64,000 nucleotides of DNA. Source: Bacillota bacterium (GTDB taxonomy: Bacteria > Bacillota > Clostridia > Lachnospirales > Lachnospiraceae). The stretch is taken from positions 244,260 through 308,259 of the forward strand of contig JAEWSH010000133.1 of NCBI GenBank assembly GCA_023398375.1, given 5' to 3'. Below, piece by piece: positions 1 through 64,000 of the stretch. Made by a program: the position numbers and the translations under genes. Below the pieces are notes generated by a model. That model searched no databases. It saw only the letters and a program-made list of their open reading frames with translations, and was not told where the DNA came from. How positions within the stretch are numbered: position 1 is the first letter of the stretch; each line of letters starts with the position of its first letter.

Positions 1-2
1 AA

Positions 3-263
3 GAAATTGAATATCGGTTTACAGAACTTTATTTTGTGAATACGCTATTTTCTTATATGCAGGGAGAACAGCCAAAGCATATTGCATTTATAAGTAAGAT
101 GGTTCGGAAAATGAAGGAGACCTTTCCAGCATTCGAAAAGAACCGCTATTATCAGGAACTTGTGAATGAAGAGCAAAAAAAATTCATTCGCTGCCTGAAG
201 ATATCTACACTATTGTTTTTTGTTTATTACAAGTTACTATTTTTTTATCGCAGAATGCGATAA
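3..263 (+). CDS. 3' end of an unidentified CDS entering from upstream (partial)
   Basis: The frame is open from nt 3 to TAA at 261-263; the track shows only the GTG-initiated tail 36..263. No recognisable motif. C-terminus is rich in F/Y/L. Confidence 0.3.
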   Translation, partial: EIEYRFTELYFVNTLFSYMQGEQPKHIAFISKMVRKMKETFPAFEKNRYYQELVNEEQKKFIRCLKISTLLFFVYYKLLFFYRRMR

Positions 264-367
264 AGCAAGCCGTCAGGATATCATTATTATTTGCTAAAGA
301 TTTGCTTTGCGAGTTTCGATAGTTCCAGTGGCAGCCGCCAAATACAAGTCTGAGATTCAAAAAGTAA

Positions 368-516
368 GTGGTGAATGGGTATGAAGATCAATGAAGGACC
401 CTATAAAAACGTCGGTCCTTATGCGTCAGAGAGCGAAGCAATTCTGACGTATTAGTACCGTTACGTTTTTTATCGGAGCGGGAGCGTGTCCGAATGATTT
501 CATACCCATTCATCAC
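368..516. repeat. ~150-nt element closed by an 18-nt inverted repeat, with internal hairpins
   Basis: GTGGTGAATGGGTATGAA (368-385) pairs with TTCATACCCATTCATCAC (499-516), 17/18. Inner hairpins are AAGGACC..GGTCCTT and CGTCAGA..TCTGACG. Confidence 0.5.
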
Positions 517-560
517 GTATTATTTAGAAAACCCACGTGTATTATTTAGAAAACCCACGC
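517..560 (+). promoter_or_regulatory. Two tandem 22-bp direct repeats abutting the -35 of the pseB promoter (candidate activator site)
   Basis: GTATTATTTAGAAAACCCACGT (517-538) is followed by GTATTATTTAGAAAACCCACGC (539-560), 21/22 identical, period 22 bp. Confidence 0.6.
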
Positions 561-563
561 GTG

Positions 564-592
564 TTGTTTTTCGTGTTTAAGTGTGGTATAAT
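564..592 (+). promoter_or_regulatory. Sigma-A-type promoter with extended -10, upstream of pseB
   Basis: -35 TTGTTT (564-569), 17-nt spacer, TGgTATAAT (584-592). It lies 50 nt upstream of the pseB ATG. Confidence 0.5.
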
Positions 593-642
593 TTCACACG
601 TCAGATTCTCGAGCATGTCAAGTATGCAGATAGGAGCAATAT

Positions 643-1638
643 ATGTTAAATAATAAAACGATCTTAATTACCGGAGGAACAGGCTCTTTCGGAAAATGTT
701 TCACAAAATATGTATTAGAGCACTATGATCCAAAGAAAATTATCATTTATTCCAGAGATGAATTCAAACAATTCATTATGGCTAATAATTTTAAACAATA
801 TTCGGAAAAACTTAGATTTTTTATTGGGGATGTAAGAGATAAGGAAAGACTGCAGAGAGCTTTTGAAGGTGTTGATTATGTGATTCATGCAGCAGCTATG
901 AAGCAGGTACCTGCATGTGAATACAATCCGAATGAAGCAATCAAGACAAATATCCATGGGGCTCAGAATGTCATTGATGCAGCACTTGACACAGGTGTTA
1001 AAAAGGTAGTTGCATTGTCAACAGATAAGGCAGTAAATCCGGTTAATTTATATGGCGGTACAAAACTGGTATCAGATAAATTATTTATTGCTGCCAATGC
1101 TTACGTGGGGCATAAAGATATTAATTTTTCTATTGTTAGATATGGAAATGTTGCGGGTAGCCGTGGGTCTGTCATTCCTTTCTTCCAGAATATAATCAAT
1201 AATGGCGGTAAGGAACTGCCGATTACAGATTACAGGATGACGCGTTTCTGGATCAGCCTGCAGCAGGGTGTTGAATTAGTGATCAAAGCATTGGAGGAAG
1301 CAAAAGGAGGAGAGACATTTATCTCCAAAATACCTTCTTTTAAAATTACAGATCTTGCACAAGCAATGATGCCGGGATGTGAGATGCCGGAAGTGGGTAT
1401 CCGTGAAGGTGAGAAGCTGCATGAGATCATGGTTACCGTAGAGGATTCTATGACGACCTATGAATATGAGAATCATTTTATTGTATATCCCCAGATGGTT
1501 TGGAGTAAGGACAAGATGCCGACACCTACGGGAAAAAAAGTGGAAGATGGATTCTCCTACAGTTCGGGTACGAATAAAGAGTGGTTAACAGTAGAAGAAA
1601 TCAGAGAATTATTGAAGCAGGTAGATCTTGAAAAATAA
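643..1638 (+). CDS. pseB: UDP-N-acetylglucosamine 4,6-dehydratase (inverting), PseB/FlaA1
   Basis: N-terminus NKTILITGGTGSFGKCF, then IIIYSRDEFKQ, FFIGDVRD, HAAAMKQVP..EYNP, ALSTDKAVNPVNLYGGTKL. This is near-colinear with H. pylori FlaA1 as I recall it. SD is GCAGATAGGAG, 6 nt before the ATG. Confidence 0.9.
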   Translation: MLNNKTILITGGTGSFGKCFTKYVLEHYDPKKIIIYSRDEFKQFIMANNFKQYSEKLRFFIGDVRDKERLQRAFEGVDYVIHAAAMKQVPACEYNPNEAIKTNIHGAQNVIDAALDTGVKKVVALSTDKAVNPVNLYGGTKLVSDKLFIAANAYVGHKDINFSIVRYGNVAGSRGSVIPFFQNIINNGGKELPITDYRMTRFWISLQQGVELVIKALEEAKGGETFISKIPSFKITDLAQAMMPGCEMPEVGIREGEKLHEIMVTVEDSMTTYEYENHFIVYPQMVWSKDKMPTPTGKKVEDGFSYSSGTNKEWLTVEEIRELLKQVDLEK

Positions 1639-1661
1639 GAAAATAAAGATAGAATAAACAT

Positions 1662-1693
1662 AAGAAATGCAGGCAAGCACTGCATTTCTTTGG
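1662..1693 (+). terminator. Hairpin after pseB (terminator-like)
   Basis: Perfect 11-bp stem AAGAAATGCAG / CTGCATTTCTT with a 7-nt loop, starting 24 nt after the pseB stop. The T-tract is short (TTTCTT-TGG), so it may be only a partial terminator. Confidence 0.45.
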
Positions 1694-1698
1694 CTATA

Positions 1699-1845
1699 GT
1701 GTGAGAAGAGTGCGAGAAGTAATTCTAAGATGTGAAAGAACCACATCTAAGAATTACTAAGTCTCACACCGGAAGAAGATGCGGGCATCTTCTTCTCAGG
1801 GATTGTTTGTGCCGCCAGTTGCGGCATGCCTGGAAGTATAAAAGT
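1699..1845 (+). repeat. Family-A structured intergenic repeat, copy 1 (three stem-loops)
   Basis: Starts with GTGTGAGAAG. Long hairpin GAGAAGTAATTCTAAGATGTG-AAAGAAC-CACATCTAAGAATTACTAAGTCTC. Then GAAGAAGATGC/GCATCTTCTTC and TGCCGC-cagtt-GCGGCA. Confidence 0.8.
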
Positions 1846-1879
1846 ATATGCGGTTATCGACCGCAGATAGGAGTTAGAT

Positions 1880-3088
1880 ATGGAAAAATTAGCAATCAAC
1901 GGTGGAACTCCGGTCAGAGACACAAAGTTATATTATGGGCATCAGTATATTGATGAGGCTGATGTGAAAGCAGTATCAGAAGTTTTGGTTAGTGATTATC
2001 TGACATGTGGTCCGCAGATATCAAAGCTGGAAGAAAAGTTATGTAAACTTACGGGAGCAAAGTATGCAGTTGCATGCAGTAATGGAACAGCAGCTTTACA
2101 TATTGCATGTCAGGCAGCAGGCGTAACGACCGGTGATGAAGTGATTACAACACCGATCACATTTGCTGCTTCGGCGAACTGTGCTCTTTATTGTGGTGCG
2201 ACACCAGTTTTTGCAGATATCAATCCGAATACGTATAACATTGATCCGGCATCAGTTGCAGATCATATGACAGAAAAAACGAAAGCGGTCGTAGCAGTGG
2301 ATTTTACAGGACAAGCTGCAGAATTAAATCCGCTATTGCAGATGACGCGTAAGAAAAAAGTCGTTCTGATTGAAGATGCTTCGCATTCTATTGGAACAGT
2401 CTATGACGGCAGGAAGGTCGGCTCCATTGCAGATATGACTACGCTCAGCTTCCATCCGGTAAAAACAGTAACCAGCGGAGAAGGAGGAGCGGTCCTCACC
2501 AACAGTAAAGAATATTATGATAAGCTGGTTCTATACCGTGCACATGGAATCACAAGGGATGAGAAGTACATGGAACGTGAGCCGGATGGCCCATGGTATT
2601 ATGAACAGATAGAACTTGGTATGAATTATAGATTGACAGACATTCAGGCGGCATTGCTCTCCAGTCAGCTTGATAAGATAGAAAAGTTTCGGGCAAGAAG
2701 GAAAGAAATCGTAGCCAGATATGACAAGGCTTTCTCCAAGATACCTGAGATTACAGTACAGCAAGAGATTCCAGAGTCTGATACCACGAGACATCTCTAC
2801 ATTCTCCGCATCAGACCGGAACGGTTGACGATCGACAGAAAACAATTCTTTGAGGCAATGAATGCTGAAAATATATGCTGCAATGTACATTATATTCCGG
2901 TTTATTATCATCCGTATTATGAGCACCTTGGATATAAAAAAGGACTTTGCCCGAATGCGGAGAAACTGTATCGTGAGATGATGAGTCTTCCTTTGTATTA
3001 TGCATTATCTGATCAGGATGTAGAAGACGTGATCCAGGCTGTTAATAAGATTGTTGAAAATTGTAAGAAAGTCTCTTTAAAGGAGTAG
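1880..3088 (+). CDS. pseC: UDP-4-amino-4,6-dideoxy-N-acetyl-beta-L-altrosamine transaminase (DegT family), PseC
   Basis: YYGHQYIDEADVKAV..VL is a PseC-type N-terminus. DegT/DnrJ fold motifs are present (SFHPVKTVTSGEGG with the PLP lysine). It follows pseB and has the same SD context GCAGATAGGAG. Confidence 0.85.
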   Translation: MEKLAINGGTPVRDTKLYYGHQYIDEADVKAVSEVLVSDYLTCGPQISKLEEKLCKLTGAKYAVACSNGTAALHIACQAAGVTTGDEVITTPITFAASANCALYCGATPVFADINPNTYNIDPASVADHMTEKTKAVVAVDFTGQAAELNPLLQMTRKKKVVLIEDASHSIGTVYDGRKVGSIADMTTLSFHPVKTVTSGEGGAVLTNSKEYYDKLVLYRAHGITRDEKYMEREPDGPWYYEQIELGMNYRLTDIQAALLSSQLDKIEKFRARRKEIVARYDKAFSKIPEITVQQEIPESDTTRHLYILRIRPERLTIDRKQFFEAMNAENICCNVHYIPVYYHPYYEHLGYKKGLCPNAEKLYREMMSLPLYYALSDQDVEDVIQAVNKIVENCKKVSLKE

Positions 3089-3091
3089 TGT

Positions 3092-3790
3092 ATGAAGAGA
3101 GTAGCCATCATTACCGCGCGTGGGGGCAGCAAAAGGATTCCCCGTAAAAATATTAAATTGTTTTTAGGAAGACCTATTCTTCAGTATTCTATTGAGGCAG
3201 CATTACAGTCAGGATTATTTGATGAGGTCATGGTATCGACCGAGGATGAAGAGATTGCCAATATCGCGAAACAGGCAGGAGCAGAAGTTCCTTTTTACAG
3301 AACCGAAAGAACCGCAAATGACTATGCGACAACAGCGGATGTGATTCAGGAGGTTCTTGAGACTTATGAATCGAAGGGACAGACCTTTGATCATGCATGT
3401 TGTATTTATCCGACAGCGCCATTTATCACAGCAAAGAAACTGCAGGAAGCTATGCTGTTGTTAGAAGAAAATCATGCAGATAGTGTATTGCCGGTAGTAC
3501 GTTTTTCGTTTCCGCCGCAAAGGTGTGTTGTCATTTCAGATAATCAGGTACACCCTAAGTGGCCGGAATTCATGAATTGCCGTTCACAGGATTTAGAGCC
3601 GTTTTACCATGATGCCGGTCAGTTCTATTGTATTGATACAGGTGCATTTGCCAAACAGCGAAAAGTCTTTATGAGGCATACGGTTCCGATCGTCTTGTCA
3701 GAGATGGATGTACAGGATATTGATACGGAAGAAGACTGGAAGATGGCAGAATTAAAATTTAAGATGCTCCGCTGCGATGGGAACGGATAA
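3092..3790 (+). CDS. pseF: Pseudaminic acid cytidylyltransferase (CMP-nonulosonate synthetase family), PseF
   Basis: AIITARGGSKRIPRKNIK is the cytidylyltransferase signature. The pse gene context supports the call. Confidence 0.8.
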   Translation: MKRVAIITARGGSKRIPRKNIKLFLGRPILQYSIEAALQSGLFDEVMVSTEDEEIANIAKQAGAEVPFYRTERTANDYATTADVIQEVLETYESKGQTFDHACCIYPTAPFITAKKLQEAMLLLEENHADSVLPVVRFSFPPQRCVVISDNQVHPKWPEFMNCRSQDLEPFYHDAGQFYCIDTGAFAKQRKVFMRHTVPIVLSEMDVQDIDTEEDWKMAELKFKMLRCDGNG

Positions 3791-3812
3791 GTGAAAGGCG
3801 GTGAGATTTAAG

Positions 3813-4847
3813 ATGTTCTATATTCGGACAGATGGAAATACACAGATCGGTGCCGGACACATAATGCGATGCGTATCTATTGCGCAGGCCCTTAAAAACA
3901 GAGGAAAAGTAACAATCTTTATAACAGCAGATGAGGAGTCGGCACGTCTGATTGCCAGTAAGGGATTTGGTACACTTACCTTAAAAACAAACTATAATGA
4001 TATGGATGGTGAACTGAAAAATTTACTTCCGGTTCTAAGAGAGAACGATATCCAGTCATTGCTGATAGACAGTTATTCAGTAACGGATCATTACATGCGT
4101 ACAGTAGGAGAAAAAGCTAAGACGATCTATATGGATGATCTGGGAGAACACCTGTATCCGGCTGACATGCTCATTAATTATAATATTTATGCCAGAGAGC
4201 TGTCATATGAGGAAAATTACCAGAAAAAGGTAATGAAAGTACCAAAACTGATATTAGGCTGTGAGTATGTGCCTCTTCGTTCTGAGTTTCAAAACATGGA
4301 AGGGAAGATAAGAAGATATGTCAAAGATGTCTTAATTACTTCCGGTGGAAGCGATCCCTGCAATGCAGCCGGAAAAATACTGGAGACAGTAGTCCGGCAG
4401 GGGATGAAATATAAAGGAATCCAATTCCACATAGTGAGTGGAACTTATAATACGAATTTTGAGAGTCTGCGTGACATGGAAAAAGAAAATGGAAATTTTC
4501 ATGTTTATCAAAATGTAAAAGATATGGCAGCACTTATGAAAAAATGTGATGTGGCGATTGCTGCATGTGGAAGTACCATGTATGAATTATCAGCAATGGG
4601 AATTCCTACAGTATGTTATTTCTTTGCAGACAATCAGAAAAAAGTGGCAGAGGCCTTTGGAAGAACACTTGCAGGAAATGCCGGAAATATAGAAGAAAAT
4701 TCCGAAATGGTATTATCTGAGATCTTGAAATATCTGGATGCCTATATGGAATCTTATGAGCTGAGGGTCGAAAAAAGTGATGCCATGATGCAGATGCTGG
4801 ATGGCGATGGCGCCTCCAGAATTGCAGAAGAATTGATTAGGCTATAA
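3813..4847 (+). CDS. pseG: UDP-2,4-diacetamido-2,4,6-trideoxy-beta-L-altropyranose hydrolase, PseG
   Basis: FYIRTDGNTQIGAGHIMRCVSIAQAL is a typical PseG N-terminus and the fold is GT28-like. I preferred ATG 3813 over the track's GTG 3801 because of the SD spacing. Confidence 0.75.
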   Translation: MFYIRTDGNTQIGAGHIMRCVSIAQALKNRGKVTIFITADEESARLIASKGFGTLTLKTNYNDMDGELKNLLPVLRENDIQSLLIDSYSVTDHYMRTVGEKAKTIYMDDLGEHLYPADMLINYNIYARELSYEENYQKKVMKVPKLILGCEYVPLRSEFQNMEGKIRRYVKDVLITSGGSDPCNAAGKILETVVRQGMKYKGIQFHIVSGTYNTNFESLRDMEKENGNFHVYQNVKDMAALMKKCDVAIAACGSTMYELSAMGIPTVCYFFADNQKKVAEAFGRTLAGNAGNIEENSEMVLSEILKYLDAYMESYELRVEKSDAMMQMLDGDGASRIAEELIRL

Positions 4848-4865
4848 GGTGTTTGGGAGGACAAA

Positions 4866-5306
4866 ATGATAAAATTTGCAATGGAAATGTATAAAAAATA
4901 CGAAGATGTGATCTTATATCTGTTTTTTGGAGGATTGACCTTTCTGATTAGTATCGGCTCTTATTATGTGTGCGCTGAAACCTTAGGCATGCACTATATG
5001 GTAGCCAATGTGATTTCCTGGATCGTAGCAGTCCTGTTTGCTTATATTACGAACCGCATCTTTGTATTTAAGAGCAGTGCCACAGGATTTGCACAGATTC
5101 TCAAGGAATTATGGTTATTTATAGCCTGCAGATTAACGACCGGGGGAATGGAGATCGTAATTATGTTCATTGGCGTTACGCTTATGAGTGTGAACGATAT
5201 GATTGTTAAAATAATTTCACAAATTGTGGTTATCTTATCTAATTATGTTTTTAGTAAACTGATTATATTTAAGAAAGAAAAAATAGCAATTGATAAAAAA
5301 GTGTGA
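4866..5306 (+). CDS. gtrA: GtrA-family membrane protein (polyprenyl-phosphate-sugar flippase family)
   Basis: 146 aa with 4 TM segments. VANVISWIVAVLFAYITNRIFVFKS is the GtrA signature. Confidence 0.8.
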   Translation: MIKFAMEMYKKYEDVILYLFFGGLTFLISIGSYYVCAETLGMHYMVANVISWIVAVLFAYITNRIFVFKSSATGFAQILKELWLFIACRLTTGGMEIVIMFIGVTLMSVNDMIVKIISQIVVILSNYVFSKLIIFKKEKIAIDKKV

Positions 5307-5440
5307 AAAGCATTTCTAAAGAAGCGAAAGAACCGCTTCTGAGAAATGCTAAGTTTCACACAGGAAGAAGCCTCTTGCGAGTCTTCTTCTTCCTGATTAT
5401 TTGTGCCGCTTGAAGCGGCATGTCTGGAAGTGTGAGAAGT
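5301..5440 (+). repeat. Family-A structured intergenic repeat, copy 2
   Basis: Starts GTGTGAAAAG and contains the gtrA stop codon. Hairpin AGCATTTCTAAAGAAGCG-AAAGAAC-CGCTTCTGAGAAATGCT. Then GGAAGAAG..CTTCTTC and TGCCGC-ttgaa-GCGGCA. Ends in the tail TGTCTGGAAGTGTGAGAAG. Confidence 0.8.
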
Positions 5441-5472
5441 CAAATAAATTTGGCGGGAAAGATGTTTCAGAT

Positions 5473-6630
5473 ATGGTAGAAAAAGTAGAAGTGGATCAAA
5501 GTAATAATTTTAAAGAGAAATTGCTTGGACGTAAAGCCAATTTTGAGCTGTTACGTCTGATTGCCATGTTGATGGTGGTGTCTCTGCATTACCTGTCCAA
5601 GGGACAGGTGCTGTCAGATTTTAAGGACGGGCCGTTGTCGGGAAATGAGTATCTGGCGTATTTACTGGAATCATTCTCTGTTGTAGCAGTGAATGCTTTT
5701 GTATTGCTGAGCGGTTATTTTCTGGTGACATCGGAATTCAAAAGTAAAAAGGTAATACAATTGGCAGCACAGGTTCTCTTCTATGCGATCCTGATTCCTG
5801 TTGTACTGACAGCAGCCGGCGTTCTGCAGATTCAGGATATGAATATTTATACGATATTTCCTGATGTATTTCCGATTCAGACCGAGCATTACTGGTTTGC
5901 AACATACTATGTATTTCTATATCTTTGTACACCGATTCTGAATAGAGCAATAAAGGCAATGAACCAACAGCAATTGAAGATATGCACCGTCTTATTATTA
6001 TTTGTATTTTCTATTCCAAAATCAATTCTGCCGTTGGAGATTCCGATTGACAGAAAAGGATATGACCTGATCTGGTTTATCTGTGTGTATTTTGTGGCGG
6101 CTTATATCAGATTATATGGAATCCCTTTTTTAGAGAAGATAAAAAATAGTGTTTTTCTGTATGCTATTATGACAGTACTTATATTTTCGTACATCTGTAT
6201 CCTTGGAGCAATTTTTCAACGGACCGGATACCTTGAAAATCAGATAAAAGAGGTACTTCATTATAATCATATCTTAAATTTACTATCAGCCATTGCGTTC
6301 TTTTATATATTTCACAATATAAAATTGCATAATGGAATGATAGCCAGAGGTATCTGTGCGATTTCCCCATATGCATTCGGTGTATACCTGCTGCATGAAC
6401 ACATAGATATTCGATATTTGTGGCCGGTATGGTGCCATGTACAGGAAATGAGTGGGACATCATGGTTCCTATTGCACTATATAACGACAGTAACAGGGAT
6501 CTTTATGTTGGGAATCATGGTAGATTGGTTCAGGAGCAGGATATTCCGTATAGCAGGAAAGAGATTGGAGAATGGCAGAATAGACAGATATCTGAGACAG
6601 TTAGATCAGGCGCTTCGGATGAAGCAATAG
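5473..6630 (+). CDS. Acyltransferase family 3 (OafA/WecH-like integral-membrane O-acyltransferase)
   Basis: NFELLRLIAMLMVVSLHY is an acyltransferase-3 start. About 10 TM segments. I chose ATG 5473 because the track's N-terminal extension (5401) runs through repeat A2. Confidence 0.75.
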   Translation: MVEKVEVDQSNNFKEKLLGRKANFELLRLIAMLMVVSLHYLSKGQVLSDFKDGPLSGNEYLAYLLESFSVVAVNAFVLLSGYFLVTSEFKSKKVIQLAAQVLFYAILIPVVLTAAGVLQIQDMNIYTIFPDVFPIQTEHYWFATYYVFLYLCTPILNRAIKAMNQQQLKICTVLLLFVFSIPKSILPLEIPIDRKGYDLIWFICVYFVAAYIRLYGIPFLEKIKNSVFLYAIMTVLIFSYICILGAIFQRTGYLENQIKEVLHYNHILNLLSAIAFFYIFHNIKLHNGMIARGICAISPYAFGVYLLHEHIDIRYLWPVWCHVQEMSGTSWFLLHYITTVTGIFMLGIMVDWFRSRIFRIAGKRLENGRIDRYLRQLDQALRMKQ

Positions 6631-6642
6631 AAAGAGGTCCGT

Positions 6643-8427
6643 ATGCAAAGAGAAAAAGCAAAAAAGTATATTAATTACATAGTATTTCCGATCATATTGC
6701 TTTTGTATCCGCTGATGCAATGTAATATTGGCGTAGATGTTACAGATACCGGCTACAGTCTCGGAAGTTATCTGTTTTCTTCTGCACAGATGGGAGAAAA
6801 ATGGGTCTTTTTTGCGTTCTATTTAGCGAATGTAGTCGGTTCCATGCTGACACATCTTCCATTCGGCCAGACGATGATCGGTATGAATTTTTATACAGGT
6901 CTTTTTGTAAGTGCAACGGCATTAATTTCCTATTATTTTTTGATCCGTAAGATTCCGGCATGGATAGCATTGACAGGAGAATTCATGGCAATCAGTTTAT
7001 GTTGGTGCCCAACGGTAATACTTTATAACTACTTAACATTTTTTTTCTTTACCATCATGGTAATATGCCTTTATAAAGGCATTATGGAAGATAAGAGAAT
7101 ATGGCTGGTATGCGCTGGTGTTGTGTTAGGACTAAGCGTCATGAGCCGTTTTCCGAATATTACGCAGGCAGCACTTATCATTGCGGTATGGTATTACGGT
7201 TGGCTGCAGAAAGACAACATCAGTAACGTGCTGAAAAATACAGGTGCGTGCATTTTGGGATTTCTGATTGGCATGGGTGCAATGCTTAGTATAATAGCCA
7301 CCCAATATGGTATGGAATCTTATTTTGGGATGATCAGCAGTTTGCTTTCCGGTGAAGGCAGTGTAGAAGGGCATTCACTGGGGGATATGGTATGGCCGAT
7401 CATAGATGCTTATTTTGTGGCAGCCAAATGGTTCTTTTTTATCATTGCAGTGGCAGTTGGCGGTATCCTTCTTTTTATGATTTTGAGAGACCGCTTTATA
7501 ATTATAAAAAAAGTAGGTTATATCATTACCATACTTGTCTTATTTCGTTTTCTATATGGAAGAGGGATGTTCAACTTCAGATATTATGCATATGACTCTA
7601 TGTTTCAATGGGTCGCAATATTTTTAATATTATCTCTGATATCATCTGCGGTCATAATGGCACAGAAAAATACTTCCCTGTCAGACAAGACCCTGGCGTG
7701 TATGACAATTCTGATCATTGCTGTAACGCCCATTGGAAGTGATAACTACCTATATATGAATATGAATAACCTGTTCCTGGTGGCACCCCTTGTGTTATAC
7801 TGGATAAGCCTATATGTAAAAGGAAACAGAAACCCTAAGATCGGCAGAATAGAGATAGAAAGGTTTCCGATCACGGCTATATTGGTCATGGTAATCGCTG
7901 TCACATTACTGCAAAGTGTTGGATTTGGATTTACATTTGTATTTCGGGATGGTACACTAGGCGAAAAACGGGATACCAGGATTTACAAAAACAATGTATT
8001 ATATGGCATGTATACAAATCGGGAAAATGCAGAAACCATAGAAGGAATTACGGAGTATTGTGAACAGAAGCAATTACAGGGAAAGAAAGTGATCTTATAT
8101 GGAGATATCCCGGCAATGTCCTGTTTCCTTCAGATGCCCGCGGCATTATCCACTACATGGCCGGATCTTGCCAGCTATACGATAGAAACAATGCAAAAGG
8201 ATATCGCTTTGATCAGACAGGAACAGGATAGCAATGACCGTCCGGTCATTATTGTGAGTTCCGGATTTGGGGCATGGCTTATGGAAGATCTGGAAGAGAT
8301 GAATTATTTTGGGATATCTCCGGAAAAGTATGACAATGATGAGAAAGCGACACTTATTCGTAATTTAATACTGGACATGCAGTATGAACAGACATATGCG
8401 AACAGCAAATTTGCGCTGTTTGAATAA
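6643..8427 (+). CDS. GT-C-like polytopic membrane protein with a C-terminal soluble domain (putative extracytoplasmic glycosyltransferase)
   Basis: 594 aa, about 12 TM segments. There is an acidic first-loop motif VDVTDTGY, and a hydrophilic C-terminal ~170 aa. Confidence 0.45.
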   Translation: MQREKAKKYINYIVFPIILLLYPLMQCNIGVDVTDTGYSLGSYLFSSAQMGEKWVFFAFYLANVVGSMLTHLPFGQTMIGMNFYTGLFVSATALISYYFLIRKIPAWIALTGEFMAISLCWCPTVILYNYLTFFFFTIMVICLYKGIMEDKRIWLVCAGVVLGLSVMSRFPNITQAALIIAVWYYGWLQKDNISNVLKNTGACILGFLIGMGAMLSIIATQYGMESYFGMISSLLSGEGSVEGHSLGDMVWPIIDAYFVAAKWFFFIIAVAVGGILLFMILRDRFIIIKKVGYIITILVLFRFLYGRGMFNFRYYAYDSMFQWVAIFLILSLISSAVIMAQKNTSLSDKTLACMTILIIAVTPIGSDNYLYMNMNNLFLVAPLVLYWISLYVKGNRNPKIGRIEIERFPITAILVMVIAVTLLQSVGFGFTFVFRDGTLGEKRDTRIYKNNVLYGMYTNRENAETIEGITEYCEQKQLQGKKVILYGDIPAMSCFLQMPAALSTTWPDLASYTIETMQKDIALIRQEQDSNDRPVIIVSSGFGAWLMEDLEEMNYFGISPEKYDNDEKATLIRNLILDMQYEQTYANSKFALFE

Positions 8428-8442
8428 AAGGAGGACAAGACG

Positions 8443-9573
8443 ATGATTAACTTTAACGTACCACCGTATACAGGAAAAGAAATAGACTATATTAAGAAAG
8501 CGGTCGAAAATCAGAAAATATGTGGAGACGGCGAGTTCACCAAAAAATGCAATGCGTGGATAGAAGAAAGAACAGGTACGGTAAAGTGTCTGCTGACGAC
8601 CTCCTGTACGCATGCAACTGAATTGGCAGCATTACTGGCAGATATTCAGGAAGGCGATGAAGTGATCATGCCGGCATATACATTTGTTTCAACAGCAGAT
8701 GCCTTTGTTCTAAGAGGTGCAAAGGTGGTATTTGTGGATATCCGGCCGGACACTATGAATATTGATGAGAATCTGATCGAAGGTGCGATCACGGATAGGA
8801 CACGGGCAATCGTTCCGGTTCACTACGCAGGGGTATCCTGTGAAATGGACAAGATCATGGAGATTGCACATAAGTATAATCTTGTTGTCATAGAAGATGC
8901 GGCACAGGGTATTATGTCAACCTATAAAGGAAAGGCACTTGGAACAATTGGAGATTTTGGCTGTTTTAGTTTTCATGAGACAAAAAATTACAGTATGGGC
9001 GAAGGCGGCGCATTACTGATCAGAAATGAAGCGCATATTGAAGAGGCAGAAATCATTCGTGAAAAGGGAACGGATAGAAGCAAGTTCTACAGAGGACAGA
9101 TAGATAAGTATACATGGGTCAATTATGGTTCCTCTTATTTACCGAGTGATATGAACGCGGCTTACCTGTATGCACAGTTGGAGATGGCAGACGAGATCAA
9201 TGATGCAAGGCTTGCCTGCTGGAACCAGTATAACGAAGAATTACAGGGATTGAGACAAGCTGGAATCATAGAGCTTCCGGTGATACCTGAAGGATGCATA
9301 CATAATGCACACATGTTCTTTATTAAGGTAAAAGACCTGGAAGAAAGAAGCAGATTAATTGATTTTTCCAAAGAAAATGGCATATGGCCGGTATTTCATT
9401 ATATACCACTGCACACAGCTCCTGCCGGGAAAAAGTTCGGCCGTTTCCATGGAGAGGACGTATATACCACAAAGGAGAGCGAGAGACTTTTGAGACTGCC
9501 GATGTATTATGGTCTGCGATCAGAACAAGTGTCATATATCACAGGTAAAATAAAGGAATTCTATGCAAAGTAA
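8443..9573 (+). CDS. wecE: dTDP-4-amino-4,6-dideoxygalactose transaminase (WecE/RffA family)
   Basis: FNVPPYTGKEIDYIKKAV...ICGDGEFTKKC...EVIMPAYTFVSTADAFVLRGAKVVFVDIRPDTMNIDE is nearly colinear with E. coli WecE as I recall it. Confidence 0.85.
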   Translation: MINFNVPPYTGKEIDYIKKAVENQKICGDGEFTKKCNAWIEERTGTVKCLLTTSCTHATELAALLADIQEGDEVIMPAYTFVSTADAFVLRGAKVVFVDIRPDTMNIDENLIEGAITDRTRAIVPVHYAGVSCEMDKIMEIAHKYNLVVIEDAAQGIMSTYKGKALGTIGDFGCFSFHETKNYSMGEGGALLIRNEAHIEEAEIIREKGTDRSKFYRGQIDKYTWVNYGSSYLPSDMNAAYLYAQLEMADEINDARLACWNQYNEELQGLRQAGIIELPVIPEGCIHNAHMFFIKVKDLEERSRLIDFSKENGIWPVFHYIPLHTAPAGKKFGRFHGEDVYTTKESERLLRLPMYYGLRSEQVSYITGKIKEFYAK

Positions 9574-11338
9574 CAGGAAGAAAATTATCTCACAAAATCA
9601 AATAATAGCAGCGCTTTTTATCATTCTGCTAGGTATTTTAATTGCATTTCGTTATGATTATTATTATGATCTTAATGATGATCTGGTAATGAAAGATATT
9701 GTTGCAGGAGTCTATACCGGGACACCGGATGGTCATAATATCCAGATGTTATATCCGATCAGCTGGCTGATCAGTATAGGCTATCGGATGCTCAGGCCGA
9801 TACCCTGGTATGGAATTTTTATTGTGACTTGCCAATTTGGTTGTCTGTTTCTGATTGCGGGCAGGATTGCACGCTATTTTGGATCAGTATGGAGCAAGTG
9901 TGCGGCAGTCGCTGTAGAATTAGTTGTAGCAGGAGCATTTTTTCTTTATGAATTGGTGTTCACACAGTATACCGTTACGGCAGCACTGTTAGGAGCTACA
10001 GCGGCATTTCTGCTCTATACGACGGAACAGGAACTTCCCTGGAAAGATTTTATTAAACAGAATGTAATCAGTATCGTCATGGTGATTCTTGCCTATCAGA
10101 TACGAACGGAAATGCTCCTTCTGATATTTCCGGTCATTTGTGTAGTAGGAGTCTGTAAGTGGGCAAGGGAAGAACAGATATTTTCTAAAGATAGTTTTAA
10201 GAAATACATGATCCTGATCGGCGTCATTCTGATTGGCATGTTGATGAGTGAAGGCGCGAATAAAATAGCATATGGGAGTGAAGAATGGAAAAGTTTTCAA
10301 TCCCTTTTTGACAGCCGAACGGAATTATATGACTTTCAGTCCATTCCGAAATATGAGGAACATCAGGAATTTTATGAAAGTATCGGTTTAAAACAGAGCG
10401 AACAACAGTTGTTTGAAAATTATAACTTTGGATTTGATGAAAAGATCAATGAGCATACGATGAAAGCAGTCGCTGATTATGCAAAAGCAAATCAACGAAA
10501 TGGGCAGACATCAGAGAGTCATTTGAAAGAGAGCATAAAAACATATTTCTATATGGCCTTTCTAGAAAAAGATAAGCTGCCATGGAACCAAGTCCTTATT
10601 TTAGCGTATATTCTGGTATTATTACTCGCGTTGAGCGGCAGGCAATATTCTTTTTTATGGAAACTGCCATTCCTGGCGTGTGTAAGAAGCGTATTGTGGC
10701 TATACATTATCTATCATCATAGATATCCTCCTCGTATCACGCATTCTCTATATATTGTGGAACTATTGGTATTATGCGGGATGATGTTAGAATTGAGGAA
10801 AGAAGTACAAAAGAGTGATGGAAGTAAAGCAGTGTCAAGAATACTGGCAGAGGTTCCGTTTGCTATGATTTGTATCCTTTCTGTCCTATACTTATCATCC
10901 GGAATTAAATATGTCCAGACAGAATATGACAGGCGGGAAGCAGTGAATGAGGAATATCTTGCATTGCAGTCATACTGTGCAGAGCATGCGGATCAGATAT
11001 ATCTTCTGGATATCTATTCTACCGTGGCATATTCGGAGAAAATGTTTTATGGTGTCTCAAATCTGCTGGCTAATTATGAATATTTAGGCGGCTGGGTCAG
11101 TAAGAGCCCGGTAGATAGGAACAAATTAAAGGTATTGGGCATTTCTACGATAGAAGAAGCCGCATGCAGTCAAAATAATGTATATATTATCAGTCACCAT
11201 GTTAAGAGAGAGATTGACTGGCTTGATTTCTATCTGCAGGAACAGGGATATGCAAAGGAAGCAAAAAAAGTCGATGAGATCATAAATAAAGGGAATATAA
11301 GTTTTGACGTGTATCAGATAGTTGATATTGATATGTGA
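9563..11338 (+). CDS. Polytopic membrane protein with a C-terminal soluble domain (GT-C-like, unassigned family)
   Basis: 591 aa with multiple TM segments. Acidic first-loop motif YYDLNDDLVMKD. The start overlaps the wecE end by 11 nt. Confidence 0.35.
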   Translation: MQSNRKKIISQNQIIAALFIILLGILIAFRYDYYYDLNDDLVMKDIVAGVYTGTPDGHNIQMLYPISWLISIGYRMLRPIPWYGIFIVTCQFGCLFLIAGRIARYFGSVWSKCAAVAVELVVAGAFFLYELVFTQYTVTAALLGATAAFLLYTTEQELPWKDFIKQNVISIVMVILAYQIRTEMLLLIFPVICVVGVCKWAREEQIFSKDSFKKYMILIGVILIGMLMSEGANKIAYGSEEWKSFQSLFDSRTELYDFQSIPKYEEHQEFYESIGLKQSEQQLFENYNFGFDEKINEHTMKAVADYAKANQRNGQTSESHLKESIKTYFYMAFLEKDKLPWNQVLILAYILVLLLALSGRQYSFLWKLPFLACVRSVLWLYIIYHHRYPPRITHSLYIVELLVLCGMMLELRKEVQKSDGSKAVSRILAEVPFAMICILSVLYLSSGIKYVQTEYDRREAVNEEYLALQSYCAEHADQIYLLDIYSTVAYSEKMFYGVSNLLANYEYLGGWVSKSPVDRNKLKVLGISTIEEAACSQNNVYIISHHVKREIDWLDFYLQEQGYAKEAKKVDEIINKGNISFDVYQIVDIDM

Positions 11339-11390
11339 AGGGTTACAATTCGGAAGCTATAAGGCTGAATAGTAACAATGGAGGAAGGAT

Positions 11391-11909
11391 ATGTTAAAGG
11401 GAGAGTATATCTACTTAAGAAAAATGGAACGGTCAGATACAGATCATATCGTTAAATGGCGGAATGATGATGAAGTGCGCAGCCGCTTTATTTATCAGGG
11501 ATTGTTTACGCGGGAATCTCATTTGAACTGGATTAAGACAATGGTGGAAACAGGCAAAGTAGTTCAAATGATGATCTGTGAAAATGAGACTGATCGTCCG
11601 ATAGGATCGGCTTTTATCAGAGATATTGATCATGTGCATCATAAAGGGGAGTATGGATTGTTTATTGGAGAGTCATTTGCCAGAGGAAAAGGAATCGGAA
11701 GAGAAGTTACCCATCTGATGTTGGAATATGGACTGGGAGAACTGGGATTACACCGCATTTACTCACGCGTATTGGAAGATAATATAGTTTCTTTGAAAAG
11801 TGCATTACGCGGTGGCCTTGAACAAGAAGGAATCTGCATCGATGATGTGTGCATTGATGGAAGATATAAAAATGTGATCATGCTTGGTAAAGTAAGAAAA
11901 GAGAAATAA
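11391..11909 (+). CDS. GNAT N-acetyltransferase (RimJ/RimL-like); candidate sugar N-acetyltransferase (PseH- or WecD-type role)
   Basis: 172 aa. IGSAFI..H.KGEYGLFIGE...GKGIGREV is an acetyl-CoA-binding GNAT core. SD is GGAGGAAGG. Confidence 0.75.
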   Translation: MLKGEYIYLRKMERSDTDHIVKWRNDDEVRSRFIYQGLFTRESHLNWIKTMVETGKVVQMMICENETDRPIGSAFIRDIDHVHHKGEYGLFIGESFARGKGIGREVTHLMLEYGLGELGLHRIYSRVLEDNIVSLKSALRGGLEQEGICIDDVCIDGRYKNVIMLGKVRKEK

Positions 11910-11962
11910 GATATGGTAAGAATCGGATAGAACAGGATACCATTTGGAAGGGGTTTTATAAA

Positions 11963-12901
11963 ATGCAATTAGTTAGCTTTGTAATTCCGTGTTATCGTTC
12001 GGCACTCACAATAAAATCAGTGGTAGATGAAGTGATTACTACGATAGAGCCTATGCAGGAATATGAATATGAGATTATTCTGGTAAATGATGCCTCGCCG
12101 GATGATACATTTGACGTGATTCGTGATTTGTGTCAAAGCAATCATAAAATAAAGGGCATCGATCTTGCAAAAAATTTTGGACAACATGCAGCGCTTATGG
12201 CAGGATTCCACAGGTGTAAAGGTGATATAGTCGTGTGCCTTGATGACGATGGACAGACTCCGGCAGATGAAGTGGGTAAATTATTGGAAAAATTAGAGCA
12301 GGGTGCAGATGCCGTATATGCAAAATATCTGCATAAGAAGCATTCCATTTTTCGTAACCTTGGGAGCAGGACGAATGACCTCATGACGCAGTATATGCTT
12401 GGAAAACCGAAAGATTTACAGGTATCCAGTTATTTTGCCGTGCAAAGGTTTGTCGTAGAAGAGATGCTGCGATATGAAAATGCATATCCTTATGTCATAG
12501 GACTGGTACTGCGTTCTACAAAGAGAATCGAAAATGTGGTAGTACAGCATAGAGAAAGGGAAGTAGGAAGCTCCGGATATACATTAGGGAAGTTAATGGG
12601 ACTATGGTTCAATGGATTTACTGCTTTTTCTATTAAACCTTTACGTGTAGCGACAGTGATAGGTGCTATCTGTGCAGCAGCAGGATTTACATATGGCATT
12701 TATACGGTTATCAAAAGATTACTGAATCCCTTAGTACCTGCAGGATTCAGTTCTACGATGGCAGCCTTAATGTTTATTGGTGGTATGCTCATGCTCATGC
12801 TGGGACTGATCGGAGAATATGTCGGAAGAATTTATATCTGCATGAATAATGCACCACAATATGTGATCCGCGAGACTGTGAATGAAGAAGAGATTACGTA
12901 G
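11963..12901 (+). CDS. GT2 polyprenyl-phosphate glycosyltransferase (GtrB/ArnC/DPM1-like)
   Basis: SFVIPCYRS, ILVNDASPDDT, AKNFGQHAALMAGF, CLDDDGQTP, and two C-terminal TM segments ending in GLIGEYVGRIY. This is colinear with ArnC/GtrB. Confidence 0.85.
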   Translation: MQLVSFVIPCYRSALTIKSVVDEVITTIEPMQEYEYEIILVNDASPDDTFDVIRDLCQSNHKIKGIDLAKNFGQHAALMAGFHRCKGDIVVCLDDDGQTPADEVGKLLEKLEQGADAVYAKYLHKKHSIFRNLGSRTNDLMTQYMLGKPKDLQVSSYFAVQRFVVEEMLRYENAYPYVIGLVLRSTKRIENVVVQHREREVGSSGYTLGKLMGLWFNGFTAFSIKPLRVATVIGAICAAAGFTYGIYTVIKRLLNPLVPAGFSSTMAALMFIGGMLMLMLGLIGEYVGRIYICMNNAPQYVIRETVNEEEIT

Positions 12902-12924
12902 TATAATAGGGTCAGTTAATTAAT

Positions 12925-13172
12925 GCGCGCCCTTTTCATGTTTATGAGTTTATCACATTTTAGGATTATAAAAATAGCGTGAGAATTATTTTCCAACAGA
13001 AGACACGTTTGCACTCGATTGCCGCTCATAACGGTACATAAGTTCGTGACAGATTTTATCTGCCACGAACTAAGTACCGATGGCGTCAAAACGGTCTCTT
13101 TTTGGAATATAATTCACACGCTATTCTTTTTAAGTTATTGATGTGATAAACATTCTGGCTTTTTGAGGGCGC
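12925..13172. repeat. Element C: ~250-bp imperfect nested palindrome at the convergent gene junction
   Basis: Paired arms are GTTTATCACAT/ATGTGATAAAC, AATAGCGTGAGAATTAT/ATAATTCACACGCTATT and CCAACAGAAGACACGTTT/AAAACGGTCTCTTTTTGG. The core is GGTACATAAGTTCGTGACAG-ATTTTAT-CTGCCACGAACTAAGTACC. Confidence 0.75.
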
Positions 13173-13189
13173 TATTTCTACATTTACGA

Positions 13190-13229
13190 CAAAAAATAAA
13201 TCCCAAACTTTAAAAAGTAAGGGATTTAT
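13190..13229 (-). terminator. Weak hairpin + T-run downstream of the minus-strand GT-C gene
   Basis: On the - strand: ATAAATCCC, a 16-nt loop, GGGATTTAT, then TTTTTG. The stem is AT-rich and the loop is large. Confidence 0.3.
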
Positions 13230-13297
13230 ACAATAATTATACTACGGTTTAAGAGAGCACAGAGACATTGTAAGAATATTAGTCAAAATAAAGTATG

Positions 13298-15280
13298 CTA
13301 TTGAATCTGAAGTGGCAGCTCTGCTTTTGTTTTGCTGTCGGAATCGATGCATATGAATCTTGCAGAATCGATGTCCTGTAGTTCACTTTGTGGAATGATA
13401 AAGAGGACACCGCTGTTCAAGAGTTCTTTTTTTCCGCCATTCGCATCGACGACATCTGTACGTTCTACGATTTCGGGGCGGTAAGTATGATTGCCGGCAA
13501 TGATGAATATATCATCCCAACAGGAAACAGAAGCGGAGTTAAAGGCCCATCCGACCAGGACAAGTGAAGGTGTTCCCTGTACATCAGTTGTCATAGAATT
13601 ATCCAGAATGCCCTGTTCATTAACACCGGAATTCCAGGTATAATCCAGAATATCATTATTTGTGTCATAGCTTTCCCATGGACTGGTACAGACATAATAA
13701 TGTCCCGTCTGAACCATATCAAAATTATTTTTCTTTAATAATTCCAGATAATCAGTATCTTTGTCCTGAATAATATAATTGGCATTCAGATCAATCGTTT
13801 TCGGAAGATTGAAATCAAAGTTTTTGTATGCACTGGTCCATTCCCACAAATGTTCACTGTCTTCAATTTCCAGACGGTTATATTCATAAGGGGAGGTCAG
13901 AGTCGCCGATAAGTAATAGATATAAGTCTGATCCAGATTCCCGATGTAAGTAGTTTTAGCAGCTGTTTCTTTTGGAGCTTCAGTATTCAGGTATTCGAGT
14001 GGTTCATGAAGAGGATTATTGAATAATTGAATCAGATAAGTATCCTCTTTATAATCTTTAAAATAATAGCTCGCAAAGCTGAAGAAGGAGATCGCATAGG
14101 CGGTGATCAATATGCTTAAGGCTGCGTATGCAGATTTTATTGATTTTTTCTTCAGGAACTGATACACAACCAGGATACCGTCTAACAGAAGTATGAGGAG
14201 TGTGATAAATACTCCGTTCAGTGTATACGTACGTGTAGGCTGCTCAATTAAAAAACATCCCATAAATAGTTCTGTAAAAGTCCAAAGTGTAATAGGAAAA
14301 GCAGTATTCCATTCCCGCTTAAGGATGCTGGAAACAGAGAGCCTGATATGATGGGCCAGACCGATGAAAATAAAAGGGACAGAAAAAGCATACATGGTAT
14401 GATATTTCGGAATGGTATCAAAGAGCAGGTGATCGTGGAAAAATACTCCCTTAAATACATTTACTGCATTTGTAAAGAAAGAGCTTAAGACGAATTCTTC
14501 ACCCCGATAGCGATACATTTTTGTTACGGTCAAAAACCCCAGTCTGATTTCTGATAAATTGAACATATTGACGATCTGCTCTAAAACTAGCGGCAATCCC
14601 AATACAGTAAGTGGTATTACAAAGGCAAAAAATTGTTTCCAGGTGATCTTATGTGTTCTTATCATATAGAGTATCATTCCAAAAAGGAAGATCGGTAAGA
14701 TAAAATAGCTAAGTGCATACGTATATAGCACAAGTCCGCATAACAATCCGCTTATCAGATAACGTTTTACGGAAGGTTTCTCAATCGCGGAAAAGAGAGA
14801 ATAGAGAAAGGCAGTTGAAAGTCCTAACATCAGGTTACAGTCGAAACCCATCCTGTGTAAGGTGGTAAAAATAGGGCAGACTGTATATAAAGCTGTAAAT
14901 GCAAGGATCAGGTTCATATTTTTTCCGTATTTCAAGCAAATGATCTTTATGCCAAAGAAAAGCGTCAGACAGGAAAATAATGCGATCGGAATCCGTATGG
15001 TCAGAATGGTTAACGGAAATCCCAATTTAATCAGTATCGCACATAAATACGTGTATAATGCACTTTGACCATCACAGTAATTAATAAAATATACCGGAAA
15101 ACTTTTTAAGAATCGGTCAACACCGAAGTTTGCAATACACCAGGCGTCGTATCCGGTTCCCATCTCATCTACATTAATACCATAGGGAATCTGAGCCAGC
15201 ATATAAAAGTGCATAAAAATATTAACAAGAAGTAATCCTGCAAGGAGAAATACTTTTTTAGGTTTGTTTATCTTTAACAT
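13298..15280 (-). CDS. GT-C family membrane glycosyltransferase (ArnT/PMT_2-like); the only minus-strand gene
   Basis: First-loop motif GINVDEMGTGYD, about 12 TM segments, and a C-terminal soluble ~250 aa. Start set at MLKINKPKK (ATG 15280), which has a GGAAAGAAAGGAA SD. Confidence 0.6.
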   Translation of the reverse strand: MLKINKPKKVFLLAGLLLVNIFMHFYMLAQIPYGINVDEMGTGYDAWCIANFGVDRFLKSFPVYFINYCDGQSALYTYLCAILIKLGFPLTILTIRIPIALFSCLTLFFGIKIICLKYGKNMNLILAFTALYTVCPIFTTLHRMGFDCNLMLGLSTAFLYSLFSAIEKPSVKRYLISGLLCGLVLYTYALSYFILPIFLFGMILYMIRTHKITWKQFFAFVIPLTVLGLPLVLEQIVNMFNLSEIRLGFLTVTKMYRYRGEEFVLSSFFTNAVNVFKGVFFHDHLLFDTIPKYHTMYAFSVPFIFIGLAHHIRLSVSSILKREWNTAFPITLWTFTELFMGCFLIEQPTRTYTLNGVFITLLILLLDGILVVYQFLKKKSIKSAYAALSILITAYAISFFSFASYYFKDYKEDTYLIQLFNNPLHEPLEYLNTEAPKETAAKTTYIGNLDQTYIYYLSATLTSPYEYNRLEIEDSEHLWEWTSAYKNFDFNLPKTIDLNANYIIQDKDTDYLELLKKNNFDMVQTGHYYVCTSPWESYDTNNDILDYTWNSGVNEQGILDNSMTTDVQGTPSLVLVGWAFNSASVSCWDDIFIIAGNHTYRPEIVERTDVVDANGGKKELLNSGVLFIIPQSELQDIDSARFICIDSDSKTKAELPLQIQ

Positions 15281-15364
15281 AGGTGGTTCCTTTCTTCCGT
15301 ACATCATAATAGTAACATTTTAATACATGAAAAGTAGATTAGCAATAGTGAACAAGTGTAGATA

Positions 15365-15393
15365 TTGTAACAATCTGAACAGTGTGTTATACT
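15365..15393 (+). promoter_or_regulatory. Sigma-A-type promoter with extended -10, in the divergent intergenic region
   Basis: TTGTAA (15365-15370), 17-nt spacer, TGtTATACT (15385-15393). It lies 36 nt before the TTG start at 15429. The same region read on the - strand gives TGtTACAAT. Confidence 0.45.
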
Positions 15394-15428
15394 ACAATTT
15401 AACATTTGAAAAATAAAGAGGGATTAAC

Positions 15429-17948
15429 TTGAAACGAGAACTAAAGCAATATCACGTGCTGCAGATATTTTTTGTGATCATGGCAGCAGTGGGAATATTA
15501 TTGATATATCCAGGCAGAATCTATGGGCAGAAGGTCACAAATGAAATACAGGCTGACACATATCAGGAGACAGGAATTCTGGATGATCAGATTAATGTGA
15601 TGCAGGAATTCATTCCATCACAGGAACAATTGCATGCCATTACGGTCATGGTAGATTCGCTGGGTGGCTCCACAGGACTTTTTAAGCTGCATTTATACGA
15701 TCAGTCCTTGAATCTGTTATGGGAAGACGGACGAAGATTTGGCGAAAGTCCCGGAATTGCCAAGTATACGTTTCATGTAGATCAGAAAGTAGCGATCGGA
15801 CAACCTTACTATTATACACTGGATTATGACAGTGCATCTTTTGCAGTGTGTTATACAGATAAAAATTCGCAGGTGCAGGGAGATAATGGCATACTCTATT
15901 ATAATCTGCAGGAAATACCGAACGGTACACTTATTACAAGCTATCAATACAAAATACCGCTTAGCTTTAAAAGAATTATAGTTTATGATGCAGCAATTCT
16001 CTTTGCAGCACTGTTGGCATGTTTTGCTGCAGAAGCACTGGGAAGGCGCGGAAGATTAGGCAGAAGTATGACAAAGAGCCAGGTGCTTCATTTATATGCC
16101 GGAACATTTTTGGCAATCTGCGTAGTGTATGCAATATGGCAGGTGATGTGGAATCATACGTTCAGTGCAAATCTTACGGAAAATACTGTTTTAGCAACAG
16201 GCATTTTACTGACAGGCGTGATTGCAATCTATGGAGTATTTAGAATTCAGATAGAACGCATTAAAATAGATAAAGTGACAATCAGAAATAAAATTCCCGA
16301 TATGCTGCAAATCTTATTTTGGGGAATGGCTATACTGGCATGTTGTGACTTTGTGAATGCAGGATCAAACTATGCGCAAGGATTGGCATTACGTGAGATG
16401 TGCATTTATTTCGGACTTGCAGTGATTACGATGTTTACAAAAAGAGAATTATATAACAGGGTAATGGTAATTTATCTAATATTGGGTGCCGGAGCAGCTT
16501 TCTTTTACAGTAGGATGTTCTGGGGACAGGGAGAACCCTTCCAGACAGCAGTGCGGACAGCTGCTATGTGTCTGGTTGCAGGTGTTGTGATATTGGTAAC
16601 GGCTTATCATTTACTGCAAAAAAAAGTAGCATTTTTTTCTCTGCCTTTTGCGGCAATGATAGGAATATTTTTTATATTGCTTCTTATTTTTAGAAACGGA
16701 AATATATGGGAAGTTGCAATTGTAGTGCCATTTACTCTTTTTTATATCAAACGGCAGAGTATGGAACAAATGGATAGAATGCTTGGAAATATTGCAAATG
16801 GTGTTATTTTGTCTTTTGCGGTCACGACCATACAGGCATTATTGTACCGGCCATTTCACTATTATACGATGATCCGTTACTCCGGTATTTTTATGACTGT
16901 TACTGTAACAGCAGTGTATCTGAGTATGATTTTTGCAGTTGCATTATGTAAACTATTGATAAAATATCGTCATTCCCATACAATAAAAAGTGTGTGGAAA
17001 GAACTTTTTATTATGGGTCTGGCGTGCGGATATGAATTCTTAACATTATCAAGAACCGGCATGGCATCCTGCTTAGTGGTATACGTTGTAACGTGCGGAT
17101 TGTATTTGATATTTCACAGGAAAGAACAGATACACCCAATCCGTTTTGTCTGTTACACAGTACTTGCAATTATCTGCTGTATTCCGATTGCCTATACAGG
17201 ATCCAGAATTGTGCCTGCACTTTCCGACAGGCCGAAGATATATCTGGGAGAAGAATTTCAGGATTCTATTAAACAAGGAGAACCGGTCGATTCTTTTCGA
17301 TATATTACCATCGAAAAGCTTCTTGGCATGTCCAGGGAACGTATGCTGGGCAAGACGGACTTGAGTTTTGTAACGAAATCCGGAAAGACTGTGGAAGAGG
17401 TACTGGAAGAGGCTAAGAAACAAAATGAAGATGCATCTGACATGGAAGAAAGCGGTGTTACTGTAAACGACGATAAAGTAACCTATATAGATGATTATGG
17501 CAGTGAATATACGATCGATAATCCGGACTATTCCAATGGAAGGTTAGAGATTTTCAAGATATATCTTAAGAACCTGAATCTGACAGGACATAGTGCGATA
17601 GGTCTTCCGCAGGAGGATGGTTCCATTCTTGTACATGCACACAATTCTTTCATACAAATGGCATATGATTGTGGTATCGTTACAGGAGTTATATTTATTT
17701 TATGTTATATCATATTGGGCTTTCGAAGTATATGGTATTATCAGAAACGTAAAGATAGAGACAAATATGCTATGCTGCCGGTCATTATTTTTGCAGCATT
17801 TGGTATTTCAAGCATGGTAGAATATGTATTTCGTCCTACGATACCACTTGGTTTTGTTTTTTTACTTATGATAGCACCGCTAATAGTCAGATTAGATAAA
17901 TGTGATGCGCAGAAGGCTGGCGCAGAGTTGGAGCAGAAACAGAGATGA
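15429..17948 (+). CDS. O-antigen ligase/polymerase family (Wzy_C domain) protein, unusually large
   Basis: 839 aa. TTG start with an AGAGGG SD. TLSRTGMASCL and HAHNSFIQMAYDCGIVTG are Wzy_C-type motifs. There is an N-terminal ~170-aa extracytoplasmic domain and a ~140-aa hydrophilic insert. Confidence 0.7.
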   Translation: MKRELKQYHVLQIFFVIMAAVGILLIYPGRIYGQKVTNEIQADTYQETGILDDQINVMQEFIPSQEQLHAITVMVDSLGGSTGLFKLHLYDQSLNLLWEDGRRFGESPGIAKYTFHVDQKVAIGQPYYYTLDYDSASFAVCYTDKNSQVQGDNGILYYNLQEIPNGTLITSYQYKIPLSFKRIIVYDAAILFAALLACFAAEALGRRGRLGRSMTKSQVLHLYAGTFLAICVVYAIWQVMWNHTFSANLTENTVLATGILLTGVIAIYGVFRIQIERIKIDKVTIRNKIPDMLQILFWGMAILACCDFVNAGSNYAQGLALREMCIYFGLAVITMFTKRELYNRVMVIYLILGAGAAFFYSRMFWGQGEPFQTAVRTAAMCLVAGVVILVTAYHLLQKKVAFFSLPFAAMIGIFFILLLIFRNGNIWEVAIVVPFTLFYIKRQSMEQMDRMLGNIANGVILSFAVTTIQALLYRPFHYYTMIRYSGIFMTVTVTAVYLSMIFAVALCKLLIKYRHSHTIKSVWKELFIMGLACGYEFLTLSRTGMASCLVVYVVTCGLYLIFHRKEQIHPIRFVCYTVLAIICCIPIAYTGSRIVPALSDRPKIYLGEEFQDSIKQGEPVDSFRYITIEKLLGMSRERMLGKTDLSFVTKSGKTVEEVLEEAKKQNEDASDMEESGVTVNDDKVTYIDDYGSEYTIDNPDYSNGRLEIFKIYLKNLNLTGHSAIGLPQEDGSILVHAHNSFIQMAYDCGIVTGVIFILCYIILGFRSIWYYQKRKDRDKYAMLPVIIFAAFGISSMVEYVFRPTIPLGFVFLLMIAPLIVRLDKCDAQKAGAELEQKQR

Positions 17949-19813
17949 GGAAAAAATTAGATAAATTAAATAGTAAACTCATAACGAGAAGATTATTTTT
18001 GGCAGCTTATGATGTGGTGGCAGCATGTGTAGCATCGCTTTTTGCGTTGATGATTCGGTACGATTTCCATTATGATGAGATAGCACCTCATTTTTTGGAA
18101 TCTATTAAAGATTTTATGCCATTTACTATTATCATAACTCTCATTGTATTCTATTTGTTCCGTCTGTATCATAGCCTGTGGGTCTTTGCAGGTGTTACAG
18201 AAATGCAGAATATCGTCATTGCGTGCCTGCTTGCTTCAGCAGTAGGGGGACTTGGTCTATATTTTACAGGTAGTCTGGTTCCAAGAAGTTACTATTTTAC
18301 AAATGCCGGTTTCTTAATAGCACTTACGATTGCGAACCGATTTTCATACCGCTTTCTAAGAGGTATGAGACATAAGCAGCAGAATAAAAAAAATGGAATA
18401 CAGGTCATGATCATTGGTGCAGGTGATGCTGGAAATGCGATTATCAAAGAGATAGTCAGCAGTAATTACACCCGCATGGTAATTAAATGTGTCATAGACG
18501 ACGATATGAACAAGTGGGGAAGATATGTTCAGGGTATCAAGGTGGTAGGCGGCAGAGACAGAATTGTCGAAATGGCTAATTTTTATGGTATCAATGAAAT
18601 ATTCATTGCCATGCCATCTGTATCTCAAAAGATAATTCGCGAAATCATACAGATCTGCCAGGAAACAGACTGTAAATTACGTACCTTGCCAGGGATGTAT
18701 CAGCTGGTGAACGGTGAGGTGGATGTCAGTAAGCTTCGTGATGTAGAAGTGGAAGATTTATTGGGCAGAGATCCAATTGCCGTGGATCTGGATGCAATTC
18801 TTGATTATGTGAAGGATAAAACAGTAATGGTCACAGGCGGAGGCGGTTCTATAGGCAGTGAACTTTGCCGTCAGATTGCATCTCATCAGCCAAAACGTTT
18901 GATTATTCTTGATATTTATGAGAATAGTGCATATGAGATACAACAGGAATTAAAATCAAAATATCCAGCCCTTGACTTATTGGTATTGATTGCTTCGGTC
19001 CGTAATACGAATCGTATGAATTGGATATTTGCTACCTATAGACCGGATATCGTATATCATGCCGCTGCGCATAAGCATGTACCGCTCATGGAAGACAGCC
19101 CGAATGAAGCGATCAAGAACAATGTATTCGGAACTTTTAAGACAGCTCAGGCGGCTGCGTGGTATGGGACGAAGAAGTTCGTCATGATATCAACAGATAA
19201 AGCTGTGAACCCGACAAATATCATGGGTGCTACCAAGCGTATCTGCGAGATGATCATTCAGATATTTAACAGACATTACAGCACAGAATTTGTAGCCGTA
19301 CGCTTTGGTAACGTACTGGGCAGTAACGGGAGTGTGATCCCGTTATTTAAAAAACAGATAGAAGCAGGAGGACCTGTAACGGTTACTCATCCCGATATCA
19401 TCCGTTATTTCATGACAATACCGGAAGCAGTATCCTTGGTATTACAGGCAGGAACGTATGCAAAAGGAGGAGAGATCTTCGTACTGGATATGGGAGAACC
19501 TGTTAAGATACTTGATCTTGCAAAAAATCTGATCCGCTTATCAGGATTTAAATTAGATGAGGATATAGAGATCAAATTCACAGGACTCCGCCCGGGAGAA
19601 AAATTATACGAAGAGCTTCTGATGGATGAAGAAGGTCTGCAGGAAACTGCAAATAAACTGATTCATATCGGAAAACCGATTGAAATAGATGAGACAGTAT
19701 TTTTCTGCCATTTAAAGGCGCTGAAAGATGCGACAGAACAGGAAAGAGAAGATACCAGAACTATGATTCAGGGTATCGTACCGACTTATGTACCAAAGAC
19801 GGATAAAGATTAA
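17945..19813 (+). CDS. capD: Membrane-anchored UDP-HexNAc 4,6-dehydratase (CapD/PglF/WbpM family)
   Basis: N-terminal TM segments, IIGAGDAGNAI, VTGGGGSIGSEL, YHAAAHKHVP and STDKAVNPTNIMGATKR. ATGA overlap with the upstream gene. Confidence 0.9.
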   Translation: MRKKLDKLNSKLITRRLFLAAYDVVAACVASLFALMIRYDFHYDEIAPHFLESIKDFMPFTIIITLIVFYLFRLYHSLWVFAGVTEMQNIVIACLLASAVGGLGLYFTGSLVPRSYYFTNAGFLIALTIANRFSYRFLRGMRHKQQNKKNGIQVMIIGAGDAGNAIIKEIVSSNYTRMVIKCVIDDDMNKWGRYVQGIKVVGGRDRIVEMANFYGINEIFIAMPSVSQKIIREIIQICQETDCKLRTLPGMYQLVNGEVDVSKLRDVEVEDLLGRDPIAVDLDAILDYVKDKTVMVTGGGGSIGSELCRQIASHQPKRLIILDIYENSAYEIQQELKSKYPALDLLVLIASVRNTNRMNWIFATYRPDIVYHAAAHKHVPLMEDSPNEAIKNNVFGTFKTAQAAAWYGTKKFVMISTDKAVNPTNIMGATKRICEMIIQIFNRHYSTEFVAVRFGNVLGSNGSVIPLFKKQIEAGGPVTVTHPDIIRYFMTIPEAVSLVLQAGTYAKGGEIFVLDMGEPVKILDLAKNLIRLSGFKLDEDIEIKFTGLRPGEKLYEELLMDEEGLQETANKLIHIGKPIEIDETVFFCHLKALKDATEQEREDTRTMIQGIVPTYVPKTDKD

Positions 19814-19921
19814 AAGCAATTCTAAAGCATACAATGAAATAGTAAAGATGGTAACACAAAATGTTACTATGAAACAGTAAGGCTGAATAGTAACTATAAA
19901 ATCAGGAAAAGAGGCAGACAC

Positions 19922-21061
19922 ATGGAAAAGAAAAGAATCTTTCTTTCTTCACCAACCATGAATGGCAAAGAACAGGAATACATTAAGGAAGCATTTGATA
20001 CTAACTGGGTAGCCCCGCTTGGCAAAAATGTAGATGAGTTTGAAAATGAGATGGCAGCACATGTGGGGATTTCGCATGCGGCAGCATTGAGTGCAGGTAC
20101 GGCAGCAATCCATCTTGCTCTGAAATTACTTAATGTAAAACAAGGAGACAAAGTATTTGTTTCTTCTCTTACTTTCTCAGCAAGCTGTAATCCGATCGCA
20201 TATGAAAAGGCGGAACCTGTATTTATCGATGCGGAACCGGATACCTGGAATATGTCACCGGAAGCACTAAAGCGTGCATTTGAGAAATACCCGGCTCCAT
20301 TGGCTGTAATTGTGGTTGATTTATATGGAACACCAGCTAAAATGGATGAAATTATGGCAATTTGTGCAGAGCATAACGTCCCTCTGATTGAAGATGCAGC
20401 AGAAGCATTAAGCTCTACATACAAAGGAAAATATTTAGGTACATTTGGAAAATTAGGTATATTTTCTTTTAATGGCAATAAAATTATTACAACATCCGGA
20501 GGCGGTATGCTTGTATCTGATGATGCAGAACTGATCAGGGAAGCAAGGTTCTTGGCAACACAGGCAAGAGACCCTGCAAGACATTATCAGCATTCGAAGA
20601 TAGGTTATAATTATCGTATGTCTAATATTATTGCGGGTATTGGCAGAGGACAATTAACGGTATTGGAAGAATATAAGAAGAAAAAAAAGGCTATCTATAA
20701 AGAATATAAGGAAAGATTGGCGGACATAGCGGAGATTACCATGAATCCGATGAATCCGGAGGGTGATGCAAATAACTGGTTATCCTGTATCACAATAGAT
20801 GCTTCTTCCAGGATAACACCAAATATGGTCATGGATGCATTAGAGGCAGATAATATAGAATGCCGACCAATCTGGAAACCAATGAATCTGCAGCCTGTAT
20901 TTGCAGAATATGATTTCTTCCAACATAATGAAGGCAGCGTATCAGTAGGAGAAGATATTTTTAACAGAGGTGTATGTTTACCGAGTGATGTAAAAAATAC
21001 ACCGGAAGATATGGACAGAATCATTGGAATCATCAGAAAATTATTTTTAACTGAGGCATAG
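19922..21061 (+). CDS. DegT/DnrJ/EryC1-family sugar aminotransferase (PglE/EpsN-like)
   Basis: FLSSPTMNGKEQEYIKEAFDTNWVAPLG, and SFNGNKIITTSGGGML containing the PLP lysine. Confidence 0.85.
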   Translation: MEKKRIFLSSPTMNGKEQEYIKEAFDTNWVAPLGKNVDEFENEMAAHVGISHAAALSAGTAAIHLALKLLNVKQGDKVFVSSLTFSASCNPIAYEKAEPVFIDAEPDTWNMSPEALKRAFEKYPAPLAVIVVDLYGTPAKMDEIMAICAEHNVPLIEDAAEALSSTYKGKYLGTFGKLGIFSFNGNKIITTSGGGMLVSDDAELIREARFLATQARDPARHYQHSKIGYNYRMSNIIAGIGRGQLTVLEEYKKKKKAIYKEYKERLADIAEITMNPMNPEGDANNWLSCITIDASSRITPNMVMDALEADNIECRPIWKPMNLQPVFAEYDFFQHNEGSVSVGEDIFNRGVCLPSDVKNTPEDMDRIIGIIRKLFLTEA

Positions 21062-21070
21062 GAGTATAGA

Positions 21071-21718
21071 ATGTATCAGCGATTTGTAAAAAGGGTATTC
21101 GATATCATATTATCGGGAGCCGGACTGCTTATTCTAAGCCCGGCTTATTTGGTGTTAGCGATACTGGTCAGGGTATGCCTGGGAAGTCCGGTTCTATTCC
21201 GACAGGAGCGGCCGGGACGCGGGGAGAAGATATTTACATTGAAAAAATTCCGAACTATGACGGACAAGAGAGGTGCAGATGGGAAATTACTCCCGGATCG
21301 TGAGAGACTGACTTCTTTTGGAAAGTTCTTAAGAGCGACCAGTCTGGATGAACTTCCTGAATTATGGAATATCTTCGTGGGAGATATGAGTGTCATCGGC
21401 CCCAGACCGTTGTTAGTCAGCTATCTGCCATATTATACGGAAAGAGAGCGGAAAAGACATTCGGTGAGGCCGGGATTAACTGGTCTTGCACAGGTGAGCG
21501 GTCGTAATTATCTTGCGTGGGATAAGCGTCTGGAAAAAGATGTTGAATATGTAGAGCACATTACGTTTATCAATGATGTGAAAATATTGATGAAAACGGT
21601 ATCTGTTGCACTGAAACCAGCTAATGTTGCCGAGGACACGAATCAGGCAGAAGGTAATTTTGCACAGATACGGAAAGCACAGCAGGAAGGTTCGAAAGCA
21701 GATAGCTTTCCATTATAA
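21071..21718 (+). CDS. Small monotopic phosphoglycosyltransferase (PglC/WecP-like 'bacterial sugar transferase'), initiating enzyme
   Basis: KRVFDIILSGAGLLILSP, SPVLFRQERPG, FTLKKFRTM, DELPELWNIFVGDMSVIGPRP. Confidence 0.9.
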   Translation: MYQRFVKRVFDIILSGAGLLILSPAYLVLAILVRVCLGSPVLFRQERPGRGEKIFTLKKFRTMTDKRGADGKLLPDRERLTSFGKFLRATSLDELPELWNIFVGDMSVIGPRPLLVSYLPYYTERERKRHSVRPGLTGLAQVSGRNYLAWDKRLEKDVEYVEHITFINDVKILMKTVSVALKPANVAEDTNQAEGNFAQIRKAQQEGSKADSFPL

Positions 21719-21721
21719 TAG

Positions 21722-21758
21722 TTCATGACAAGTGAGTCGGCTTGCCGATTCATCTTGT
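21722..21758 (+). repeat. Element E, copy 1 (37-nt hairpin repeat)
   Basis: TTCATGACAAGTGAGTCGGCTTGCCGATTCATCTTGT is 33/37 identical to 49472-49508. Confidence 0.6.
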
Positions 21759-21790
21759 ATAATCAGAGTAAGAGTGAGGAAAGACCGGTT

Positions 21791-22747
21791 ATGAATATTT
21801 TGATATTGAGTGCAGGAACAAGAAATAAAGTAGTCGAATATTTTAAAAACGAAATGGGAGATAAGGGAAGAATCATTGCTACAGACTGCAGTGAACTGGC
21901 ACCAGCTCTCTATGAAGCAGATGAATATGTGATCGTTCCAAGAATTGATGAAGAAGGTTATCTGGAGATTATATTGAATATCTGCAGGGAAAAGAAGATC
22001 GACGGTGTTTTTTCACTGATCGATCCGGAATTGAGCTTACTTGCAGCGAATAAGAATAAGTTTCTTGAGATAGGAACGACGCCCATTATATCGTCGGAAG
22101 ATGCAGTTGAGACCTGCTTTGACAAATTCAAAATGTATCAGTTACTAATTGACAGCGGATACAAAACTGCAAAAAGTTATGTAGATAAAGAAGCATTTTA
22201 TCAGGATGTAACTGCTGGAAAAATATCTTACCCGGTATTTGTGAAACCAGTAAAAGGAAGTGCCAGCATAAATATCAATAAAGTGTACAGCCCGAAAGAA
22301 ATAGAGGTCCTTTTTTGTTTATATGATGATCTTATGATACAGGAATTTATGGATGGAACGGAATATGGAGCCGATGTATACATCGATATGCTTACCGGAA
22401 AAGTAACTTCTATCTTTACCAAAGAGAAGATTAAGATGCGTGCAGGCGAAACAGATAAATCGGTATCCGTGAAGGATGAGACTTTATTCAGAATGATTCA
22501 GGAATTTGCTGAAAAAGTTGGATTCAGAGGTATCATCGATATGGATATATTTAAGATAGATGGAGAATATTATATCTCAGAAGTAAATCCGCGGTTTGGC
22601 GGTGGATATCCGCATGCGCATGCCTGTGGCGTCAATGTTCCAAAACAAATCATTGAAAATCTTGCAGGAAAAGAAAATCCGTGTACAATCGGTGCGTATA
22701 AGGAAGGTATCCACATGATGAAATATAATGAGATCATGATTCGGTGA
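21791..22747 (+). CDS. ATP-grasp domain ligase
   Basis: MNILILSAGTRNK..., YPVFVKPVKGSAS, and ISEVNPRFGGGYP, which is an ATP-grasp signature. I preferred ATG 21791 (SD GAGTGAGGAAAG) to the track's 21725. Confidence 0.75.
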   Translation: MNILILSAGTRNKVVEYFKNEMGDKGRIIATDCSELAPALYEADEYVIVPRIDEEGYLEIILNICREKKIDGVFSLIDPELSLLAANKNKFLEIGTTPIISSEDAVETCFDKFKMYQLLIDSGYKTAKSYVDKEAFYQDVTAGKISYPVFVKPVKGSASININKVYSPKEIEVLFCLYDDLMIQEFMDGTEYGADVYIDMLTGKVTSIFTKEKIKMRAGETDKSVSVKDETLFRMIQEFAEKVGFRGIIDMDIFKIDGEYYISEVNPRFGGGYPHAHACGVNVPKQIIENLAGKENPCTIGAYKEGIHMMKYNEIMIR

Positions 22748-22776
22748 TCAGGCAGGATGTGTAGGAGAATGATTGT

Positions 22777-23922
22777 ATGAAAAAGACAATTATGATACTG
22801 ACCAACAGTGATTCCGGTCTTTATGATTTTCGGAAAGAAATACTGAAAGAACTGATTGCAGAAGGATACCGGGTCATTGTGTCGGTGCCGGCTGGTAATT
22901 ATCAGAACAGAATTGAACAATTAGGCTGTGAATATGTGGCAACAGCAGTAAACAGACGTGGTATGAACCCAATAAAAGACGCTTTCCTCTTGATGAACTA
23001 TCTGCGGATGTTAAGAAAGTATAGGCCGGATGTAGTACTTACGTATACGGTTAAACCGAATACTTATGGCTGCATAGCCTGCAGAATCCTTCGTATTCCT
23101 TTTATAGTGAATATAACAGGTCTTGGAACTGCCTTAGAGAACTCTGGAATGGTTCAGAGAATTGTGGTCATGTTATACAGAATCGCATTGAAGAGGGCAA
23201 GGTGTGTTTTTTTTCAAAATGAATATAATCAAAAATTCATAAAAGATCTAGGCTGCATTCATGGAAAAACTAGACTTTTACCGGGATCCGGGGTAAATAT
23301 AACAGAACATGAGTATACGCCTTATCCGGATGAAGAAAAAGAAATTCGTATTCTGGATGTCATGCGCATTATGCGCGCAAAGGGAGCTTCCGAACTACTT
23401 ACTGTGGCACCGGTGATTCATACAGAATTTCCCCGAGTGATTTTTGAAATAGCAGGTTCCTATGAAGAAGAAAGCAGGGCAGAATATGAACCTATGATAA
23501 AGGACTTGCAAGACAGGGGGATTTTGCGTTATTATGGGTATCGGGAAGATATCCAGAAAATAATGGAAAATAGCCATATAATCATAAATCCGTCATACAG
23601 TGAAGGCATGTCGAATGTGCTGCTGGAAGCAGCAGCGACCGGAAGACCGGTTATTGCTACTAATATAAACGGCTGTATAGAGGCGTTTCAGGATGGCATT
23701 ACAGGAATCAGCTGCGATGCGAAGAATAATGAATCACTGCTGCGGGCATTGCGGAAAATGTTAAAGAAATCTGCGGATGAAAGGGCACTGATGGGACGTG
23801 ATGGAAGAACCTATGTGAAGGAAAGGTTTAACCGGGAAATAGTCGTTTCTATTTATTTGGAAGAGATTGCGGCAGCAATAAAGGACAAGCAGAATAGCAT
23901 AAGAAATAAGAAAAGAGGATAA
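22777..23922 (+). CDS. GT4 glycosyltransferase
   Basis: GT-B fold with the EX7E region NPSYSEGMSNVLLEAAATGRPVI. Confidence 0.8.
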   Translation: MKKTIMILTNSDSGLYDFRKEILKELIAEGYRVIVSVPAGNYQNRIEQLGCEYVATAVNRRGMNPIKDAFLLMNYLRMLRKYRPDVVLTYTVKPNTYGCIACRILRIPFIVNITGLGTALENSGMVQRIVVMLYRIALKRARCVFFQNEYNQKFIKDLGCIHGKTRLLPGSGVNITEHEYTPYPDEEKEIRILDVMRIMRAKGASELLTVAPVIHTEFPRVIFEIAGSYEEESRAEYEPMIKDLQDRGILRYYGYREDIQKIMENSHIIINPSYSEGMSNVLLEAAATGRPVIATNINGCIEAFQDGITGISCDAKNNESLLRALRKMLKKSADERALMGRDGRTYVKERFNREIVVSIYLEEIAAAIKDKQNSIRNKKRG

Positions 23923-23926
23923 TCAT

Positions 23927-25243
23927 ATGGGATTATATGAAAGAATCGTTAATGGAGAAGAAAAGGTATCGTTGGTTGGATTAGGATATGTAGGGATGCC
24001 GATCGCAGTTGCTTTTTCAAAAAAAATCAAAGTAATTGGTTTTGATTTAAATGAGGCGAAAATTGATTTATATAAAAAAGGAATCGATCCGACCAGAGAG
24101 GTGGGAGATGAGGTAATCAGAAATACTACAGTAGAATTTACAGCGGATGAGACAAAGTTAAGAGAAGCCAAATTCCATATTGTAGCAGTCCCGACACCTG
24201 TACATGACGATCATACACCGGACCTTTCACCAGTGGAAGGCGCAAGTACGATTCTGGGACGTAACTTAACAAAAGGTGCTATCGTAGTATTTGAATCAAC
24301 AGTATATCCGGGCGTAACAGAAGAACTCTGTGTTCCCATCTTAGAGAAAGAATCAGGGCTGAAGTGCGGAATAGACTTTAAAATAGGCTATTCTCCTGAG
24401 AGAATCAACCCTGGTGATAAGGTACACCGTCTTGAAACGATTACCAAGATTGTGTCAGGTATGGATGAAGAAACGCTCGATACGGTAGCCAAAGTATATG
24501 AATTGGTAGTGGAAGCTGGCGTGCATCGTGCAGAATCCATAAAAGTAGCAGAAGCAGCCAAAGTAATTGAAAATAGCCAAAGAGATATCAACATTGCATT
24601 TATGAATGAATTATCTATCATTTTTAATAGAATGGGAATTGATACACAGGCGGTATTAGAAGCAGCCGGAACAAAGTGGAACTTTTTAAAATTCTTCCCT
24701 GGTCTGGTCGGCGGACATTGTATCGGTGTTGACCCGTATTATCTTACTTATAAGGCGGAACAACTGGGATATCATTCACAGATCATCCTTTCAGGCAGGC
24801 GTATCAATGACGATATGGGAAGATATGTAGCGGAGAGCCTGGTAAAGAGCTTAATCAAAGCAGACATTCCGGTAAATAATGCAAAAGTGGCGATCTTGGG
24901 CTTTACATTTAAGGAAAACTGTCCGGATACAAGAAATACAAAGGTAGTAGATATCTATAATGAATTATTAGAGTATGGAATCAAACCGGTGGTGACCGAT
25001 GAAACAGCAGATGCTGATGAGGCAAAAAGACTGTATGGAATTGATTTTGTAAGAATGGATACCATTCGGGACATGGATGCGGTCATCATTGCAGTATCAC
25101 ATACAGACTTCCTGAAATTGACAAGAGAAGACATCGCAGGCTTCTATAACAAGAAACATGCAAAGAAAGTATTGGTTGACATAAAAGGAGTATTGGACAG
25201 AAAGGAATATACAGAAGAAGAGTATATTTATTGGAGGCTGTAG
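23927..25243 (+). CDS. tviB: UDP-N-acetylhexosamine 6-dehydrogenase (TviB/WbpO family)
   Basis: LGYVGMPIAVAF, YESTVYPGVTEE, GYSPERINPGDK, KVAEAAKVIENSQRDINIAF, GLVGGHCIGVDPYYL and GFTFKENCPDTRNT. Colinear with TviB as I recall it. Confidence 0.85.
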   Translation: MGLYERIVNGEEKVSLVGLGYVGMPIAVAFSKKIKVIGFDLNEAKIDLYKKGIDPTREVGDEVIRNTTVEFTADETKLREAKFHIVAVPTPVHDDHTPDLSPVEGASTILGRNLTKGAIVVFESTVYPGVTEELCVPILEKESGLKCGIDFKIGYSPERINPGDKVHRLETITKIVSGMDEETLDTVAKVYELVVEAGVHRAESIKVAEAAKVIENSQRDINIAFMNELSIIFNRMGIDTQAVLEAAGTKWNFLKFFPGLVGGHCIGVDPYYLTYKAEQLGYHSQIILSGRRINDDMGRYVAESLVKSLIKADIPVNNAKVAILGFTFKENCPDTRNTKVVDIYNELLEYGIKPVVTDETADADEAKRLYGIDFVRMDTIRDMDAVIIAVSHTDFLKLTREDIAGFYNKKHAKKVLVDIKGVLDRKEYTEEEYIYWRL

Positions 25244-25244
25244 A

Positions 25245-26219
25245 ATGGGATATAAAGATATAAAGTTTGATAGGGAAAGCATATTTTTGGTAACAGGCGG
25301 AGCCGGTTTTATTGGTTCCAATCTTTGTGAAGCATTAACAGATATGGGATATCAGGTAAGGTGCCTGGATGACTTGTCGACCGGTTCGCAAAAACATGTT
25401 ACTATGCTGGCTGACAGACCAAATTACACATTTATCAAGGGTGATATCAAAGATCTGGATACTTGTATGGAAGCCTGCAAAGGTGTAACATACGTGTTAC
25501 ACCAGGCTGCATGGGGAAGTGTTCCAAGAAGTATTGAAATGCCTTTATTTTATGAGGAAAATAATATCAAAGGGTCCCTTAATATGATGGAGGCTGCAAG
25601 ACAGAACGGGGTGAAAAAATTTGTTTATGCTTCCAGTTCATCTGTATACGGGGATCATCCGGCACTTCCTAAGAAAGAAGGGGTGGAAGGAAACTTATTA
25701 TCTCCTTATGCATTAACAAAACGTACCAATGAAGAGTATGGAAAATTATATAAAGAATTATATGGTCTGGATACCTATGGTCTTAGATATTTTAATGTTT
25801 TCGGCCGTCGTCAGAATCCGGATGGAATGTATGCAGCTGTTGTTCCGAAGTTTATTAAGATGCTGCTGAATGGGGAGAAACCTACCATCAATGGAGACGG
25901 CAGACAGTCCAGAGACTTTACTTACATCGATAATGTTATAGAGGCGAATCTGAAAGCATGTCTTGCATCTTCTGAAGCAGGCGGAGAGGCCTTTAACATA
26001 GGATTTGGCGGAAGAGAATTCTTAATAGATATTTATTACAATTTGTGTGATGCACTGGATAAGAAAGTAGAGCCGAATTTTGGACCGGACAGATTGGGAG
26101 ATGTCAGAGATTCTAATGCAGATATCAGTAAGGCAAAGGAATTATTGGGATACGATCCTGAATATGATTTTAAGACAGGTATTAACCTTGCGATTGACTG
26201 GTATAAGGCAAATCTGTAA
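25245..26219 (+). CDS. tviC: UDP-HexNAc(A) 4-epimerase (TviC/WbpP family SDR)
   Basis: VTGGAGFIGSNL, HQAAWGSVPRS, ASSSSVYGDHPALPK, SPYALTK, LRYFNVFGRRQNP. Confidence 0.85.
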   Translation: MGYKDIKFDRESIFLVTGGAGFIGSNLCEALTDMGYQVRCLDDLSTGSQKHVTMLADRPNYTFIKGDIKDLDTCMEACKGVTYVLHQAAWGSVPRSIEMPLFYEENNIKGSLNMMEAARQNGVKKFVYASSSSVYGDHPALPKKEGVEGNLLSPYALTKRTNEEYGKLYKELYGLDTYGLRYFNVFGRRQNPDGMYAAVVPKFIKMLLNGEKPTINGDGRQSRDFTYIDNVIEANLKACLASSEAGGEAFNIGFGGREFLIDIYYNLCDALDKKVEPNFGPDRLGDVRDSNADISKAKELLGYDPEYDFKTGINLAIDWYKANL

Positions 26220-26314
26220 ATATCGCAGATGTGCGTTTTAGGATATGAATAGACTTTCTGTATGTGAATATGGGAGGTCTATTTTGCTTATGGACCAGGT
26301 TACGCATGTATGTT

Positions 26315-26565
26315 AATATTTGAATTCGTCATTTTGCACAATTTACGCTAATGTATATTGATACACAACATAGTTCATTCGCAACGCTCCCGCTTGGATT
26401 TAGTACGCAGTGGTACATAAGAGCATAAAATACATGCTCTAAGTACCAGCGGCTTCATACAGTTGCTCACCAAACTATGTTGTGCATCAATTTTGATAAG
26501 GTAAGTGTATGTGCAAACTGACGAAGCCAAGTTTTCTGATAAACTAATGACATTTGAATCTTGTA
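26315..26565 (-). repeat. Family-B nested-palindrome element, copy 1 (inverted relative to copy 2)
   Basis: The reverse complement of 26321-26535 aligns by eye to 47190-47404 at roughly 90 % identity. The terminal inverted repeats are degenerate. Confidence 0.8.
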
Positions 26566-26687
26566 GTGAAGAACAGGGACTAAAGTCACATATGTTTTCG
26601 GGTTGAATAATTAGCATTCGACACCTTGATTCATTCAGCAAACTGAAAGGGGACTTTGCGACCGGGCGTCGCAGAAGGGAGTTGAAA

Positions 26688-27608
26688 ATGAAATATAATA
26701 TAGTTATATTTGGGGTAAAAGATACGACAGAAGAAATTGTAGAATATATTCAAAGCAATATAGGGAAAGTGGATTTGATAGTGACGATTCATGAAAGTGT
26801 CCTGGGAGGGAATCAGGTATCTGGTTATAAGGGGCTTGGATTCTTAACAGAAAAATATGGGATCAAGGTATTTGAGACAAGATCATATGGCTTGCAGGAT
26901 GAAGAGACAAAGGACTTTTTTTCAGAGAATGAATTTGGTATCGGTATCTCTATGGGATGGCAGCGTCTGATTCCGGAGCATGTATTGAACGCATTTCAGG
27001 AGGGCGTTTTTGGATTTCATGGAAGCTGTGGATATCTTCCGTTTGGAAGGGGCCGTTCTCCGCTCAACTGGTCTGTCATAAACGGTGACAGCAGATTTAT
27101 ACTGAATTTGTTTCAATATGATAAGAATGCAGACAGTCCCAATGTTTTTGCAAATGAAATGTTCCAGATCAATGCACACGATACGATCAGAACGCTTCAA
27201 TATAAGAATATCATAGTGTCCAAGCAGCTCATCAGGAGATTACTTGAGGCATACAAGGAAGGAAATATTAAGATTTATAGAGAGTCCAAAGATTTCGACG
27301 GATGGTACGGCAAACGTACCGCAGCAGATGGCAGGATAGAATTTCAATCTCGCACAAGAGATATCTATAATCTGGTACGTGGTGTGACAAGACCATTCCC
27401 GGGAGCTTTTTGTTATCAGGGTGAGAGTAAAGTTATCGTGTGGAGGATACATCCCTTTGATGAGATGCTTGATTTTTCCATGTATGCACCCGGCGAAGTG
27501 ATTGACATGTTTGATGGGCAGTTAGTTGTCAGAACCTTGGACGGTTCCGTTCTGATAGAAGAATATGAGTGCGATCATGAGCTACAAATTGGTACTATTT
27601 TACAGTAA
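26688..27608 (+). CDS. Formyltransferase-family protein (sugar N-formyl/acyl transferase candidate)
   Basis: GFHGSCGYLPFGRGRSPLNWSVING corresponds to the Fmt/ArnA HxSLLPxxRG..P..W motif. There is a C-terminal Fmt-like barrel. ATG 26688 has a GAAGGGAG SD. Confidence 0.65.
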   Translation: MKYNIVIFGVKDTTEEIVEYIQSNIGKVDLIVTIHESVLGGNQVSGYKGLGFLTEKYGIKVFETRSYGLQDEETKDFFSENEFGIGISMGWQRLIPEHVLNAFQEGVFGFHGSCGYLPFGRGRSPLNWSVINGDSRFILNLFQYDKNADSPNVFANEMFQINAHDTIRTLQYKNIIVSKQLIRRLLEAYKEGNIKIYRESKDFDGWYGKRTAADGRIEFQSRTRDIYNLVRGVTRPFPGAFCYQGESKVIVWRIHPFDEMLDFSMYAPGEVIDMFDGQLVVRTLDGSVLIEEYECDHELQIGTILQ

Positions 27609-27623
27609 TGGAGTGAAGCAGGA

Positions 27624-28379
27624 ATGAAGATAGCAGTACGTATAGACGATATTACGCCGGACATGGATTGGGAAAGCTTTTATCGATTAAAAGAACTATT
27701 AGATCGATATAAGATCAAACCATTGATTGGAATTGTGCCGGATAATCAGGATAAGAACCTGGTGTGCGACAAAAAAAGAGAAGATTTTTGGATTTATATC
27801 AAAGAGCTTTATGGAGCTGGCTGGAGTATAGCAATGCATGGATATCAACATGTATACACGACCAAAAAAGGTGGTCTGTTCCCTTTGAATCATTTCTCTG
27901 AATTTGCAGGAGTTCCCTATGAAAGGCAAAAGGAAATGCTGATGGAGGGAAAGAAGATTTTTCAGGAACATGGAATCAATACGGATATCTTTATGGCACC
28001 GGGGCATTCTTTTGATAGAAATACACTGAACATCCTGTCGGAACTTGGATTCCGCTATGTGACAGATGGATTTGGCAGTCAGCCCTATATGGAAGCCAGG
28101 AGCGGTCTGGTATTTTTGCCGATTGCGTTTCGAAGCAAGACTGATATCAATAGACCCAGAGGATATACCACACTTGTATATCATCTGAATGGAATGACAA
28201 CGAAGCAATTTAAAAAACATGAAAAAATGATAAGTGAACATAGGGAAAGTTTTATTTCCTATGAAGATTATATGAAAGTGGTACCAGTCTCACGCTTATT
28301 TGCCGGAAGGGTGAAAGAAAAGGGTATGGTATTTATGAAATATTTTCTGATTCGCATACGCACATTGCTGCGAAGGTAA
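27624..28379 (+). CDS. DUF2334-family protein (polysaccharide-deacetylase-like fold)
   Basis: MKIAVRIDDITPDMDW is a typical DUF2334 start, and it has a histidine pair MHGYQH. Confidence 0.55.
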   Translation: MKIAVRIDDITPDMDWESFYRLKELLDRYKIKPLIGIVPDNQDKNLVCDKKREDFWIYIKELYGAGWSIAMHGYQHVYTTKKGGLFPLNHFSEFAGVPYERQKEMLMEGKKIFQEHGINTDIFMAPGHSFDRNTLNILSELGFRYVTDGFGSQPYMEARSGLVFLPIAFRSKTDINRPRGYTTLVYHLNGMTTKQFKKHEKMISEHRESFISYEDYMKVVPVSRLFAGRVKEKGMVFMKYFLIRIRTLLRR

Positions 28380-28390
28380 TAGGAAACAAA

Positions 28391-29548
28391 ATGGGGATGA
28401 TTGAAATGACAAAACCGGTCAGAGTACTACAAGTATTGGGCGGTACCGCACTTGGTGGTGCAGAAAGCCGTATCATGGATCTTTATCGTAATATGGATCG
28501 AACAAAACTACAGTTTGATTTTGTGGTTCATAACAGGAATGAAGATCACTATAATGAGGAAATACGTTCTCTTGGAGGAAAGATCTATCGGATTCCGAAG
28601 TTCAGATTTTATAATATCCTCGCATATCGGAGCGCATGGAAACGTTTTTTTTGTGAACATACGACATATGCTGCAGTACATGGGCACATGACAAGTACTG
28701 CAGCAATCTATCTGCCGATTGCAAAAAGAAACGGTGTACCGCTCACGATCGCGCATGCAAGGAGCGCAGGCACAGATCCGGGAATAAAGGGAATCCTGAC
28801 AAGATGGCTGCGGAAACACCTGTATGAACGTGCAGATTATTGTTTTGCATGTTCTAAGATAGCTGGAGATGCGGTCTTTGGTGCCGAAAATATGCGAAAA
28901 GGAAAAATACAGATCATTCCCAATGCGATCGAAGTAGATAACTATGTATATGATGGTGCGGTGAGAGAACATATGCGTGAGGAATATGGATTACAGAATG
29001 CTTATGTGATTGGGCATGTGGGAAGATTTCATTATGCAAAAAATCATGTCTTTTTACTGGATATATTCGCGGAAATCAGTAAGAAAAAAGAAAATGCCAG
29101 ACTGCTATTATTGGGCGAGGGCGGACTGATGCCGGAGATTCAGGAAAAGGCAGTGAACTTAGGAATCCAGGAAAAAGTGATTTTTGCCGGTAGTCATACG
29201 AATGTGGGAGATTTCTATCAGGCAATGGATTATCTGGTATTTCCATCTCATTTTGAAGGTCTGCCAGGGACGATTGTAGAGGCACAGGCGGCAGGACTTC
29301 GATGCCTGATATCGGATACGATCGCGAAAGAAGTCGTGGTCACAGAACTGGTTGAGACAATGTCCTTACAGAAATCTGCAAAAGAGTGGGCTGATTATGT
29401 ATTAAAAAATCAGACCTATGACAGACAACGGAATGTAACAGAGCTGAAAGAAGCAGGTTTTGATGTAAAGTCGCAGGTTACTAAGCTACAGAATTTTTAT
29501 CTGGGAAAGAAGAATGAAAATGAAATGTACTATTATGAACAAGTATAA
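28391..29548 (+). CDS. GT4 glycosyltransferase (EpsF-like)
   Basis: VLQVLGGTALGGAESRIMDL, FPSHFEGLPGTIVEAQAAGL. Confidence 0.8.
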   Translation: MGMIEMTKPVRVLQVLGGTALGGAESRIMDLYRNMDRTKLQFDFVVHNRNEDHYNEEIRSLGGKIYRIPKFRFYNILAYRSAWKRFFCEHTTYAAVHGHMTSTAAIYLPIAKRNGVPLTIAHARSAGTDPGIKGILTRWLRKHLYERADYCFACSKIAGDAVFGAENMRKGKIQIIPNAIEVDNYVYDGAVREHMREEYGLQNAYVIGHVGRFHYAKNHVFLLDIFAEISKKKENARLLLLGEGGLMPEIQEKAVNLGIQEKVIFAGSHTNVGDFYQAMDYLVFPSHFEGLPGTIVEAQAAGLRCLISDTIAKEVVVTELVETMSLQKSAKEWADYVLKNQTYDRQRNVTELKEAGFDVKSQVTKLQNFYLGKKNENEMYYYEQV

Positions 29549-31793
29549 AGTATTCAGTTGTAAGGGGATTCAGGCATTCTTAATCAATTTTCTGATTGCA
29601 TTTTCTGTATTTATTCCCTTTATGATTCAGAACCATGGAATACTCACAATATTTGATGATTTTAATAAACAGCAGATTCCAATTATGATGCTTGCGAATG
29701 ATGCAATCAGGTCAGGAAATATACTTTGGAACTGGAATATTGATATAGGATCCAGTTTTATAGGAGGAACAAGTTTCTATATTACTGGAAGTCCTTTCTT
29801 TTACCTGACGCTTTTGGTATCTAAGAATGCAATTCCGTATCTGATGGGCTGGCTGTATATGTTAAAGTATGCAGTTGCAGGGCTGTTTGCATTTTATTAT
29901 ATGGAACGGTACTGCGAAGATAAGAAATATGCGCTGATCGGATCTGTTTTATATGCATTCTCCGGATTTCAATCTACAAATATGATTTTTCATTTTCATG
30001 ATGTTGTTGCATTGTTTCCCCTGTTGCTGATTGGTCTGGATAAATTGATTCTTGATAAAAAGAAAGGTTTTTTTGCCTTTGCGGTATTTTTGAGTGCTTT
30101 ATTGAACTTTTATTTTTTGATCGCTGAAGTTGTTTTTCTGATCCTGTATTTTCTGATGCGCTTTCCTAAAAAATACTGGAGTAAGGTATTTTTATGTATG
30201 TGGGAAGGAATACTTGGAATTATAATGGCAATGATTATTTTTCTTCCAACGATTGCATTTAATTTTATGAATCCAAGGATTTCTGTCTTTTTACAATTTG
30301 AAAAGTGGTTTGATTTTAACAGGAGATACTTACTATATCTGGTAAGGGCATTTTTACTTCCGGCTGAAATGATGAGTAAGCAGTCCTATATTTCCAAACA
30401 GGATTTTTCTTCATGGTCGGCGTATCTGCCGATGGCAGGAATGATATTAGTTTGTTGCTTTGTGTTAAGATCTTATAAAACTTGGATCGCAAAGTTATTA
30501 TTCGTATTGGGTGTTTTCTGTATTGTGCCGCTTATGAACAGTGTGTTCTCGCTGTGTACGGAGACCAATTATCACAGATGGTACTATATGCTGATTCTGA
30601 TCATGAGTCTGGCCTCCAGCATTGTTATGGAAAAGAGAAAAGAGTACCCTGTTACATTCGTATCGATAGGATCGTTGTGCTTTACAATCATACTGGCGTC
30701 TGCCTCTTTTTGGTGGGACAAGTATAAATTTAAATTGATCTATATCCAGGATAAGTTCATTTGGATAATCGTTACCGCCCTGGCGGGAATGGTTATAATG
30801 TTCCTTTTGCATGGATTTGTGAAAAAGGAAAATCATTATTTTTATCTTATGTTGGCAGGGGTAAGCTTTTTTGCATTCTTTACTACATTTACGAATTGCA
30901 GAGAATACAGAGATCTGGCCAATACAAGCGGAACGCCAGGAAATGAAGGTGGAATGGCATACTATCAGCGAATACTGGCATTGGAAGAATTAAAGCAGGT
31001 GGATGCTTACAGATATGAATCTGATGATAATACCATGAATATGGCAGCAGGGGTAAAGGGGACAGGGTCTTTTTATACCACTGTAAACGGCTCTATTTTT
31101 GAATTTTATGAATCCTTACATGATGAAAGGAGCACTTTTACACCAAAAGGGCAGGAGGGAGTAAAAGAACTTTTGTCGGCAAAATATTACCTTACAACAA
31201 CCAGACAAAAAACTTCACCGATACAGACCATAAAGATAGGAGAAAAAGAATATTATGTGTATGAAAATGAGATATCTGTTCCGATCGGATATACATATGA
31301 CACGTATATGCTTTATAGTGATTACGAAAAATTAGACTATGCACATAGAGGCTTAGCCATGTTGAAAACATTGATCGTAAGAGATGAGAGTGAGAAAGAA
31401 GTAGTAAATTACATAAAAAAATATAAGGAACAACAAGATGGATCTTTTGAAAAATCAGATAAATATCAGATAGTAAAGGAACATCAGAAAGAAAGCTCAA
31501 GTAATTTTTATATTAGAAAAAATAAATTTGGTTCTACCATTATTGCGGATCATGATAAGTACGCATTTTATAGTGTTCCCTATGATGATGGCTGGAGCGC
31601 AAAAGTGAATGGGAAAAAAGTTACTATTTTAAAAGTAAATGGATTGATGGCAGTGCCTGTTTCAAAGGGTACGAATCAGATAGAATTTACATATCAGAAT
31701 ATTTATCTGTTAATAGGTGCAGTGCTGTCAGCTTTGGGATGGGTGATCTACCTTGTATACAGAAAAGAAAGAAGAGGAAAAATAGAATCGTGA
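29535..31793 (+). CDS. YfhO-family GT-C membrane glycosyltransferase
   Basis: About 750 aa. IFDDFNKQQIP first-loop motif, then >12 TM segments and a C-terminal soluble domain plus a final TM, which is YfhO architecture. The start is ambiguous (29514 or 29535) and overlaps the upstream GT4. Confidence 0.75.
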   Translation: MNKYKVFSCKGIQAFLINFLIAFSVFIPFMIQNHGILTIFDDFNKQQIPIMMLANDAIRSGNILWNWNIDIGSSFIGGTSFYITGSPFFYLTLLVSKNAIPYLMGWLYMLKYAVAGLFAFYYMERYCEDKKYALIGSVLYAFSGFQSTNMIFHFHDVVALFPLLLIGLDKLILDKKKGFFAFAVFLSALLNFYFLIAEVVFLILYFLMRFPKKYWSKVFLCMWEGILGIIMAMIIFLPTIAFNFMNPRISVFLQFEKWFDFNRRYLLYLVRAFLLPAEMMSKQSYISKQDFSSWSAYLPMAGMILVCCFVLRSYKTWIAKLLFVLGVFCIVPLMNSVFSLCTETNYHRWYYMLILIMSLASSIVMEKRKEYPVTFVSIGSLCFTIILASASFWWDKYKFKLIYIQDKFIWIIVTALAGMVIMFLLHGFVKKENHYFYLMLAGVSFFAFFTTFTNCREYRDLANTSGTPGNEGGMAYYQRILALEELKQVDAYRYESDDNTMNMAAGVKGTGSFYTTVNGSIFEFYESLHDERSTFTPKGQEGVKELLSAKYYLTTTRQKTSPIQTIKIGEKEYYVYENEISVPIGYTYDTYMLYSDYEKLDYAHRGLAMLKTLIVRDESEKEVVNYIKKYKEQQDGSFEKSDKYQIVKEHQKESSSNFYIRKNKFGSTIIADHDKYAFYSVPYDDGWSAKVNGKKVTILKVNGLMAVPVSKGTNQIEFTYQNIYLLIGAVLSALGWVIYLVYRKERRGKIES

Positions 31794-32950
31794 AAAAGAA
31801 TCTTTTACTCATAGTTCCAATGCTGCATCAGGGCGGATTTGAAAGAGTATGCATACGGACAGCACGAATGCTTGCGGATGAATGCAATGTTTCTATTCTG
31901 ATCTTTAGTGACGAGGATATTGCCTTTGACATAGAAGGACTGGATATTATAAATATAGATATCAAGAGCCGGGAGGGCGGATTCCGTAAAGCATGGAATC
32001 TGTTACGGCGGATACAGGCAGTAAAACGGATCAAAAAAGAGAAACACACACACATTTCTTATAGCTTCGGAGTGACAGCAAATCTTGTAAATGTATTTGC
32101 CATCGCACAGGACAAGTGTTGGGTTGGACTTCGGGGCTATACGGATCTGTATTCCAGGACGCTGAAAACAATCTGCAGCAGGGCGGATAAGATCGTCTGC
32201 TGCTCAAAGGTGATAGAAGAGGCAGTGAAAAAACAATTTACGGGGAAAGATGTTGCGAATATTCCCAATTCTTATGATATTGATTTGATTAATTCGCAGG
32301 CTGAGGAAGATATCCCGCAGGAGGATCAATACATATACGAGAATGGATATCGTGTATTGACAGCTGTCGGAAGAGAGGATGATCTGAAGGGATACTGGCA
32401 TCTGATCAGGAGCTTTGCCAAAGTAGTCCGGTCAGTACACGATGTGCGCCTCCTCATTATAGGGGAAGGGGAATATCTGGAGGACAAAAAATTCGCGGAG
32501 GCTCTTGGAATCGGGGATAAAGTGTTTTTTACCGGTGTCAGAAGTAATCCTTTCCCATATGTAAAGAAGGCATGTGCCTACATCTTATCGTCACGTAATG
32601 AAGGATTTCCCAATGCACTGGTAGAAGCCATGGCGCTGGGAAAACCGGTAATGGCTACGAATTGCCAGTCAGGACCTGCGGAGATATTATTTGAGGATTA
32701 CCGAAGAGCTGCAGACGATTCCATTGCTTATGATGCGGATTACGGTGTGCTGCTGCCAATGGTGATATGGCATAAAGATCTGCATCTGGAAGGTATCGAC
32801 GATGCAGAAGCGATTATGGCAGATGAGATCATCAAGATGCTGAATGATGAGAATAAACAGGCGAAATATGCTGCATTAGCTAGAAAAAGAGCAGAATATT
32901 TTTCTGATAAAAAGTATAAAGATTTATTACTTAGGAACATAATGGATTAA
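31790..32950 (+). CDS. GT4 glycosyltransferase
   Basis: VKKNLLLIVPMLHQGGFERV, SSRNEGFPNALVEAMALGKPV. GTG 31790 forms a GTGA overlap with the YfhO stop; the track's alternative is ATG 31739. Confidence 0.75.
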   Translation: MKKNLLLIVPMLHQGGFERVCIRTARMLADECNVSILIFSDEDIAFDIEGLDIINIDIKSREGGFRKAWNLLRRIQAVKRIKKEKHTHISYSFGVTANLVNVFAIAQDKCWVGLRGYTDLYSRTLKTICSRADKIVCCSKVIEEAVKKQFTGKDVANIPNSYDIDLINSQAEEDIPQEDQYIYENGYRVLTAVGREDDLKGYWHLIRSFAKVVRSVHDVRLLIIGEGEYLEDKKFAEALGIGDKVFFTGVRSNPFPYVKKACAYILSSRNEGFPNALVEAMALGKPVMATNCQSGPAEILFEDYRRAADDSIAYDADYGVLLPMVIWHKDLHLEGIDDAEAIMADEIIKMLNDENKQAKYAALARKRAEYFSDKKYKDLLLRNIMD

Positions 32951-32995
32951 GTACACAATAGATAGGAAACCTAAGAAGAGAGAGAATCAAATTTT

Positions 32996-34948
32996 ATGAA
33001 AAAAAAGATTGGAATTCAAATACTGCCTATATTGGGATCTATGACAGCAATTGGAATTCTCGTTTCCCTGTTAATATTGGGACTGCATCAGATCCAGAAT
33101 CAGTTAAAGAAAGATTTTCTAGAAAAGCATGAACTTTCGGAAGGTATGACGGTTACTGTAAAGGGAGTGAATTCTTCTGAGGATATCGTATGGTGGCAGG
33201 ATGAAGGAGAAGATACGGATGGCGCTGCTTATTTTTTTCTGCCATCTTATGCTCCGACAGATGCGATAGAAATCAATTGCAACTATGTGGAACAAGTGAT
33301 CATGGAAAGTGATAATGGAACGCAGTTTGTATTGTCCGCCGGAAAAAATGAAGTACCGGTTCAGATCGGTACCAGTTATAAGACTACATTTATAGATGGA
33401 GAGGGACAGATTACAGAAAGTAAGGAAATAGTATTTCTGCGTTCTGCATATTTACCGGCCCTATATGTAAATACGGAATCCGGTTCATTAGAATACCTGA
33501 ATGAAGATAAAAATAATAAAGAGACCGGCGATATGGCTTTATATGACGAAGATGGAATCCTGCGCTATAAAGATAAGTTAAAGTCTGTTTCCGGCAGAGG
33601 AAACCAGACCTGGGACTGTGAAAAAAAGTCTTATGGGATAAAGCTGCGTCATGCAGCTAATCTGCTGGAAATGGGAAAAGCAAAGAATTGGGTACTGTTG
33701 TCCAATGTATATGATGAATCTTATATTCGTAATAAGATCACTTATGAAATGGCAAGAAATGCAGGAATGGAAGAGACGGCAGAACTGCAATATATAGACC
33801 TTTACTGTAATGGAGTGTATGCAGGTATGTATCTCTTGTGTGAAAAGGTAGAGCTTGTCAAAGGAAGAATCAATATCACAGGTCTGGAAGAGAAAAATGA
33901 AGAAGTAAATGGTAAAAATTTAGAAGAAGCAGAAGATTATCTTAGCCCAGACGGAACCAGGAAAGGAAAACTGCTGATCAATAATCCGGAAGATATTACA
34001 GGTGGATATCTGGTCGAACACGATTACGGCGAAAAGTATGGTGCTGAGATAAGCGGATTTGTGACCCCTAATAATGACAAATATGTCATAAAAAATCCAA
34101 AGTGTGCTTCAAAGGAAGAAGTTAATTATATTGCAGATTTATTTCAACAGATGGAGGCAGCTGTTCTATCTGACGATGGGTATAATCACGAGACCGGAAA
34201 ATATTTTACGGAATATATCGATCTGGAATCTTTTGCAAAAAAATATATAGTGGAAGAAATATCCAAAAATGACGGGGGCGGTACCACCAGTGCATTCTTT
34301 TATAAAAGACCTGACCGCCAAGACACACTGATCTATTGCGGGCCGGTATGGGATTATGATAAAGCTTATGGGCGCGTTAAAAATCTGGATGCAGACCCAT
34401 ATAGCTTAGGCTATGAGACGCTGCATGATTCGGGAACAGATTTTTATTATTTTTTATACCAGAAACCAGAGTTTCAAGAGGCTGTCAAAAAATATTATAA
34501 GGAATGCTTTTCGGATTATCTGGGAGAATTACAATACGACGGAATTGATGCAATCGTGAATGAGATACGTTTTTCTGCTATTTTGGATGGTGTCAGATGG
34601 AAAAGTATGCGCAGTGATGATTTTGTGGCATATCAGGATACAAATTATGAAGCAGTCGCTGCATATATCAAGGAGTTCATTACGGATAGAAAAGAATTTT
34701 TAGATGCTGTCTGGATTCAGAATAAAGAGATCGCAGATGTACATATTGTTAATAATATCGAAAATGCAGAATACTATTTTGGAGTCATAAAGGGAACAGG
34801 GCTGCCGGCTATGCCGCACAGCAGCATACACGGCTATCATTTTGAAGGATGGTTCATAGAGGGTTCTGATAATATTTACTCAGAAAATATGCCGATCAAT
34901 AAAGATACAACAATCATTGGCAGATGGGTCGAGAAAGAAGATTCGTAA
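32996..34948 (+). CDS. CotH-kinase-family protein with an N-terminal membrane anchor and a C-terminal Listeria/Bacteroides-type repeat
   Basis: Signal-anchor ILPILGSMTAIGILVSLLILGL. CotH core: KKSYGIKL, NWVLLSNVYDESYIRNKITYEMA, LYCNGVYAGMYLLCEKVE. C-terminus: HGYHFEGWFIEG...TTIIGRW. Confidence 0.7.
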   Translation: MKKKIGIQILPILGSMTAIGILVSLLILGLHQIQNQLKKDFLEKHELSEGMTVTVKGVNSSEDIVWWQDEGEDTDGAAYFFLPSYAPTDAIEINCNYVEQVIMESDNGTQFVLSAGKNEVPVQIGTSYKTTFIDGEGQITESKEIVFLRSAYLPALYVNTESGSLEYLNEDKNNKETGDMALYDEDGILRYKDKLKSVSGRGNQTWDCEKKSYGIKLRHAANLLEMGKAKNWVLLSNVYDESYIRNKITYEMARNAGMEETAELQYIDLYCNGVYAGMYLLCEKVELVKGRINITGLEEKNEEVNGKNLEEAEDYLSPDGTRKGKLLINNPEDITGGYLVEHDYGEKYGAEISGFVTPNNDKYVIKNPKCASKEEVNYIADLFQQMEAAVLSDDGYNHETGKYFTEYIDLESFAKKYIVEEISKNDGGGTTSAFFYKRPDRQDTLIYCGPVWDYDKAYGRVKNLDADPYSLGYETLHDSGTDFYYFLYQKPEFQEAVKKYYKECFSDYLGELQYDGIDAIVNEIRFSAILDGVRWKSMRSDDFVAYQDTNYEAVAAYIKEFITDRKEFLDAVWIQNKEIADVHIVNNIENAEYYFGVIKGTGLPAMPHSSIHGYHFEGWFIEGSDNIYSENMPINKDTTIIGRWVEKEDS

Positions 34949-35010
34949 TTTAAATAAAAGTTTCAGATTTTTTCAGAATTTCTTAAGAAGTGGTTTGCTT
35001 GTAGGTTAAT

Positions 35011-35039
35011 TTGATATGTGATATCATGTAAAAGATTAT
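35011..35039 (+). promoter_or_regulatory. Candidate sigma-A promoter ahead of the GT4/AsnB block
   Basis: TTGATA (35011-35016), 17-nt spacer, GATTAT (35034-35039). It sits in a 126-nt gap after the CotH gene. Confidence 0.35.
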
Positions 35040-35074
35040 GAAGAACATAATGAATATTAGATCAGGGGTCATAG

Positions 35075-36196
35075 ATGGGAGCAAACATGTCGAAAATAGT
35101 GTTTCATTTAAATTGTCTGGAACAAGGCGGTGCTGAGAGAGTGGTTACGAATCTGTCCGCACAATTCGCGCATGAAGGCTATGAAGTGATTGTAGCAACA
35201 GAATGGGAAGCAGAGAATGAATTTGAATTAGATGCAAAGGTAAGAAGAATTCATGTCGGGCTTACGGAATCAGACGAGAAACGTTCCAGAATAGGAAGGT
35301 ATTTCGCCAGAATCAGGAATCTGAAAGAGATGTTGCTTCAGGAGAAGCCTGCTCTTTTAATTGCTTTTGCACACAAGGCAAATTACAGGGCTCTTATGGC
35401 AACCTTGCGGGTGGACATCCCGGTACTGATATCGGTACGGACAGACCCTGTAGGACATTACGATTCTTTGTCAGACAAGTTCCTGATTCCTTGGTTATAT
35501 CCTAAGATTGCCGGCTGTGTATTTCAGACAGAAGGACAGAGAGACTTTTTTGCAAAAAATATTCAGGAGAAATCCAGAATCATTCTGAATCCGATTCATC
35601 ATAAATATATAGGAAGAACACCGGTTGCGCAGAGATCTAAAGTGATCGCACATGTAGGCCGTTTAGTAGATTTTAAAAATCAGCCGATGCTGATTCGTGC
35701 ATTTGCCAAAGTGCATCAGCGATTCCCGGAGTATACGCTGGAGATTTATGGTGGTGACTCTTTCGATGGCACAAAAGAGATACTGGAACGCTGTATCGAG
35801 GAATGTCACGTTGAGGATTCTGTAACGCTCATGGGAGCAAGTGATGATATTGCAAGTGCAATTGAGAATGCAGCATTTTTTGCATTCACTTCTGATTGGG
35901 AGGGGTTACCGAATGCTTTAATGGAGGCGATGGTCTTGGGACTTCCGGTCATTGCAACAGATTGTCCTTGCGGAGGACCAAGAACGATTGTCCGGAATGG
36001 AGAAAATGGAATTCTGATACCGATTAAAGACCAGATTGCACTGGAAGAGGCAATGTGCCAATATATAGATGATCCGGGATATGCAGAGAAACAAGGAACA
36101 GAGGCCCGAAAATTAGGGGAAACAGCGAATGCGCATGCAATATTCCAGCAGTGGAAAGAATATATTGAATATTTATGTGGTACACATAAAGAATGA
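35075..36196 (+). CDS. GT4 glycosyltransferase (PglJ/PglH-like), paralogue of 38948-40042
   Basis: CLEQGGAERVVTNLS, TSDWEGLPNALMEAMVLGLPVIATDCPCGGPRTIV. Confidence 0.85.
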   Translation: MGANMSKIVFHLNCLEQGGAERVVTNLSAQFAHEGYEVIVATEWEAENEFELDAKVRRIHVGLTESDEKRSRIGRYFARIRNLKEMLLQEKPALLIAFAHKANYRALMATLRVDIPVLISVRTDPVGHYDSLSDKFLIPWLYPKIAGCVFQTEGQRDFFAKNIQEKSRIILNPIHHKYIGRTPVAQRSKVIAHVGRLVDFKNQPMLIRAFAKVHQRFPEYTLEIYGGDSFDGTKEILERCIEECHVEDSVTLMGASDDIASAIENAAFFAFTSDWEGLPNALMEAMVLGLPVIATDCPCGGPRTIVRNGENGILIPIKDQIALEEAMCQYIDDPGYAEKQGTEARKLGETANAHAIFQQWKEYIEYLCGTHKE

Positions 36197-36242
36197 AATA
36201 ATAGAATGAAACTAAGAGTGACGACTGGAAGAGGAAAAAAAT

Positions 36243-36983
36243 ATGTTTTCGTACAAAGAATACCAAGATATGATAGCAATTATTAAAGAAAGCGGAAAAG
36301 CGGCAAATTTTCACGAAGCAAAGGACAGAGACAAATTTATTATTGTCAGGCATGATGTGGAATTCAGCGTAGACCGGGCTTATGCTTTATCAAAAGTAGA
36401 AAAAGAGATGGATTTTACTTCTACGTACTTTTTCCAATGGACAAATAACTCATATAATATCTTATCTAAGAGAAATAAAGAGATCATCTCCCAAATGCAT
36501 GAAGACGGACATGTAATCGGTCTTCATTTTGCCCTGAACGGACTGACAGATATTGAATTAATAAAGAGACAGATCGACCGGGAGATCAGGGCATGGAATA
36601 CGATGCTGGAATTTGATGTAGATACATTTTCCGTGCACCGCCCGCCGAATCATGTGTTGGCGGCGAATATAAAGATTGAGGGTATCATCAATGCATACGA
36701 GCATGAATTCTTTACGTATACGGAACAGGTTACGGATGATATAAAATTAGAAGTAAAATATTTATCGGATGCACAGCACAGATGGAATTACGGAGTACCG
36801 GACAGACAGACTCTGCTTGGCTATGATAAAGTACAGATATTGACGCACCCATATTCATGGACGGAAGAAGGGTATGATAACCTGCATAATTTCAGGACCC
36901 TGCTCGCAGAAAGAAATCAGGAATTAATAGAGACGATCAATGGTGAATGTAAGCATTTTGCAGCCATTAAGGACCTTTTGTAA
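36243..36983 (+). CDS. Hypothetical protein, possibly of the polysaccharide deacetylase/deformylase (CE4/ArnD-like) superfamily
   Basis: IIVRHDVEFS, HVIGLHFAL and FSVHRPP resemble the Asp and His metal-site motifs. This is weak, by-eye only. Confidence 0.35.
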   Translation: MFSYKEYQDMIAIIKESGKAANFHEAKDRDKFIIVRHDVEFSVDRAYALSKVEKEMDFTSTYFFQWTNNSYNILSKRNKEIISQMHEDGHVIGLHFALNGLTDIELIKRQIDREIRAWNTMLEFDVDTFSVHRPPNHVLAANIKIEGIINAYEHEFFTYTEQVTDDIKLEVKYLSDAQHRWNYGVPDRQTLLGYDKVQILTHPYSWTEEGYDNLHNFRTLLAERNQELIETINGECKHFAAIKDLL

Positions 36984-37049
36984 GATTCCCGGGTGTAGTG
37001 AAAAGTGGAGATACAGATTGTTTGATACTATGACGAAAGGAAGAAATCT

Positions 37050-38930
37050 ATGTGCGGAATATGCGGATTTTTATCTAAAAAAAGTATTACAACAGAACAG
37101 TTAAAGAAAATGAATGATACCATGTATCACCGCGGACCGAACGACAGCGGGGAAGAGATTACTTCTTTACGGGATGGTTACAGCCTTGGACTGGCACAGA
37201 GGCGCCTGTCTATTCTGGATCTGTCGGTATTGGGGCATCAGCCGATGCATTCAGACAATGGCAGGATCAGTGTCGTATTCAATGGTGAGATTTATAATTT
37301 CCTGGAATTAAAGGAAGAACTGAGAGGTTATCCATTTCGATCGGACTGTGATACAGAAGTAATCATTGCAGCTTATCTGAGATGGGGAATCGATTGTATT
37401 CATAGATTCAAGGGAATGTTTGCGATTGCCTTATTTGACAGGGAAACAGACGAGTTATTTCTGGTAAGAGACAGAATCGGAAAAAAACCATTCTACTATT
37501 GGCTGGAAGAGGGAAATCTGGTGTTTGCTTCTGAGTTAAAACCGATCATGGCAGTACCTGGTTTTCAGTACACGATTCGCAAAGATGTGATCAAACAATA
37601 TATGTTCCAGCAATATATCAATGCACCTGCGACTATTTTTGAGAATGTCTTCAAGTTGGAACCTGGGGCTATCCTGCGTTTTCGTTATGGAGATATCAAG
37701 ATATGGAAATACTGGGATATCTCAAAAGTGTATCAGGAGCAGAAGGTACGCCCTGTAACTTCTTATGAAGAAGCAAAAGCGACTTTGAAGGACTTATTAA
37801 GGGAATCAGTGAAACAGAGAATGATTGCGGATGTACCGCTGGGGACTTTCTTGAGTGGCGGTTATGATTCGTCACTTGTTTCTGCGATCGCACAGGAATT
37901 GTCGCAAGAACCGATCAAGACTTTCTGTATCGGATTCCAGGAAGAGAAGTTCAATGAAGCAAAGTATGCCAAGGAAGTAGCAGCGCACCTTGGAACCAAT
38001 CATACGGAAACATATATTGATGAAAAAGAAATGTTCGAGCTCGTAGAGAGCATTCCGACTTATTTCGATGAACCATTTGCAGACAGTTCCCAGATACCGA
38101 CCATGCTGGTATCGAAACTGGCAAGACAGCAGGTCACGGTCGCTCTGTCAGGGGATGGCGGGGACGAGTTCTTCTGTGGCTATAATATCTATGATTCTGT
38201 CGGATTGGCACAGAAGCTTGATGGTCTGGGCGGTATCGTGAACGGTATCTGTAATGTGCCGCCTTTTAAGCAGATGGAACTATTATCAAAGCTGCCCTTC
38301 CGCGTTCGTGTGGTCGCCATTAACCGTAACCCGGAGACAAAGACACAGATCGGCGGAGAGAACTATATCCGTGCGATCGATAAGATGCTTGTGACGGATA
38401 GTCTGTCCAGCAAGTTCGAGATAGAAAGGCGTTATCAGGAAAAGAACTGGCAGGAGCGGAGAATGCTGCTGGATATGGATACGTATCTTCCGGGAGATAT
38501 TTTATGTAAGGTCGACAGAGCTTCTATGAAGTATTCGCTGGAATCCAGGTGTCCGATTCTGGATACGGATGTTATGGAATATTCGTATCGCCTGCCACAT
38601 GAATTTAAGTTCCGAAACGGAGATAAGAAGCATATCCTAAAGGATATTGCGTATGACTATATACCAAAAGAATTATTAGACAGACCGAAGGTCGGATTTG
38701 GGGTGCCGCTTGATAAATGGATGCGTGGCCCATTGAAAGAGCAGCTGTTGGAGATGAGCGATCTATCTTTCCTAAAAGAGCAGAATATCTTTGATAGTAC
38801 TTATGTAAATCAATTTATGACACGTTATCTGGAAGTGGGAGACAGAGGACCCGCAACAGGCGAGAACTTTTCTAAGACTGCATGGTCATTCTTTGCATTC
38901 CAGCAGTGGTACCGTGCGTATTGCAAATAG
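37050..38930 (+). CDS. asnB: Asparagine synthase (glutamine-hydrolysing) family amidotransferase, copy 1 (WbpS-like context)
   Basis: MCGICGF has the Ntn nucleophile Cys2. Also FNGEIYNF, and FLSGGYDSS and SGDGGDEFFCGY, which are PP-loop / synthetase-domain motifs. Confidence 0.9.
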   Translation: MCGICGFLSKKSITTEQLKKMNDTMYHRGPNDSGEEITSLRDGYSLGLAQRRLSILDLSVLGHQPMHSDNGRISVVFNGEIYNFLELKEELRGYPFRSDCDTEVIIAAYLRWGIDCIHRFKGMFAIALFDRETDELFLVRDRIGKKPFYYWLEEGNLVFASELKPIMAVPGFQYTIRKDVIKQYMFQQYINAPATIFENVFKLEPGAILRFRYGDIKIWKYWDISKVYQEQKVRPVTSYEEAKATLKDLLRESVKQRMIADVPLGTFLSGGYDSSLVSAIAQELSQEPIKTFCIGFQEEKFNEAKYAKEVAAHLGTNHTETYIDEKEMFELVESIPTYFDEPFADSSQIPTMLVSKLARQQVTVALSGDGGDEFFCGYNIYDSVGLAQKLDGLGGIVNGICNVPPFKQMELLSKLPFRVRVVAINRNPETKTQIGGENYIRAIDKMLVTDSLSSKFEIERRYQEKNWQERRMLLDMDTYLPGDILCKVDRASMKYSLESRCPILDTDVMEYSYRLPHEFKFRNGDKKHILKDIAYDYIPKELLDRPKVGFGVPLDKWMRGPLKEQLLEMSDLSFLKEQNIFDSTYVNQFMTRYLEVGDRGPATGENFSKTAWSFFAFQQWYRAYCK

Positions 38931-38947
38931 AAAAAGTCGGGAGAAGT

Positions 38948-40042
38948 GTGAGTTTGAAAAAAGTAGCATTTTATATCAATAGTCTGGATAAAGGCGGTGC
39001 GCAGCGGGTCATAGTGAATTTATCGGAATTTTTATATCAGAATGGTACGGAAGTTGTTCTGGTTACGACCAGAAAAGCGGACGAGGAATACCTTGTGAGC
39101 GAGGGCATCCGGAGAATTTACTCCGACATTACGGCTTCGGAAGTGACAAAAAGCAGAATTCGTAATTTCCGGAACCGCTTTTGCAAGTTAAGGAATATCT
39201 GGAAACAGGAAAAACCGGATATTATCGTGTCGTTTATCGGAAAGAATAATTTCATGGCAATAGCGACTGCTGCTTTTCTAAGAGCGTCTGTTGCGGTATC
39301 TGTCAGAGGAGAACCGACAGAGGAATATTATAATCCGTTGATGCGTTTTATTGCAAGGCATTTATTTGCTTGTGCACGCGGAATTATTTTCCAGACTGAA
39401 GATGCAAAAGCATTTTTTCCAAAGTACGTTCAGAAACGTTCCGTTATCTTACCAAATCCGTTAGATATCTCATGCATCAGACCACGTTTTACAGGAAAAA
39501 GAGAAAATACGATTGTATCTGTCGGACGTGTGGATGATAATAAGAATCATAGAATGTTAATTGACGCTTTTGCGGCAATTCATACGGATTTTCCGGAAAT
39601 GGGGTTAGTCATATACGGAAATGGAGATATGCGTAACGAATTAATAAAATATATAAAAAAAATAGATATGGAGGATTATATCTCCATGCCTGGAAATGTA
39701 AGCCGGATACCGGATCATATTGAACGGGCAAGAATCTTTGTACTGACTTCAGATACCGAAGGTATGCCCAATGCCTTGCTGGAAGCAATGGCACTTGGTC
39801 TGGCAGTGATATCTACGGATTGTCCTTGCGGAGGTCCCAGAACGGTGATTCAGGATGGGGTCAATGGTCTGCTGGTACCTGTCAGAGATACGCAGGCACT
39901 TGCAAAAGCTTTAAGGAGATTCCTAAGTGCCCCTGATCTGGAGCAGAAGCTTGGAGAACAGGCGGCTAAGATTCAGGAACAGCTTTCTCCGGATCAGGTA
40001 AACCGTAAGTGGCAGTATTATCTGGAGCGTTTATCTAAATAG
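38948..40042 (+). CDS. GT4 glycosyltransferase (PglJ/PglH-like), paralogue of 35075-36196
   Basis: SLDKGGAQRVIVNLS, TSDTEGMPNALLEAMALGLAVISTDCPCGGPRTVI. I preferred the GTG 38948 start to the 38882 extension, which overlaps asnB. Confidence 0.85.
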   Translation: MSLKKVAFYINSLDKGGAQRVIVNLSEFLYQNGTEVVLVTTRKADEEYLVSEGIRRIYSDITASEVTKSRIRNFRNRFCKLRNIWKQEKPDIIVSFIGKNNFMAIATAAFLRASVAVSVRGEPTEEYYNPLMRFIARHLFACARGIIFQTEDAKAFFPKYVQKRSVILPNPLDISCIRPRFTGKRENTIVSVGRVDDNKNHRMLIDAFAAIHTDFPEMGLVIYGNGDMRNELIKYIKKIDMEDYISMPGNVSRIPDHIERARIFVLTSDTEGMPNALLEAMALGLAVISTDCPCGGPRTVIQDGVNGLLVPVRDTQALAKALRRFLSAPDLEQKLGEQAAKIQEQLSPDQVNRKWQYYLERLSK

Positions 40043-40059
40043 AGTAGTGGGGTGAGAAG

Positions 40060-41856
40060 ATGTTAAGAGAATTGGAATATCCGTTTGATCATGAATATAT
40101 TCTGAAAAAAGCAAAAAGCTTAAAGAAGACGTTACTAAATGAAGATACGAGACGGATCAAAAAGAAAATAGCCGTACTGGGTGGCAGCACGACGCACGAT
40201 ATCATCAGAATTCTGGAACTGTTCCTCTTAAATTACGGAATTGAACCGACTTTTTTTGAATCAGAGTATGCGCAGTACTGGCAGGATGTAATGTTCAATA
40301 GTGAATTAAAAGAATTTGCACCGGATATCATCTTTATTCATACCAGCAACCGCAATATCAAAGAGTATCCGAATGTGACGCAGGATGCGCAGGAAATAGA
40401 GCTCTTATTACAACAGACATATGAACATTTTGCAGTGATGTGGAAGAAAATAGAAACAGAATATCATTGTCCTGTGATTCAGAATAATATGGAATATCCA
40501 TTTTACCGTTTACTTGGGAATAAAGATGCAAGTGATATGCATGGAAGAATTCATTTTATCAATCAGTTGAATGATAAATTTTATGCGTACGCGTCTTCCC
40601 ATAATAACTTTTATATCAATGATATTAATTACTTGTCAGCTTGTTTCGGCTTGGATAAATGGGCAGATCCGTTATTCTGGCATATGTATAAGTATTCGTT
40701 ATGCCTGCCGGCAATTCCGTCATTATCTTTTAATGTGGCTAATATTATGAAGGCTATCTATGGTAAAAATAAAAAATCGCTCGTGTTAGATATGGACAAT
40801 ACGCTTTGGGGCGGTATTGTTGGTGATGATGGAGTGGAGAATCTGGAGATTGGTCAGGAGACTTCCATGGGGCAGGTTTTTTCAGAATTCCAACAGTATG
40901 TAAAAGACCATAAAGGAATTGGTATCATGCTGAATGTTAGTTCCAAAAATGAACATGAAAATGCGATTGCCGGGTTGGAACATCCGGATGGCGTCTTACG
41001 TCCCGATGATTTTATACTGATCAAGGCAAATTGGGAACCAAAAAGCATGAATATACAGAATATCGCGAAAGAATTAAATATTCTTCCGGAAAGTCTTGTA
41101 TTCGTAGATGATAATCCGGCAGAGCGTGAGATTGTGAGGCAGCAGGTTCCGGGAGTGGCAATTCCGGAGATCGGCAGTCCTGAGCAATACATCAGAATAC
41201 TTGATCACTCAGGATTCTTTGAAGTGACAAGCCTGTCAGAAGATGACCGGAAAAGAAATGAGATGTACAAAGCAAATGTACAAAGACAACAGCAGGAGCA
41301 AAGCTTTGGGGATTATGGAGACTATCTGAAATCATTGGAGATGACAGGAACCATAAAAACATTTGAACCATTGTATATGGCAAGAATTGCACAGCTTACC
41401 AATAAGAGTAACCAGTTCAACCTGACTACGAAGCGTTATACGCAAAGCGAGATTGAAGAAGAAGCAGCCAATCCGGATAGGATCACTTTGTATGGTAAAT
41501 TAGAAGACAGATTCGGTGATAATGGCGTGGTATCCATAGTAATCGGCAGGATCGAGGGAGCAATCCTTCATATCGATCTGTGGCTCATGAGCTGCCGTGT
41601 ATTAAAGCGGGATATGGAATTTGCCATGATGGATGAGCTTGTTGCGCAGTGCATGAAAAAAAATATTACACAGATAAAAGGCTATTACTATCCGACTGCA
41701 AAGAATGCAATGGTGCGTGAATTCTATGCCCTGCAGGGATTCACCAAAGAAAAAGAAGATGAAATCGGCAATACGGTGTGGTATTATAACATAGACAAGA
41801 ATTATGAAAATAAAAATCAGGTAATCAGGGTAAATGAAGGAACAGTACAGCCGTGA
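40060..41856 (+). CDS. FkbH-like protein (HAD-IIIC phosphatase domain + C-terminal acyl-transfer domain)
   Basis: LVLDMDNTLWGG (DxDxT), MLNVSSKNE, VFVDDNPAEREIV, and C-terminal DLWLMSCRVLKRDME, the FkbH Cys region. Confidence 0.85.
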   Translation: MLRELEYPFDHEYILKKAKSLKKTLLNEDTRRIKKKIAVLGGSTTHDIIRILELFLLNYGIEPTFFESEYAQYWQDVMFNSELKEFAPDIIFIHTSNRNIKEYPNVTQDAQEIELLLQQTYEHFAVMWKKIETEYHCPVIQNNMEYPFYRLLGNKDASDMHGRIHFINQLNDKFYAYASSHNNFYINDINYLSACFGLDKWADPLFWHMYKYSLCLPAIPSLSFNVANIMKAIYGKNKKSLVLDMDNTLWGGIVGDDGVENLEIGQETSMGQVFSEFQQYVKDHKGIGIMLNVSSKNEHENAIAGLEHPDGVLRPDDFILIKANWEPKSMNIQNIAKELNILPESLVFVDDNPAEREIVRQQVPGVAIPEIGSPEQYIRILDHSGFFEVTSLSEDDRKRNEMYKANVQRQQQEQSFGDYGDYLKSLEMTGTIKTFEPLYMARIAQLTNKSNQFNLTTKRYTQSEIEEEAANPDRITLYGKLEDRFGDNGVVSIVIGRIEGAILHIDLWLMSCRVLKRDMEFAMMDELVAQCMKKNITQIKGYYYPTAKNAMVREFYALQGFTKEKEDEIGNTVWYYNIDKNYENKNQVIRVNEGTVQP

Positions 41857-41901
41857 GCTGCAGGTTGAAAAGTAACAAAGGAATAGATTAGGAGCAGACG
41901 T

Positions 41902-42144
41902 ATGAGCAGAGAAGAATTATTTGAAAAATTAAATGAAGTATTCAGAGATGTTTTTGATGATGAGGAGATTACAGTAACAGATGCAACCACAGCAGATGAC
42001 ATTGAAGACTGGGATTCTTTGGAGCACATCAATCTGATGTCGGCAGTAGAGCAGGAATTTGGCATTAAATTTTCTATGGGGCAGATCGTCACAATGAAAA
42101 ATGTAGGTGAGATGGCCAATATTATTTTGGAGAAATTAGGATAG
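41902..42144 (+). CDS. Acyl/peptidyl carrier protein
   Basis: 80 aa, acidic. IEDWDSLEHINLM carries the phosphopantetheine Ser in a DSL motif. Confidence 0.85.
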   Translation: MSREELFEKLNEVFRDVFDDEEITVTDATTADDIEDWDSLEHINLMSAVEQEFGIKFSMGQIVTMKNVGEMANIILEKLG

Positions 42145-42242
42145 TGAGAGCACAGGTGCGTAACAATGCGTAGGTATCAGGGGACAAAATACCTTTTGAC
42201 CCCGACATCAAAGTATGCAATTATGAAGCAGAGGTTATTAAA

Positions 42243-43706
42243 ATGAACATTACATCTTTTTCCTTTCTGTGTTTTTTTACGGTATTATTGATGGTATATT
42301 ACATCGTACCTAAAAAAGCACAATGGGGAGTGTTATTACTTGCAAGCATTATGTTCTTTGCAGCATCGGGAGAACCTTGGTTAATCGGTTATCCGATTGC
42401 TACGGTCATAGTCATATATGGGGGCGCATTGTATATTCATAAAGTGAAAGAGCAGAAAAAGAGACAAATCGCACTCTCACTTGTTGTTGTATTATGCGTT
42501 TCTTTGTTATGTATACTAAAATACTTTCACTTGGGGTTACTGGCACCACTGGGAATCTCGTTTTATACATTGACATTATTGGGATATGTCATTGACGTAT
42601 ATTATGAAATCGGAGAACCGGAAACGAATATTCTAAAACTGGCATTGTTCGGATATTACTTTCCGACAATGATATCAGGACCTATTATCCGCTACCGGGA
42701 TATGAGAGAGCAGCTATATGCAGGTCATCAGCTTGTGTATAAAAATGTGACATACGGAATGCAGCGGATCGTATGGGGCTTTTTTAAGAAGCTGGTGATA
42801 GCTGAACGAATGGGACTTATCGCAGATACGGTATTTAACAATTATGAAATCCATTCGGGATTTACGGTCATCATTGCGGGCATTTGTTTTACATTCCAGT
42901 TATATACGGATTTTTCGGGATACATGGATATCGTTCTGGGTGTTTCTGAGACTTTCGGCATTATACTTCCTGAGAATTTTGAAACACCGTTCTTTTCACG
43001 CAGTATTGCGGAATACTGGAGACGCTGGCATATTACATTAGGAACATGGCTTAGAGAATATTTATTTTATCCATTGCTTAGAACAAAGTTTTTCAGCTCA
43101 TTACCAAAGCGGTTAAAAGATAAATGCGGTAAGAAAACAGCAAAGAAGATGACCACCTATCTGGCAATGCTGATCTTATGGTTTACGATCGGATTCTGGC
43201 ATGGAGGAGTATGGAAATACATTATTGGATCTGGGCTGTTGCACTGGTTCTATATAGTATCAGGAGAAGTATTGGAACCTGTCTGGAAGAAGCTGAAAGG
43301 CTGGTTCCATGTGAAAGATGACAGCAAAGGCTTTATTTTTTTCCAGCGTGTAAGAACTTTTACATTAGTTACAATTGGTCTGATATTCTTCCGTGCGGAT
43401 AATGCAATGGTGGCATGTAGGATGCTGGCAAGTATTTTCCGTTCCTGGAATCCGGAAATATTCTGGAATGGATCTCTTTTCGAACTGGGACTTGATTGGA
43501 TTGAATTTACGATTGCAATGGTTTCCCTTGTAATGTTACTTATGGTATCTATTCTGCAACAGACTGAAAGTATCAGGGACAGGATCGCAAGACAGAAACT
43601 GGTGGTACGCTGGGTGATTCTCTATGCACTTATTTTTTATGTGATACTTCTGGGAAATTACGGACCTGGATATAGTGCGGCAGAATTTATCTATCAGGGA
43701 TTTTAG
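42243..43706 (+). CDS. MBOAT-family membrane O-acyltransferase (DltB/AlgI/PatA-like)
   Basis: 487 aa, polytopic. EYWRRWHITLGTWLREYLFYPL and IGFWHGG contain the conserved MBOAT His residues. Confidence 0.9.
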   Translation: MNITSFSFLCFFTVLLMVYYIVPKKAQWGVLLLASIMFFAASGEPWLIGYPIATVIVIYGGALYIHKVKEQKKRQIALSLVVVLCVSLLCILKYFHLGLLAPLGISFYTLTLLGYVIDVYYEIGEPETNILKLALFGYYFPTMISGPIIRYRDMREQLYAGHQLVYKNVTYGMQRIVWGFFKKLVIAERMGLIADTVFNNYEIHSGFTVIIAGICFTFQLYTDFSGYMDIVLGVSETFGIILPENFETPFFSRSIAEYWRRWHITLGTWLREYLFYPLLRTKFFSSLPKRLKDKCGKKTAKKMTTYLAMLILWFTIGFWHGGVWKYIIGSGLLHWFYIVSGEVLEPVWKKLKGWFHVKDDSKGFIFFQRVRTFTLVTIGLIFFRADNAMVACRMLASIFRSWNPEIFWNGSLFELGLDWIEFTIAMVSLVMLLMVSILQQTESIRDRIARQKLVVRWVILYALIFYVILLGNYGPGYSAAEFIYQGF

Positions 43707-43739
43707 TGTGAGAAGAAGCGCGTGGGATTAGGAGTTATT

Positions 43740-44819
43740 ATGAATAGAAAACAGATCATAAAAACAATTGTATTCATAGGTGTATTTTTACTCATCCTGC
43801 AGACGGTCACGTATGTGATTCGTACCAATGGCGGTGTAAAGGATCGTTTTACAGGTTTCTATGCGGAAAAAAGTGATACCCTGGATGTAGTCATGATTGG
43901 TTCCAGTCCAGTATATCCTTGTTTTGCAGGGGCTAAGATGTGGGGAGAATATGGTTTTACTGCATTTCCCTTAGCTTCCAACATGCAGAGACCTATGGCA
44001 ACGTTGTCACTTGTGAAAGAAGTAAGAAAAACACAGAATCCTGAGGTGTTTGTATTTGAGATGAAACAGTATACTGCTTCTGAGGAAGATATGTCAGATA
44101 ACATGGCCTATACAAGAGGCGTTACGGATAATATGAAATATTCCTGGAACCGCATCGATGCAATTAACCGCATGGTACCGGAAGTGGGAGAACGATATAC
44201 CTATTATTTTGATATTTTTAAGTATCATTCCAATTGGAAGACAATGGTTCTGCCAAGTCAATTGGTATGTTTCGACTATGAAAAATCAGAACCGTTAAAA
44301 GGATTTGAATTCAAGGACAGCTACTATCCAATGAAACAGGTGGATTATTCCGATATTACAGATACGGCTGCAATAGAACCGATCTATGAAGCTGCGTTAC
44401 GGGAACTGCTTGCATATCTTCAGGAAAACCATCTTCAGGCATTGTTTACCGTAGCACCGTATTCCTATGAATTTGCGGACAAGCAAAGAAATTATAATTA
44501 TATGGAAGAAATCATACGATCTTACGGATACGATTTTTTGAATCTGACGGAGCATACGGAAGAGATGGACTTTGATTTCGCAACGGATTTTTATGATAAG
44601 GGAGTGCATACAAATCCACTTGGTGCCGAAAAAGCGACAGAATTTCTTGCAAAATATCTGAAGGATCATTATCAGATTCCCGATAAAAGGGGGAACAAGG
44701 ATTATAAAAGCTGGGATGAGGCATATTCCAGATGGACGGCGCAAATGAAGGAATCCAGGGCTGTTACACTGGAAAAAATTAAAAATCAGGAATATACGGA
44801 GCCGGAAGTGGAAGATTAA
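43740..44819 (+). CDS. Membrane-anchored SGNH/DltD-like extracytoplasmic acyltransferase/esterase
   Basis: One N-terminal TM segment. VVMIGSSPVY is a block-I Ser and FYDKGVHTNPLGAEK is a block-V DxxH. I preferred ATG 43740 (SD GGATTAGGAG) to GTG 43722. Confidence 0.6.
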   Translation: MNRKQIIKTIVFIGVFLLILQTVTYVIRTNGGVKDRFTGFYAEKSDTLDVVMIGSSPVYPCFAGAKMWGEYGFTAFPLASNMQRPMATLSLVKEVRKTQNPEVFVFEMKQYTASEEDMSDNMAYTRGVTDNMKYSWNRIDAINRMVPEVGERYTYYFDIFKYHSNWKTMVLPSQLVCFDYEKSEPLKGFEFKDSYYPMKQVDYSDITDTAAIEPIYEAALRELLAYLQENHLQALFTVAPYSYEFADKQRNYNYMEEIIRSYGYDFLNLTEHTEEMDFDFATDFYDKGVHTNPLGAEKATEFLAKYLKDHYQIPDKRGNKDYKSWDEAYSRWTAQMKESRAVTLEKIKNQEYTEPEVED

Positions 44820-44821
44820 AA

Positions 44822-44908
44822 TGTGAGAAGAAATTCTAAGTAACAAAAATACTGTTACTATGAATTACTAAATCTCACACCGGAAGAAGCCGCAAGCGTC
44901 TTCTTCGT
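44822..44908 (+). repeat. Family-A repeat, copy 3 (stem-loops 1 and 2 only)
   Basis: GTGAGAAGAAATTCTAAGTAACA-AAAATAC-TGTTACTATGAATTACTAAATCTCAC, then GGAAGAAGCCGCAAGCGTCTTCTTC followed by GTTTAATTTT. Confidence 0.8.
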
Positions 44909-44928
44909 TTAATTTTGGAGGATAAGTC

Positions 44929-46806
44929 ATGTGTGGAATAGCAGGATTTTGTAACTTAAAAAGACATTGGAAAGAAAATATCGACAATATGAATCAGCGT
45001 ATGTTCCACAGAGGACCGGATGCGGTAGGTGTATGGAGCAGGGAAGACCATGGGGTAGTCTTGGGACATCGCCGGTTATCAATTGTGGATCTGACACCAA
45101 GCGGTGCACAGCCTATGGAGTCCCATAGCGGAAGATTTATCATGGTGTATAACGGAGAGATCTATAATTATAAAGAAATAGCGGAAAAACTGATAGAAGA
45201 GCGCCGCGTACAGGCATTCCGAGGAACCTCTGATACGGAAGTCCTGCTGGAAGCCATGGAAGCATATGGCATACAGGAAGCCATCTCTATGTGCAAAGGT
45301 ATGTTTGCGATTGCGCTTTATGATAGAGAAAAAAGTAAATTATATTTATTAAGAGATAGAGTGGGAGAAAAACCACTCTATTATGGATTTGTACAGGAAG
45401 GGTTTGTATTTGGTTCTGACCTTGGTTCTATATCTGCCTTGAAAGAATTCCGTAATGAGATAAACACAGAGATCCTGGATGTATACTTTGTACATGGCTA
45501 TATACCGGCACCCTATTCTATTTATAAAGACATCTATAAATTAGAACCGGGTACGATATTGACGATTGATGAGCCATTCCAAAAACCTTTGCTGGCTCCT
45601 TTCTGGTCTATGAAGGAAGCTGCCAGAAAAGGACAGAAAAATCTGTTCAAAGGAAGCAGAACAGAGGCATCAGAAGAATTAGAGCGTCTTCTGAAACAAT
45701 CCATTGCAGGGCAGATGGAGGCAGATGTTCCAGTAGGGGCATTCCTGTCTGCGGGGATTGACAGCAGTACCATTGTTGCCCTGATGCAGTCATTAAGTAC
45801 GAATAAAGTAAAAAGCTTTACCATTGGTATGGAGGAGGCAGCCTATAACGAGGCGACGATAGCAAAAGAGATAGCAAGACATCTTGGGACAGAGCATACC
45901 GAGATGTATATCACGGAGAATGATGCAAAAGAAGTGATTCCGAAGCTTTCCCATATGTTCAGTGAACCCTTTGCGGATTCCTCACAGATACCGACCTACC
46001 TGGTCAGTAAGATGACAAGAGAACATGTAACAGTATCCCTGAGCGGTGACGGCGGAGATGAATTATTCTGTGGTTATAATTCATATGAATCCATTATTGG
46101 TCTCTGGAATCGTATGAGTAAAGTGCCATATCCAATCCGAAAGATATGCAGCGACTTGGTATTACATACACCAATGCGCAAAAATAAAGATTTCTGTGTA
46201 AGAGGCAGATTACTTGCAGCAAGGGGACCGGAAAAGTTATATGAAATATCGAATCAGGAAGAGAATATTGCCAATGCAATCGCAAAGACGCATACAGACC
46301 CACCCTATAAATACAGCGAATACCAGACAGGATTCTTAACAGAAACCCATCATAATATTATGTTGATGGATATGCTGATGTATCATCCGGATGATATCCT
46401 GGTAAAGGTAGACAGATGTGGTATGGCAGTGTCTTTAGAATCCAGAATACCGATGTTAGATAAGGACGTGGTCGAGTTCGCATGGTCGCTGCCGATTGAC
46501 TATCTGAGAAAAGATGGAATCGGAAAACTGGTCTTACGCGATGTACTATACCGTTATGTGCCAAAAGAAATGATGGAACGTCCAAAGACAGGATTTGCGA
46601 TTCCGATCGATAAGTGGCTGCGCCAGCCAAAGCTCCGTGCGTGGGCAGAAGCACTGCTTGATAAGAAAACAATAGAGCAGCAGGGAGTACTGGATGCAGA
46701 TGTGGTATCCCGCATCTGGAAGGACTATATCGAAAAAGGTGTATGGAGAGTTCAGATCTGGTATCTGCTCATGTTCCAGGAGTGGATGGTGAGTGAAAGG
46801 AAGTAA
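44929..46806 (+). CDS. asnB: Asparagine synthase (glutamine-hydrolysing) family amidotransferase, copy 2
   Basis: MCGIAGF, YNGEIYNY, FLSAGIDSS, SGDGGDELFCGY. It is colinear with copy 1 but clearly diverged. Confidence 0.9.
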   Translation: MCGIAGFCNLKRHWKENIDNMNQRMFHRGPDAVGVWSREDHGVVLGHRRLSIVDLTPSGAQPMESHSGRFIMVYNGEIYNYKEIAEKLIEERRVQAFRGTSDTEVLLEAMEAYGIQEAISMCKGMFAIALYDREKSKLYLLRDRVGEKPLYYGFVQEGFVFGSDLGSISALKEFRNEINTEILDVYFVHGYIPAPYSIYKDIYKLEPGTILTIDEPFQKPLLAPFWSMKEAARKGQKNLFKGSRTEASEELERLLKQSIAGQMEADVPVGAFLSAGIDSSTIVALMQSLSTNKVKSFTIGMEEAAYNEATIAKEIARHLGTEHTEMYITENDAKEVIPKLSHMFSEPFADSSQIPTYLVSKMTREHVTVSLSGDGGDELFCGYNSYESIIGLWNRMSKVPYPIRKICSDLVLHTPMRKNKDFCVRGRLLAARGPEKLYEISNQEENIANAIAKTHTDPPYKYSEYQTGFLTETHHNIMLMDMLMYHPDDILVKVDRCGMAVSLESRIPMLDKDVVEFAWSLPIDYLRKDGIGKLVLRDVLYRYVPKEMMERPKTGFAIPIDKWLRQPKLRAWAEALLDKKTIEQQGVLDADVVSRIWKDYIEKGVWRVQIWYLLMFQEWMVSERK

Positions 46807-46834
46807 GTGAATTTGGTGATCGGGAGGCTGTGAG

Positions 46835-46995
46835 GTGCCGCCGGCTTATGAATTCCGGTGTACTTCCGTAATCTCTACAGTCATACGAAATGTGCGCCTG
46901 GCCCAGACACGAAGGTGTCTGTTCCATTCGTACATTTTGTGCATGACAGTAACGATTCAGGAAGTACACGCTGGAAGTTCATAAGCCGGCGGCAC
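46835..46995. repeat. Element D: 33/36-nt inverted repeats flanking a ~90-nt core
   Basis: GTGCCGCCGGCTTATGAATTCCGGTGTACTTCC (46835-46867) pairs with GGAAGTACACGCTGGAAGTTCATAAGCCGGCGGCAC (46960-46995). Inner hairpin is CAGACAC-gaag-GTGTCTG. A further outer pairing reaches ~46790/47035. Confidence 0.75.
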
Positions 46996-47041
46996 GGCAA
47001 GGTTTCTGAAATCAAATCACTCACTTTTCTTGTTGGATCCA

Positions 47042-47175
47042 GTGTTAGAAGAAATTCTAAGCAGCAAAAATACTGTTTAGAATTTCTAAATCTCACACAG
47101 GAAGATGCCTCTTACGAGTCTTCTTCTCACTGATTATTTGTGCCGCTTGTAGCGGCATGTCGGGATGTGTGAAAA
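47042..47175 (+). repeat. Family-A repeat, copy 4 (three stem-loops)
   Basis: GTTAGAAGAAATTCTAAGCAG..CTGTTTAGAATTTCTAAATCTCAC, then GGAAGATG..CTTCTTC, then TGCCGC-ttgta-GCGGCA. Confidence 0.8.
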
Positions 47176-47405
47176 AATTATAGTAGAACTTGGCTTCGTC
47201 AATTTGCACATATACTTACCAAACAAAAATTGATGCACAACATAGTTTGGTGAGCAACTGTATGAAGCGCTGGTACTTAGAACATGTATTTTATGTTCTT
47301 ATGTACCACTGCGTGCTGAATCCAAGCGGGAGCGCGTTGCGAATGAACTATGTTGTGTATCAATATTGTGTAAACGTAAATGTGCAAATTGACGAATTCA
47401 ATATG
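47176..47405 (+). repeat. Family-B nested-palindrome element, copy 2 (full length)
   Basis: Paired arms are GTCAATTTGCACAT/ATGTGCAAATTGAC and TGCACAACATAGTT/AACTATGTTGTGTA. The core hairpin is GGTACTTAGAACAT-gtatttt-ATGTTCTTATGTACC. Confidence 0.8.
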
Positions 47406-47429
47406 TAAAAAGAAAGTCAGGAAGCGGAT

Positions 47430-48494
47430 ATGAAAATAATAGAGAATTACGAGCCGCCGGCGGTTCCGGGGGAGTGTGCGGAGTTGATCACGGTGATTGT
47501 GGCTGTTTATAATATTGAGGCTTATCTGGACAGGTGTGTACGTTCGATCATGAGGCAGACATATCGGAATCTGCAGATTATTTTAGTAGATGACGGGGCA
47601 ACGGATGAGAGCGGTAAGATGTGTGACGCATATGCCTCTGAGGATGAACGTATTGAGGTGGTGCATAAAAAGAACGGTGGACTGTCAGATGCGCGTAATG
47701 CAGGGATGAAGATTGCTAAGGGCACATATATTGCTTTTGTAGATGGGGATGACTGGATCGACGAGCAGATGTATGAATCCATGCTCGGGGCTATGGTTGA
47801 GCAGACAGCAGACATATCGATCTGCAGATATCGTCAGGTATATCCGGAGGAGACCATAGACGAGTCTACAAAGAAGGCAGTTATTTTTCAAGACAGACAG
47901 GCACTGGCATGTCTCATTGAAGAACAGGATGAATATCAGCTGCAGAATGCAGCATGGAATAAGTTATACCGGAGAGATTTGTTACAGGGACAGGAATTTC
48001 CGGTTGGCAGATGGTATGAAGATATTGTATACACGGCTATACTGCTAAGTAAGGTGAAGCGTTGCGTGTATTTAGACAGAGCATTTTATAATTATGTATT
48101 GGACCGAAAAGGCAGTATCATGTCGCATGGATTAAATGTGCGTATTCTGACAGATCAGATACCGGCTTATATGGAAAAAACAGAATTCTTACGGAGTATA
48201 GGGGAAGATACTCTGGCTGATATTCATAATTATTTCACGTATAAGAGGCTTTTACTATTATTTACCCAATTCAGAAGAAGTAAGGACAAGAACCGAAAGA
48301 AATTCTGTGTGGAACTAAGAAATATGATTCTTTCAGAGCAGGGACAGTTTGATGCCGCATTTACCTGTGAAGCGGCGAACCCGAATGAGTATATAAAGAT
48401 GAAAATTTTTATGAAATCAACGATACTTTATAATGTTGTGATGGATATCAATGATGCTTTTATCATTCCTTACAAACAATGGAAGCTTAAATAA
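47430..48494 (+). CDS. GT2 glycosyltransferase
   Basis: ITVIVAVYNIEAYLDRCVRSI, ILVDDGATDES, FVDGDDW (DxD). Confidence 0.85.
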   Translation: MKIIENYEPPAVPGECAELITVIVAVYNIEAYLDRCVRSIMRQTYRNLQIILVDDGATDESGKMCDAYASEDERIEVVHKKNGGLSDARNAGMKIAKGTYIAFVDGDDWIDEQMYESMLGAMVEQTADISICRYRQVYPEETIDESTKKAVIFQDRQALACLIEEQDEYQLQNAAWNKLYRRDLLQGQEFPVGRWYEDIVYTAILLSKVKRCVYLDRAFYNYVLDRKGSIMSHGLNVRILTDQIPAYMEKTEFLRSIGEDTLADIHNYFTYKRLLLLFTQFRRSKDKNRKKFCVELRNMILSEQGQFDAAFTCEAANPNEYIKMKIFMKSTILYNVVMDINDAFIIPYKQWKLK

Positions 48495-48517
48495 AGAAAA
48501 TATGAGGTCGTGTTACT

Positions 48518-49369
48518 ATGATAATTGTGCAGATGTCTGGGGGACTGGGAAATCAGATGTTCCAGTATGCCCTGTATAGACAGCTTCTTGCAATGGGCAG
48601 GGAGGTAAAAATAGATGATGAAACCTGTTATGTGGAAGATGGGACGAGGGCAAGGCAATTGTCTGTTTTTGGGATTACGTATGACAAGGCAGCACGGGAG
48701 GAATTGATCGCATTGACGGACGCCAGGATGGATATTGTGAGCCGTATCCGCCGTAAGATATGCGGCCGCAGGACAAAATCCTATATGGAACGGCAGTTCA
48801 ATTTTGATGATAAGGTCTTCCAGCTGGAAGAAGCTTATTTGGAAGGCTGTTGGCAGAGTGAGAAGTATTTTCCGATGGTAAAAGAAGAATTAAGGCAGGC
48901 ATTTATAATACAGATGTCAATGAATGAGGAGACCCGGAACTACCTGGATCAGATAGAACAGACAGAAGCAATCAGTGTGCACATCCGCAGAGGAGACTAT
49001 CTGCAAGATGCTCAGCAGGTTACGTATGGCGGAATCTGTACGGACAACTACTATGAACGTGCCATAGATCTAATGCAGGAAAGACATCCGCAGGCGACAT
49101 TCTATCTGTTTTCCAATGATGCTGCGTGGGTGAGAGAACATATGTCAGGCGGCCAATTTATCGTAGTAGATTGTAATGATGAATCGACAGGATACCTGGA
49201 TATGCTTCTGATGAGCAGATGCCGGCACCATATCATAGCGAACAGTAGCTTCAGCTGGTGGGGCGCATGGCTGAACCGGAATCCGGCTAAGGAAATCATC
49301 GCACCGAAAAAATGGCTGAATGGAAGAGATTGCAGCGATATCTACACAGATTGCATGCTTGCTATTTGA
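48518..49369 (+). CDS. GT11 alpha-1,2-fucosyltransferase family
   Basis: MIIVQMSGGLGNQMFQYA, SVHIRRGDY, IIANSSFSWWGAWL. These are the three canonical GT11 motifs. Confidence 0.85.
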   Translation: MIIVQMSGGLGNQMFQYALYRQLLAMGREVKIDDETCYVEDGTRARQLSVFGITYDKAAREELIALTDARMDIVSRIRRKICGRRTKSYMERQFNFDDKVFQLEEAYLEGCWQSEKYFPMVKEELRQAFIIQMSMNEETRNYLDQIEQTEAISVHIRRGDYLQDAQQVTYGGICTDNYYERAIDLMQERHPQATFYLFSNDAAWVREHMSGGQFIVVDCNDESTGYLDMLLMSRCRHHIIANSSFSWWGAWLNRNPAKEIIAPKKWLNGRDCSDIYTDCMLAI

Positions 49370-49379
49370 GGTGATAACT

Positions 49380-49563
49380 CAAGTGTCAAAAGCCTACCGC
49401 CGGTATGTACCACTGCGGCTAAGTCCAAGAGGGAGCGTGTTGCGAATGAACTATGTTGTGCATCAATATAATTCATGACAAGTGAAGCGGCTTGCCGGTA
49501 CATCTTGTTGCATAGTGGGTGCAAATTGACGAACTCGAATATAAACATGCTTTTGACACTTCA
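49380..49563 (+). repeat. Family-B element, copy 3, with clear terminal inverted repeats and an embedded element-E copy (49472-49508)
   Basis: TIRs are CAAGTGTCAAAAGC (49380-) and GCTTTTGACACTTC (-49562). The interior matches the right half of copy 2 (GTACCACTGCG...GCGAATGAACTATGTTGTG). The E hairpin replaces part of the element. Confidence 0.75.
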
Positions 49564-49642
49564 ACCAATATTTAGTAAAATATAATGTACTGCAATGAAA
49601 GCGTATCAGTATATAAGAAATTGAGATACAAGGAGATATACC

Positions 49643-51385
49643 GTGAGTATTACGATATTAAAGAAACTGACATGTATTTTGAATAAAAAACAGCAGACCA
49701 AGATTGCCGGTCTGGGAGTATTGATCTTGATCGGAGGTTTATTGGAGACACTGGGAGTTTCCATGATTCTGCCGCTGGTTACGGCAATATTGGATGTAGA
49801 CAGGATGAGTAAGAACAGATATGTACAAATGATATGCGATAGCATGCATATTGACAATATGAATGATTTCATTATCCTGTTGCTGGTTACTGTGATTCTG
49901 ATCTTTGTGATAAAAAATGCATACTTGCTATTTCTCGCGTATGTTCAGGCAAGATTTGTAAATGGCAATCAGCACCGTGCAGGCAGTTATATGCTGGAAG
50001 AATATCTGAACCGTTCTTACGAGTTCTATCTGAATGCAGATATTCCGACTATTTTCCGTATTCTGGATGGGGATATCCCGAAAGTATTCCAATTGCTGAT
50101 GTCATTCATAAAGCTGGTAACAGAAGTAGTGGTAGCATTATGTCTCTTCATTCTGCTGCTCGTCATCGATTTCCGCATGACACTGATGATGATGGCCATG
50201 TTATTGCTCATGACATTGATCATCGTAAAAATATTGAAACCGATCCTGAATAAGATAGGAAAAGAGAATCAGGATGTGCAGAGTATTGCCGGACGCTGGA
50301 GAACGAAGTCTGTATACGGAATAAAAGATGTTAAGGTATTGAATAGAGAACATTTTTTTGCCTCATTCTATGAAAAGCATACCAAATACGGAACCGAGCT
50401 TACCATTAAATATTCCGTACTGAACAGCGTGCCAAGAACAATCATAGAGACTGCCTGCATAGCGGGCGTTTTGGCATATATTGCGATCTGTATCGCAACA
50501 GGTACGAATGTGACATCACTATTATCACAGATTACTGCATTTGGTATCGCGGCGATCCGCCTGATGCCGAGTATGAACCGAATCAACACATATCTGACAG
50601 ACATTGCATTTTTTGAGCCTTCTTTGGATTATGTATATGACCATGTAGATTTTACAAAATTCAAGAAAGAAGGACACTATGTAGCAGATAAGCCGAAAAA
50701 TTCGGAACCTGTCGTAATTGATGATGATATACGATTAGAACATATCACGTATCGATATCCGAATACAGATAAGAAGATTCTGGACGACGCCGGAATGGTG
50801 ATTCCATTTGGAAGATCTGTTGGAGTCGTAGGACCATCCGGAGCAGGCAAGTCGACTGTCATAGACATTATCCTGGGTCTGTTACGTCCTGAATCCGGGC
50901 AGATCATGTGTAAGAACAGAGATGTATTTGATAACTACCCATCCTGGTTGAGCAATATAGGATATATACCGCAGACGATCTATCTGTCGGATGATTCCAT
51001 ACGTGATAATATTGCATTTGGAGTTCCCAAAGACGAGATAGATGATGCCAGAATATGGAAAGTTCTGGAAGAAGCGCAGATGAAGAACTTTGTAGAGCAG
51101 CTTCCGGAGGGATTGGATACCTCAACAGGTGACAGAGGTGTCAGAATATCAGGCGGCGAGAGACAAAGACTTGGTATCGCAAGAGCACTATATCATAATC
51201 CGGATATTCTGGTATTCGATGAAGCAACATCCGCACTTGACAATGCGACAGAGAAGGCAGTCATGGAAGCGATCGAAAGTTTTCACGGCAAGAAGACATT
51301 GGTCATCATAGCACACAGACTGAATACATTAGAACAATGCGATATCCTCTACCGTGTGCAAAACGGAAAGATCGTGGCAGAATAG
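49643..51385 (+). CDS. ABC exporter, fused permease + ATPase (MsbA/PglK-type)
   Basis: GTG start with an AAGGAG SD. Six N-terminal TM segments. Walker A GPSGAGKST, signature ISGGERQR, Walker B ILVFDEATSALD. Confidence 0.9.
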   Translation: MSITILKKLTCILNKKQQTKIAGLGVLILIGGLLETLGVSMILPLVTAILDVDRMSKNRYVQMICDSMHIDNMNDFIILLLVTVILIFVIKNAYLLFLAYVQARFVNGNQHRAGSYMLEEYLNRSYEFYLNADIPTIFRILDGDIPKVFQLLMSFIKLVTEVVVALCLFILLLVIDFRMTLMMMAMLLLMTLIIVKILKPILNKIGKENQDVQSIAGRWRTKSVYGIKDVKVLNREHFFASFYEKHTKYGTELTIKYSVLNSVPRTIIETACIAGVLAYIAICIATGTNVTSLLSQITAFGIAAIRLMPSMNRINTYLTDIAFFEPSLDYVYDHVDFTKFKKEGHYVADKPKNSEPVVIDDDIRLEHITYRYPNTDKKILDDAGMVIPFGRSVGVVGPSGAGKSTVIDIILGLLRPESGQIMCKNRDVFDNYPSWLSNIGYIPQTIYLSDDSIRDNIAFGVPKDEIDDARIWKVLEEAQMKNFVEQLPEGLDTSTGDRGVRISGGERQRLGIARALYHNPDILVFDEATSALDNATEKAVMEAIESFHGKKTLVIIAHRLNTLEQCDILYRVQNGKIVAE

Positions 51386-51447
51386 TAACAAGTTTGCTTT
51401 GGAAGAACGCTAAACCGTTCTTCTATTGTGAGAAGCCTCCTATAAAG

Positions 51448-51503
51448 ATTCAAGTGTCAAAAGCTTATCATAGAACTTGGCTTTGTCAATTGACGAATTC
51501 AAA
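51448..51503 (+). repeat. Family-B element, copy 4 (minimal remnant)
   Basis: TTCAAGTGTCAAAAGCTTATCATAGAACTTGGCTTTGTCAATTGACGAATTCAAA. The left TIR and outer arms remain; the whole interior is deleted. Confidence 0.7.
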
Positions 51504-51519
51504 AAAAGAAAGGGCGCAT

Positions 51520-52551
51520 ATGTTAGGAACAGAACTTTTAAAGGGACAAGGATTAGGCAACCAATTATTTTGTTATGTAACGACCAGATGTATCGCGATG
51601 GAGAAAGGATATGATTACAGTATTCTTGGCAGTGAGACACTGGCGAATAATATTCACAGTAATTGCGGACTGTACTTTATGGATCTGGAATTCGGTGCGC
51701 CTTCTAAGAGAGAAGATTATACAAGAGAATATTGGGAAAAAGAGGACAGATTATTTTTACCGAATTCACGTCATGATCTGGAACACGGTGCGTATGTGAC
51801 AGGAACAGACCAGACGCTGTTAGATATTGAAGATCATGTACTGATAGCCGGAAATATGCAGGCGGAAGATTATTATAGTAAATATAAAGAAGATATTAAG
51901 CGGTGGCTCAAGGTAAAGGCGGAGTATGACTGCTATGAATACAGCAGGGACAACCTTTGCATCTTACACCTTCGCTGCACAGATTATATGGATTCACCGG
52001 AATTATTCTTAAGGCGTAAATATTGGCTGGACGGCATGACAAATATGCGGAAGATCAGACCGGATATGGAATTCATGATCATTACGAATGATACCAAAGA
52101 AGCAGAGAAGCTGATACCGGGTGTCAAAGCATATAATTTTAATCTTGCAAAGGATTATGCAATTATTAAAAATGCAAAGTATCTGCTGCTGGCAAATTCG
52201 TCTTTTACATACTTTCCTGCATTTACAAGTGATGTGGAGCAATATGTAATAGCACCGAAGTACTGGGCGCGCCATAACGTATCAGATGGCTATTGGGCAT
52301 CGGAACAGAATATCTATGAGGGATTCCATTACATGGATAGGGATGGTAAGATATTTACAGCAGAAGAATGCAGGCAGGAACTTCAAATATATAAAAAGAA
52401 CTCAAACAAATACCGGAGGCTGAATGTGAAGCCGGAAGGAATTTTATTACAATTATATAAGATAAAGAGTAAGTACATCTATGAAAAGTATCATATGCTT
52501 AAAATTTACCGAGGCATCAAGAGAAGAATCAGAAAACTGATGAACCAGTAA
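51520..52551 (+). CDS. GT11-like protein (distant fucosyltransferase-superfamily member)
   Basis: KGQGLGNQLFCYV, ILHLRCTDY and LLANSSFTYF parallel the three GT11 motifs. Start set at ATG 51520 because the track's 51337 extension reads through repeat B4. Confidence 0.45.
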   Translation: MLGTELLKGQGLGNQLFCYVTTRCIAMEKGYDYSILGSETLANNIHSNCGLYFMDLEFGAPSKREDYTREYWEKEDRLFLPNSRHDLEHGAYVTGTDQTLLDIEDHVLIAGNMQAEDYYSKYKEDIKRWLKVKAEYDCYEYSRDNLCILHLRCTDYMDSPELFLRRKYWLDGMTNMRKIRPDMEFMIITNDTKEAEKLIPGVKAYNFNLAKDYAIIKNAKYLLLANSSFTYFPAFTSDVEQYVIAPKYWARHNVSDGYWASEQNIYEGFHYMDRDGKIFTAEECRQELQIYKKNSNKYRRLNVKPEGILLQLYKIKSKYIYEKYHMLKIYRGIKRRIRKLMNQ

Positions 52552-52613
52552 ATCAAAATAGAAAATAAGCGGGCGAATGGGACATAGCTGTGCCCTGCTG
52601 GGAGAGATAGAAT

Positions 52614-54260
52614 ATGATTAGGAATCAGACAGATAAAAGGAATGGGAAGCGTAGTCAAAGGCCTTTACGGGAAATCGTAATGCAAAACAAAGCAGAAATC
52701 CTGTTATGCATACTCGCATTTGCGTTTTTCTTATATATGGCCATGAACAAGTTAATGGCAACACCGTTATGGCTGGATGAAACCCTGGAATATTATATTT
52801 CAAAATACATGACAGGTGAGATTTCATGGTACAGCAATAACGGTATTATGGGGACGACGAACATGTATCAGAGAATGCTGGGAGGCTTTCAACCACCACT
52901 GTATAATTTTCTGATGTATTTCTGGATCGCGATCAGTGACACGGAATGGTGGTTCCGCATCTGGAATGTGCTGATGAGTGCGCTGGCGGCAATTGGGGTT
53001 TATAAGACGGTAAAGAGAGTGAGTTCCTATCGTGTGGCTGCACTCTCCGTTGTTATTTATTCCTGTATCTATGAAGTCATTTATTACACGCAGGAATGTG
53101 CGGAATATTCCATGCTATTGATGTCTATCGCATGGCTTGTGTATTTTTACTTTAAACTATTCGAGAACTTGAATCTTAACAGTATGATCTGGTTCGCGGT
53201 ATTCTGCAGTATTGCGATGTATACACAATATGGGGCAGCATTTGTGGTAGCTCCGCTGCTGCTGAGTATTCTGATCAGAGTCCTGCAGACAAAAAGAGCG
53301 GTTGCCATAAAGCAGCTGGTGGTCGTATATCTGGTTACATTTTTAACAGCTGCAGTTCCGTTGATCATGTTCTTTCTCCTTCCGCAGATGGAGAATCAGG
53401 TACCATCTTCTGAGAATGTGGAGGCATGGAATTTTTACAATAACAGTGTAGTACAGGATTTCATTCATATGTTCATTGATGTATTCAGATGGAATACGAT
53501 CGAATCCATTACAAGATTTTTCTATCCGGCACTGGCAGTCAGTATCGGATTACTGTTGATTTCTATTTTCTTATTGGCATTCAGCAAGGATAAATTACTG
53601 AAGCATTTACTGCTATGTAATCTGGGAACCTGGATCTTATATTATATTCCGACCAGGGCAGGTATCTATGCAAGAGGATATTTTGGATTCCGTTATAATA
53701 TCTTCTTTATTCCTCTATGGCTCATAAGTATGATCTATATGCTATATGAGGTGTATCGTATTCTGGGCCGGATGAAAAATGTACAGAGCAGAAGAAATAT
53801 ACAGCGTGCATACTGTATCCTGATGGCAGTAATGGCTGCAGGATATTGTATTTATGGAGCGCATCAGATCAATAAGGGATGGGAAAAAGCTGATACGAGA
53901 GGCTGCGTGAAGGCATGGTATGAGAAAGAAGGCTATCAGGTACCGACATTTGTTGAAATCAATCAGGCACCAAGTTTTTCCTATTATTTTGAACATGACG
54001 ACAGATATCGGGCTGACTATGAAAAAAATGTCTATAGAGAAGAAATACAGATCGGTTTCGAAGAAGATAAGTATAAAGAAGAATATACAGAGTACGAGGA
54101 ATATCTGAAGGATACATTCGGAGAAAAACTTCCGGATGCGATGTATCTTTTCGTAGGAAATAAAGAAGAGTCCAGATTATTTCCTGTTTTGGAGGATAGA
54201 GGCTATACGATCGAGGAAGTCTATAAGACGACTGCTCAGCTCTATTACGCGCACAAATAA
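52614..54260 (+). CDS. GT-C family membrane glycosyltransferase (PMT_2/ArnT-like)
   Basis: First-loop motif PLWLDETLEYY, about 11 TM segments, C-terminal soluble ~140 aa. SD is GGGAGAG. Confidence 0.6.
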   Translation: MIRNQTDKRNGKRSQRPLREIVMQNKAEILLCILAFAFFLYMAMNKLMATPLWLDETLEYYISKYMTGEISWYSNNGIMGTTNMYQRMLGGFQPPLYNFLMYFWIAISDTEWWFRIWNVLMSALAAIGVYKTVKRVSSYRVAALSVVIYSCIYEVIYYTQECAEYSMLLMSIAWLVYFYFKLFENLNLNSMIWFAVFCSIAMYTQYGAAFVVAPLLLSILIRVLQTKRAVAIKQLVVVYLVTFLTAAVPLIMFFLLPQMENQVPSSENVEAWNFYNNSVVQDFIHMFIDVFRWNTIESITRFFYPALAVSIGLLLISIFLLAFSKDKLLKHLLLCNLGTWILYYIPTRAGIYARGYFGFRYNIFFIPLWLISMIYMLYEVYRILGRMKNVQSRRNIQRAYCILMAVMAAGYCIYGAHQINKGWEKADTRGCVKAWYEKEGYQVPTFVEINQAPSFSYYFEHDDRYRADYEKNVYREEIQIGFEEDKYKEEYTEYEEYLKDTFGEKLPDAMYLFVGNKEESRLFPVLEDRGYTIEEVYKTTAQLYYAHK

Positions 54261-54280
54261 GCATATGGAAGGAATATTCT

Positions 54281-54988
54281 ATGAGTGAAATGAAAAACGG
54301 AAAATTACAGCTGCCAAATGTTACTTTACTAGCGATGACAAGTGTAAAAATAAAAGAAACCATAAAAGCTATGCAGTATAGTATGCAGGGAATCGATTTT
54401 GCAGAAGCAGTTCTGATCACTCACAGGAGACCGTTCTTTCTTCCAAAAGAAATCACTTATAAACACATTGATAAGCTGACGGATATTGATCGATTTAATT
54501 ACGAGACAGTATATAATATGGGCGAATATGCAGACAATGATTTTGCATTATTAGTGCATTATGATGGATTTGTGGTACATCCGGAAATGTGGCGCGATGA
54601 ATTTTTGGAATATGATTATATTGGTTCTCCATGGCCGCTCCCTAAGGAGGGAGATATGACGACCTATCGTGATATCCATGGTAACATCTGCCGGGTCGGT
54701 AACAGCGTGTCGCTTCGAAGCAAACGCCTCATGGATTTTCCAAAGAAGGCAGATATCCCCTGGACGGGAGAAGAGAAGGATGGCTTCGTGTATTATAATG
54801 AAGACGGATTCATCTGCTGTAAGATCAGGCACTTACTAGAGGCAGAAGGTATGAAGATCGCACCGATAGAAGTTGCAAAATACTTTGGACATGAGAATAT
54901 GATCCCGGAGATAGAGGGAATCACCCCGTTTGTATTCCACAAATGGTATGGAACCAATGCACAGTATCCTAATTTTTGTAAAAAGTAA
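54281..54988 (+). CDS. DUF5672-family protein (putative glycosyltransferase-like)
   Basis: LPNVTLLAMTSV and EYDYIGSPWP resemble DUF5672 hallmarks, from memory. Confidence 0.5.
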   Translation: MSEMKNGKLQLPNVTLLAMTSVKIKETIKAMQYSMQGIDFAEAVLITHRRPFFLPKEITYKHIDKLTDIDRFNYETVYNMGEYADNDFALLVHYDGFVVHPEMWRDEFLEYDYIGSPWPLPKEGDMTTYRDIHGNICRVGNSVSLRSKRLMDFPKKADIPWTGEEKDGFVYYNEDGFICCKIRHLLEAEGMKIAPIEVAKYFGHENMIPEIEGITPFVFHKWYGTNAQYPNFCKK

Positions 54989-55003
54989 AACAGGAGAATA
55001 GAA

Positions 55004-55966
55004 ATGGTATATGATTGTTTTCAATTCTTTAATGAACTGGATATCCTGAAATTAAGATTGCATGTGATGGCACCGGTGGTCGACAGGTTCGTGATCAGTG
55101 AAGCGACCGAGACTTTTTCTGGTATGAAAAAGCCATTGTATTACGAAGAGAATAAAGAAATGTTTGCGGAATTTGCAGATAAGATCATTCACGTAGTGGT
55201 AGAAGATACGCCGGAAGGCGATACACATGATCGGGATACCTTTCAAAAGAATGCAGTTGGAAGGGGACTGACGGACTGTAAAGATGACGATATTGTCATT
55301 TTTAGTGATCTGGATGAGATCCCTAATCCTGAGAAAGTAAAACAGGTGATAGAAACAATCCTGAAAAATAAAGAAGATGCACAGAATAAAGTGTATCACA
55401 TGGCACAGCGTTTATTTTATTGTTATCTGAATATGGAGGAAGTCTCCGGAAAACTTCTGGCATACTGTGGAGAGTTCGAAGGTGTGGAACGAAAACAATG
55501 GCTTGGCACCAAGATATGCAGGTATGCTGTTGCAAAGACAATGCCGCTTGGCGAACTGAGATGGCCAAAGTGCAAGGAATTCGGTGTCCGTGTAGCAGAC
55601 GGGGGATGGCATTTTGGGTATATGGGTGGAAGTAAAGAAGCTGATGTTCGGAAGAGAGTAGCAGAAAAAGTGCGTTCAGCAGCACATCAGGAATATAATA
55701 ATAAGGCAGTCCTGTCAGAAGTTGACGATAAGATAAGAGATGGGGAAGATATCTTTGGAAGAGATGCCTGTTTTGTACAGACAAAGATTGACGACACGTA
55801 TCCGGAATATCTGAGGGAGCATCAGAAGGAATATGCACATCTTATGAAACAGGAAGAATCGAAGGGGACGATCGTAAGGCGCCATGTCCGCAGGAAATGC
55901 CGTAATGCATACCGTACAGCAATTACTAGGCTGAAGAGGGCAGTGAAGCGTATCCTTCATATATAA
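55004..55966 (+). CDS. GT17-family glycosyltransferase (GnT-III-like)
   Basis: MVYDCFQFFNELDILKLRLHVMAPVVDRFVISEATETFSGMKKP and IVIFSDLDEIP are a typical Glyco_transf_17 N-terminus and DxD-like motif. Confidence 0.7.
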   Translation: MVYDCFQFFNELDILKLRLHVMAPVVDRFVISEATETFSGMKKPLYYEENKEMFAEFADKIIHVVVEDTPEGDTHDRDTFQKNAVGRGLTDCKDDDIVIFSDLDEIPNPEKVKQVIETILKNKEDAQNKVYHMAQRLFYCYLNMEEVSGKLLAYCGEFEGVERKQWLGTKICRYAVAKTMPLGELRWPKCKEFGVRVADGGWHFGYMGGSKEADVRKRVAEKVRSAAHQEYNNKAVLSEVDDKIRDGEDIFGRDACFVQTKIDDTYPEYLREHQKEYAHLMKQEESKGTIVRRHVRRKCRNAYRTAITRLKRAVKRILHI

Positions 55967-56047
55967 AAATATAAGAAGCAATTTTGATTGGGGATCGGCC
56001 GAACAAGGAAGAAAGCATGAATTTGAATAAAGATATTGGAGCAGGAT

Positions 56048-56944
56048 ATGAAAGAGAGAGGAAAGGTATCCATTTGTATTCCGACCTATAACAATGCTGC
56101 AGAAGTAAAGCAGCTGGTGGAATCCATAAGGGAACAGACCTATACGAATATTGAAGTGAATATTACCGATGATTCCACCGATATGCAGATCGAAGAACTG
56201 ATGGCACAATATGCGGATGACAGGATCAGATATGTACATAACAAGCAGAAGCTGGGTCATATCTATAACTGGAATGCTGCGATCAGGATGGCAACAGGTC
56301 AATATATTAAGATCATGTTCAGTGATGATTGGTTCACGTATGCAGACAGCCTGGAACGATATGTGAGGTTACTTGAGGAGCAGCCGGAAGCTGATTTTGC
56401 ATTTTCTTCCAGCATGCAGGTCTCTGACAGCAGTTCTTATGAAAGAAAGATATCGGAAGAATTCATTACGAGCCTGACAAGTGATTACACCAGAATCTTT
56501 CGGGGCAATCAGGCTGGTGCGCCGAGCGGTACGATATACCGGAATAACGGGATCCTGTTTGATGAGAAGAGCAACTGGGCATCTGATCTTGAGCTGTATC
56601 TGCATCTGCTAAGTGTGAACCCGAGATTTGCTTATACACATGATCCGCTCATTTCCATCGGATTACATGGAGAACAGTATACGCATATGTTTTCCGAAAA
56701 GGATGACAGAATTTTCTATGATTATCTGTTTCTGTATGAGAAGTATAGATTACAGGAAAATCAGGAATGCAGACAATTTTTCTTTGATGAATATATCATG
56801 AAATTTGATAAAGGGATGAAGATGGCAATGCGCTGCGGACATACCCCGCTGGAATACTGGAGGGGGAGGATCCCTTATTTGTGGCAGAACAAAGTAGTCG
56901 ATTATTGGAAGGCACTTGTCAGAAAGCTGAACAAGAAGGGATAG
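56048..56944 (+). CDS. GT2 glycosyltransferase
   Basis: VSICIPTYNNAAEV, NITDDSTD, MFSDDW. I preferred ATG 56048 (GGAG 6 nt upstream) to TTG 56036. Confidence 0.85.
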   Translation: MKERGKVSICIPTYNNAAEVKQLVESIREQTYTNIEVNITDDSTDMQIEELMAQYADDRIRYVHNKQKLGHIYNWNAAIRMATGQYIKIMFSDDWFTYADSLERYVRLLEEQPEADFAFSSSMQVSDSSSYERKISEEFITSLTSDYTRIFRGNQAGAPSGTIYRNNGILFDEKSNWASDLELYLHLLSVNPRFAYTHDPLISIGLHGEQYTHMFSEKDDRIFYDYLFLYEKYRLQENQECRQFFFDEYIMKFDKGMKMAMRCGHTPLEYWRGRIPYLWQNKVVDYWKALVRKLNKKG

Positions 56945-56979
56945 CGGTCATGCAGGTGAGAAAATAAGAGGAATTGCGA

Positions 56980-58167
56980 ATGAAATTTTTAAAAAATAAA
57001 GGAAATATCATTAATTGCTTTTTCTATATCGGGTTCCTGACCGAAATCATGATCGTTCTGATCGATAAAAGTGCTTATATCAATCCGATAGAAGGAACCA
57101 TGTTCCGTATCGCATTTTTACTATTTGGGTTGAAGGTACTATTTACGCGGTATAGCAGGAAAGAATGGCTTCTTATCATTGGGTTCTGTGTGTTGGGAGT
57201 AGTCTCTTATCTGTATGCGGACAGGGATGAGGTACTGCGTATCGTCATGTTCGTGGCAGCATCCAAGAATATTTCACTGCGGAAGATGATGGCGATAACG
57301 TTCTATACCGTACTGACCGGAATCCTATTGCTGATGCTGCTTGCAGTAATGGGCGTATTTGGGACCATGACACTGGATGTCGATTACGGAAGAGGCGGAG
57401 TCGAATCCAGATATTGTATCGGATTAGGGCATCCGAATGCACTGCATTGCATGATATTTACCACCCTGCTGCTGGGCATGTATTTATATCTTGAAAAGAT
57501 GAAATGGAATGTATTTCTCCTATTATTTTTGGGAAATATCGGATTATACACGTTGACCACTTCTAAAACGGGACTGCTGATCATAACAGCCACATTATGT
57601 GTGGGATTGCTGATCCGCTATGGAAGAGGTGTCCGGGACAGCCGATGGTTCTATCGGGCGGGAATCACAGTTTTTACCGCATCGGTCCTATTTACACTTG
57701 TGATGGCAAGATTCGGGTATACACAGGGACCTTTCAGAGGGCTGGATATCTTATTGAATAACCGTATCAGCTATGCGATTCTCTGGGGCGGCATGTATAA
57801 ATGGAATCTTTTTGGACATCCGGCGCTAGTGGAGACAGATTATTTTGATATGGGACTGAGCCGCCTGTTTTACTGGTATGGTTATATACCGGCTGCAGTA
57901 TATTTGCTGGTAAATTTATTTATGTTATTCTATTTTTATAAAAAGAAAGATGCCAATGCGGTCCTGCTGATCATTATGTTAACTGGCTATACAACAGTAG
58001 AAGCGCATATTATATCGGTGTATCTTGCAAGAAATTATATCCTGTTATTATTGATCGGTACATGGAGCCGGATCTTTCATGTGACAGGACCGCAGGAAGA
58101 CTATATTTGGGAAGTACTATGGAAGATATTGTCTGGTAGGATTAAGGTGTCAAAAGCTTATCACTGA
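56980..58167 (+). CDS. Polytopic membrane protein, Wzy-like polysaccharide polymerase candidate
   Basis: About 11 TM segments and no soluble domain. It has a GLGHPNALH loop. The last 7 codons and the stop lie inside repeat B5. Confidence 0.45.
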   Translation: MKFLKNKGNIINCFFYIGFLTEIMIVLIDKSAYINPIEGTMFRIAFLLFGLKVLFTRYSRKEWLLIIGFCVLGVVSYLYADRDEVLRIVMFVAASKNISLRKMMAITFYTVLTGILLLMLLAVMGVFGTMTLDVDYGRGGVESRYCIGLGHPNALHCMIFTTLLLGMYLYLEKMKWNVFLLLFLGNIGLYTLTTSKTGLLIITATLCVGLLIRYGRGVRDSRWFYRAGITVFTASVLFTLVMARFGYTQGPFRGLDILLNNRISYAILWGGMYKWNLFGHPALVETDYFDMGLSRLFYWYGYIPAAVYLLVNLFMLFYFYKKKDANAVLLIIMLTGYTTVEAHIISVYLARNYILLLLIGTWSRIFHVTGPQEDYIWEVLWKILSGRIKVSKAYH

Positions 58168-58258
58168 ACTTGGCTTCGTCAATTTGCACATATACTTGCA
58201 AAACAAAAATTGTGCAAATTCACGAATTCAAATATATAAACAAGCTTTTGACACTCGA
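58144..58258 (+). repeat. Family-B element, copy 5 (short form with intact terminal inverted repeats)
   Basis: AAGGTGTCAAAAGCTT ... AAGCTTTTGACAC. The interior equals the outer arms of copy 2, with the central ~130 nt missing. Confidence 0.8.
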
Positions 58259-58330
58259 ATCCTGGTAGAATAGAAAAAGAAATAATTGGCAGGTAGATAC
58301 GCAAAAAGCTGCGTAGAAATGAGGAAAGCA

Positions 58331-59752
58331 ATGAATCAATATAATCAGAGAAATAGAATCGTAGAGTTATATTGTCTGTTAGCAGCAGATCTTTTATCTA
58401 TTGTCATATCATATGCATTGGCGGTATTGATTCGTTTTGGGTCTCTGCAGTCTTTATGGAGAGGTGAGATTCATTTATTGGTATGCCTTTGCTTTTTGCT
58501 GTTCAGTACCATATTCAGTCTGCTTCTTGATTGGAACAGAGGATTTATCAAAAGAGGGTATTTCATTGAATTCACCACGGTTTTAAAATATGACGGCATT
58601 ATGGTCGCTTCTATAGGATTTATACTATTTCTGACGAAACAGGCTGAATTTTTGTCGAGGCTTACGATTGGGTACTTTTTCCTGATCAATCTTATTCTGA
58701 CATATGTGTCACATACTGTTGTGAAGAAGTTGCTGATTGAATATCTGAAAAGCGAGCATTGCAAGGTTCAGATCATTATAATCACAGAAGAAGAGAATGC
58801 GGAAGATACGATTCTGCATTTACAAAAAGCCCTTCCGATCAATTATGAGATATCGGCGATCGCATTGCTGAATACAGACAGGGCAGGAGATAAGATATCT
58901 GATATTCCTGTTGTGGCAAATAAGGGAAATCTTATGGAAGTAGCGAGACAATTACCCTTGGATGAAGTGTTCATACGTTTAGAAAAAGAGCCTAATGCCA
59001 AGATACGCGAAATCATCCAGGACTGTGAAGAGATGGGGATCATCTGCCATTATAGCATGGATATCATGGATTGGAATGCAAGAGAGAGACATATAGGAAA
59101 ATTCGGAGAATATACAGTAGTTACATATTCGATCTATAATATAGACTATAGAAGAAGAATGATCAAGAGAGGCATGGATATCGCGGGTAGCATTATGGGA
59201 CTCTGTATTACGGCAATTGTAACACCTTTTGTTGCAGCTGCAATCAGGATCGAATCCAAAGGACCTATCTTCTTTTCCCAGACAAGGATCGGAAAGAATG
59301 GAAGACGATTCAGCATTTATAAATTCCGATCCATGTATATCGATGCGGAAGAGCGGAAGAAAGAGCTGCAGACCAGAAATGAAATGAAAGGTCTGATGTT
59401 CAAAATGGAAAATGATCCGCGTATCACAAGAGTTGGAAAATTCTTACGTAAGACAAGTATTGATGAATTACCGCAGTTCTATAATATCTTAAGAGGTGAT
59501 ATGAGCCTGGTGGGAACCAGACCCCCGACCGTGGATGAGTTCGAGAAGTATAATATCCATTACCGCAGGCGCCTCAGCATGACTCCGGGACTTACCGGTC
59601 TGTGGCAGGTAAGCGGCAGGAGCAACATAGAAGATTTTGATGATGTGGTAAAATATGATCTGGAATACATTGATAAATGGTCCCTGAGCCTGGACGTGAA
59701 GATTTTATTACAGACGCTGGTCGTCGTATTTGCAGGCAAAGGTTCCAGATAA
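58331..59752 (+). CDS. Polytopic polyprenyl-phosphate glycosylphosphotransferase (WbaP/CpsE family), second initiating enzyme
   Basis: N-terminal TM bundle, central Rossmann-like domain, and a C-terminal catalytic domain GPIFFSQTRIG, FSIYKFRSM, DELPQFYNILRGDMSLVGTRPP. ATG 58331 has a GAGGAAAG SD. Confidence 0.9.
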   Translation: MNQYNQRNRIVELYCLLAADLLSIVISYALAVLIRFGSLQSLWRGEIHLLVCLCFLLFSTIFSLLLDWNRGFIKRGYFIEFTTVLKYDGIMVASIGFILFLTKQAEFLSRLTIGYFFLINLILTYVSHTVVKKLLIEYLKSEHCKVQIIIITEEENAEDTILHLQKALPINYEISAIALLNTDRAGDKISDIPVVANKGNLMEVARQLPLDEVFIRLEKEPNAKIREIIQDCEEMGIICHYSMDIMDWNARERHIGKFGEYTVVTYSIYNIDYRRRMIKRGMDIAGSIMGLCITAIVTPFVAAAIRIESKGPIFFSQTRIGKNGRRFSIYKFRSMYIDAEERKKELQTRNEMKGLMFKMENDPRITRVGKFLRKTSIDELPQFYNILRGDMSLVGTRPPTVDEFEKYNIHYRRRLSMTPGLTGLWQVSGRSNIEDFDDVVKYDLEYIDKWSLSLDVKILLQTLVVVFAGKGSR

Positions 59753-59776
59753 CAAGCCGTTAGGAGGAGGATGAAG

Positions 59777-61276
59777 ATGCCTCAGAAAAAATTTGATTTA
59801 TCCATTACGCAGTTACAGAAAATAAAAGAAACAATGCTGTTAGTATTTTTTACGGTTTTCTTTCTTTCGATTAATGCGATCCGAATCTTCAATGATTCTA
59901 TCTCGGGAGATGAAGGATTCTCCATTATGCTGGTGAAAGATTCCGTAGCTGGAATGATACAGGCGACGGCTGCAGATGTGCATCCACCGCTCTATTATCT
60001 GATCTTTAAGGCATTTGCCATGATGATTGGGACAAGTGCTGCAGCAGGCAGAATCGTGACATTTACGGCAATTATACTTACCATGATACTTGCCAATACC
60101 TATATCAGAAAACGGTTCGGTGTCTATGCGGCGGCTTTTTTTATCATCCTGCTTACCTTTAATGTCACTGGGATCGAGATGATCGTTGAGGCACGTATGT
60201 ATACATGGGCAATGCTGTTCGTCACACTGACGGCATTATCCGGATATGAACTGATGAGAGAGCAGAATCTGTGGAAATGGCTGGGACTTCTGGTATTCGG
60301 TCTGGCAGCAGGATATACACATTATTATGCATTGATCATGGTTGCCATCATTTACCTTGTAACATTTGCAGTATTGATCATTCGTGACAGGAAGAATCTG
60401 CTTTTTTGTTTCTTGTGTGGGATTGGTGCAGTGATCGGTTATTTTCCCTGGTTATTGATATTGCTAAAGCAATTTGGAACGGTCTCAGATAATTACTGGA
60501 TTCATAGCATCGAATTAAAAGAATGGATCCGTTATATATTCGGTCATGACAGGTTCGGTAAGCTGCTCCGTATTATTTTAGCCGTTGCAGGATTTCTGTA
60601 TCTGATCAGCAGAGACGGTCTGACAATTACCCATAATATCAGTCTAAAGAAGACAGGAGCAGACAAGGCTTTTATGCGTTTTGACTGGGACAAGGTACCG
60701 GAAGAAGAGAAGAATGAGCGCCTGCTGGTGCTTATATGCGGAGCTACCGTAGTGGGTACACTTGCAGTCGCTACGATCGTGTCTTATCTGGTGAGGCCGT
60801 TATATGTAGAGAGATATCTCTATTCGGCGTATGGATTGATCGCTTTGGCGTTTGGTATTTCCTTTGCGAATGTCAGCAGGAAGAAACTATATTCCTGGCT
60901 GTTGATCGTTGCGATTCTCATAACAGGTGCGAACAGTTTCAGGGGTATTTACCTTACAGAACAGGCATACATGACAGAAGACTCCAAGGCATTTTTTAAA
61001 GAGCATCTCGAACCGGGGGATGTGTTCGTGACAGATAACAGTCAATTGTCATGGACCGTACTGGCTTATTATTTTCCGGATATCAAAAATTATGCGCTAG
61101 GAGAATTTGATTTTTTTACACAGGAATATCATACGGTATGGTATTTGTCCGAAAAACCGGAGCTGGATGAACGAATTACAGCATATGAAGCACAGGGATT
61201 GCAGGTAACGCATGTATGTGATTCCGGAATCGGCAGATATCCATATTATTTATATAAAATAGTGAAGAATGATTAA
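59777..61276 (+). CDS. GT-C family membrane glycosyltransferase (PMT_2/ArnT-like)
   Basis: ISGDEGFSIML and DVHPPLYY are first-loop motifs. About 11 TM segments and a C-terminal soluble ~110 aa. Confidence 0.6.
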   Translation: MPQKKFDLSITQLQKIKETMLLVFFTVFFLSINAIRIFNDSISGDEGFSIMLVKDSVAGMIQATAADVHPPLYYLIFKAFAMMIGTSAAAGRIVTFTAIILTMILANTYIRKRFGVYAAAFFIILLTFNVTGIEMIVEARMYTWAMLFVTLTALSGYELMREQNLWKWLGLLVFGLAAGYTHYYALIMVAIIYLVTFAVLIIRDRKNLLFCFLCGIGAVIGYFPWLLILLKQFGTVSDNYWIHSIELKEWIRYIFGHDRFGKLLRIILAVAGFLYLISRDGLTITHNISLKKTGADKAFMRFDWDKVPEEEKNERLLVLICGATVVGTLAVATIVSYLVRPLYVERYLYSAYGLIALAFGISFANVSRKKLYSWLLIVAILITGANSFRGIYLTEQAYMTEDSKAFFKEHLEPGDVFVTDNSQLSWTVLAYYFPDIKNYALGEFDFFTQEYHTVWYLSEKPELDERITAYEAQGLQVTHVCDSGIGRYPYYLYKIVKND

Positions 61277-61315
61277 GAATTGTGTTTTATGGATAGAAAT
61301 TGAGGTAATAAATAT

Positions 61316-62443
61316 ATGAAGATAGCGATGATCGGACATAAGCGGATTCCTTCCAGAGAAGGCGGTATTGAAATCGTGGTGGAAGAACTTGCTTCCAGAA
61401 TGGCAGCATGCGGGCACGATGTGACAGTATATAATCGTGGTGGTCATCATGTGGCTGGAAAAGAAAATGATATCGGGCATCAGGCAAAGACATACAGGGG
61501 GATTCATATGGTCACAATACCCACTGTCAATAAAAAATCGCTGAATGCCATTGTGTATGCGACACTTGCTACGATTCGGGCTGTATGCAGCCATTTTGAT
61601 GTCATTCACTATCATGCAGAAGGCTCCTGCGCATTATTATGGTTGCCGCATCTATTGGGAATCCGGACAGTTGCCACGATCCACGGGCTTGACTGGCAGC
61701 GCTCCAAATGGGGTGGATTTGCCACGAGATTTCTGTTATTCGGAGAAAAAATAGCTGTAAAATATGCAGATGAGATCATCGTATTGTCTCAAAATGTGCA
61801 ACAGTATTTTCTGGATACCTATCATAGAAAGACGCGTTTGATTCCGAACGGCATTACCATACCGGAATCAAAGACGGCAGATAAGATCAGTCAGCAGTAT
61901 GGATTGAAAACAAACGAATATATTCTATTCCTGGCTAGAATCGTTCCGGAAAAGGGACTTCATTATCTGATCGAGGCTTACCGCGGCCTGGAAACGGATA
62001 TGCCGCTCGTCATAGCAGGCGGCAGCAGTCATTCCGATGACTATAGGAACAGGATACGCCAACTAGCAGCCGAAGATCAAAGAATCATCATGACCGGATT
62101 CGTGCAGGGACAGTTATTGGAAGAACTGTACAGCAACTGCTACCTGTATGTCCTGCCGAGTGACGTGGAAGGTATGCCGCTCAGCCTACTGGAAGCAATC
62201 AGCTTCGGAAGGATGTGCCTTTGCAGTGATATTCCTGAAAATAAAGAAACAGCAGGAGAACAGGCAGAGTATTTTGAGCACTCTGACGTGGAAGCGTTAA
62301 AAGATGCACTTCAAAATATATTGTACAACACAGAGTTGCGGCAAAATGGGAATGATGAAAAACACGTAAGATCCAGACAGGAATTTGTAAGAATTCTTTA
62401 TGACTGGGAAAAAGTAGTAGAGCAGACAATGGAGTTATACTAA
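61316..62443 (+). CDS. GT4 glycosyltransferase (DUF1972-like N-terminus)
   Basis: MKIAMIGHKRIPSREGGIEIVVEEL, PSDVEGMPLSLLEAISFG. Confidence 0.8.
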   Translation: MKIAMIGHKRIPSREGGIEIVVEELASRMAACGHDVTVYNRGGHHVAGKENDIGHQAKTYRGIHMVTIPTVNKKSLNAIVYATLATIRAVCSHFDVIHYHAEGSCALLWLPHLLGIRTVATIHGLDWQRSKWGGFATRFLLFGEKIAVKYADEIIVLSQNVQQYFLDTYHRKTRLIPNGITIPESKTADKISQQYGLKTNEYILFLARIVPEKGLHYLIEAYRGLETDMPLVIAGGSSHSDDYRNRIRQLAAEDQRIIMTGFVQGQLLEELYSNCYLYVLPSDVEGMPLSLLEAISFGRMCLCSDIPENKETAGEQAEYFEHSDVEALKDALQNILYNTELRQNGNDEKHVRSRQEFVRILYDWEKVVEQTMELY

Positions 62444-63673
62444 ATGAAAATATTAATGGTAAATAAATTTTTATATCCGAATGGCGGTTCCGAGACGTAT
62501 ATCTTTAAAATAGGAGAATATCTGATATCGCAGGGACATGAGGTACAGTATTTTGGTATGGAGCATGAGGGACGGATCGTGGGAAACCACGCAGAATGCT
62601 ATACGAATAACCTGGATTTTCATACAGGGAAACTGCAGAAACTATACTATCCATTTCAGATCCTTTACTCTGTGGATGCCAAAAAAAAGATGTTTACAGT
62701 TTTGAAGGATTTTGAGCCGGATGTGGTGCATCTGAATAATTTTAATTTTCAGCTTACGCCTTCCATCATTTATGCAGTAAAAGAGTATGAAAAAAAGCGG
62801 AACAAACATGTGAAGATCATTTTTACCGCACATGATTATCAGCTGATCTGTCCGAACCATATGCTGCTGGTTCCGGAAAAAAAGGAACTCTGCGAACGAT
62901 GTGTGAAAGGAGCCTTTGTAAATTGTACAACCCATAATTGCATCCATGGCTCTAAAATCAAGAGCCTGCTTGGCAGTATGGAAGGATATTTGTATTGGAT
63001 ACGAAAGACCTATCGATATATCGATACTGTGATATGTCCGAGCCTATTCATGAAAAAGAAGCTGGATGGGAATCCTGTTTTTAAGAACAAGACAATAGCG
63101 TTACACAATTTTATAGATATTCCGGATACCGTTAAAGATAGGGAGGAGGTATCAGAAAACAGATCGGAAAATAACGGATATGTGCTGTATTTTGGAAGAT
63201 ATGCGGAAGAAAAAGGGATCCGTACATTACTCGAAGTGTGTAAAAGATGCAGTCATATTCCATTTCTGTTCGCTGGAAATGGTCCGTTGGAAGCGGCAGT
63301 GAATGAAGTGACGAATATTAAAAATGTTGGTTTTCAGACAGGCCCCGAGTTGGTGCACCTGATACGGAATGCAAAATTTGCAGTGATCCCATCAGAATGG
63401 TATGAAAATTGTCCTTTTTCCGTCATGGAAGCACAGATGTACGGCACACCGGTCATCGGGGCTGATATCGGAGGAATTCCCGAATTGATACAGGAAGGGA
63501 AGACGGGTGAACTCTTTAAGCCAAAAGATGCCGTAGATTTACAGGAGAAGATAGAGGATTTGTGGAGGGATACAAAAAAATCTGAGCAGTATACTAAGAA
63601 TTGTGGTAATATAACATTTGATACACTTGCAGTGTATTGTGAAAAATTAGTTAAGATATATAAACAGGAGTGA
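62444..63673 (+). CDS. GT4 glycosyltransferase
   Basis: MKILMVNKFLYPNGGSETY, PSEWYENCPFSVMEAQMYGTPVIGADIGGIPE. Confidence 0.8.
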   Translation: MKILMVNKFLYPNGGSETYIFKIGEYLISQGHEVQYFGMEHEGRIVGNHAECYTNNLDFHTGKLQKLYYPFQILYSVDAKKKMFTVLKDFEPDVVHLNNFNFQLTPSIIYAVKEYEKKRNKHVKIIFTAHDYQLICPNHMLLVPEKKELCERCVKGAFVNCTTHNCIHGSKIKSLLGSMEGYLYWIRKTYRYIDTVICPSLFMKKKLDGNPVFKNKTIALHNFIDIPDTVKDREEVSENRSENNGYVLYFGRYAEEKGIRTLLEVCKRCSHIPFLFAGNGPLEAAVNEVTNIKNVGFQTGPELVHLIRNAKFAVIPSEWYENCPFSVMEAQMYGTPVIGADIGGIPELIQEGKTGELFKPKDAVDLQEKIEDLWRDTKKSEQYTKNCGNITFDTLAVYCEKLVKIYKQE

Positions 63674-63678
63674 AAAAT

Positions 63679-64000
63679 ATGGCGAAGAGGACATTACATG
63701 GTTCTATCATTATTACGTATAGATGCAATGCGCGCTGCAATATGTGCGATTGCTTCAGGGATCCTTCCAGACCGGAGGAAGAGATCGATCTTGCAACACT
63801 TAAGAAACTTCCGAAGATGGCATTTACCAATATCACAGGCGGAGAACCCTTTATCAGACAGGATATCCACGATATTGTAAGATTATTGTATACAAAGACG
63901 AATCGTATCGTAGTCTCTACGAATGGATACTTTACAGACAGGATCATAAAATTGTGCGAAGAATTCCCGCAGATCGGAATCCGTATCAGTATTGAAGGTC
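63679..64000 (+). CDS. Radical SAM enzyme (5' partial, runs off the window)
   Basis: Not in the track because no stop lies within the window. My translation is MAKRTLHGSIIITYRCNARCNMCDCF...NITGGEPF. It contains CxxxCxxC (C-NAR-C-NM-C) and the GGEP SAM-binding motif. Confidence 0.75.
   Translation, partial: MAKRTLHGSIIITYRCNARCNMCDCFRDPSRPEEEIDLATLKKLPKMAFTNITGGEPFIRQDIHDIVRLLYTKTNRIVVSTNGYFTDRIIKLCEEFPQIGIRISIEG

Follow-up and report, generated by a model that had tools for sequence, protein, structure and literature searches.

The window, that is, the whole 64-kb stretch of DNA that was analysed, holds about 55 genes and four copies of a small, non-coding, structured element, here called family A. 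It is part of a metagenome scaffold of 297 kb. All window ORFs of good size with a Pfam match are concerned with glycan biosynthesis, and all but one are on the + strand. Present are pseB/C/F/G-like genes, GtrA, acyltransferases, many glycosyltransferases of the GT1, GT2 and GT4 families and two AsnB paralogues, with an ABC exporter, PMT_2, YfhO and CotH as further genes. No NusG-like gene and no transposase was detected among the window ORFs scanned with Pfam. The two AsnB-type amidotransferase paralogues (37050-38930 and 44929-46806) lie in one cluster. Several large ORFs matched no Pfam family. Two of these, a 669-aa ORF (13298-15307, minus strand), the only large one on that strand, and its divergent neighbour of 839 aa (15429-17948, + strand), form a pair that breaks the otherwise co-directional glycan cluster; four more are located at 6643-8427, 9563-11338, 51337-52551 and 56974-58167. 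The direct-repeat families D2 and D5 (23593-23633, 32591-32631, 39749-39789 and 62168-62199) were taken as shared coding sequence and not as elements, because their coordinates fall inside GT1/GT4 glycosyltransferase ORFs.

A full family-A unit measures ~125-165 nt and consists, in this order, of a first hairpin (H1), a linker, a second hairpin (H2), an AU-rich linker, a third hairpin (H3) and a tail, followed by a direct repeat of the unit's own first ~10 nt. H1 is long and bulged and is closed by GTGTGAGA/TCTCACAC. The direct repeat that bounds the element is its own 5' motif, GTGTGARAAG, and the ends are thus direct, not inverted (5' GTGTGAGAAG... versus 3' ...GGAAGTGTGAGAAG). The 3' part had been described as a tail in an earlier reading of the DNA made without database searches (the sequence-only reading); a tail is indeed present, but it is not a mere tail, as GTGTGAGAAG repeats the 5' boundary there and, in tandem arrays, is the start of the next unit.

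Covariance model R1 is based on alignment A3, in which three full-length window copies are joined by seven of other genomes, ten in all. Run unfiltered over the 64 kb, it returned exactly the four copies that the sequence-only reading had placed there, all co-oriented on the + strand (E-values 1e-21 to 1e-36), together with weak reverse-strand echoes and one unrelated inverted repeat. A weak match at 26403-26513 was rejected as a family-A copy and is a different inverted-repeat element.

Copy 1 (1699-1842, + strand, 144.1 bits) is full length and is found in the spacer of the pseB-like and pseC-like genes, with 60 nt separating it from the preceding stop codon and 35 nt from the following ATG (1880). 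Its boundary motif is doubled by an 11-nt duplication (1699-1709) and is found at 1699-1708 and again at 1710-1719; H1 extends to ~1769, H2 occupies 1771-1796, the H3 core 1808-1828, and the 3' boundary is the degenerate GTATAAAAG. An 11-bp hairpin at 1662-1690, AAGAAATGCAG...CTGCATTTCTT, stands between copy 1 and the pseB-like stop and was scored as terminator-like on the minus strand only; it could divide transcription units, which would place copy 1 in a 5' leader. Copy 2 (5301-5439, + strand, 151.5 bits) is also full length, with H1 at 5301-5361, H2 at 5363-5390, the H3 core at 5403-5421 and the 3' direct repeat GTGTGAGAAG at 5430-5439, and the GTGTGA of its 5' boundary includes the TGA stop (5304-5306) of the GtrA-like gene. 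Copy 3 (44821-44908, + strand, 93 bits) comprises H1 and H2 and, as had been noted before, lacks H3. It begins 1 nt past the TAA of the upstream gene, and the ribosome-binding site GGAGG and the asnB ATG are 20 nt downstream. Its H3 was probably lost by deletion, given that the orthologous copy in a relative at 94% identity (L068, 9839-9973) is full length. Copy 4 (47042-47175, + strand, 134.1 bits) is full length; its apical stem is decayed, and its 5' motif is GTGTTAGAAG. It is situated in the 623-nt spacer between asnB and a GT2 gene, flanked on both sides by other inverted-repeat elements; its orthologue was found in L068 (12093-12226), and two further relatives, L069 and L070, have no copy there.

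In the window, TGTGAGAAG occurs five times in total against 0.62 expected. Two boundary motifs had been reported as solitary, at 43707 and 51426, and both exist. The second is not isolated: at 51400-51435 (+ strand), direct reading finds an H2-like hairpin, GGAAGAACGCTAAACCGTTCTTC, followed by TTGTGAGAAG, a stretch without a covariance-model match, and because this H2-like remnant precedes the motif, the site is a decayed partial copy. The first, GTGTGAGAAG at 43706-43715 (+ strand), overlaps the TAG stop of an MBOAT gene; a similar motif is present in L069, the stretch is missing from L068 and the spacer of the outgroup L070 is different. This motif may have remained from a former copy, be a target site or have arisen by chance. 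No free-standing H2 or H3 was found in the window, H3 occurring neither alone nor inverted.

Other small repeats accompany family A. One family of ~210 nt (window 47190-47401) has long terminal inverted repeats, TTGGCTTCGTCAATTTGCACAT.../...ATGTGCAAATTGACGAA, and a second, internal inverted pair, and looks like a MITE; it was also seen at 26320-26520 (reverse), 49418-49508, 51447-51500, 58140-58212 and 21711-21758, and in L068 at 13600-13940, and it produced spurious mir-5014 matches on either strand. The sequence at its left flank, GTGTCAAAAGCTTATCATAGAACTTGGC, is similar to GTGTGAAAAG, the 3' boundary of family A. Since the ~210-nt element abuts family-A copies, adjoining the one in the window at 47167 and, reversed, one in L068, this suggests that it targets or carries the boundary motif. 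Just past asnB, at 46835-46995, lies a long inverted repeat of ~160 nt with an outer pair of perfect 18-nt arms (GTGCCGCCGGCTTATGAA/TTCATAAGCCGGCGGCAC) and an inner pair of 27 nt, which is kept in L068 and in its left part only in L069. With three unrelated small repeats in it, the asnB-to-GT2 spacer is therefore a pile-up of repeats.

Each window copy folds as the sequence-only reading had proposed; compared with dinucleotide shuffles, the z-scores range from -5.7 to -8.0, the predicted MFE as RNA is -29 to -61 kcal/mol, and the reverse strands fold about equally well. The compensatory changes listed in that reading for the basal, middle and apical stems of H1 are correct. A statistical covariation check, which it had called for, was made on 27 distinct copies fitted to the covariance model (alignment A4): 95.1% of pair cells hold standard pairs, versus 83% after shuffling of partners and 37-53% when partners are slid by 1-3 columns; double-sided changes occur in 26 of 40 pairs; and the observed pairing and covariation measures were reached in 0 of 500 shuffles. 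A structure-blind MAFFT alignment already contains double changes in 15 of 35 predicted pairs. The basal stem, which the sequence-only reading had seen as a 'boundary motif', covaries as well, being AGACGAAA/TTTCGTCT in L029 and ATATGAGA/TCTCATAT in L018. As pairing and covariation in the 27 copies exceed those in all shuffles, the hairpins are under constraint. The basal-stem 3' arm and the first linker were forced to be conserved by the search pattern itself, and their conservation is thus not independent evidence.

The claim that the element is structure-selected at the RNA level stands in its first part only, the structure being conserved with covariation. Departures from Watson-Crick pairing in the stems are about as often G-U (18) as A-C (17), so wobble pairs do not assign a strand and the constraint is not attributable to RNA. 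With selection on an RNA, one would expect G-U to be tolerated more readily, and the same covariation would arise if single-stranded-DNA hairpins were needed for the propagation of a mobile element. A switch in which TCTCACAC pairs with the 3' boundary, suggested by the MFE structure of copy 4, was dropped because L029 and L018, in which the basal stem is changed, have no matching change at the 3' boundary.

Copies differ in their set of modules: full H1-H2-H3 units occur beside units with H1 and H2 (window copy 3, L009, L006 and L013), units with H1 alone (L010 and L008) and mini-H1 forms with the basal stem only (the second unit of L029 and the pgk-tpiA site). Long H2 variants are lineage-specific and occur in Anaerocolumna and in one set of metagenome contigs. 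T-runs following H2 or H3 give a terminator-like appearance in some lineages (L011, L018 and L041); among the window copies, none was flagged as an intrinsic terminator with hairpin and U-tract. Head-to-tail arrays, in which units recur every ~123-127 nt, were found in L032 (2.3 copies at 95% identity, where the end of the locus is reached) and also in L025, L029 and L018. In L029, the family-A array is immediately followed by AAAAAGTAAC, three times in tandem (5178-5215), ahead of folD.

For the distribution of the element, the pattern CTAARTYTCACACMGGAAGA was scanned over 185,579 species genomes and found at 36 loci, 18 of which were recognised as true copies by eye and with the covariance model. 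The other 18 were rejected as chance or coding matches, mostly in Mucilaginibacter. Ten of the true copies are from one Bacillota MAG, OH_SFB_104, in which the pattern was on 13 contigs and the covariance model was run on ten of them; the remainder are from Anaerocolumna aminovalerica, an Anaerocolumna sp. and several Lachnospiraceae MAGs. A metagenome scan gave ~9 further loci. Other genomes were sampled as ~8-kb pieces. No match was obtained in viral contigs with the pattern or in phage and plasmid collections with BLAST of one copy, and Rfam searches at gathering and permissive thresholds, with the whole window and with one copy alone, returned noise only. A text search for the conserved 15-20-mers in one library of papers found no occurrence, and a keyword search found general papers on bacterial repeats only. 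Family A is an undescribed, lineage-restricted repeat scattered in Anaerocolumna-like Lachnospiraceae of gut and soil.

The genes flanking the copies are of many kinds: dus and a solute-binding protein, an MCP and a LacI regulator, an ABC ATPase and cytidylate kinase, argJ and argB, pgk and tpiA, a thiolase, a beta-CASP RNase and thyA, and folD; one H1-only copy precedes a putative pyrE, so read from the N-terminus of its translation. Across 130 flanking ORFs, 193 Pfam families were matched, with unrelated functions, and no recurrent transposase or integrase was detected. The only recombinases near copies are a cluster of large serine recombinases, with up to five flanking ORFs matching the Recombinase family. 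In L013 (3935-7097), two such genes are neighbours with a diverged family-A copy between them, and the element contains the TGA that ends the upstream gene.

This diversity of flanking functions rules out that the element serves polysaccharide operons in particular, and the earlier idea of a device belonging to one ~60-kb polysaccharide operon is not supported, the same element being found between unrelated housekeeping genes in other genomes. This also bears on the proposal that the copies are EAR-like or LoaP-dependent elements for antitermination or read-through in a long polysaccharide operon. The presence of four copies in a single ~60-kb co-directional glycan cluster speaks for it, yet Rfam gave no EAR match even at E<=10, there is no NusG-like gene in the window, and the orthologous cluster in L070 has no copy and that in L069 only a stump. 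Read-through control of this type, which the sequence-only reading had offered, did not hold up and is extremely unlikely.

With respect to the flanking genes, copies are in sense orientation at 25 of 28 loci and antisense at three, namely L001, one locus that is represented by L041, L044 and L059, and L068, where the copy is partial (binomial P of about 1e-5 against 50:50), which bears out the co-orientation with genes that had been noticed in the window. Gene direction and GC skew agree in every locus, the antisense ones included, and transcription and replication strand are therefore inseparable in these loci. In 17 of the 25 sense loci, the upstream gene stops between positions -10 and +13 relative to the first base of the element, and in 11 of the 25 the stop codon is provided by the element: seven times as the TGA of GTGTGA, three times as a TAG ending on the first G and once as a TAA at +13. 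The sense bias and the start at a stop codon are unexplained by neutral insertion, and a selected role at the RNA or translation level may lie behind them.

Such a role is the core of one alternative, in which family A is a selected cis-acting RNA module that punctuates operons and has spread because it is useful. When translation terminates within the 5' arm of H1, the ribosome would open the basal stem. Processing by RNase Y, III or J would be directed by the hairpins together with the AU-rich GAUUAUUUG, so that the upstream cistron would have H1 and H2 as a shield for its 3' end and the downstream cistron H3 for its 5' end; in a variant, a CsrA-like protein would bind two conserved GGA motifs. 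This account would explain orientation and stop-codon register better, and it agrees with the strong covariation, with copies within operons such as argJ-argB and pgk-tpiA, and with the unpaired ATTATTTG and the GGA of the tail, both of which are conserved beyond what the search pattern forced. It is set back by the absence of a preference for wobble pairs, the about equal folding of the reverse strand and the three antisense copies, by the fact that TCTCACAC and the 3' boundary do not covary in L029 and L018 as their alternative pairing would require, and by the finding, described below, that one and the same junction may be full, 5'-truncated, 3'-truncated or empty in close relatives. We regard it as unlikely.

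Gain and loss were followed at two sites. In the pgk-tpiA spacer, the Anaerocolumna sp. (L026) has a 162-nt element and A. aminovalerica (L062) has none, only a single mini-hairpin, GTGTGAAGA...TCTTCACAC; the flanks are ~90% identical and the PGK proteins 96% identical, the edges of the indel coincide exactly with the direct repeat GTGTGAA(A/G)A, and the spacers of three more distant relatives are short and unrelated. The difference could alternatively be a deletion between direct repeats. The asnB region is syntenic in three relatives, with AsnB 94%, 91% and 79% identical. Its upstream junction is found in four states: without an element in the outgroup L070 (47-nt spacer), with a full copy in L068, with the H3-less copy in the window and, in L069, with a stump that is truncated at its 5' end. 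At their other junction, asnB and the GT2 gene overlap each other in L070, are separated in L069 by a spacer of 188 nt without a family-A copy, and in the window and L068 are >600 nt apart, with three different repeats side by side in the spacer. Between the GT2 and GT11 genes, the gap in L068 contains a reversed partial family-A copy beside another inverted-repeat element, and the spacer in the window is 23 nt. Because the junction states differ among relatives, the copies in this cluster arose within a sublineage and have since been eroding. This pattern of turnover is the behaviour of a selfish or neutral repeat and not that of an indispensable operon regulator. As no mobilising enzyme, terminal inverted repeat (TIR) or classical target-site duplication was found, the case for mobility is carried entirely by the indel polymorphism.

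The indel edges touch on a further alternative, a DNA recombination site of the attC or dif kind, with GTGTGARAAG as crossover core and hairpins formed in single-stranded DNA, by which modules between copies (asnB between copies 3 and 4, pseC to gtrA between copies 1 and 2) would be exchanged as cassettes. The edges fall exactly on direct repeats of one constant core, units form head-to-tail arrays, the hairpins have conserved bulges, departures from pairing are symmetric on both strands, and gene modules of a mosaic glycan locus have copies on either side, all of which would fit. Against this, there is no core of the GTTRRRY type and no single imperfect palindrome, an integrase is absent from the window and none recurs in the 130 flanking ORFs, and asnB and its neighbours are syntenic in L070. 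Since this outgroup is free of the element there, the genes did not arrive as element-bounded cassettes, and a dedicated recombination site is very unlikely.

Taken together, we consider family A a lineage-restricted, modular, dispersed repeat whose hairpins act generically on mRNA once they are co-transcribed, and give this reading a probability of roughly 65%. The repeat would have spread by a trans-acting process that recognises the hairpins and inserts on one strand, with the constraint on the hairpins acting on propagating (master) copies, and gain and loss between direct repeats would have produced the arrays and the 'solo' cores. Once inside an operon, an element would be co-transcribed, and its stable hairpins could block 3' exonucleases, its AU-rich linker could serve as an entry site for endonucleases, and the hairpins could form a roadblock that is opened by a terminating ribosome. 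In this way, the balance between the flanking cistrons in mRNA stability and expression would shift. Generic effects of co-transcribed hairpins have likewise been proposed for BOX, REP, ERIC and Correia elements (PMC3049150). The four copies in the glycan cluster would then be insertions into a recombination-prone locus and not a dedicated regulatory system. That family A stands for something more novel, either ribosome-sensed RNA punctuation or a new kind of propagation (hairpin-guided, strand-specific, templated by single-stranded DNA or RNA, acting at the 10-nt 5' core and targeting the bases after a stop codon), is quite unlikely; if such propagation were real, the head-to-tail arrays and the 'solo' cores would be its residue.

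For the Lachnospiraceae, whose dispersed repeats are hardly catalogued, family A adds a repeat family that conserves structure, and it accounts for unusually long spacers in the glycan cluster. The copies are likely substrates for recombination that reshuffles glycan loci. Annotation calls for some caution, as the hairpins are not riboswitch-like operon regulators and the repeat supplies several gene ends. The cultured A. aminovalerica DSM 1283 offers a natural system in a Gram-positive anaerobe for the effects of hairpins at stop codons on termination, mRNA decay and the ratio of cistrons. Family A also bears on how a repeat without TIRs spreads.

Among known systems, integron attC sites differ in their core, which is RYYYAAC...GTTRRRY and not GTGTGARAAG, and in having it on one imperfect palindrome and forming cassette arrays; family A has three independent hairpins and no more than four copies among the ~55 genes of the window, and there is no integrase in the window. 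EAR elements and LoaP-dependent leaders share with it a hairpin-rich RNA in long polysaccharide operons of Firmicutes, but family A has no model match, no restriction to such operons and no NusG paralogue nearby. Like the MITEs of the ERIC, Correia and NEMIS type, which are co-transcribed and cut by RNases, it is found near ORF ends and is polymorphic for presence and absence between relatives. Of the features of a classical MITE, however, only this polymorphism at orthologous sites was seen: those elements have TIRs and target duplications (e.g. TA), family A has neither a TIR nor a variable target-site duplication, and its flanking direct repeat is the same at all loci. For ERIC, Correia and NEMIS-type elements, effects on flanking transcripts are described as dependent on orientation (PMC3049150).

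The comparison with REP/BIME and pneumococcal BOX elements made in the sequence-only reading is apt. With REP, BIME and REPIN sequences, family A shares short GC-rich palindromes (H3 resembles one), clustered arrays and sites within operons, and, as for the REP/BIME-RAYT system, a hairpin-dependent model of propagation without TIRs can be drawn up. REP elements influence mRNA decay and, when near a stop codon, affect translation termination. Unlike REP/BIME, family-A units run head to tail and are not alternating or inverted, each unit combines three hairpins within 125-165 nt, and no RAYT or Y1 transposase was seen in the 130 flanking ORFs. It differs from BOX in its host, a member of the Lachnospiraceae, in the absence of a candidate mobilising IS and of a terminal inverted repeat of the boxA/boxC type, and in its direct end repeats and whole units arranged head to tail. 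BOX elements are modular (A-Bn-C) and are thought to affect co-transcribed genes through their secondary structure, and in one S. pneumoniae genome the stop codon of 36 CDSs is encoded within a BOX element (PMC3049150). Family A, like boxA-boxBn-boxC, is a small non-coding composite whose module content varies between copies; it is intergenic and dispersed, has very stable predicted hairpins, and often overlaps the 3' end of a CDS and provides its stop codon. Streptococcal BOX is thus its closest known counterpart, by likeness of architecture and position, and on this analogy family A is an additional small, dispersed, structured repeat family of the BOX/REP-like class.

Follow-up and report, generated by a model that had tools for sequence, protein, structure and literature searches.

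A carrier-dependent MBOAT route has hitherto been described for D-alanine on teichoic acids only, as operated by the Dlt system. FkbH-type enzymes are known from other settings, among them the FkbH-DH-KR route which converts glyceryl to lactyl in the bryostatin BryA loading module, and the Campylobacter jejuni cj1302 locus, which also contains ACP genes and has been linked to di-O-methylglyceroyl on pseudaminic acid. The cj1302 gene itself encodes an FkbH domain and is located in the flagellar glycosylation locus of this organism (PMC7099621). In PatA/PatB and the other MBOAT/SGNH O-acylation pairs outside Dlt, acetyl-CoA serves as the donor, and a 2025 mechanistic paper states that such non-Dlt pathways operate without a carrier protein (PMC12148441). 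The same paper reports the FxYxxF motif, defined in PatA and DltX, the tyrosine of which was shown to carry the acyl group (PMC12148441). A literature search identified no paper on an FkbH-to-MBOAT relay, in agreement with the initial annotation of the locus described here, which had known of none.

The stretch of Lachnospiraceae DNA analysed in this study (64,000 nucleotides, hereafter the window) carries a cassette which, at a probability of roughly 0.6, constitutes a carrier-protein-dependent MBOAT/SGNH system that esterifies a cell-surface glycan with a hydroxy-acyl group. The four genes had been described as contiguous, and this was borne out by the open reading frame list, which places all of them on the + strand: those for an FkbH-like HAD-IIIC protein (40060-41856, 598 aa), a stand-alone carrier protein (ACP; 41902-42144, 80 aa), an MBOAT membrane acyltransferase (42243-43706, 487 aa) and a single-pass membrane-anchored SGNH-like protein (43740-44819, 359 aa). 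The list starts the fourth gene at 43722 (365 aa); however, the ATG at 43740 is the most likely start, because AGGAG is positioned 6 nt upstream of it and because the gene callers applied to the source contig selected it. The layout is operon-like, as the genes share one strand with short gaps around and between them (17, 45, 98 and 33 nt, the second being that between the FkbH-like gene and the ACP start), each is preceded by a ribosome-binding site (AGGAG 8 nt upstream of the ATG in the case of the carrier), and no terminator was found on the + strand between them. The cassette is flanked upstream by an AsnB-type amidotransferase and a GT4 glycosyltransferase (37050..40042, + strand) and downstream by a second AsnB-type amidotransferase (44929..46806, + strand), which belong to the host glycan locus rather than to the cassette, and synteny is conserved on both sides. 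Several aminotransferases and amino-sugar enzymes are encoded in the wider window.

Profile searches confirmed the FkbH/HAD-IIIC, PP-binding and MBOAT families proposed for the first three proteins, while the fourth was recovered as SGNH-like through a sub-threshold Lipase_GDSL_2 match only. The FkbH-like protein matched TIGR01686 (FkbH domain) with 281.2 bits against a cutoff of 146.65 (E 9.9e-84), TIGR01681 (HAD-IIIC) with 61.3 bits against 35.75 (E 1.6e-16) and Pfam FkbH_N (1.2e-11), and its residues 19-395 matched the solved structure 3SLR (B. fragilis BF1531; 6.2e-55). All of its expected motifs are present, namely LDMDNTLWGG (residues 243-252; 40786..40815, + strand), identified by motif and alignment as HAD motif I (DxDxT) with nucleophile Asp244, VSSKN (293-297), FVDDNPAERE (348-357) and LMSCRVLKR (509-517; 41584..41610, + strand), the last representing the Cys512 region of the C-terminal domain and the proposed acyl-S-enzyme site. 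In an alignment of 26 FkbH sequences (down to 31% identity), D244, D246, T248, S295, K296, N297 and D350 are invariant, while conservation is at least 90% for D351 and for M510-S511-C512-R513; the Cys motif furthermore recurs in a 2554-aa multidomain protein, whose two FkbH domains carry it as ISCR/LSCRV. The 80-aa carrier matched Pfam PP-binding (5.9e-6; 26.9 bits against a cutoff of 20.8) and contains the annotated DWDSLEH motif (residues 36-42) with the phosphopantetheine site at Ser39, of which W-D-S is at least 90% conserved across 89 cassette ACPs. An NCBIfam scan of this protein (E up to 0.01) returned AcpP-type ACP models only, all below their cutoffs, and no DltC-type carrier model.

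The 487-aa protein matched Pfam MBOAT (2.1e-18) and bears the two motifs noted previously, YWRRWHITL (residues 258-266) and GFWHGG (317-322), with His263 and His320, respectively. Its residues 76-350 matched the DltB structure 6BUG (9.4e-24) in such a way that both His-containing motifs align, GFWHGG being placed against the His-bearing FWHG of DltB. Additionally, the protein ends in FIYQGF (residues 482-487, with Tyr484; 43686..43703, + strand), a C-terminal FxYxxF acyl-shuttle hexapeptide that had gone unremarked in the initial annotation and is preceded by hydrophobic segments at residues 412-442 and 451-473. Among the 78 MBOATs of more than 400 aa in the fetched loci, most terminate in F-x-Y-x-x-[FYI], and FIYQGF itself occurs 25 times. 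Judged by its sequence, the protein is a PatA/AlgI-like MBOAT to which FxYxxF is fused, and this motif and the catalytic His agree with the PatA mechanism (PMC12148441).

The fourth protein has one N-terminal hydrophobic segment (residues 4-29), consistent with the single-TM anchor attributed to it, and both the Ser block (MIGSSPV) and DFYDKGVHTN are present. The latter, however, does not hold the Asp-x-x-His block that had been claimed, but D-x-x-x-H (D286-K-G-V-H290 in the 359-aa numbering). Across 28 homologues G54-S55-S56-P57, D283, D286 and H290 are invariant, and 15 of these family members gave weak matches to Lipase_GDSL_2, as did the protein itself below threshold (3.5e-4). Its AlphaFold model (pLDDT 80.3, pTM 0.81) retrieved SGNH hydrolases (TesA) as the top Foldseek matches in the PDB, at a probability of 0.99-1.0 and TM 0.65 on the target, with PatB also among the matches (probability about 0.7), while no solved structure in the PDB was matched by sequence. 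The SGNH assignment is tentative, the Foldseek E being weak (about 0.01), the Pfam matches sub-threshold and the Asp-His spacing atypical.

The Dlt system was considered as an identity for the cassette and rejected, and the term 'Dlt-like' used in the initial annotation was abandoned. The MBOAT scored 163 bits against the DltB model TIGR04091 (1.2e-47), far below the cutoff of 375, and the fourth protein matched neither a DltD model nor a solved DltD: it and its 28 homologues gave no DltD match in Pfam or NCBIfam, and DltD was absent from its top 50 Foldseek matches. No AMP-binding protein, and hence no DltA-type adenylating enzyme, is encoded in the cassette or its flanks. A separate DltX microprotein gene is likewise lacking, since the intergenic gaps of 17-98 nt are too short to hold one and FxYxxF is fused to the MBOAT.

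Conservation of the cassette was assessed in two independent samples. The first consisted of 80 species-level Lachnospiraceae genomes recovered by way of the SGNH-like protein, 19 of which contain FkbH-ACP-MBOAT-SGNH uninterrupted and unchanged in order. The cassette occupies two unrelated chromosomal sites in related genomes, as well as a phosphonate/TagF-type locus. An ACP gene adjoins every one of the 34 MBOATs of the window's cluster, accompanied by FkbH in 28 of these. The expected co-occurrence therefore held for these features, though not for the SGNH-like gene, which is found alone in 47/80 genomes (no FkbH, ACP or MBOAT within 10 kb); such stand-alone genes form clades separate from those of the cassette-linked proteins. 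The second sample comprised 80 FkbH-centred metagenome loci from gut, marine and soil sources (relatives at 43-70% identity), retrieved with the three most conserved FkbH peptide patterns, the LMSCRVLKR region included. An MBOAT lies within 6 kb of FkbH in 41 of these loci, and in 22 of the 33 that extend 4 kb or more in each direction; among 52 loci of the same glycan-locus type that lack FkbH, the count is 5 (Fisher p = 6e-7). An ACP is present within 1.5 kb in 55/80, a further three being masked by the overlap filter. FkbH-MBOAT linkage persists despite altered gene order and a change of partner family, the partners being window-type SGNH-like proteins, DHHW/AlgX-like proteins or other single-pass proteins. 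Linkage was thus upheld as an enrichment of MBOAT neighbours, but not as a rule, as about half of the sampled metagenome FkbH loci have no MBOAT. Co-conservation across genomes and sites supports the four genes being a functional unit. It is not an obligate one: in 6/80 genomes ACP-MBOAT-SGNH has no FkbH within 8-10 kb, FkbH-ACP(-MaoC-SDR) is found without a nearby MBOAT (loci L082 and L087), a very abundant FkbH homologue (72% identical) adjoins neither ACP nor MBOAT, and a human-gut class with the arrangement FkbH-SGNH-like-MBOAT has no ACP anywhere in the locus.

These exceptions bear on the possibility that two independent modules stand side by side, the FkbH-ACP pair serving cytoplasmic acylation (for instance the N-acylation of amino sugars or nonulosonic acid precursors) and the MBOAT and SGNH-like proteins performing acetyl-CoA-dependent O-acetylation of the PatA/PatB or AlgI/AlgJ type. 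Such an arrangement would accommodate the many loci in which FkbH-ACP occurs with MBOAT absent, the SGNH-like genes that commonly lack the other three, and the aminotransferases and amino-sugar enzymes of the wider window; it has a parallel in the FkbH-domain gene cj1302 of the C. jejuni flagellar glycosylation locus (PMC7099621), and a fused FxYxxF is typical of acetyl-CoA users, the studied MBOATs of this kind employing acetyl-CoA and not a carrier (PMC12148441). We nevertheless regard it as unlikely, given that the ACP accompanies all 34 cluster MBOATs, including six whose loci have no FkbH nearby, that the four genes have relocated together, both between two chromosomal sites and into an unrelated locus, that MBOAT neighbours of FkbH relatives are about tenfold above the local background, and that no candidate for a cytoplasmic acyl-ACP:sugar acyltransferase was found in the cassette or in the adjoining genes.

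On the families, catalytic motifs, operon-like layout and co-conservation demonstrated above, a single relay is proposed. The cytoplasmic FkbH-like enzyme, acting as the loader by analogy with the FkbH/OzmB family, would take 1,3-bisphosphoglycerate, its HAD domain (Asp244/Asp246) would strip the 3-phosphate, and the glyceryl group would pass by way of Cys512 to the phosphopantetheine arm at Ser39 of the carrier. The MBOAT would then accept the glyceryl thioester at the cytoplasmic face and, if it resembles PatA and DltB/DltX, move the acyl group with the aid of His320 to Tyr484 of FIYQGF at the outer face. From there, the SGNH-like protein is proposed to function as the extracytoplasmic transferase, receiving the acyl group on Ser55 and using it to esterify a hydroxyl on the polysaccharide that the surrounding locus produces.

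The nature of the cargo may be gauged from tailoring genes in sister cassettes. A MaoC dehydratase and an SDR are encoded 3' of the cassette in 12/14 site-B loci and in 10/80 metagenome loci, and a Glyoxalase_4/VOC gene is another such tailoring gene; none of the three is present in the window's cassette, and the substituent is therefore predicted to be unmodified O-glyceroyl. The MaoC + SDR pair fits a glyceryl-ACP starting point since it matches the FkbH-DH-KR route from glyceryl to lactyl, and by the same analogy cassettes bearing this pair would yield O-lactyl and those with VOC an epimer. It is quite improbable that the relay operates as proposed with a cargo other than glyceryl, be it another acyl phosphate or an ACP-bound unit remodelled by enzymes encoded elsewhere. 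The tailoring genes of the sister cassettes would be in keeping with this, as would the 31-37% identity between the window's FkbH clade and multidomain PKS-like FkbH proteins; on the other hand, the HAD phosphatase and Cys motifs of the glyceryl-transferring family are all intact, the TIGR01686 score is almost double its cutoff, and the cassette of the window has no tailoring gene. In one Eisenbergiella locus ptb-buk (acyl-phosphate pathway) lies directly upstream of an FkbH-less ACP-MBOAT-SGNH set, an adjacency that would suit an alternative acyl phosphate but is a single instance at a locus boundary.

As regards the acceptor, the Lachnospiraceae cassette is always located within large glycan loci, at either of the two sites, amid glycosyltransferase and sugar-modifying genes. 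This argues against a different envelope polymer (lipoteichoic acid or peptidoglycan) receiving the acyl group, which is highly improbable even though Dlt and PatAB modify housekeeping polymers (PMC12148441) and the FkbH-SGNH-like-MBOAT class of the human gut is found next to BlaR1/BlaI-like genes, away from any glycan locus.

If esterification of the locus polysaccharide is correct, a three-carbon unit of glycolysis would be placed on a small carrier, passed across the membrane and used to decorate a surface polysaccharide from a sugar locus of gut Lachnospiraceae. Tentatively, and at slightly under even odds, the cassette may exemplify a widespread, unrecognised class of carrier-dependent MBOAT systems that place 1,3-bisphosphoglycerate-derived hydroxy-acyl esters on surface glycans (glyceroyl; lactoyl with MaoC + SDR; an epimer with VOC), combining the loader and tailoring logic of polyketide starter units with interchangeable extracytoplasmic partners, common in gut Lachnospiraceae and occurring also in marine and soil settings.

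The cj1302 locus resembles the cassette in that an FkbH-domain protein is encoded within a glycan modification locus; however, the group is there presumed to be attached to a nucleotide sugar, as an N-acyl substituent, within the cytoplasm, with no MBOAT/SGNH relay. With Dlt the cassette would share a small carrier bearing an acyl thioester, membrane transfer by an MBOAT, for which DltB is the nearest solved structure, and an anchored extracytoplasmic protein of putative hydrolase fold that delivers to a polymer. It differs in its loader (FkbH/HAD-IIIC instead of an adenylating enzyme), in its carrier (matching AcpP-type models only, below cutoffs), in the position of the shuttle motif (on the MBOAT itself, not on a separate DltX) and in its acyl group, which is predicted to be a hydroxy acid whereas that of Dlt is an amino acid. 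The likeness to PatA/PatB lies in the catalytic His of the MBOAT, in the C-terminal FxYxxF on two extra hydrophobic segments and in a partner predicted here to be a single-pass anchored SGNH-fold protein, while the dedicated ACP next to 34/34 cluster MBOATs, usually together with an FkbH loader, sets the cassette apart. Finally, the FkbH/OzmB polyketide pathways (methoxymalonyl-ACP, tetronates and lactate starter units) likewise pair an FkbH-like enzyme, with its HAD and Cys motifs, with a stand-alone ACP, and optional tailoring by a dehydratase and a reductase is known for lactate starter units (PMC7489565). In contrast to these pathways, the cassette is devoid of a PKS, a FabH-like tetronate enzyme and FkbG/I/K-type oxidation/methylation genes, and its acyl-ACP would instead be used by a membrane MBOAT encoded within a glycan locus.

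The cassette at positions 40060-44819 of the window is best described as a variant form of MBOAT/SGNH polymer acylation that probably uses a carrier protein and is apparently widespread. Its four contiguous genes, as described in the initial annotation, were confirmed as plus-strand open reading frames encoding an FkbH-like protein (598 aa), a carrier protein (80 aa), an MBOAT (487 aa) and an SGNH-like protein, here protein 4 (365 aa), with a spacing of 17-98 nt. Sequence inspection identified a ribosome-binding site ahead of each gene, and a pattern scan detected no plus-strand terminator between them. The probable start of the fourth gene is the ATG at 43740 (yielding 359 aa), with AGGAG located 6 nt upstream; this start is also used by the gene callers of the source contig. 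Overlapping the carrier gene on the minus strand is a 100-aa antisense ORF (41817-42119) that is seen again in related loci; carrier-gene conservation is the simplest explanation for it. A stretch identical to the window, whose G+C content is approximately 40%, is contained in an ENA metagenome-assembled scaffold, and the nearest relatives are Lachnospiraceae MAGs and isolates.

The cassette resides in a very large surface-glycan region, nearly all of which is on the plus strand, and is bordered on one side by a GT4 glycosyltransferase gene and on the other by the second of two AsnB-type glutamine amidotransferase genes. The region between 15 and 58 kb additionally encodes a sugar dehydratase, aminotransferases, an initiating Bac_transf protein, an ATP-grasp enzyme, a UDP-sugar dehydrogenase, a formyltransferase-like protein, a DUF2334 protein, several GT4, GT2, GT11 and GT17 proteins and an ABC exporter. 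The two AsnB-type paralogues (37050-38930 and 44929-46806), which flank the GT4-cassette segment, are approximately 39% identical across genomes and are both kept in syntenic loci, suggesting the presence of amidated uronic acids in the glycan. Genes for a CotH-family kinase (32996-34948), a YfhO protein (29514-31793) and a PMT_2 protein of the GT-C type (52614-54260) hint at steps of phosphorylation and of glycosylation outside the cytoplasm. Upstream, a distinct gene set (643-12901, within the first 13 kb) resembles those for synthesis of nonulosonic acids of the pseudaminic/legionaminic type; it encodes a Polysacc_synt_2 dehydratase, DegT aminotransferases, a cytidylyltransferase, a GNAT protein, an AT3 acyltransferase (5401-6630) and two proteins of approximately 590 aa without a Pfam match.

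The first cassette protein scored 281 bits in a profile search against the TIGR01686 FkbH domain, i.e. nearly twice the curated cutoff of 146.65, and also matched the HAD-IIIC model and Pfam FkbH_N. Its N-terminal two thirds match B. fragilis BF1531 (PDB 3SLR, 6e-55), which has been solved but is uncharacterised. In an alignment reaching 31% identity, D244, D246, T248, S295, K296, N297 and D350 were invariant, while D351 and M-S-C512-R were at least 90% conserved; the DxD and SCR motifs were found again in a 2554-aa multidomain FkbH protein. The family comprises 14,226 clusters at 50% identity (E up to 1e-3), or 5,494 at E up to 1e-30, and many members are annotated simply as 'HAD-IIIC family phosphatase'. 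The second gene encodes a PP-binding carrier (Pfam) with weak resemblance to AcpP-type ACP models, an NCBIfam scan giving no other family, and conservation of the W-D-S39 motif reaches at least 90% among 89 cassette carrier homologues.

The product of the third gene was identified as an MBOAT by Pfam (2e-18), and among solved structures it is closest to DltB (9e-24), the two His motifs being aligned; against the DltB equivalog model it scored 163 bits, below the 375-bit cutoff. Following two extra hydrophobic segments, its C-terminus reads FIYQGF. The FxYxxF sequence is an 'acyl shuttle' motif whose Tyr was shown to hold the acyl group in PatA and DltX, and which is fused to the enzyme in non-Dlt MBOATs (PMC12148441).

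Protein 4 possesses one N-terminal anchor and yielded no significant match in Pfam, NCBIfam or PDB sequences. An AlphaFold model (pLDDT 80, pTM 0.81) retrieved SGNH hydrolases first in Foldseek (TesA, probability about 1, E about 0.01), with PatB lower, while G-S55-S-P, D283, D286 and H290 were invariant in 28 homologues. An SGNH-like assignment is thus made with moderate confidence. A DltD label for this protein was dropped, as single-sequence and profile searches returned no PDB match and DltD was absent from the Foldseek top 50. The interpretation in the initial annotation is supported as to the architecture and co-conservation of the genes, though not as to the family labels, since neither DltB nor DltD is represented and the acyl shuttle is fused to the MBOAT.

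To assess conservation from the perspective of protein 4, one genome per species was scanned, which identified 183 genomes with a relative; the best 80, all of which were Lachnospiraceae-type, were analysed by tblastn of the four cassette proteins within about 10 kb. Among these best 80 of 183, FkbH-ACP-MBOAT-SGNH was contiguous and in the same order in 19 genomes, ACP-MBOAT-SGNH occurred without FkbH in six, the SGNH-like gene was alone in 47, an MBOAT match without FkbH or ACP was present in six (five with a distant MBOAT of about 33% identity located 3-7 kb upstream, and one truncated contig), and two carried FkbH-ACP-MaoC-SDR 8 kb upstream with no MBOAT. The six Eisenbergiella-type loci lacking FkbH within 8-10 kb (L063, L066, L078, L079, L083 and L085) were inspected for an alternative ACP loader; upstream genes encode glycosyltransferases or, in L066, butyrate-pathway enzymes, and no adenylase was found. 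The ACP gene of L066 is immediately preceded by ptb-buk (phosphate butyryltransferase and butyrate kinase), with genes for acyl-CoA dehydrogenase and ETF further upstream.

The SGNH-like gene belongs to the core of a conserved Lachnospiraceae glycan locus (AsnB-GT4-SGNH-AsnB-GT2-GT11-ABC), and its lone copies (L013-L016, L018, L021-L026, L028-L037, L040-L042, L044-L046, L048-L052, L054, L055, L057-L061, L069-L072, L074, L075, L080, L081, L084, L086 and, in Kineothrix sp. MB12-C1, L003) have no FkbH, ACP or MBOAT within 10 kb. The Kineothrix locus raised the idea that FkbH-ACP-MBOAT is an insertion beside a resident, unrelated SGNH-like gene. Of this idea, the 'unrelated' part was rejected: in a neighbour-joining tree, SGNH-like proteins from cassettes group in clades of their own, the gene travels with the cassette to a second site and to another locus type, and FkbH and MBOAT are also linked, in another gene order, to a remote homologue. 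As the lone copies fall into separate clades, they represent a different subfamily and not the same gene minus an insertion. Mapping of loci onto window genes defined two insertion sites: site A, the window's own position (six loci), and site B, between homologues of a window GT2 gene (11963-12901) and the gene at 15429-17948 (14 loci, including L006), where the SGNH-like gene belongs to the block. The sole long minus-strand ORF of the window (13298-15307, 669 aa, no Pfam match) is positioned exactly at site B, where related genomes hold FkbH-ACP-MBOAT-SGNH-MaoC-SDR.

A metagenome scan with a diverse FkbH alignment yielded 80 loci at identities of 43-70%, sampled from gut, marine, and soil or peat environments. 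An MBOAT was encoded within 6 kb of FkbH in 41 of the 80, and in 22 of the 33 whose flanks each extend 4 kb or more, compared to 5/52 in background loci of this glycan-locus type that lack FkbH (Fisher p = 6e-7). An ACP gene was present within 1.5 kb of FkbH in 55/80, with three further ACP genes found on re-examination. Gene orders included FkbH-ACP-MBOAT-partner, MBOAT-DHHW-x-FkbH-ACP, FkbH-MaoC-SDR-ACP-MBOAT and FkbH-SGNH-like-MBOAT, and most MBOATs in these loci end in an FxYxxF-type hexapeptide. Every one of the 34 MBOATs in the window-type cluster adjoins an ACP gene, and FkbH is present as well for 28. Next to the MBOAT lies one of several partner types: SGNH-like proteins of the window type, DHHW/AlgX-like ones (PF14286/PF16822) or different single-pass proteins, 320-390 aa long. 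When the profile of the SGNH-like family was compared with those of the DHHW/AlgX-like, P347 and P386 partners, no homology was detected. Co-conservation, a check suggested in the initial annotation, is supported by the contiguous cassettes and the proximity of MBOAT to FkbH. Linkage of the four genes is not obligate.

FkbH relatives are not exclusively tied to MBOATs. A 72% identical, very widely sampled homologue (58 collection blocks; L168:10001-13410 and L169) has no adjoining ACP or MBOAT; its downstream neighbours are the gene for a polytopic membrane protein of 531 aa (CHIM_prot, precomputed Pfam PF27792) and DUF6044, DUF6020, AT3 and DUF6077 genes. In L088 (3147-4691), L089 (2721-4304) and L143 (10194-11735), FkbH-ACP is followed by a protein of 513-527 aa with approximately seven hydrophobic segments, no Pfam match and a conserved TITMYVR near its C-terminus, which might be another kind of membrane partner. 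These 513-531 aa proteins (TM7 cluster and CHIM_prot) were ruled out as divergent MBOATs, to which they show no similarity.

In a human-gut metagenome class (L122-L128, L132-L134), three genes form the unit FkbH-SGNH-like-MBOAT, and the whole locus is devoid of a carrier gene. The unit is situated outside a glycan locus, adjoining BlaR1/BlaI-like regulator, PHP-domain and phosphoglucomutase genes; its MBOAT ends in FLYAR[YF], and the partner protein is remotely homologous to protein 4 (hhalign probability 97.3). Additionally, another MBOAT, distinct from that of the cassette and with FLYFNF or FLYYRF at its C-terminus, was observed in L020, L027, L038, L039, L047, L090 and L091, in the first five of which it lies upstream of the cassette on the minus strand. 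It pairs with a 356-386 aa single-pass protein without a Pfam match (P386 family), has no adjoining ACP and probably constitutes a separate O-acylation pair within the same loci.

Accessory genes bear on the identity of the acyl group. MaoC dehydratase and SDR genes occur in 10/80 FkbH-centred metagenome loci and follow the block in 12 of the 14 site-B loci (L006, L019, L020, L027, L043, L047, L053, L062, L064, L065, L067 and L068), and likewise follow the cassette or an FkbH-ACP pair in L082, L087, L141, L144, L155, L160 and L162. Their presence suggests that glyceryl-ACP may be converted to lactyl-ACP; in the bryostatin loading module, an FkbH-DH-KR set is proposed to turn glyceryl into D-lactyl. 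Furthermore, a Glyoxalase_4/VOC-superfamily gene (135-153 aa) is present in 15/80 metagenome loci and in three of the six site-A cassettes, positioned, among other arrangements, before FkbH (L011, L012, L017) or between ACP and MBOAT (L104, L106, L117); its product could be an acyl-ACP epimerase or isomerase. These accessories fit a glyceryl-ACP start that would optionally be converted to lactyl or epimerised. As the window's cassette has none of the three, its predicted substituent is unmodified glyceroyl. A literature search on gellan, the chemical precedent invoked initially, returned nothing relevant.

From the sequences, we assign a probability of roughly 0.6 to the proposed relay, in which a glyceryl unit from 1,3-bisphosphoglycerate would pass from Cys512 of the FkbH-like protein via Ser39 of the ACP, Tyr484 of the MBOAT and Ser55 of protein 4 to the glycan. 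If correct, it would constitute a second carrier-dependent MBOAT route, extend the acyl-Tyr shuttle beyond acetyl and D-alanyl groups, explain how non-acetyl esters (glyceroyl, lactyl) could reach extracellular glycans, and connect central carbon metabolism with the surface decoration of gut commensals (abundant Kineothrix- and Eisenbergiella-like Lachnospiraceae). The four genes would also give a compact system open to direct reconstitution. Apart from Dlt, full-text searches of literature available without subscription turned up no report of an MBOAT fed by FkbH or an ACP.

Two models currently account for how bacteria acylate polymers across their membrane: the carrier-based Dlt system, in which an adenylase loads D-alanine onto a carrier protein, and acetyl-CoA-fed MBOAT or AT3 systems, which operate without a carrier. 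The cassette resembles Dlt in having a carrier protein, but every Dlt membership test run placed it outside that system. Its loader belongs to the FkbH/OzmB family, although the cassette is without polyketide machinery. In structural terms the MBOAT, and probably its partner too, fall among the PatA/PatB-type pairs; however, those MBOAT/SGNH pairs use acetyl-CoA, and non-Dlt MBOAT/SGNH pathways are stated to be without a carrier protein (PMC12148441), whereas the cassette has an ACP.

Follow-up and report, generated by a model that had tools for sequence, protein, structure and literature searches.

The glycan locus carried on the window, by which the whole 64,000-nucleotide stretch of DNA analysed here is meant, contains five copies of a palindromic repeat, termed family B, lying among genes for an epimerase, a formyltransferase, AsnB, GT2, GT11, an ABC exporter and a Bac_transf sugar transferase. 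This arrangement raises the question of what the repeats are and whether they have played any part in assembling the locus. A sequence-only reading, which named the neighbouring genes correctly, had proposed that the copies are non-autonomous mobile palindromes that mark, and may mediate, the shuffling of glycan-gene cassettes. The analyses described below bear out the mobility but not the shuffling. Taken as a whole, the evidence makes family B a probable MITE (a non-autonomous DNA transposon), about 272 bp long and belonging to a superfamily seen here only in Lachnospiraceae, whose copies inserted into the locus, decayed as palindromes without shuffling it, and carry a conserved core.

All five copies were recovered, their positions agreeing with those first proposed either exactly or to within a few bases. 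The focal copy (copy 2, 47166-47408, + strand; core 47222-47374) spans nhmmer model positions 9-254 and scores 166.6 bits (E = 1.9e-40) on the + strand with the covariance model R1, versus 28 bits on the - strand. Its earlier description as full length holds for the interior, but both terminal inverted repeats (TIRs) have been lost. The nested arms described for the family are present, and the focal copy folds as a single long nested hairpin (-93.1 kcal/mol on the + strand, z = -8.5; -78.8 kcal/mol on the - strand). Copy 1 (26315-26560, - strand; core 26347-26498; R1 score 164.2 bits) is inverted relative to the operon and its right terminus has decayed. The paired stem change reported between these two copies, GAACAT/ATGTTC in copy 2 versus GAGCAT/ATGCTC in copy 1, is real, and the pair concerned occurs in every Watson-Crick combination within the family (GC 14, CG 11, AU 11, UA 7). 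The remaining three copies are on the + strand and are internally deleted. Copy 3 (49376-49566) keeps both TIRs, has lost the left arm and the left half of the core, and harbors an unrelated 37-48-nt hairpin repeat nested at 49461-49508. Copy 4 (51447-51503) is a 57-bp remnant consisting of the left TIR and arm; its internal deletion, with GTCAATT joined to GACGAATTC at an AATT microhomology, had been recognized previously, and the right end, including the right TIR, is additionally lost. Copy 5 (58140-58261) is a 122-bp short form with both TIRs, in which the central deletion between the arms proposed earlier was confirmed: about 150 nt are missing at a junction (...AAAAATTG to TGCAAATT...) that lies between two AAATTG direct repeats. 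It is flanked by a perfect 7-bp duplication, CTGGTAG (58133-58139 and 58262-58268), and is the only copy in the window to retain both TIRs together with such a duplication. The last codons of the open reading frame at 56974-58167 have been replaced by copy 5.

The family extends far beyond this locus. BLAST and nhmmer searches of the source genome (G000, a MAG of 5.0 Mb) located 86 family-B loci, nearly all of them intergenic and confined neither to the present locus nor to glycan loci in general, indicating that the five copies of the window are not a chance resemblance. About 30 of these loci are full length, 15 are short forms with both ends, and the remainder are one-sided fragments. Alignment of 29 full copies from this genome gave a consensus of about 272-278 bp bounded by the TIRs GATTCAAGTGTCAAAAGC (left) and GCTTTTGACACTTGAATC (right); inverted repeats had been noticed at the termini before, but they are longer than was then thought. 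A second TIR variant (GATTAGGGTGTC.../...GACACCCTAATC) also occurs, and both ends switch together. The target-site duplication, which the sequence-only reading had suggested looking for, is perfect over 7 bp in all seven copies examined in Anaerosporobacter faecicola, where the copies are nearly identical. The eighth flanking base is mismatched in three of these seven, indicating a duplication of 7 rather than 8 bp, and is likewise mismatched in several copies of G000 and of the same-genus genome G003. Among the 15 G000 copies with both TIRs, eight match at 6 or more of the 7 flanking positions, four of them perfectly, and two further copies match after a shift of one nucleotide. The target sites resemble CTATAAG/CTTATAG and are frequently found bordering a small hairpin motif (GGAAAGTTC..GAACTTTCCTATAA). 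The element is non-coding and shorter than 600 bp, has TIRs and a fixed-length target-site duplication, and is multicopy and dispersed with empty orthologous sites, all of which are features of a MITE. A potential 38-codon frame in the core was considered as a small peptide and rejected, being interrupted by 1-nt indels in several of the aligned copies. No convincing promoter or terminator was found inside the element, and, as previously reported, the 64-kb window contains no transposase.

The history of the individual insertions can be read from flank-anchored comparisons with seven same-genus genomes (G001-G007), in which the glycan locus is collinear over the compared segments (window positions 1-1700 and 20000-61900). 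Site 1, between the epimerase and formyltransferase genes, is filled in G000 and G001 and empty in G002, G003, G004, G005 and G007, and these two genes adjoin each other in all genomes compared there. At site 2, between asnB and the GT2 gene, G000 retains the full interior and G003 the right half only, and the site is empty in G001, G004, G005 and G007. Site 3, between the GT11 gene and the ABC exporter, holds a full-length copy in G001 and a rearranged one in G000; the right TIR alone is left in G003, and neither G004 nor G006 has the element there. At site 4, between the ABC exporter and the next gene, a full-length copy flanked by the duplication CTATAAA is present in G003 and the 57-bp remnant in G000, with empty sites in G001, G004, G005, G006 and G007. 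Site 5, between the Wzy-like and sugar transferase genes, carries the 122-bp form in G000 and a left half in G003; G001 has no element there and its flank is divergent. Thus, sites that are empty, full or decayed in different genomes of the same genus demonstrate insertion followed by decay in situ, and these filled and empty orthologous sites, together with the TIRs, the 7-bp duplications and the 86 loci, uphold the view of family B as a non-autonomous mobile palindromic element.

The same comparisons bear on the deletion series, which had been attributed to hairpin-mediated deletion. Full-length orthologues of deleted copies are present in G003 (site 4) and G001 (site 3), in agreement with that attribution. 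At sites 4 and 5 the deletions differ between G000 and G003, and at site 5 the left junction is common to both genomes while the G003 copy extends beyond the G000 deletion point, so that the deletions in the two lineages were independent. Across G000, the 15 short forms with both ends have at least 10 different central junctions, with the hairpin tip removed symmetrically. These diverse junctions and the orthologous comparisons together support palindrome-associated deletion. The junction of copy 5 (AAAATTG joined to TGCAAATT) is common to 6 of the 15 short forms, for which either repeated deletion events at the AAATTG repeats or the transposition of a form already shortened could account, the two being indistinguishable.

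Two further features of the window belong to the same superfamily. 'Element C' (12965-13130, - strand), located at a convergent gene junction, matches the full R1 model with 88.5 bits (E = 2.2e-20) and is, judging from this match, a divergent member of the family-B core superfamily. The 'leader' of the locus (363-524, + strand) matches R1 with 77.9 bits (E = 1.2e-17) and is, on the same kind of evidence, a member of a second subfamily with this core. It lies within an inserted block (about 260-559) that is absent in G003, truncated in G001 and represented by at least eight sister copies in G000, which identifies it as another insertion rather than a conserved leader. Counting its site and sites 1-4, an empty state was observed in at least one same-genus genome in every case. 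About 21 further divergent core places were detected in G000.

Could these elements nevertheless serve the locus, either as recombinogenic boundaries that delimit glycan cassettes and mediate their exchange or inversion, or as cis-regulatory RNAs of the operon? The first possibility finds encouragement in the density of the window, which holds seven core-family elements in its 64 kb where the 107 places in 5 Mb would predict about 1.4 (a post hoc comparison), in the location of all copies between genes, and in the mutual inversion of copies 1 and 2. However, G001 and G003-G007 (and G002 at site 1) are collinear across the aligned B sites, and the genes flanking each site are unchanged whether the site is empty, full or decayed. 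In G003, the 26-47 kb block bounded by the oppositely oriented copies 1 and 2 has kept its orientation, and the one clear difference in gene content, the absence from G003 of the gene at 32996-34948, has no B copy at its borders. Moreover, the family is distributed genome-wide and is enriched generally at convergent gene ends, with 15 of 53 core places in convergent spacers versus 11% of all spacers. The constant gene order and the B-free borders of the indel do not support cassette shuffling: breakpoints did not coincide with B copies in the same-genus genomes, so that the marking and mediating role proposed in the sequence-only reading is largely refuted and must be regarded as very improbable. 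The second possibility, under which the copies would act as antiterminators, attenuators or leaders, draws on the orientation that the operon shares with the 'leader' and with all but one of the five B copies, and on the position of one element upstream of the first gene. It is equally hard to credit, given that the leader block is missing or truncated in relatives, that the operon is kept in sister species without B at sites 1-5, that the core has been lost from three of the four co-oriented B copies, and that the family is dispersed beside unrelated genes. Insertion of a MITE and its subsequent decay remains the preferred account of the copies in this locus.

What distinguishes this MITE is its interior. 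The core of about 150 nt is asymmetric and strand-specific and, unlike the ends, is the most conserved part of the element. In an alignment of 44 non-redundant cores from at least 15 genomes, RNAalifold predicted 49 pairs, 29 of which show compensatory double changes; 96.4% of cells pair, versus 86.6% in shuffled alignments, none of 500 shuffles reached any of the observed measures, and sliding the pairing partners lowered the paired fraction to 24-43%. The predicted fold consists of a closing helix, a GA-rich internal loop (UGAUGA/GAAU), a second, covarying helix (GCAAC/GUUGC) and a two-branch junction. The long arm carries the motif GGUAC-UUAG-(variable 7-bp stem)-GUAUUUU-(stem)-CUUAUG-UACC, and the second branch is a 2-bp hairpin that in nearly all sequences is capped by a GNRA loop (GAAA, GAGA, GGGA, GGAA or GCAA). 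The unpaired nucleotides are the most conserved, and the stems covary. G-U wobbles are fixed or frequent at pairs 14-142 (G-U 17), 27-129 (U-G 29, C-G 14), 28-128 (G-U 33, A-U 10) and 68-76 (G-U 43), and would be A-C mismatches if read on the other strand; of 53 copies, 49 fold more stably on the + strand, with a mean advantage of 7.4 kcal/mol. The resemblance of the internal loop to a hammerhead ribozyme (UGAUGAG...CGAA) was considered and rejected: the loop joins two helices, with neither stem I nor a cleavage-site strand, C3 and A15.1 are both U, most G000 copies read UGGUGAG, and there is no Rfam hammerhead match. A k-turn reading was likewise dropped because the helices that it requires are absent.

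Only 18 of the 53 core places in G000 have the core on the strand that is G-rich and carries the majority of genes (p = 0.027), and in tandem gene contexts the core is co-oriented with the genes in 11 cases and anti-oriented in 22; this lack of co-direction argues against a simple cis role in host mRNAs. No conserved neighbouring gene was found at 18 core loci from 18 genera.

Most likely, the core folds as single-stranded nucleic acid (RNA or ssDNA) into a structure needed for the propagation or persistence of the element, and two more specific versions can be weighed against the evidence above. It is possible, if on the unlikely side, that the core is a functional structured RNA selected in the + strand transcript, acting in protein binding, catalysis or as a processing signal, with the MITE as a mere vehicle. 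Such an RNA would account for conserved unpaired nucleotides between covarying stems, for tetraloop variation confined to the five GNRA sequences listed, for wobbles that only one strand can form, for the greater stability of the + strand and for conservation of the core in a third of the sampled genera of the family. It is less easily reconciled with the finding of no internal promoter or terminator, with the antisense placement of the core in two thirds of tandem sites and the inconstant neighbours, and with the lack of an Rfam match; furthermore, G-T wobbles and tetraloops stabilize ssDNA folds too. Alternatively, the core may be an ssDNA recognition structure for a host-encoded or single-copy recombinase, comparable to REP/RAYT, the ends of IS200/IS605 or attC, and not a DDE substrate. 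The many near-identical copies per genome in the company of few transposases of the tested families and no IS with matching ends, the conserved interior between diverging arms, and the mild orientation bias relative to the leading-like strand would all suit such a structure. Even so, regular 7-bp duplications and true TIRs are the signature of DDE-type staggered cuts, and HUH/Y1 systems are not known to produce them; the strand bias is weak and opposite in direction to that of IS608-type elements, which together make the ssDNA version decidedly improbable. A broader claim, that the core is a functional structured nucleic acid (RNA or ssDNA) of a new class, which drives or licenses mobility through an enzyme other than a conventional multicopy IS transposase, is unlikely. 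If true, it would explain why the interior is conserved while the termini diverge across a third of the sampled genera, and why genomes contain dozens of near-identical copies without an IS bearing matching ends.

An autonomous partner with the same termini, which had been put forward as a check on mobility, was not found in the genomes and transposase families searched. A genome-wide TIR scan of G000 returned solo ends and mini-forms only and no IS with family-B termini, in a MAG, where IS elements are often unassembled, and an all-against-all comparison of its ORFs revealed no multicopy transposase. In A. faecicola, 16 solo-TIR sites all proved to be truncated copies, with no IS among them. 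The transposase search drew on A. faecicola and on genomes G144, G077, G170, G047, G271 and G106, with the families searched varying by genome. Pfam hits to ISL3, IS1595, DDE_Tnp_1 (IS4/5), IS256, rve and IS66 in high-copy genomes had no element-like ends, and IS66 was not found in G144, G077 or G106. The assembly of G144 comprises 20 contigs, is 99% complete and harbors at least 20 copies with few transposases of the tested families; G077 and A. faecicola are similar. One candidate, an IS6/ISBst12-like IS (L212 in A. faecicola; also present in G149, G170 and others) whose transposase is a 490-aa zinc-finger protein, has termini (GGTAGTGTCAAA) that share the GTGTCAAA core of the family-B TIR. 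However, it generates 8-bp duplications at targets that are not AT-rich, compared with 7 bp for family B, and it accompanies the element in 5 of 19 genomes versus 6.1 expected. Out of 48 genera positive for the element, 5 carry this IS, and searches of three high-copy genomes (G144, G077 and G106) did not detect it. The difference in duplication length and a co-occurrence no greater than chance led to the rejection of an IS6/IS66 (ISBst12) parentage for family B.

The superfamily is widespread in one bacterial family. Full-length R1 matches occur in 49 of the 151 Lachnospiraceae genera sampled, often with 20 or more per genome, and in a class-wide sample they were found in two of three further Lachnospiraceae genomes and in none of 146 genomes from about 60 other families. 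A scan for the architecture with a 28-nt core pattern, using one genome per species, identified it in Anaerosporobacter faecicola, Herbinix, Mobilitalea, Lachnoclostridium sp. UBA1308 and many Bacillota MAGs, and the named genera that were checked among these carriers belong to Lachnospiraceae. The outer arms diverge between genera, where the core lies within long and often near-perfect hairpins. Some of the elements from other genera share a terminal motif resembling TG(T/C)CAAAA(G/C)C, with duplications of about 8-10 bp in two cases. Tandem repetition of the core, or of its right half, is additionally seen in G003, where the repeat periods are 89, 129, about 200, 324 and 398 bp. In Rfam 15, no match in the window reached a gathering threshold, the focal copy gave only sub-threshold miRNA-hairpin hits, and no family overlapped the core at E <= 0.01 in 20 loci from other genera. 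Blastn with the consensus as query matched nothing among the plasmids of PLSDB or the phages of INPHARED, and the literature on MITEs and structured repeats in Lachnospiraceae or Clostridia yielded no specific description. The element, widespread in a dominant family of gut bacteria, has no description in either Rfam 15 or the literature searched.

Collectively, these observations can be accommodated by a simple sequence of events. An enzyme acting in trans would insert family B into AT-rich intergenic sites resembling CTATAAG/CTTATAG, where a 7-bp staggered cut could give rise to the observed target-site duplication. Once inserted, the long nested palindrome is unstable and prone to deletions of the hairpin tip or of one arm, and such decay deletions, often falling between short direct repeats, have produced the 'deletion series'. 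The outer arms would co-evolve solely to maintain foldback. Family B landed in the spacers of a glycan operon whose gene order was already fixed, with no role in assembling or shuffling it. In this way several non-coding features of the locus can be traced to insertions of one mobile superfamily and their decay products, namely families B and C, the 'leader', the repeat islands, the altered C-terminus of the Wzy-like protein and the false N-terminal extensions of ORFs, and caution is warranted before such features are taken for regulatory or recombination signals. The pattern of conservation is the reverse of that in ordinary MITEs, with a covarying, GNRA-bearing core that is kept, termini that vary and no identifiable transposase. 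Both the function of the core and the mover of the element are directly testable in cultured carriers.

Among known repeats, the closest in general organization are the Correia elements of Neisseria (CREE/NEMIS), RUP of Streptococcus pneumoniae and bcr1 of the Bacillus cereus group, which like family B are small, non-coding and capable of strong foldback, with TIRs, a fixed-length duplication, dozens of intergenic copies and presence/absence polymorphism. The target-site duplication is TA for Correia and RUP and TTTAT for bcr1, in contrast to the 7-bp duplication of family B, whose termini are GATTCAAGTGTCAAAAGC. Unlike them, family B is conserved across genera in its interior rather than in its termini, shows covariation of the kind seen in RNAs, together with a GNRA hairpin at a three-way junction, and has no known parent IS. 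BOX of pneumococcus and ERIC/IRU of enterobacteria resemble family B as imperfect palindromes with compensatory changes and frequent internal deletions or insertions, and the number of modules varies in BOX and ERIC much as it does in the core arrays of G003, with their 89- to 398-bp periods. BOX and ERIC, however, are not known to carry clear signatures of TIRs or target-site duplications, whereas family B has both and occurs in a different taxon. REP and REPIN sequences, which are associated with RAYT enzymes (Y1/HUH), share with family B an intergenic, hairpin-forming character, the absence of an adjacent transposase and possibly a single-copy mobilizing enzyme. REPs, in contrast, are hairpins of 20-40 nt that bear a GTAG tag at the 5' end and lack a duplicated target, and membership of family B in this group is ruled out by its length of about 272 bp, its TIRs and its 7-bp target-site duplications. 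Family B is accordingly best filed among the MITE and structured-intergenic-repeat elements.

The insertion of copy 5, a 122-bp short form of the palindromic family-B element (window 58140-58261, + strand), replaced the final codons of the adjacent Wzy-like ORF (insertion region 58133-58268), changing the ancestral C-terminus ...GRIEKEIIGR* to ...GRIKVSKAYH*, with the stop codon of the altered ORF supplied by the element itself. Elsewhere in the glycan locus, a 650-aa ORF (32996..34948, within window 32930-34966) is absent from G003, a sister species, where 37 nt stand in its place and the locus is otherwise collinear. This difference is a genuine gene gain or loss, and a check of its borders for family-B copies found none at either side.

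Two further features of the window, "Element C" (12965-13130, - strand; E = 2e-20) and the locus "leader" (363-524, + strand; E = 1e-17), match R1, the covariance model of the structured family-B core, and are divergent members of the same superfamily. In the same-genus comparison, the leader block (about 260-559) is missing in G003 and truncated in G001, while at least eight sister copies occur in G000, the genome that carries the window; the block is an insertion. Family B itself is frequently found immediately after other small hairpin repeats, either family-A-like GGAAGAACG..CGTTCTTC or GGAAAGTTC..GAACTTTCCTATAA, as at window 51386-51446, at about 500-560 of G003 contig C28 and in many G000 left flanks, with the CTATAA(G/A) edge of the hairpin repeats serving as the insertion point. 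A target preference for these edges may explain the "repeat islands".

The G000 assembly is metagenome-derived, with an estimated contamination of 9%. Its contig C134 (roughly 29 kb) looks like a large, near-perfect inverted duplication of Bacteroidota-like glycoside-hydrolase/SusD-type genes, and is probably a contaminant combined with an assembly artefact.

An IS with termini GGTAGTGTCAAA (L212, an Anaerosporobacter faecicola contig 1875 bp long; L214-L225) makes 8-bp duplications and codes for a zinc-finger DDE transposase of 490 aa, whose top matches, IS6/IS240 and IS66, fall under curated cut-offs. Of the 151 genera sampled from Lachnospiraceae, 19 carry this IS, and its distribution bears no relation to that of the structured element.

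In G003 (MAG JAEVYY), the core, or its right half alone, is tandemly repeated, the period being 89, 129, about 200, 324 or 398 bp (L043-L047; contigs C19, C6, C17 and C30). One such array has cbiM/cbiN-like genes on one side and an acetyltransferase gene on the other. Among 53 core places in G000, the structured strand is the G-rich, majority-gene strand in just 18 (p = 0.027), and convergent spacers are enriched (28% vs 11%). In another genus, a TwoAYGGAY RNA scoring 95.8 bits, above gathering, lies near a core element, and a sub-threshold Clostridiales-1-like match lies near one in a second genus (RNA loci L162:1213-1378 and L158:1159-1301). These matches are 120-200 nt from the core elements, and such orphan RNA motifs may cluster with core repeats.
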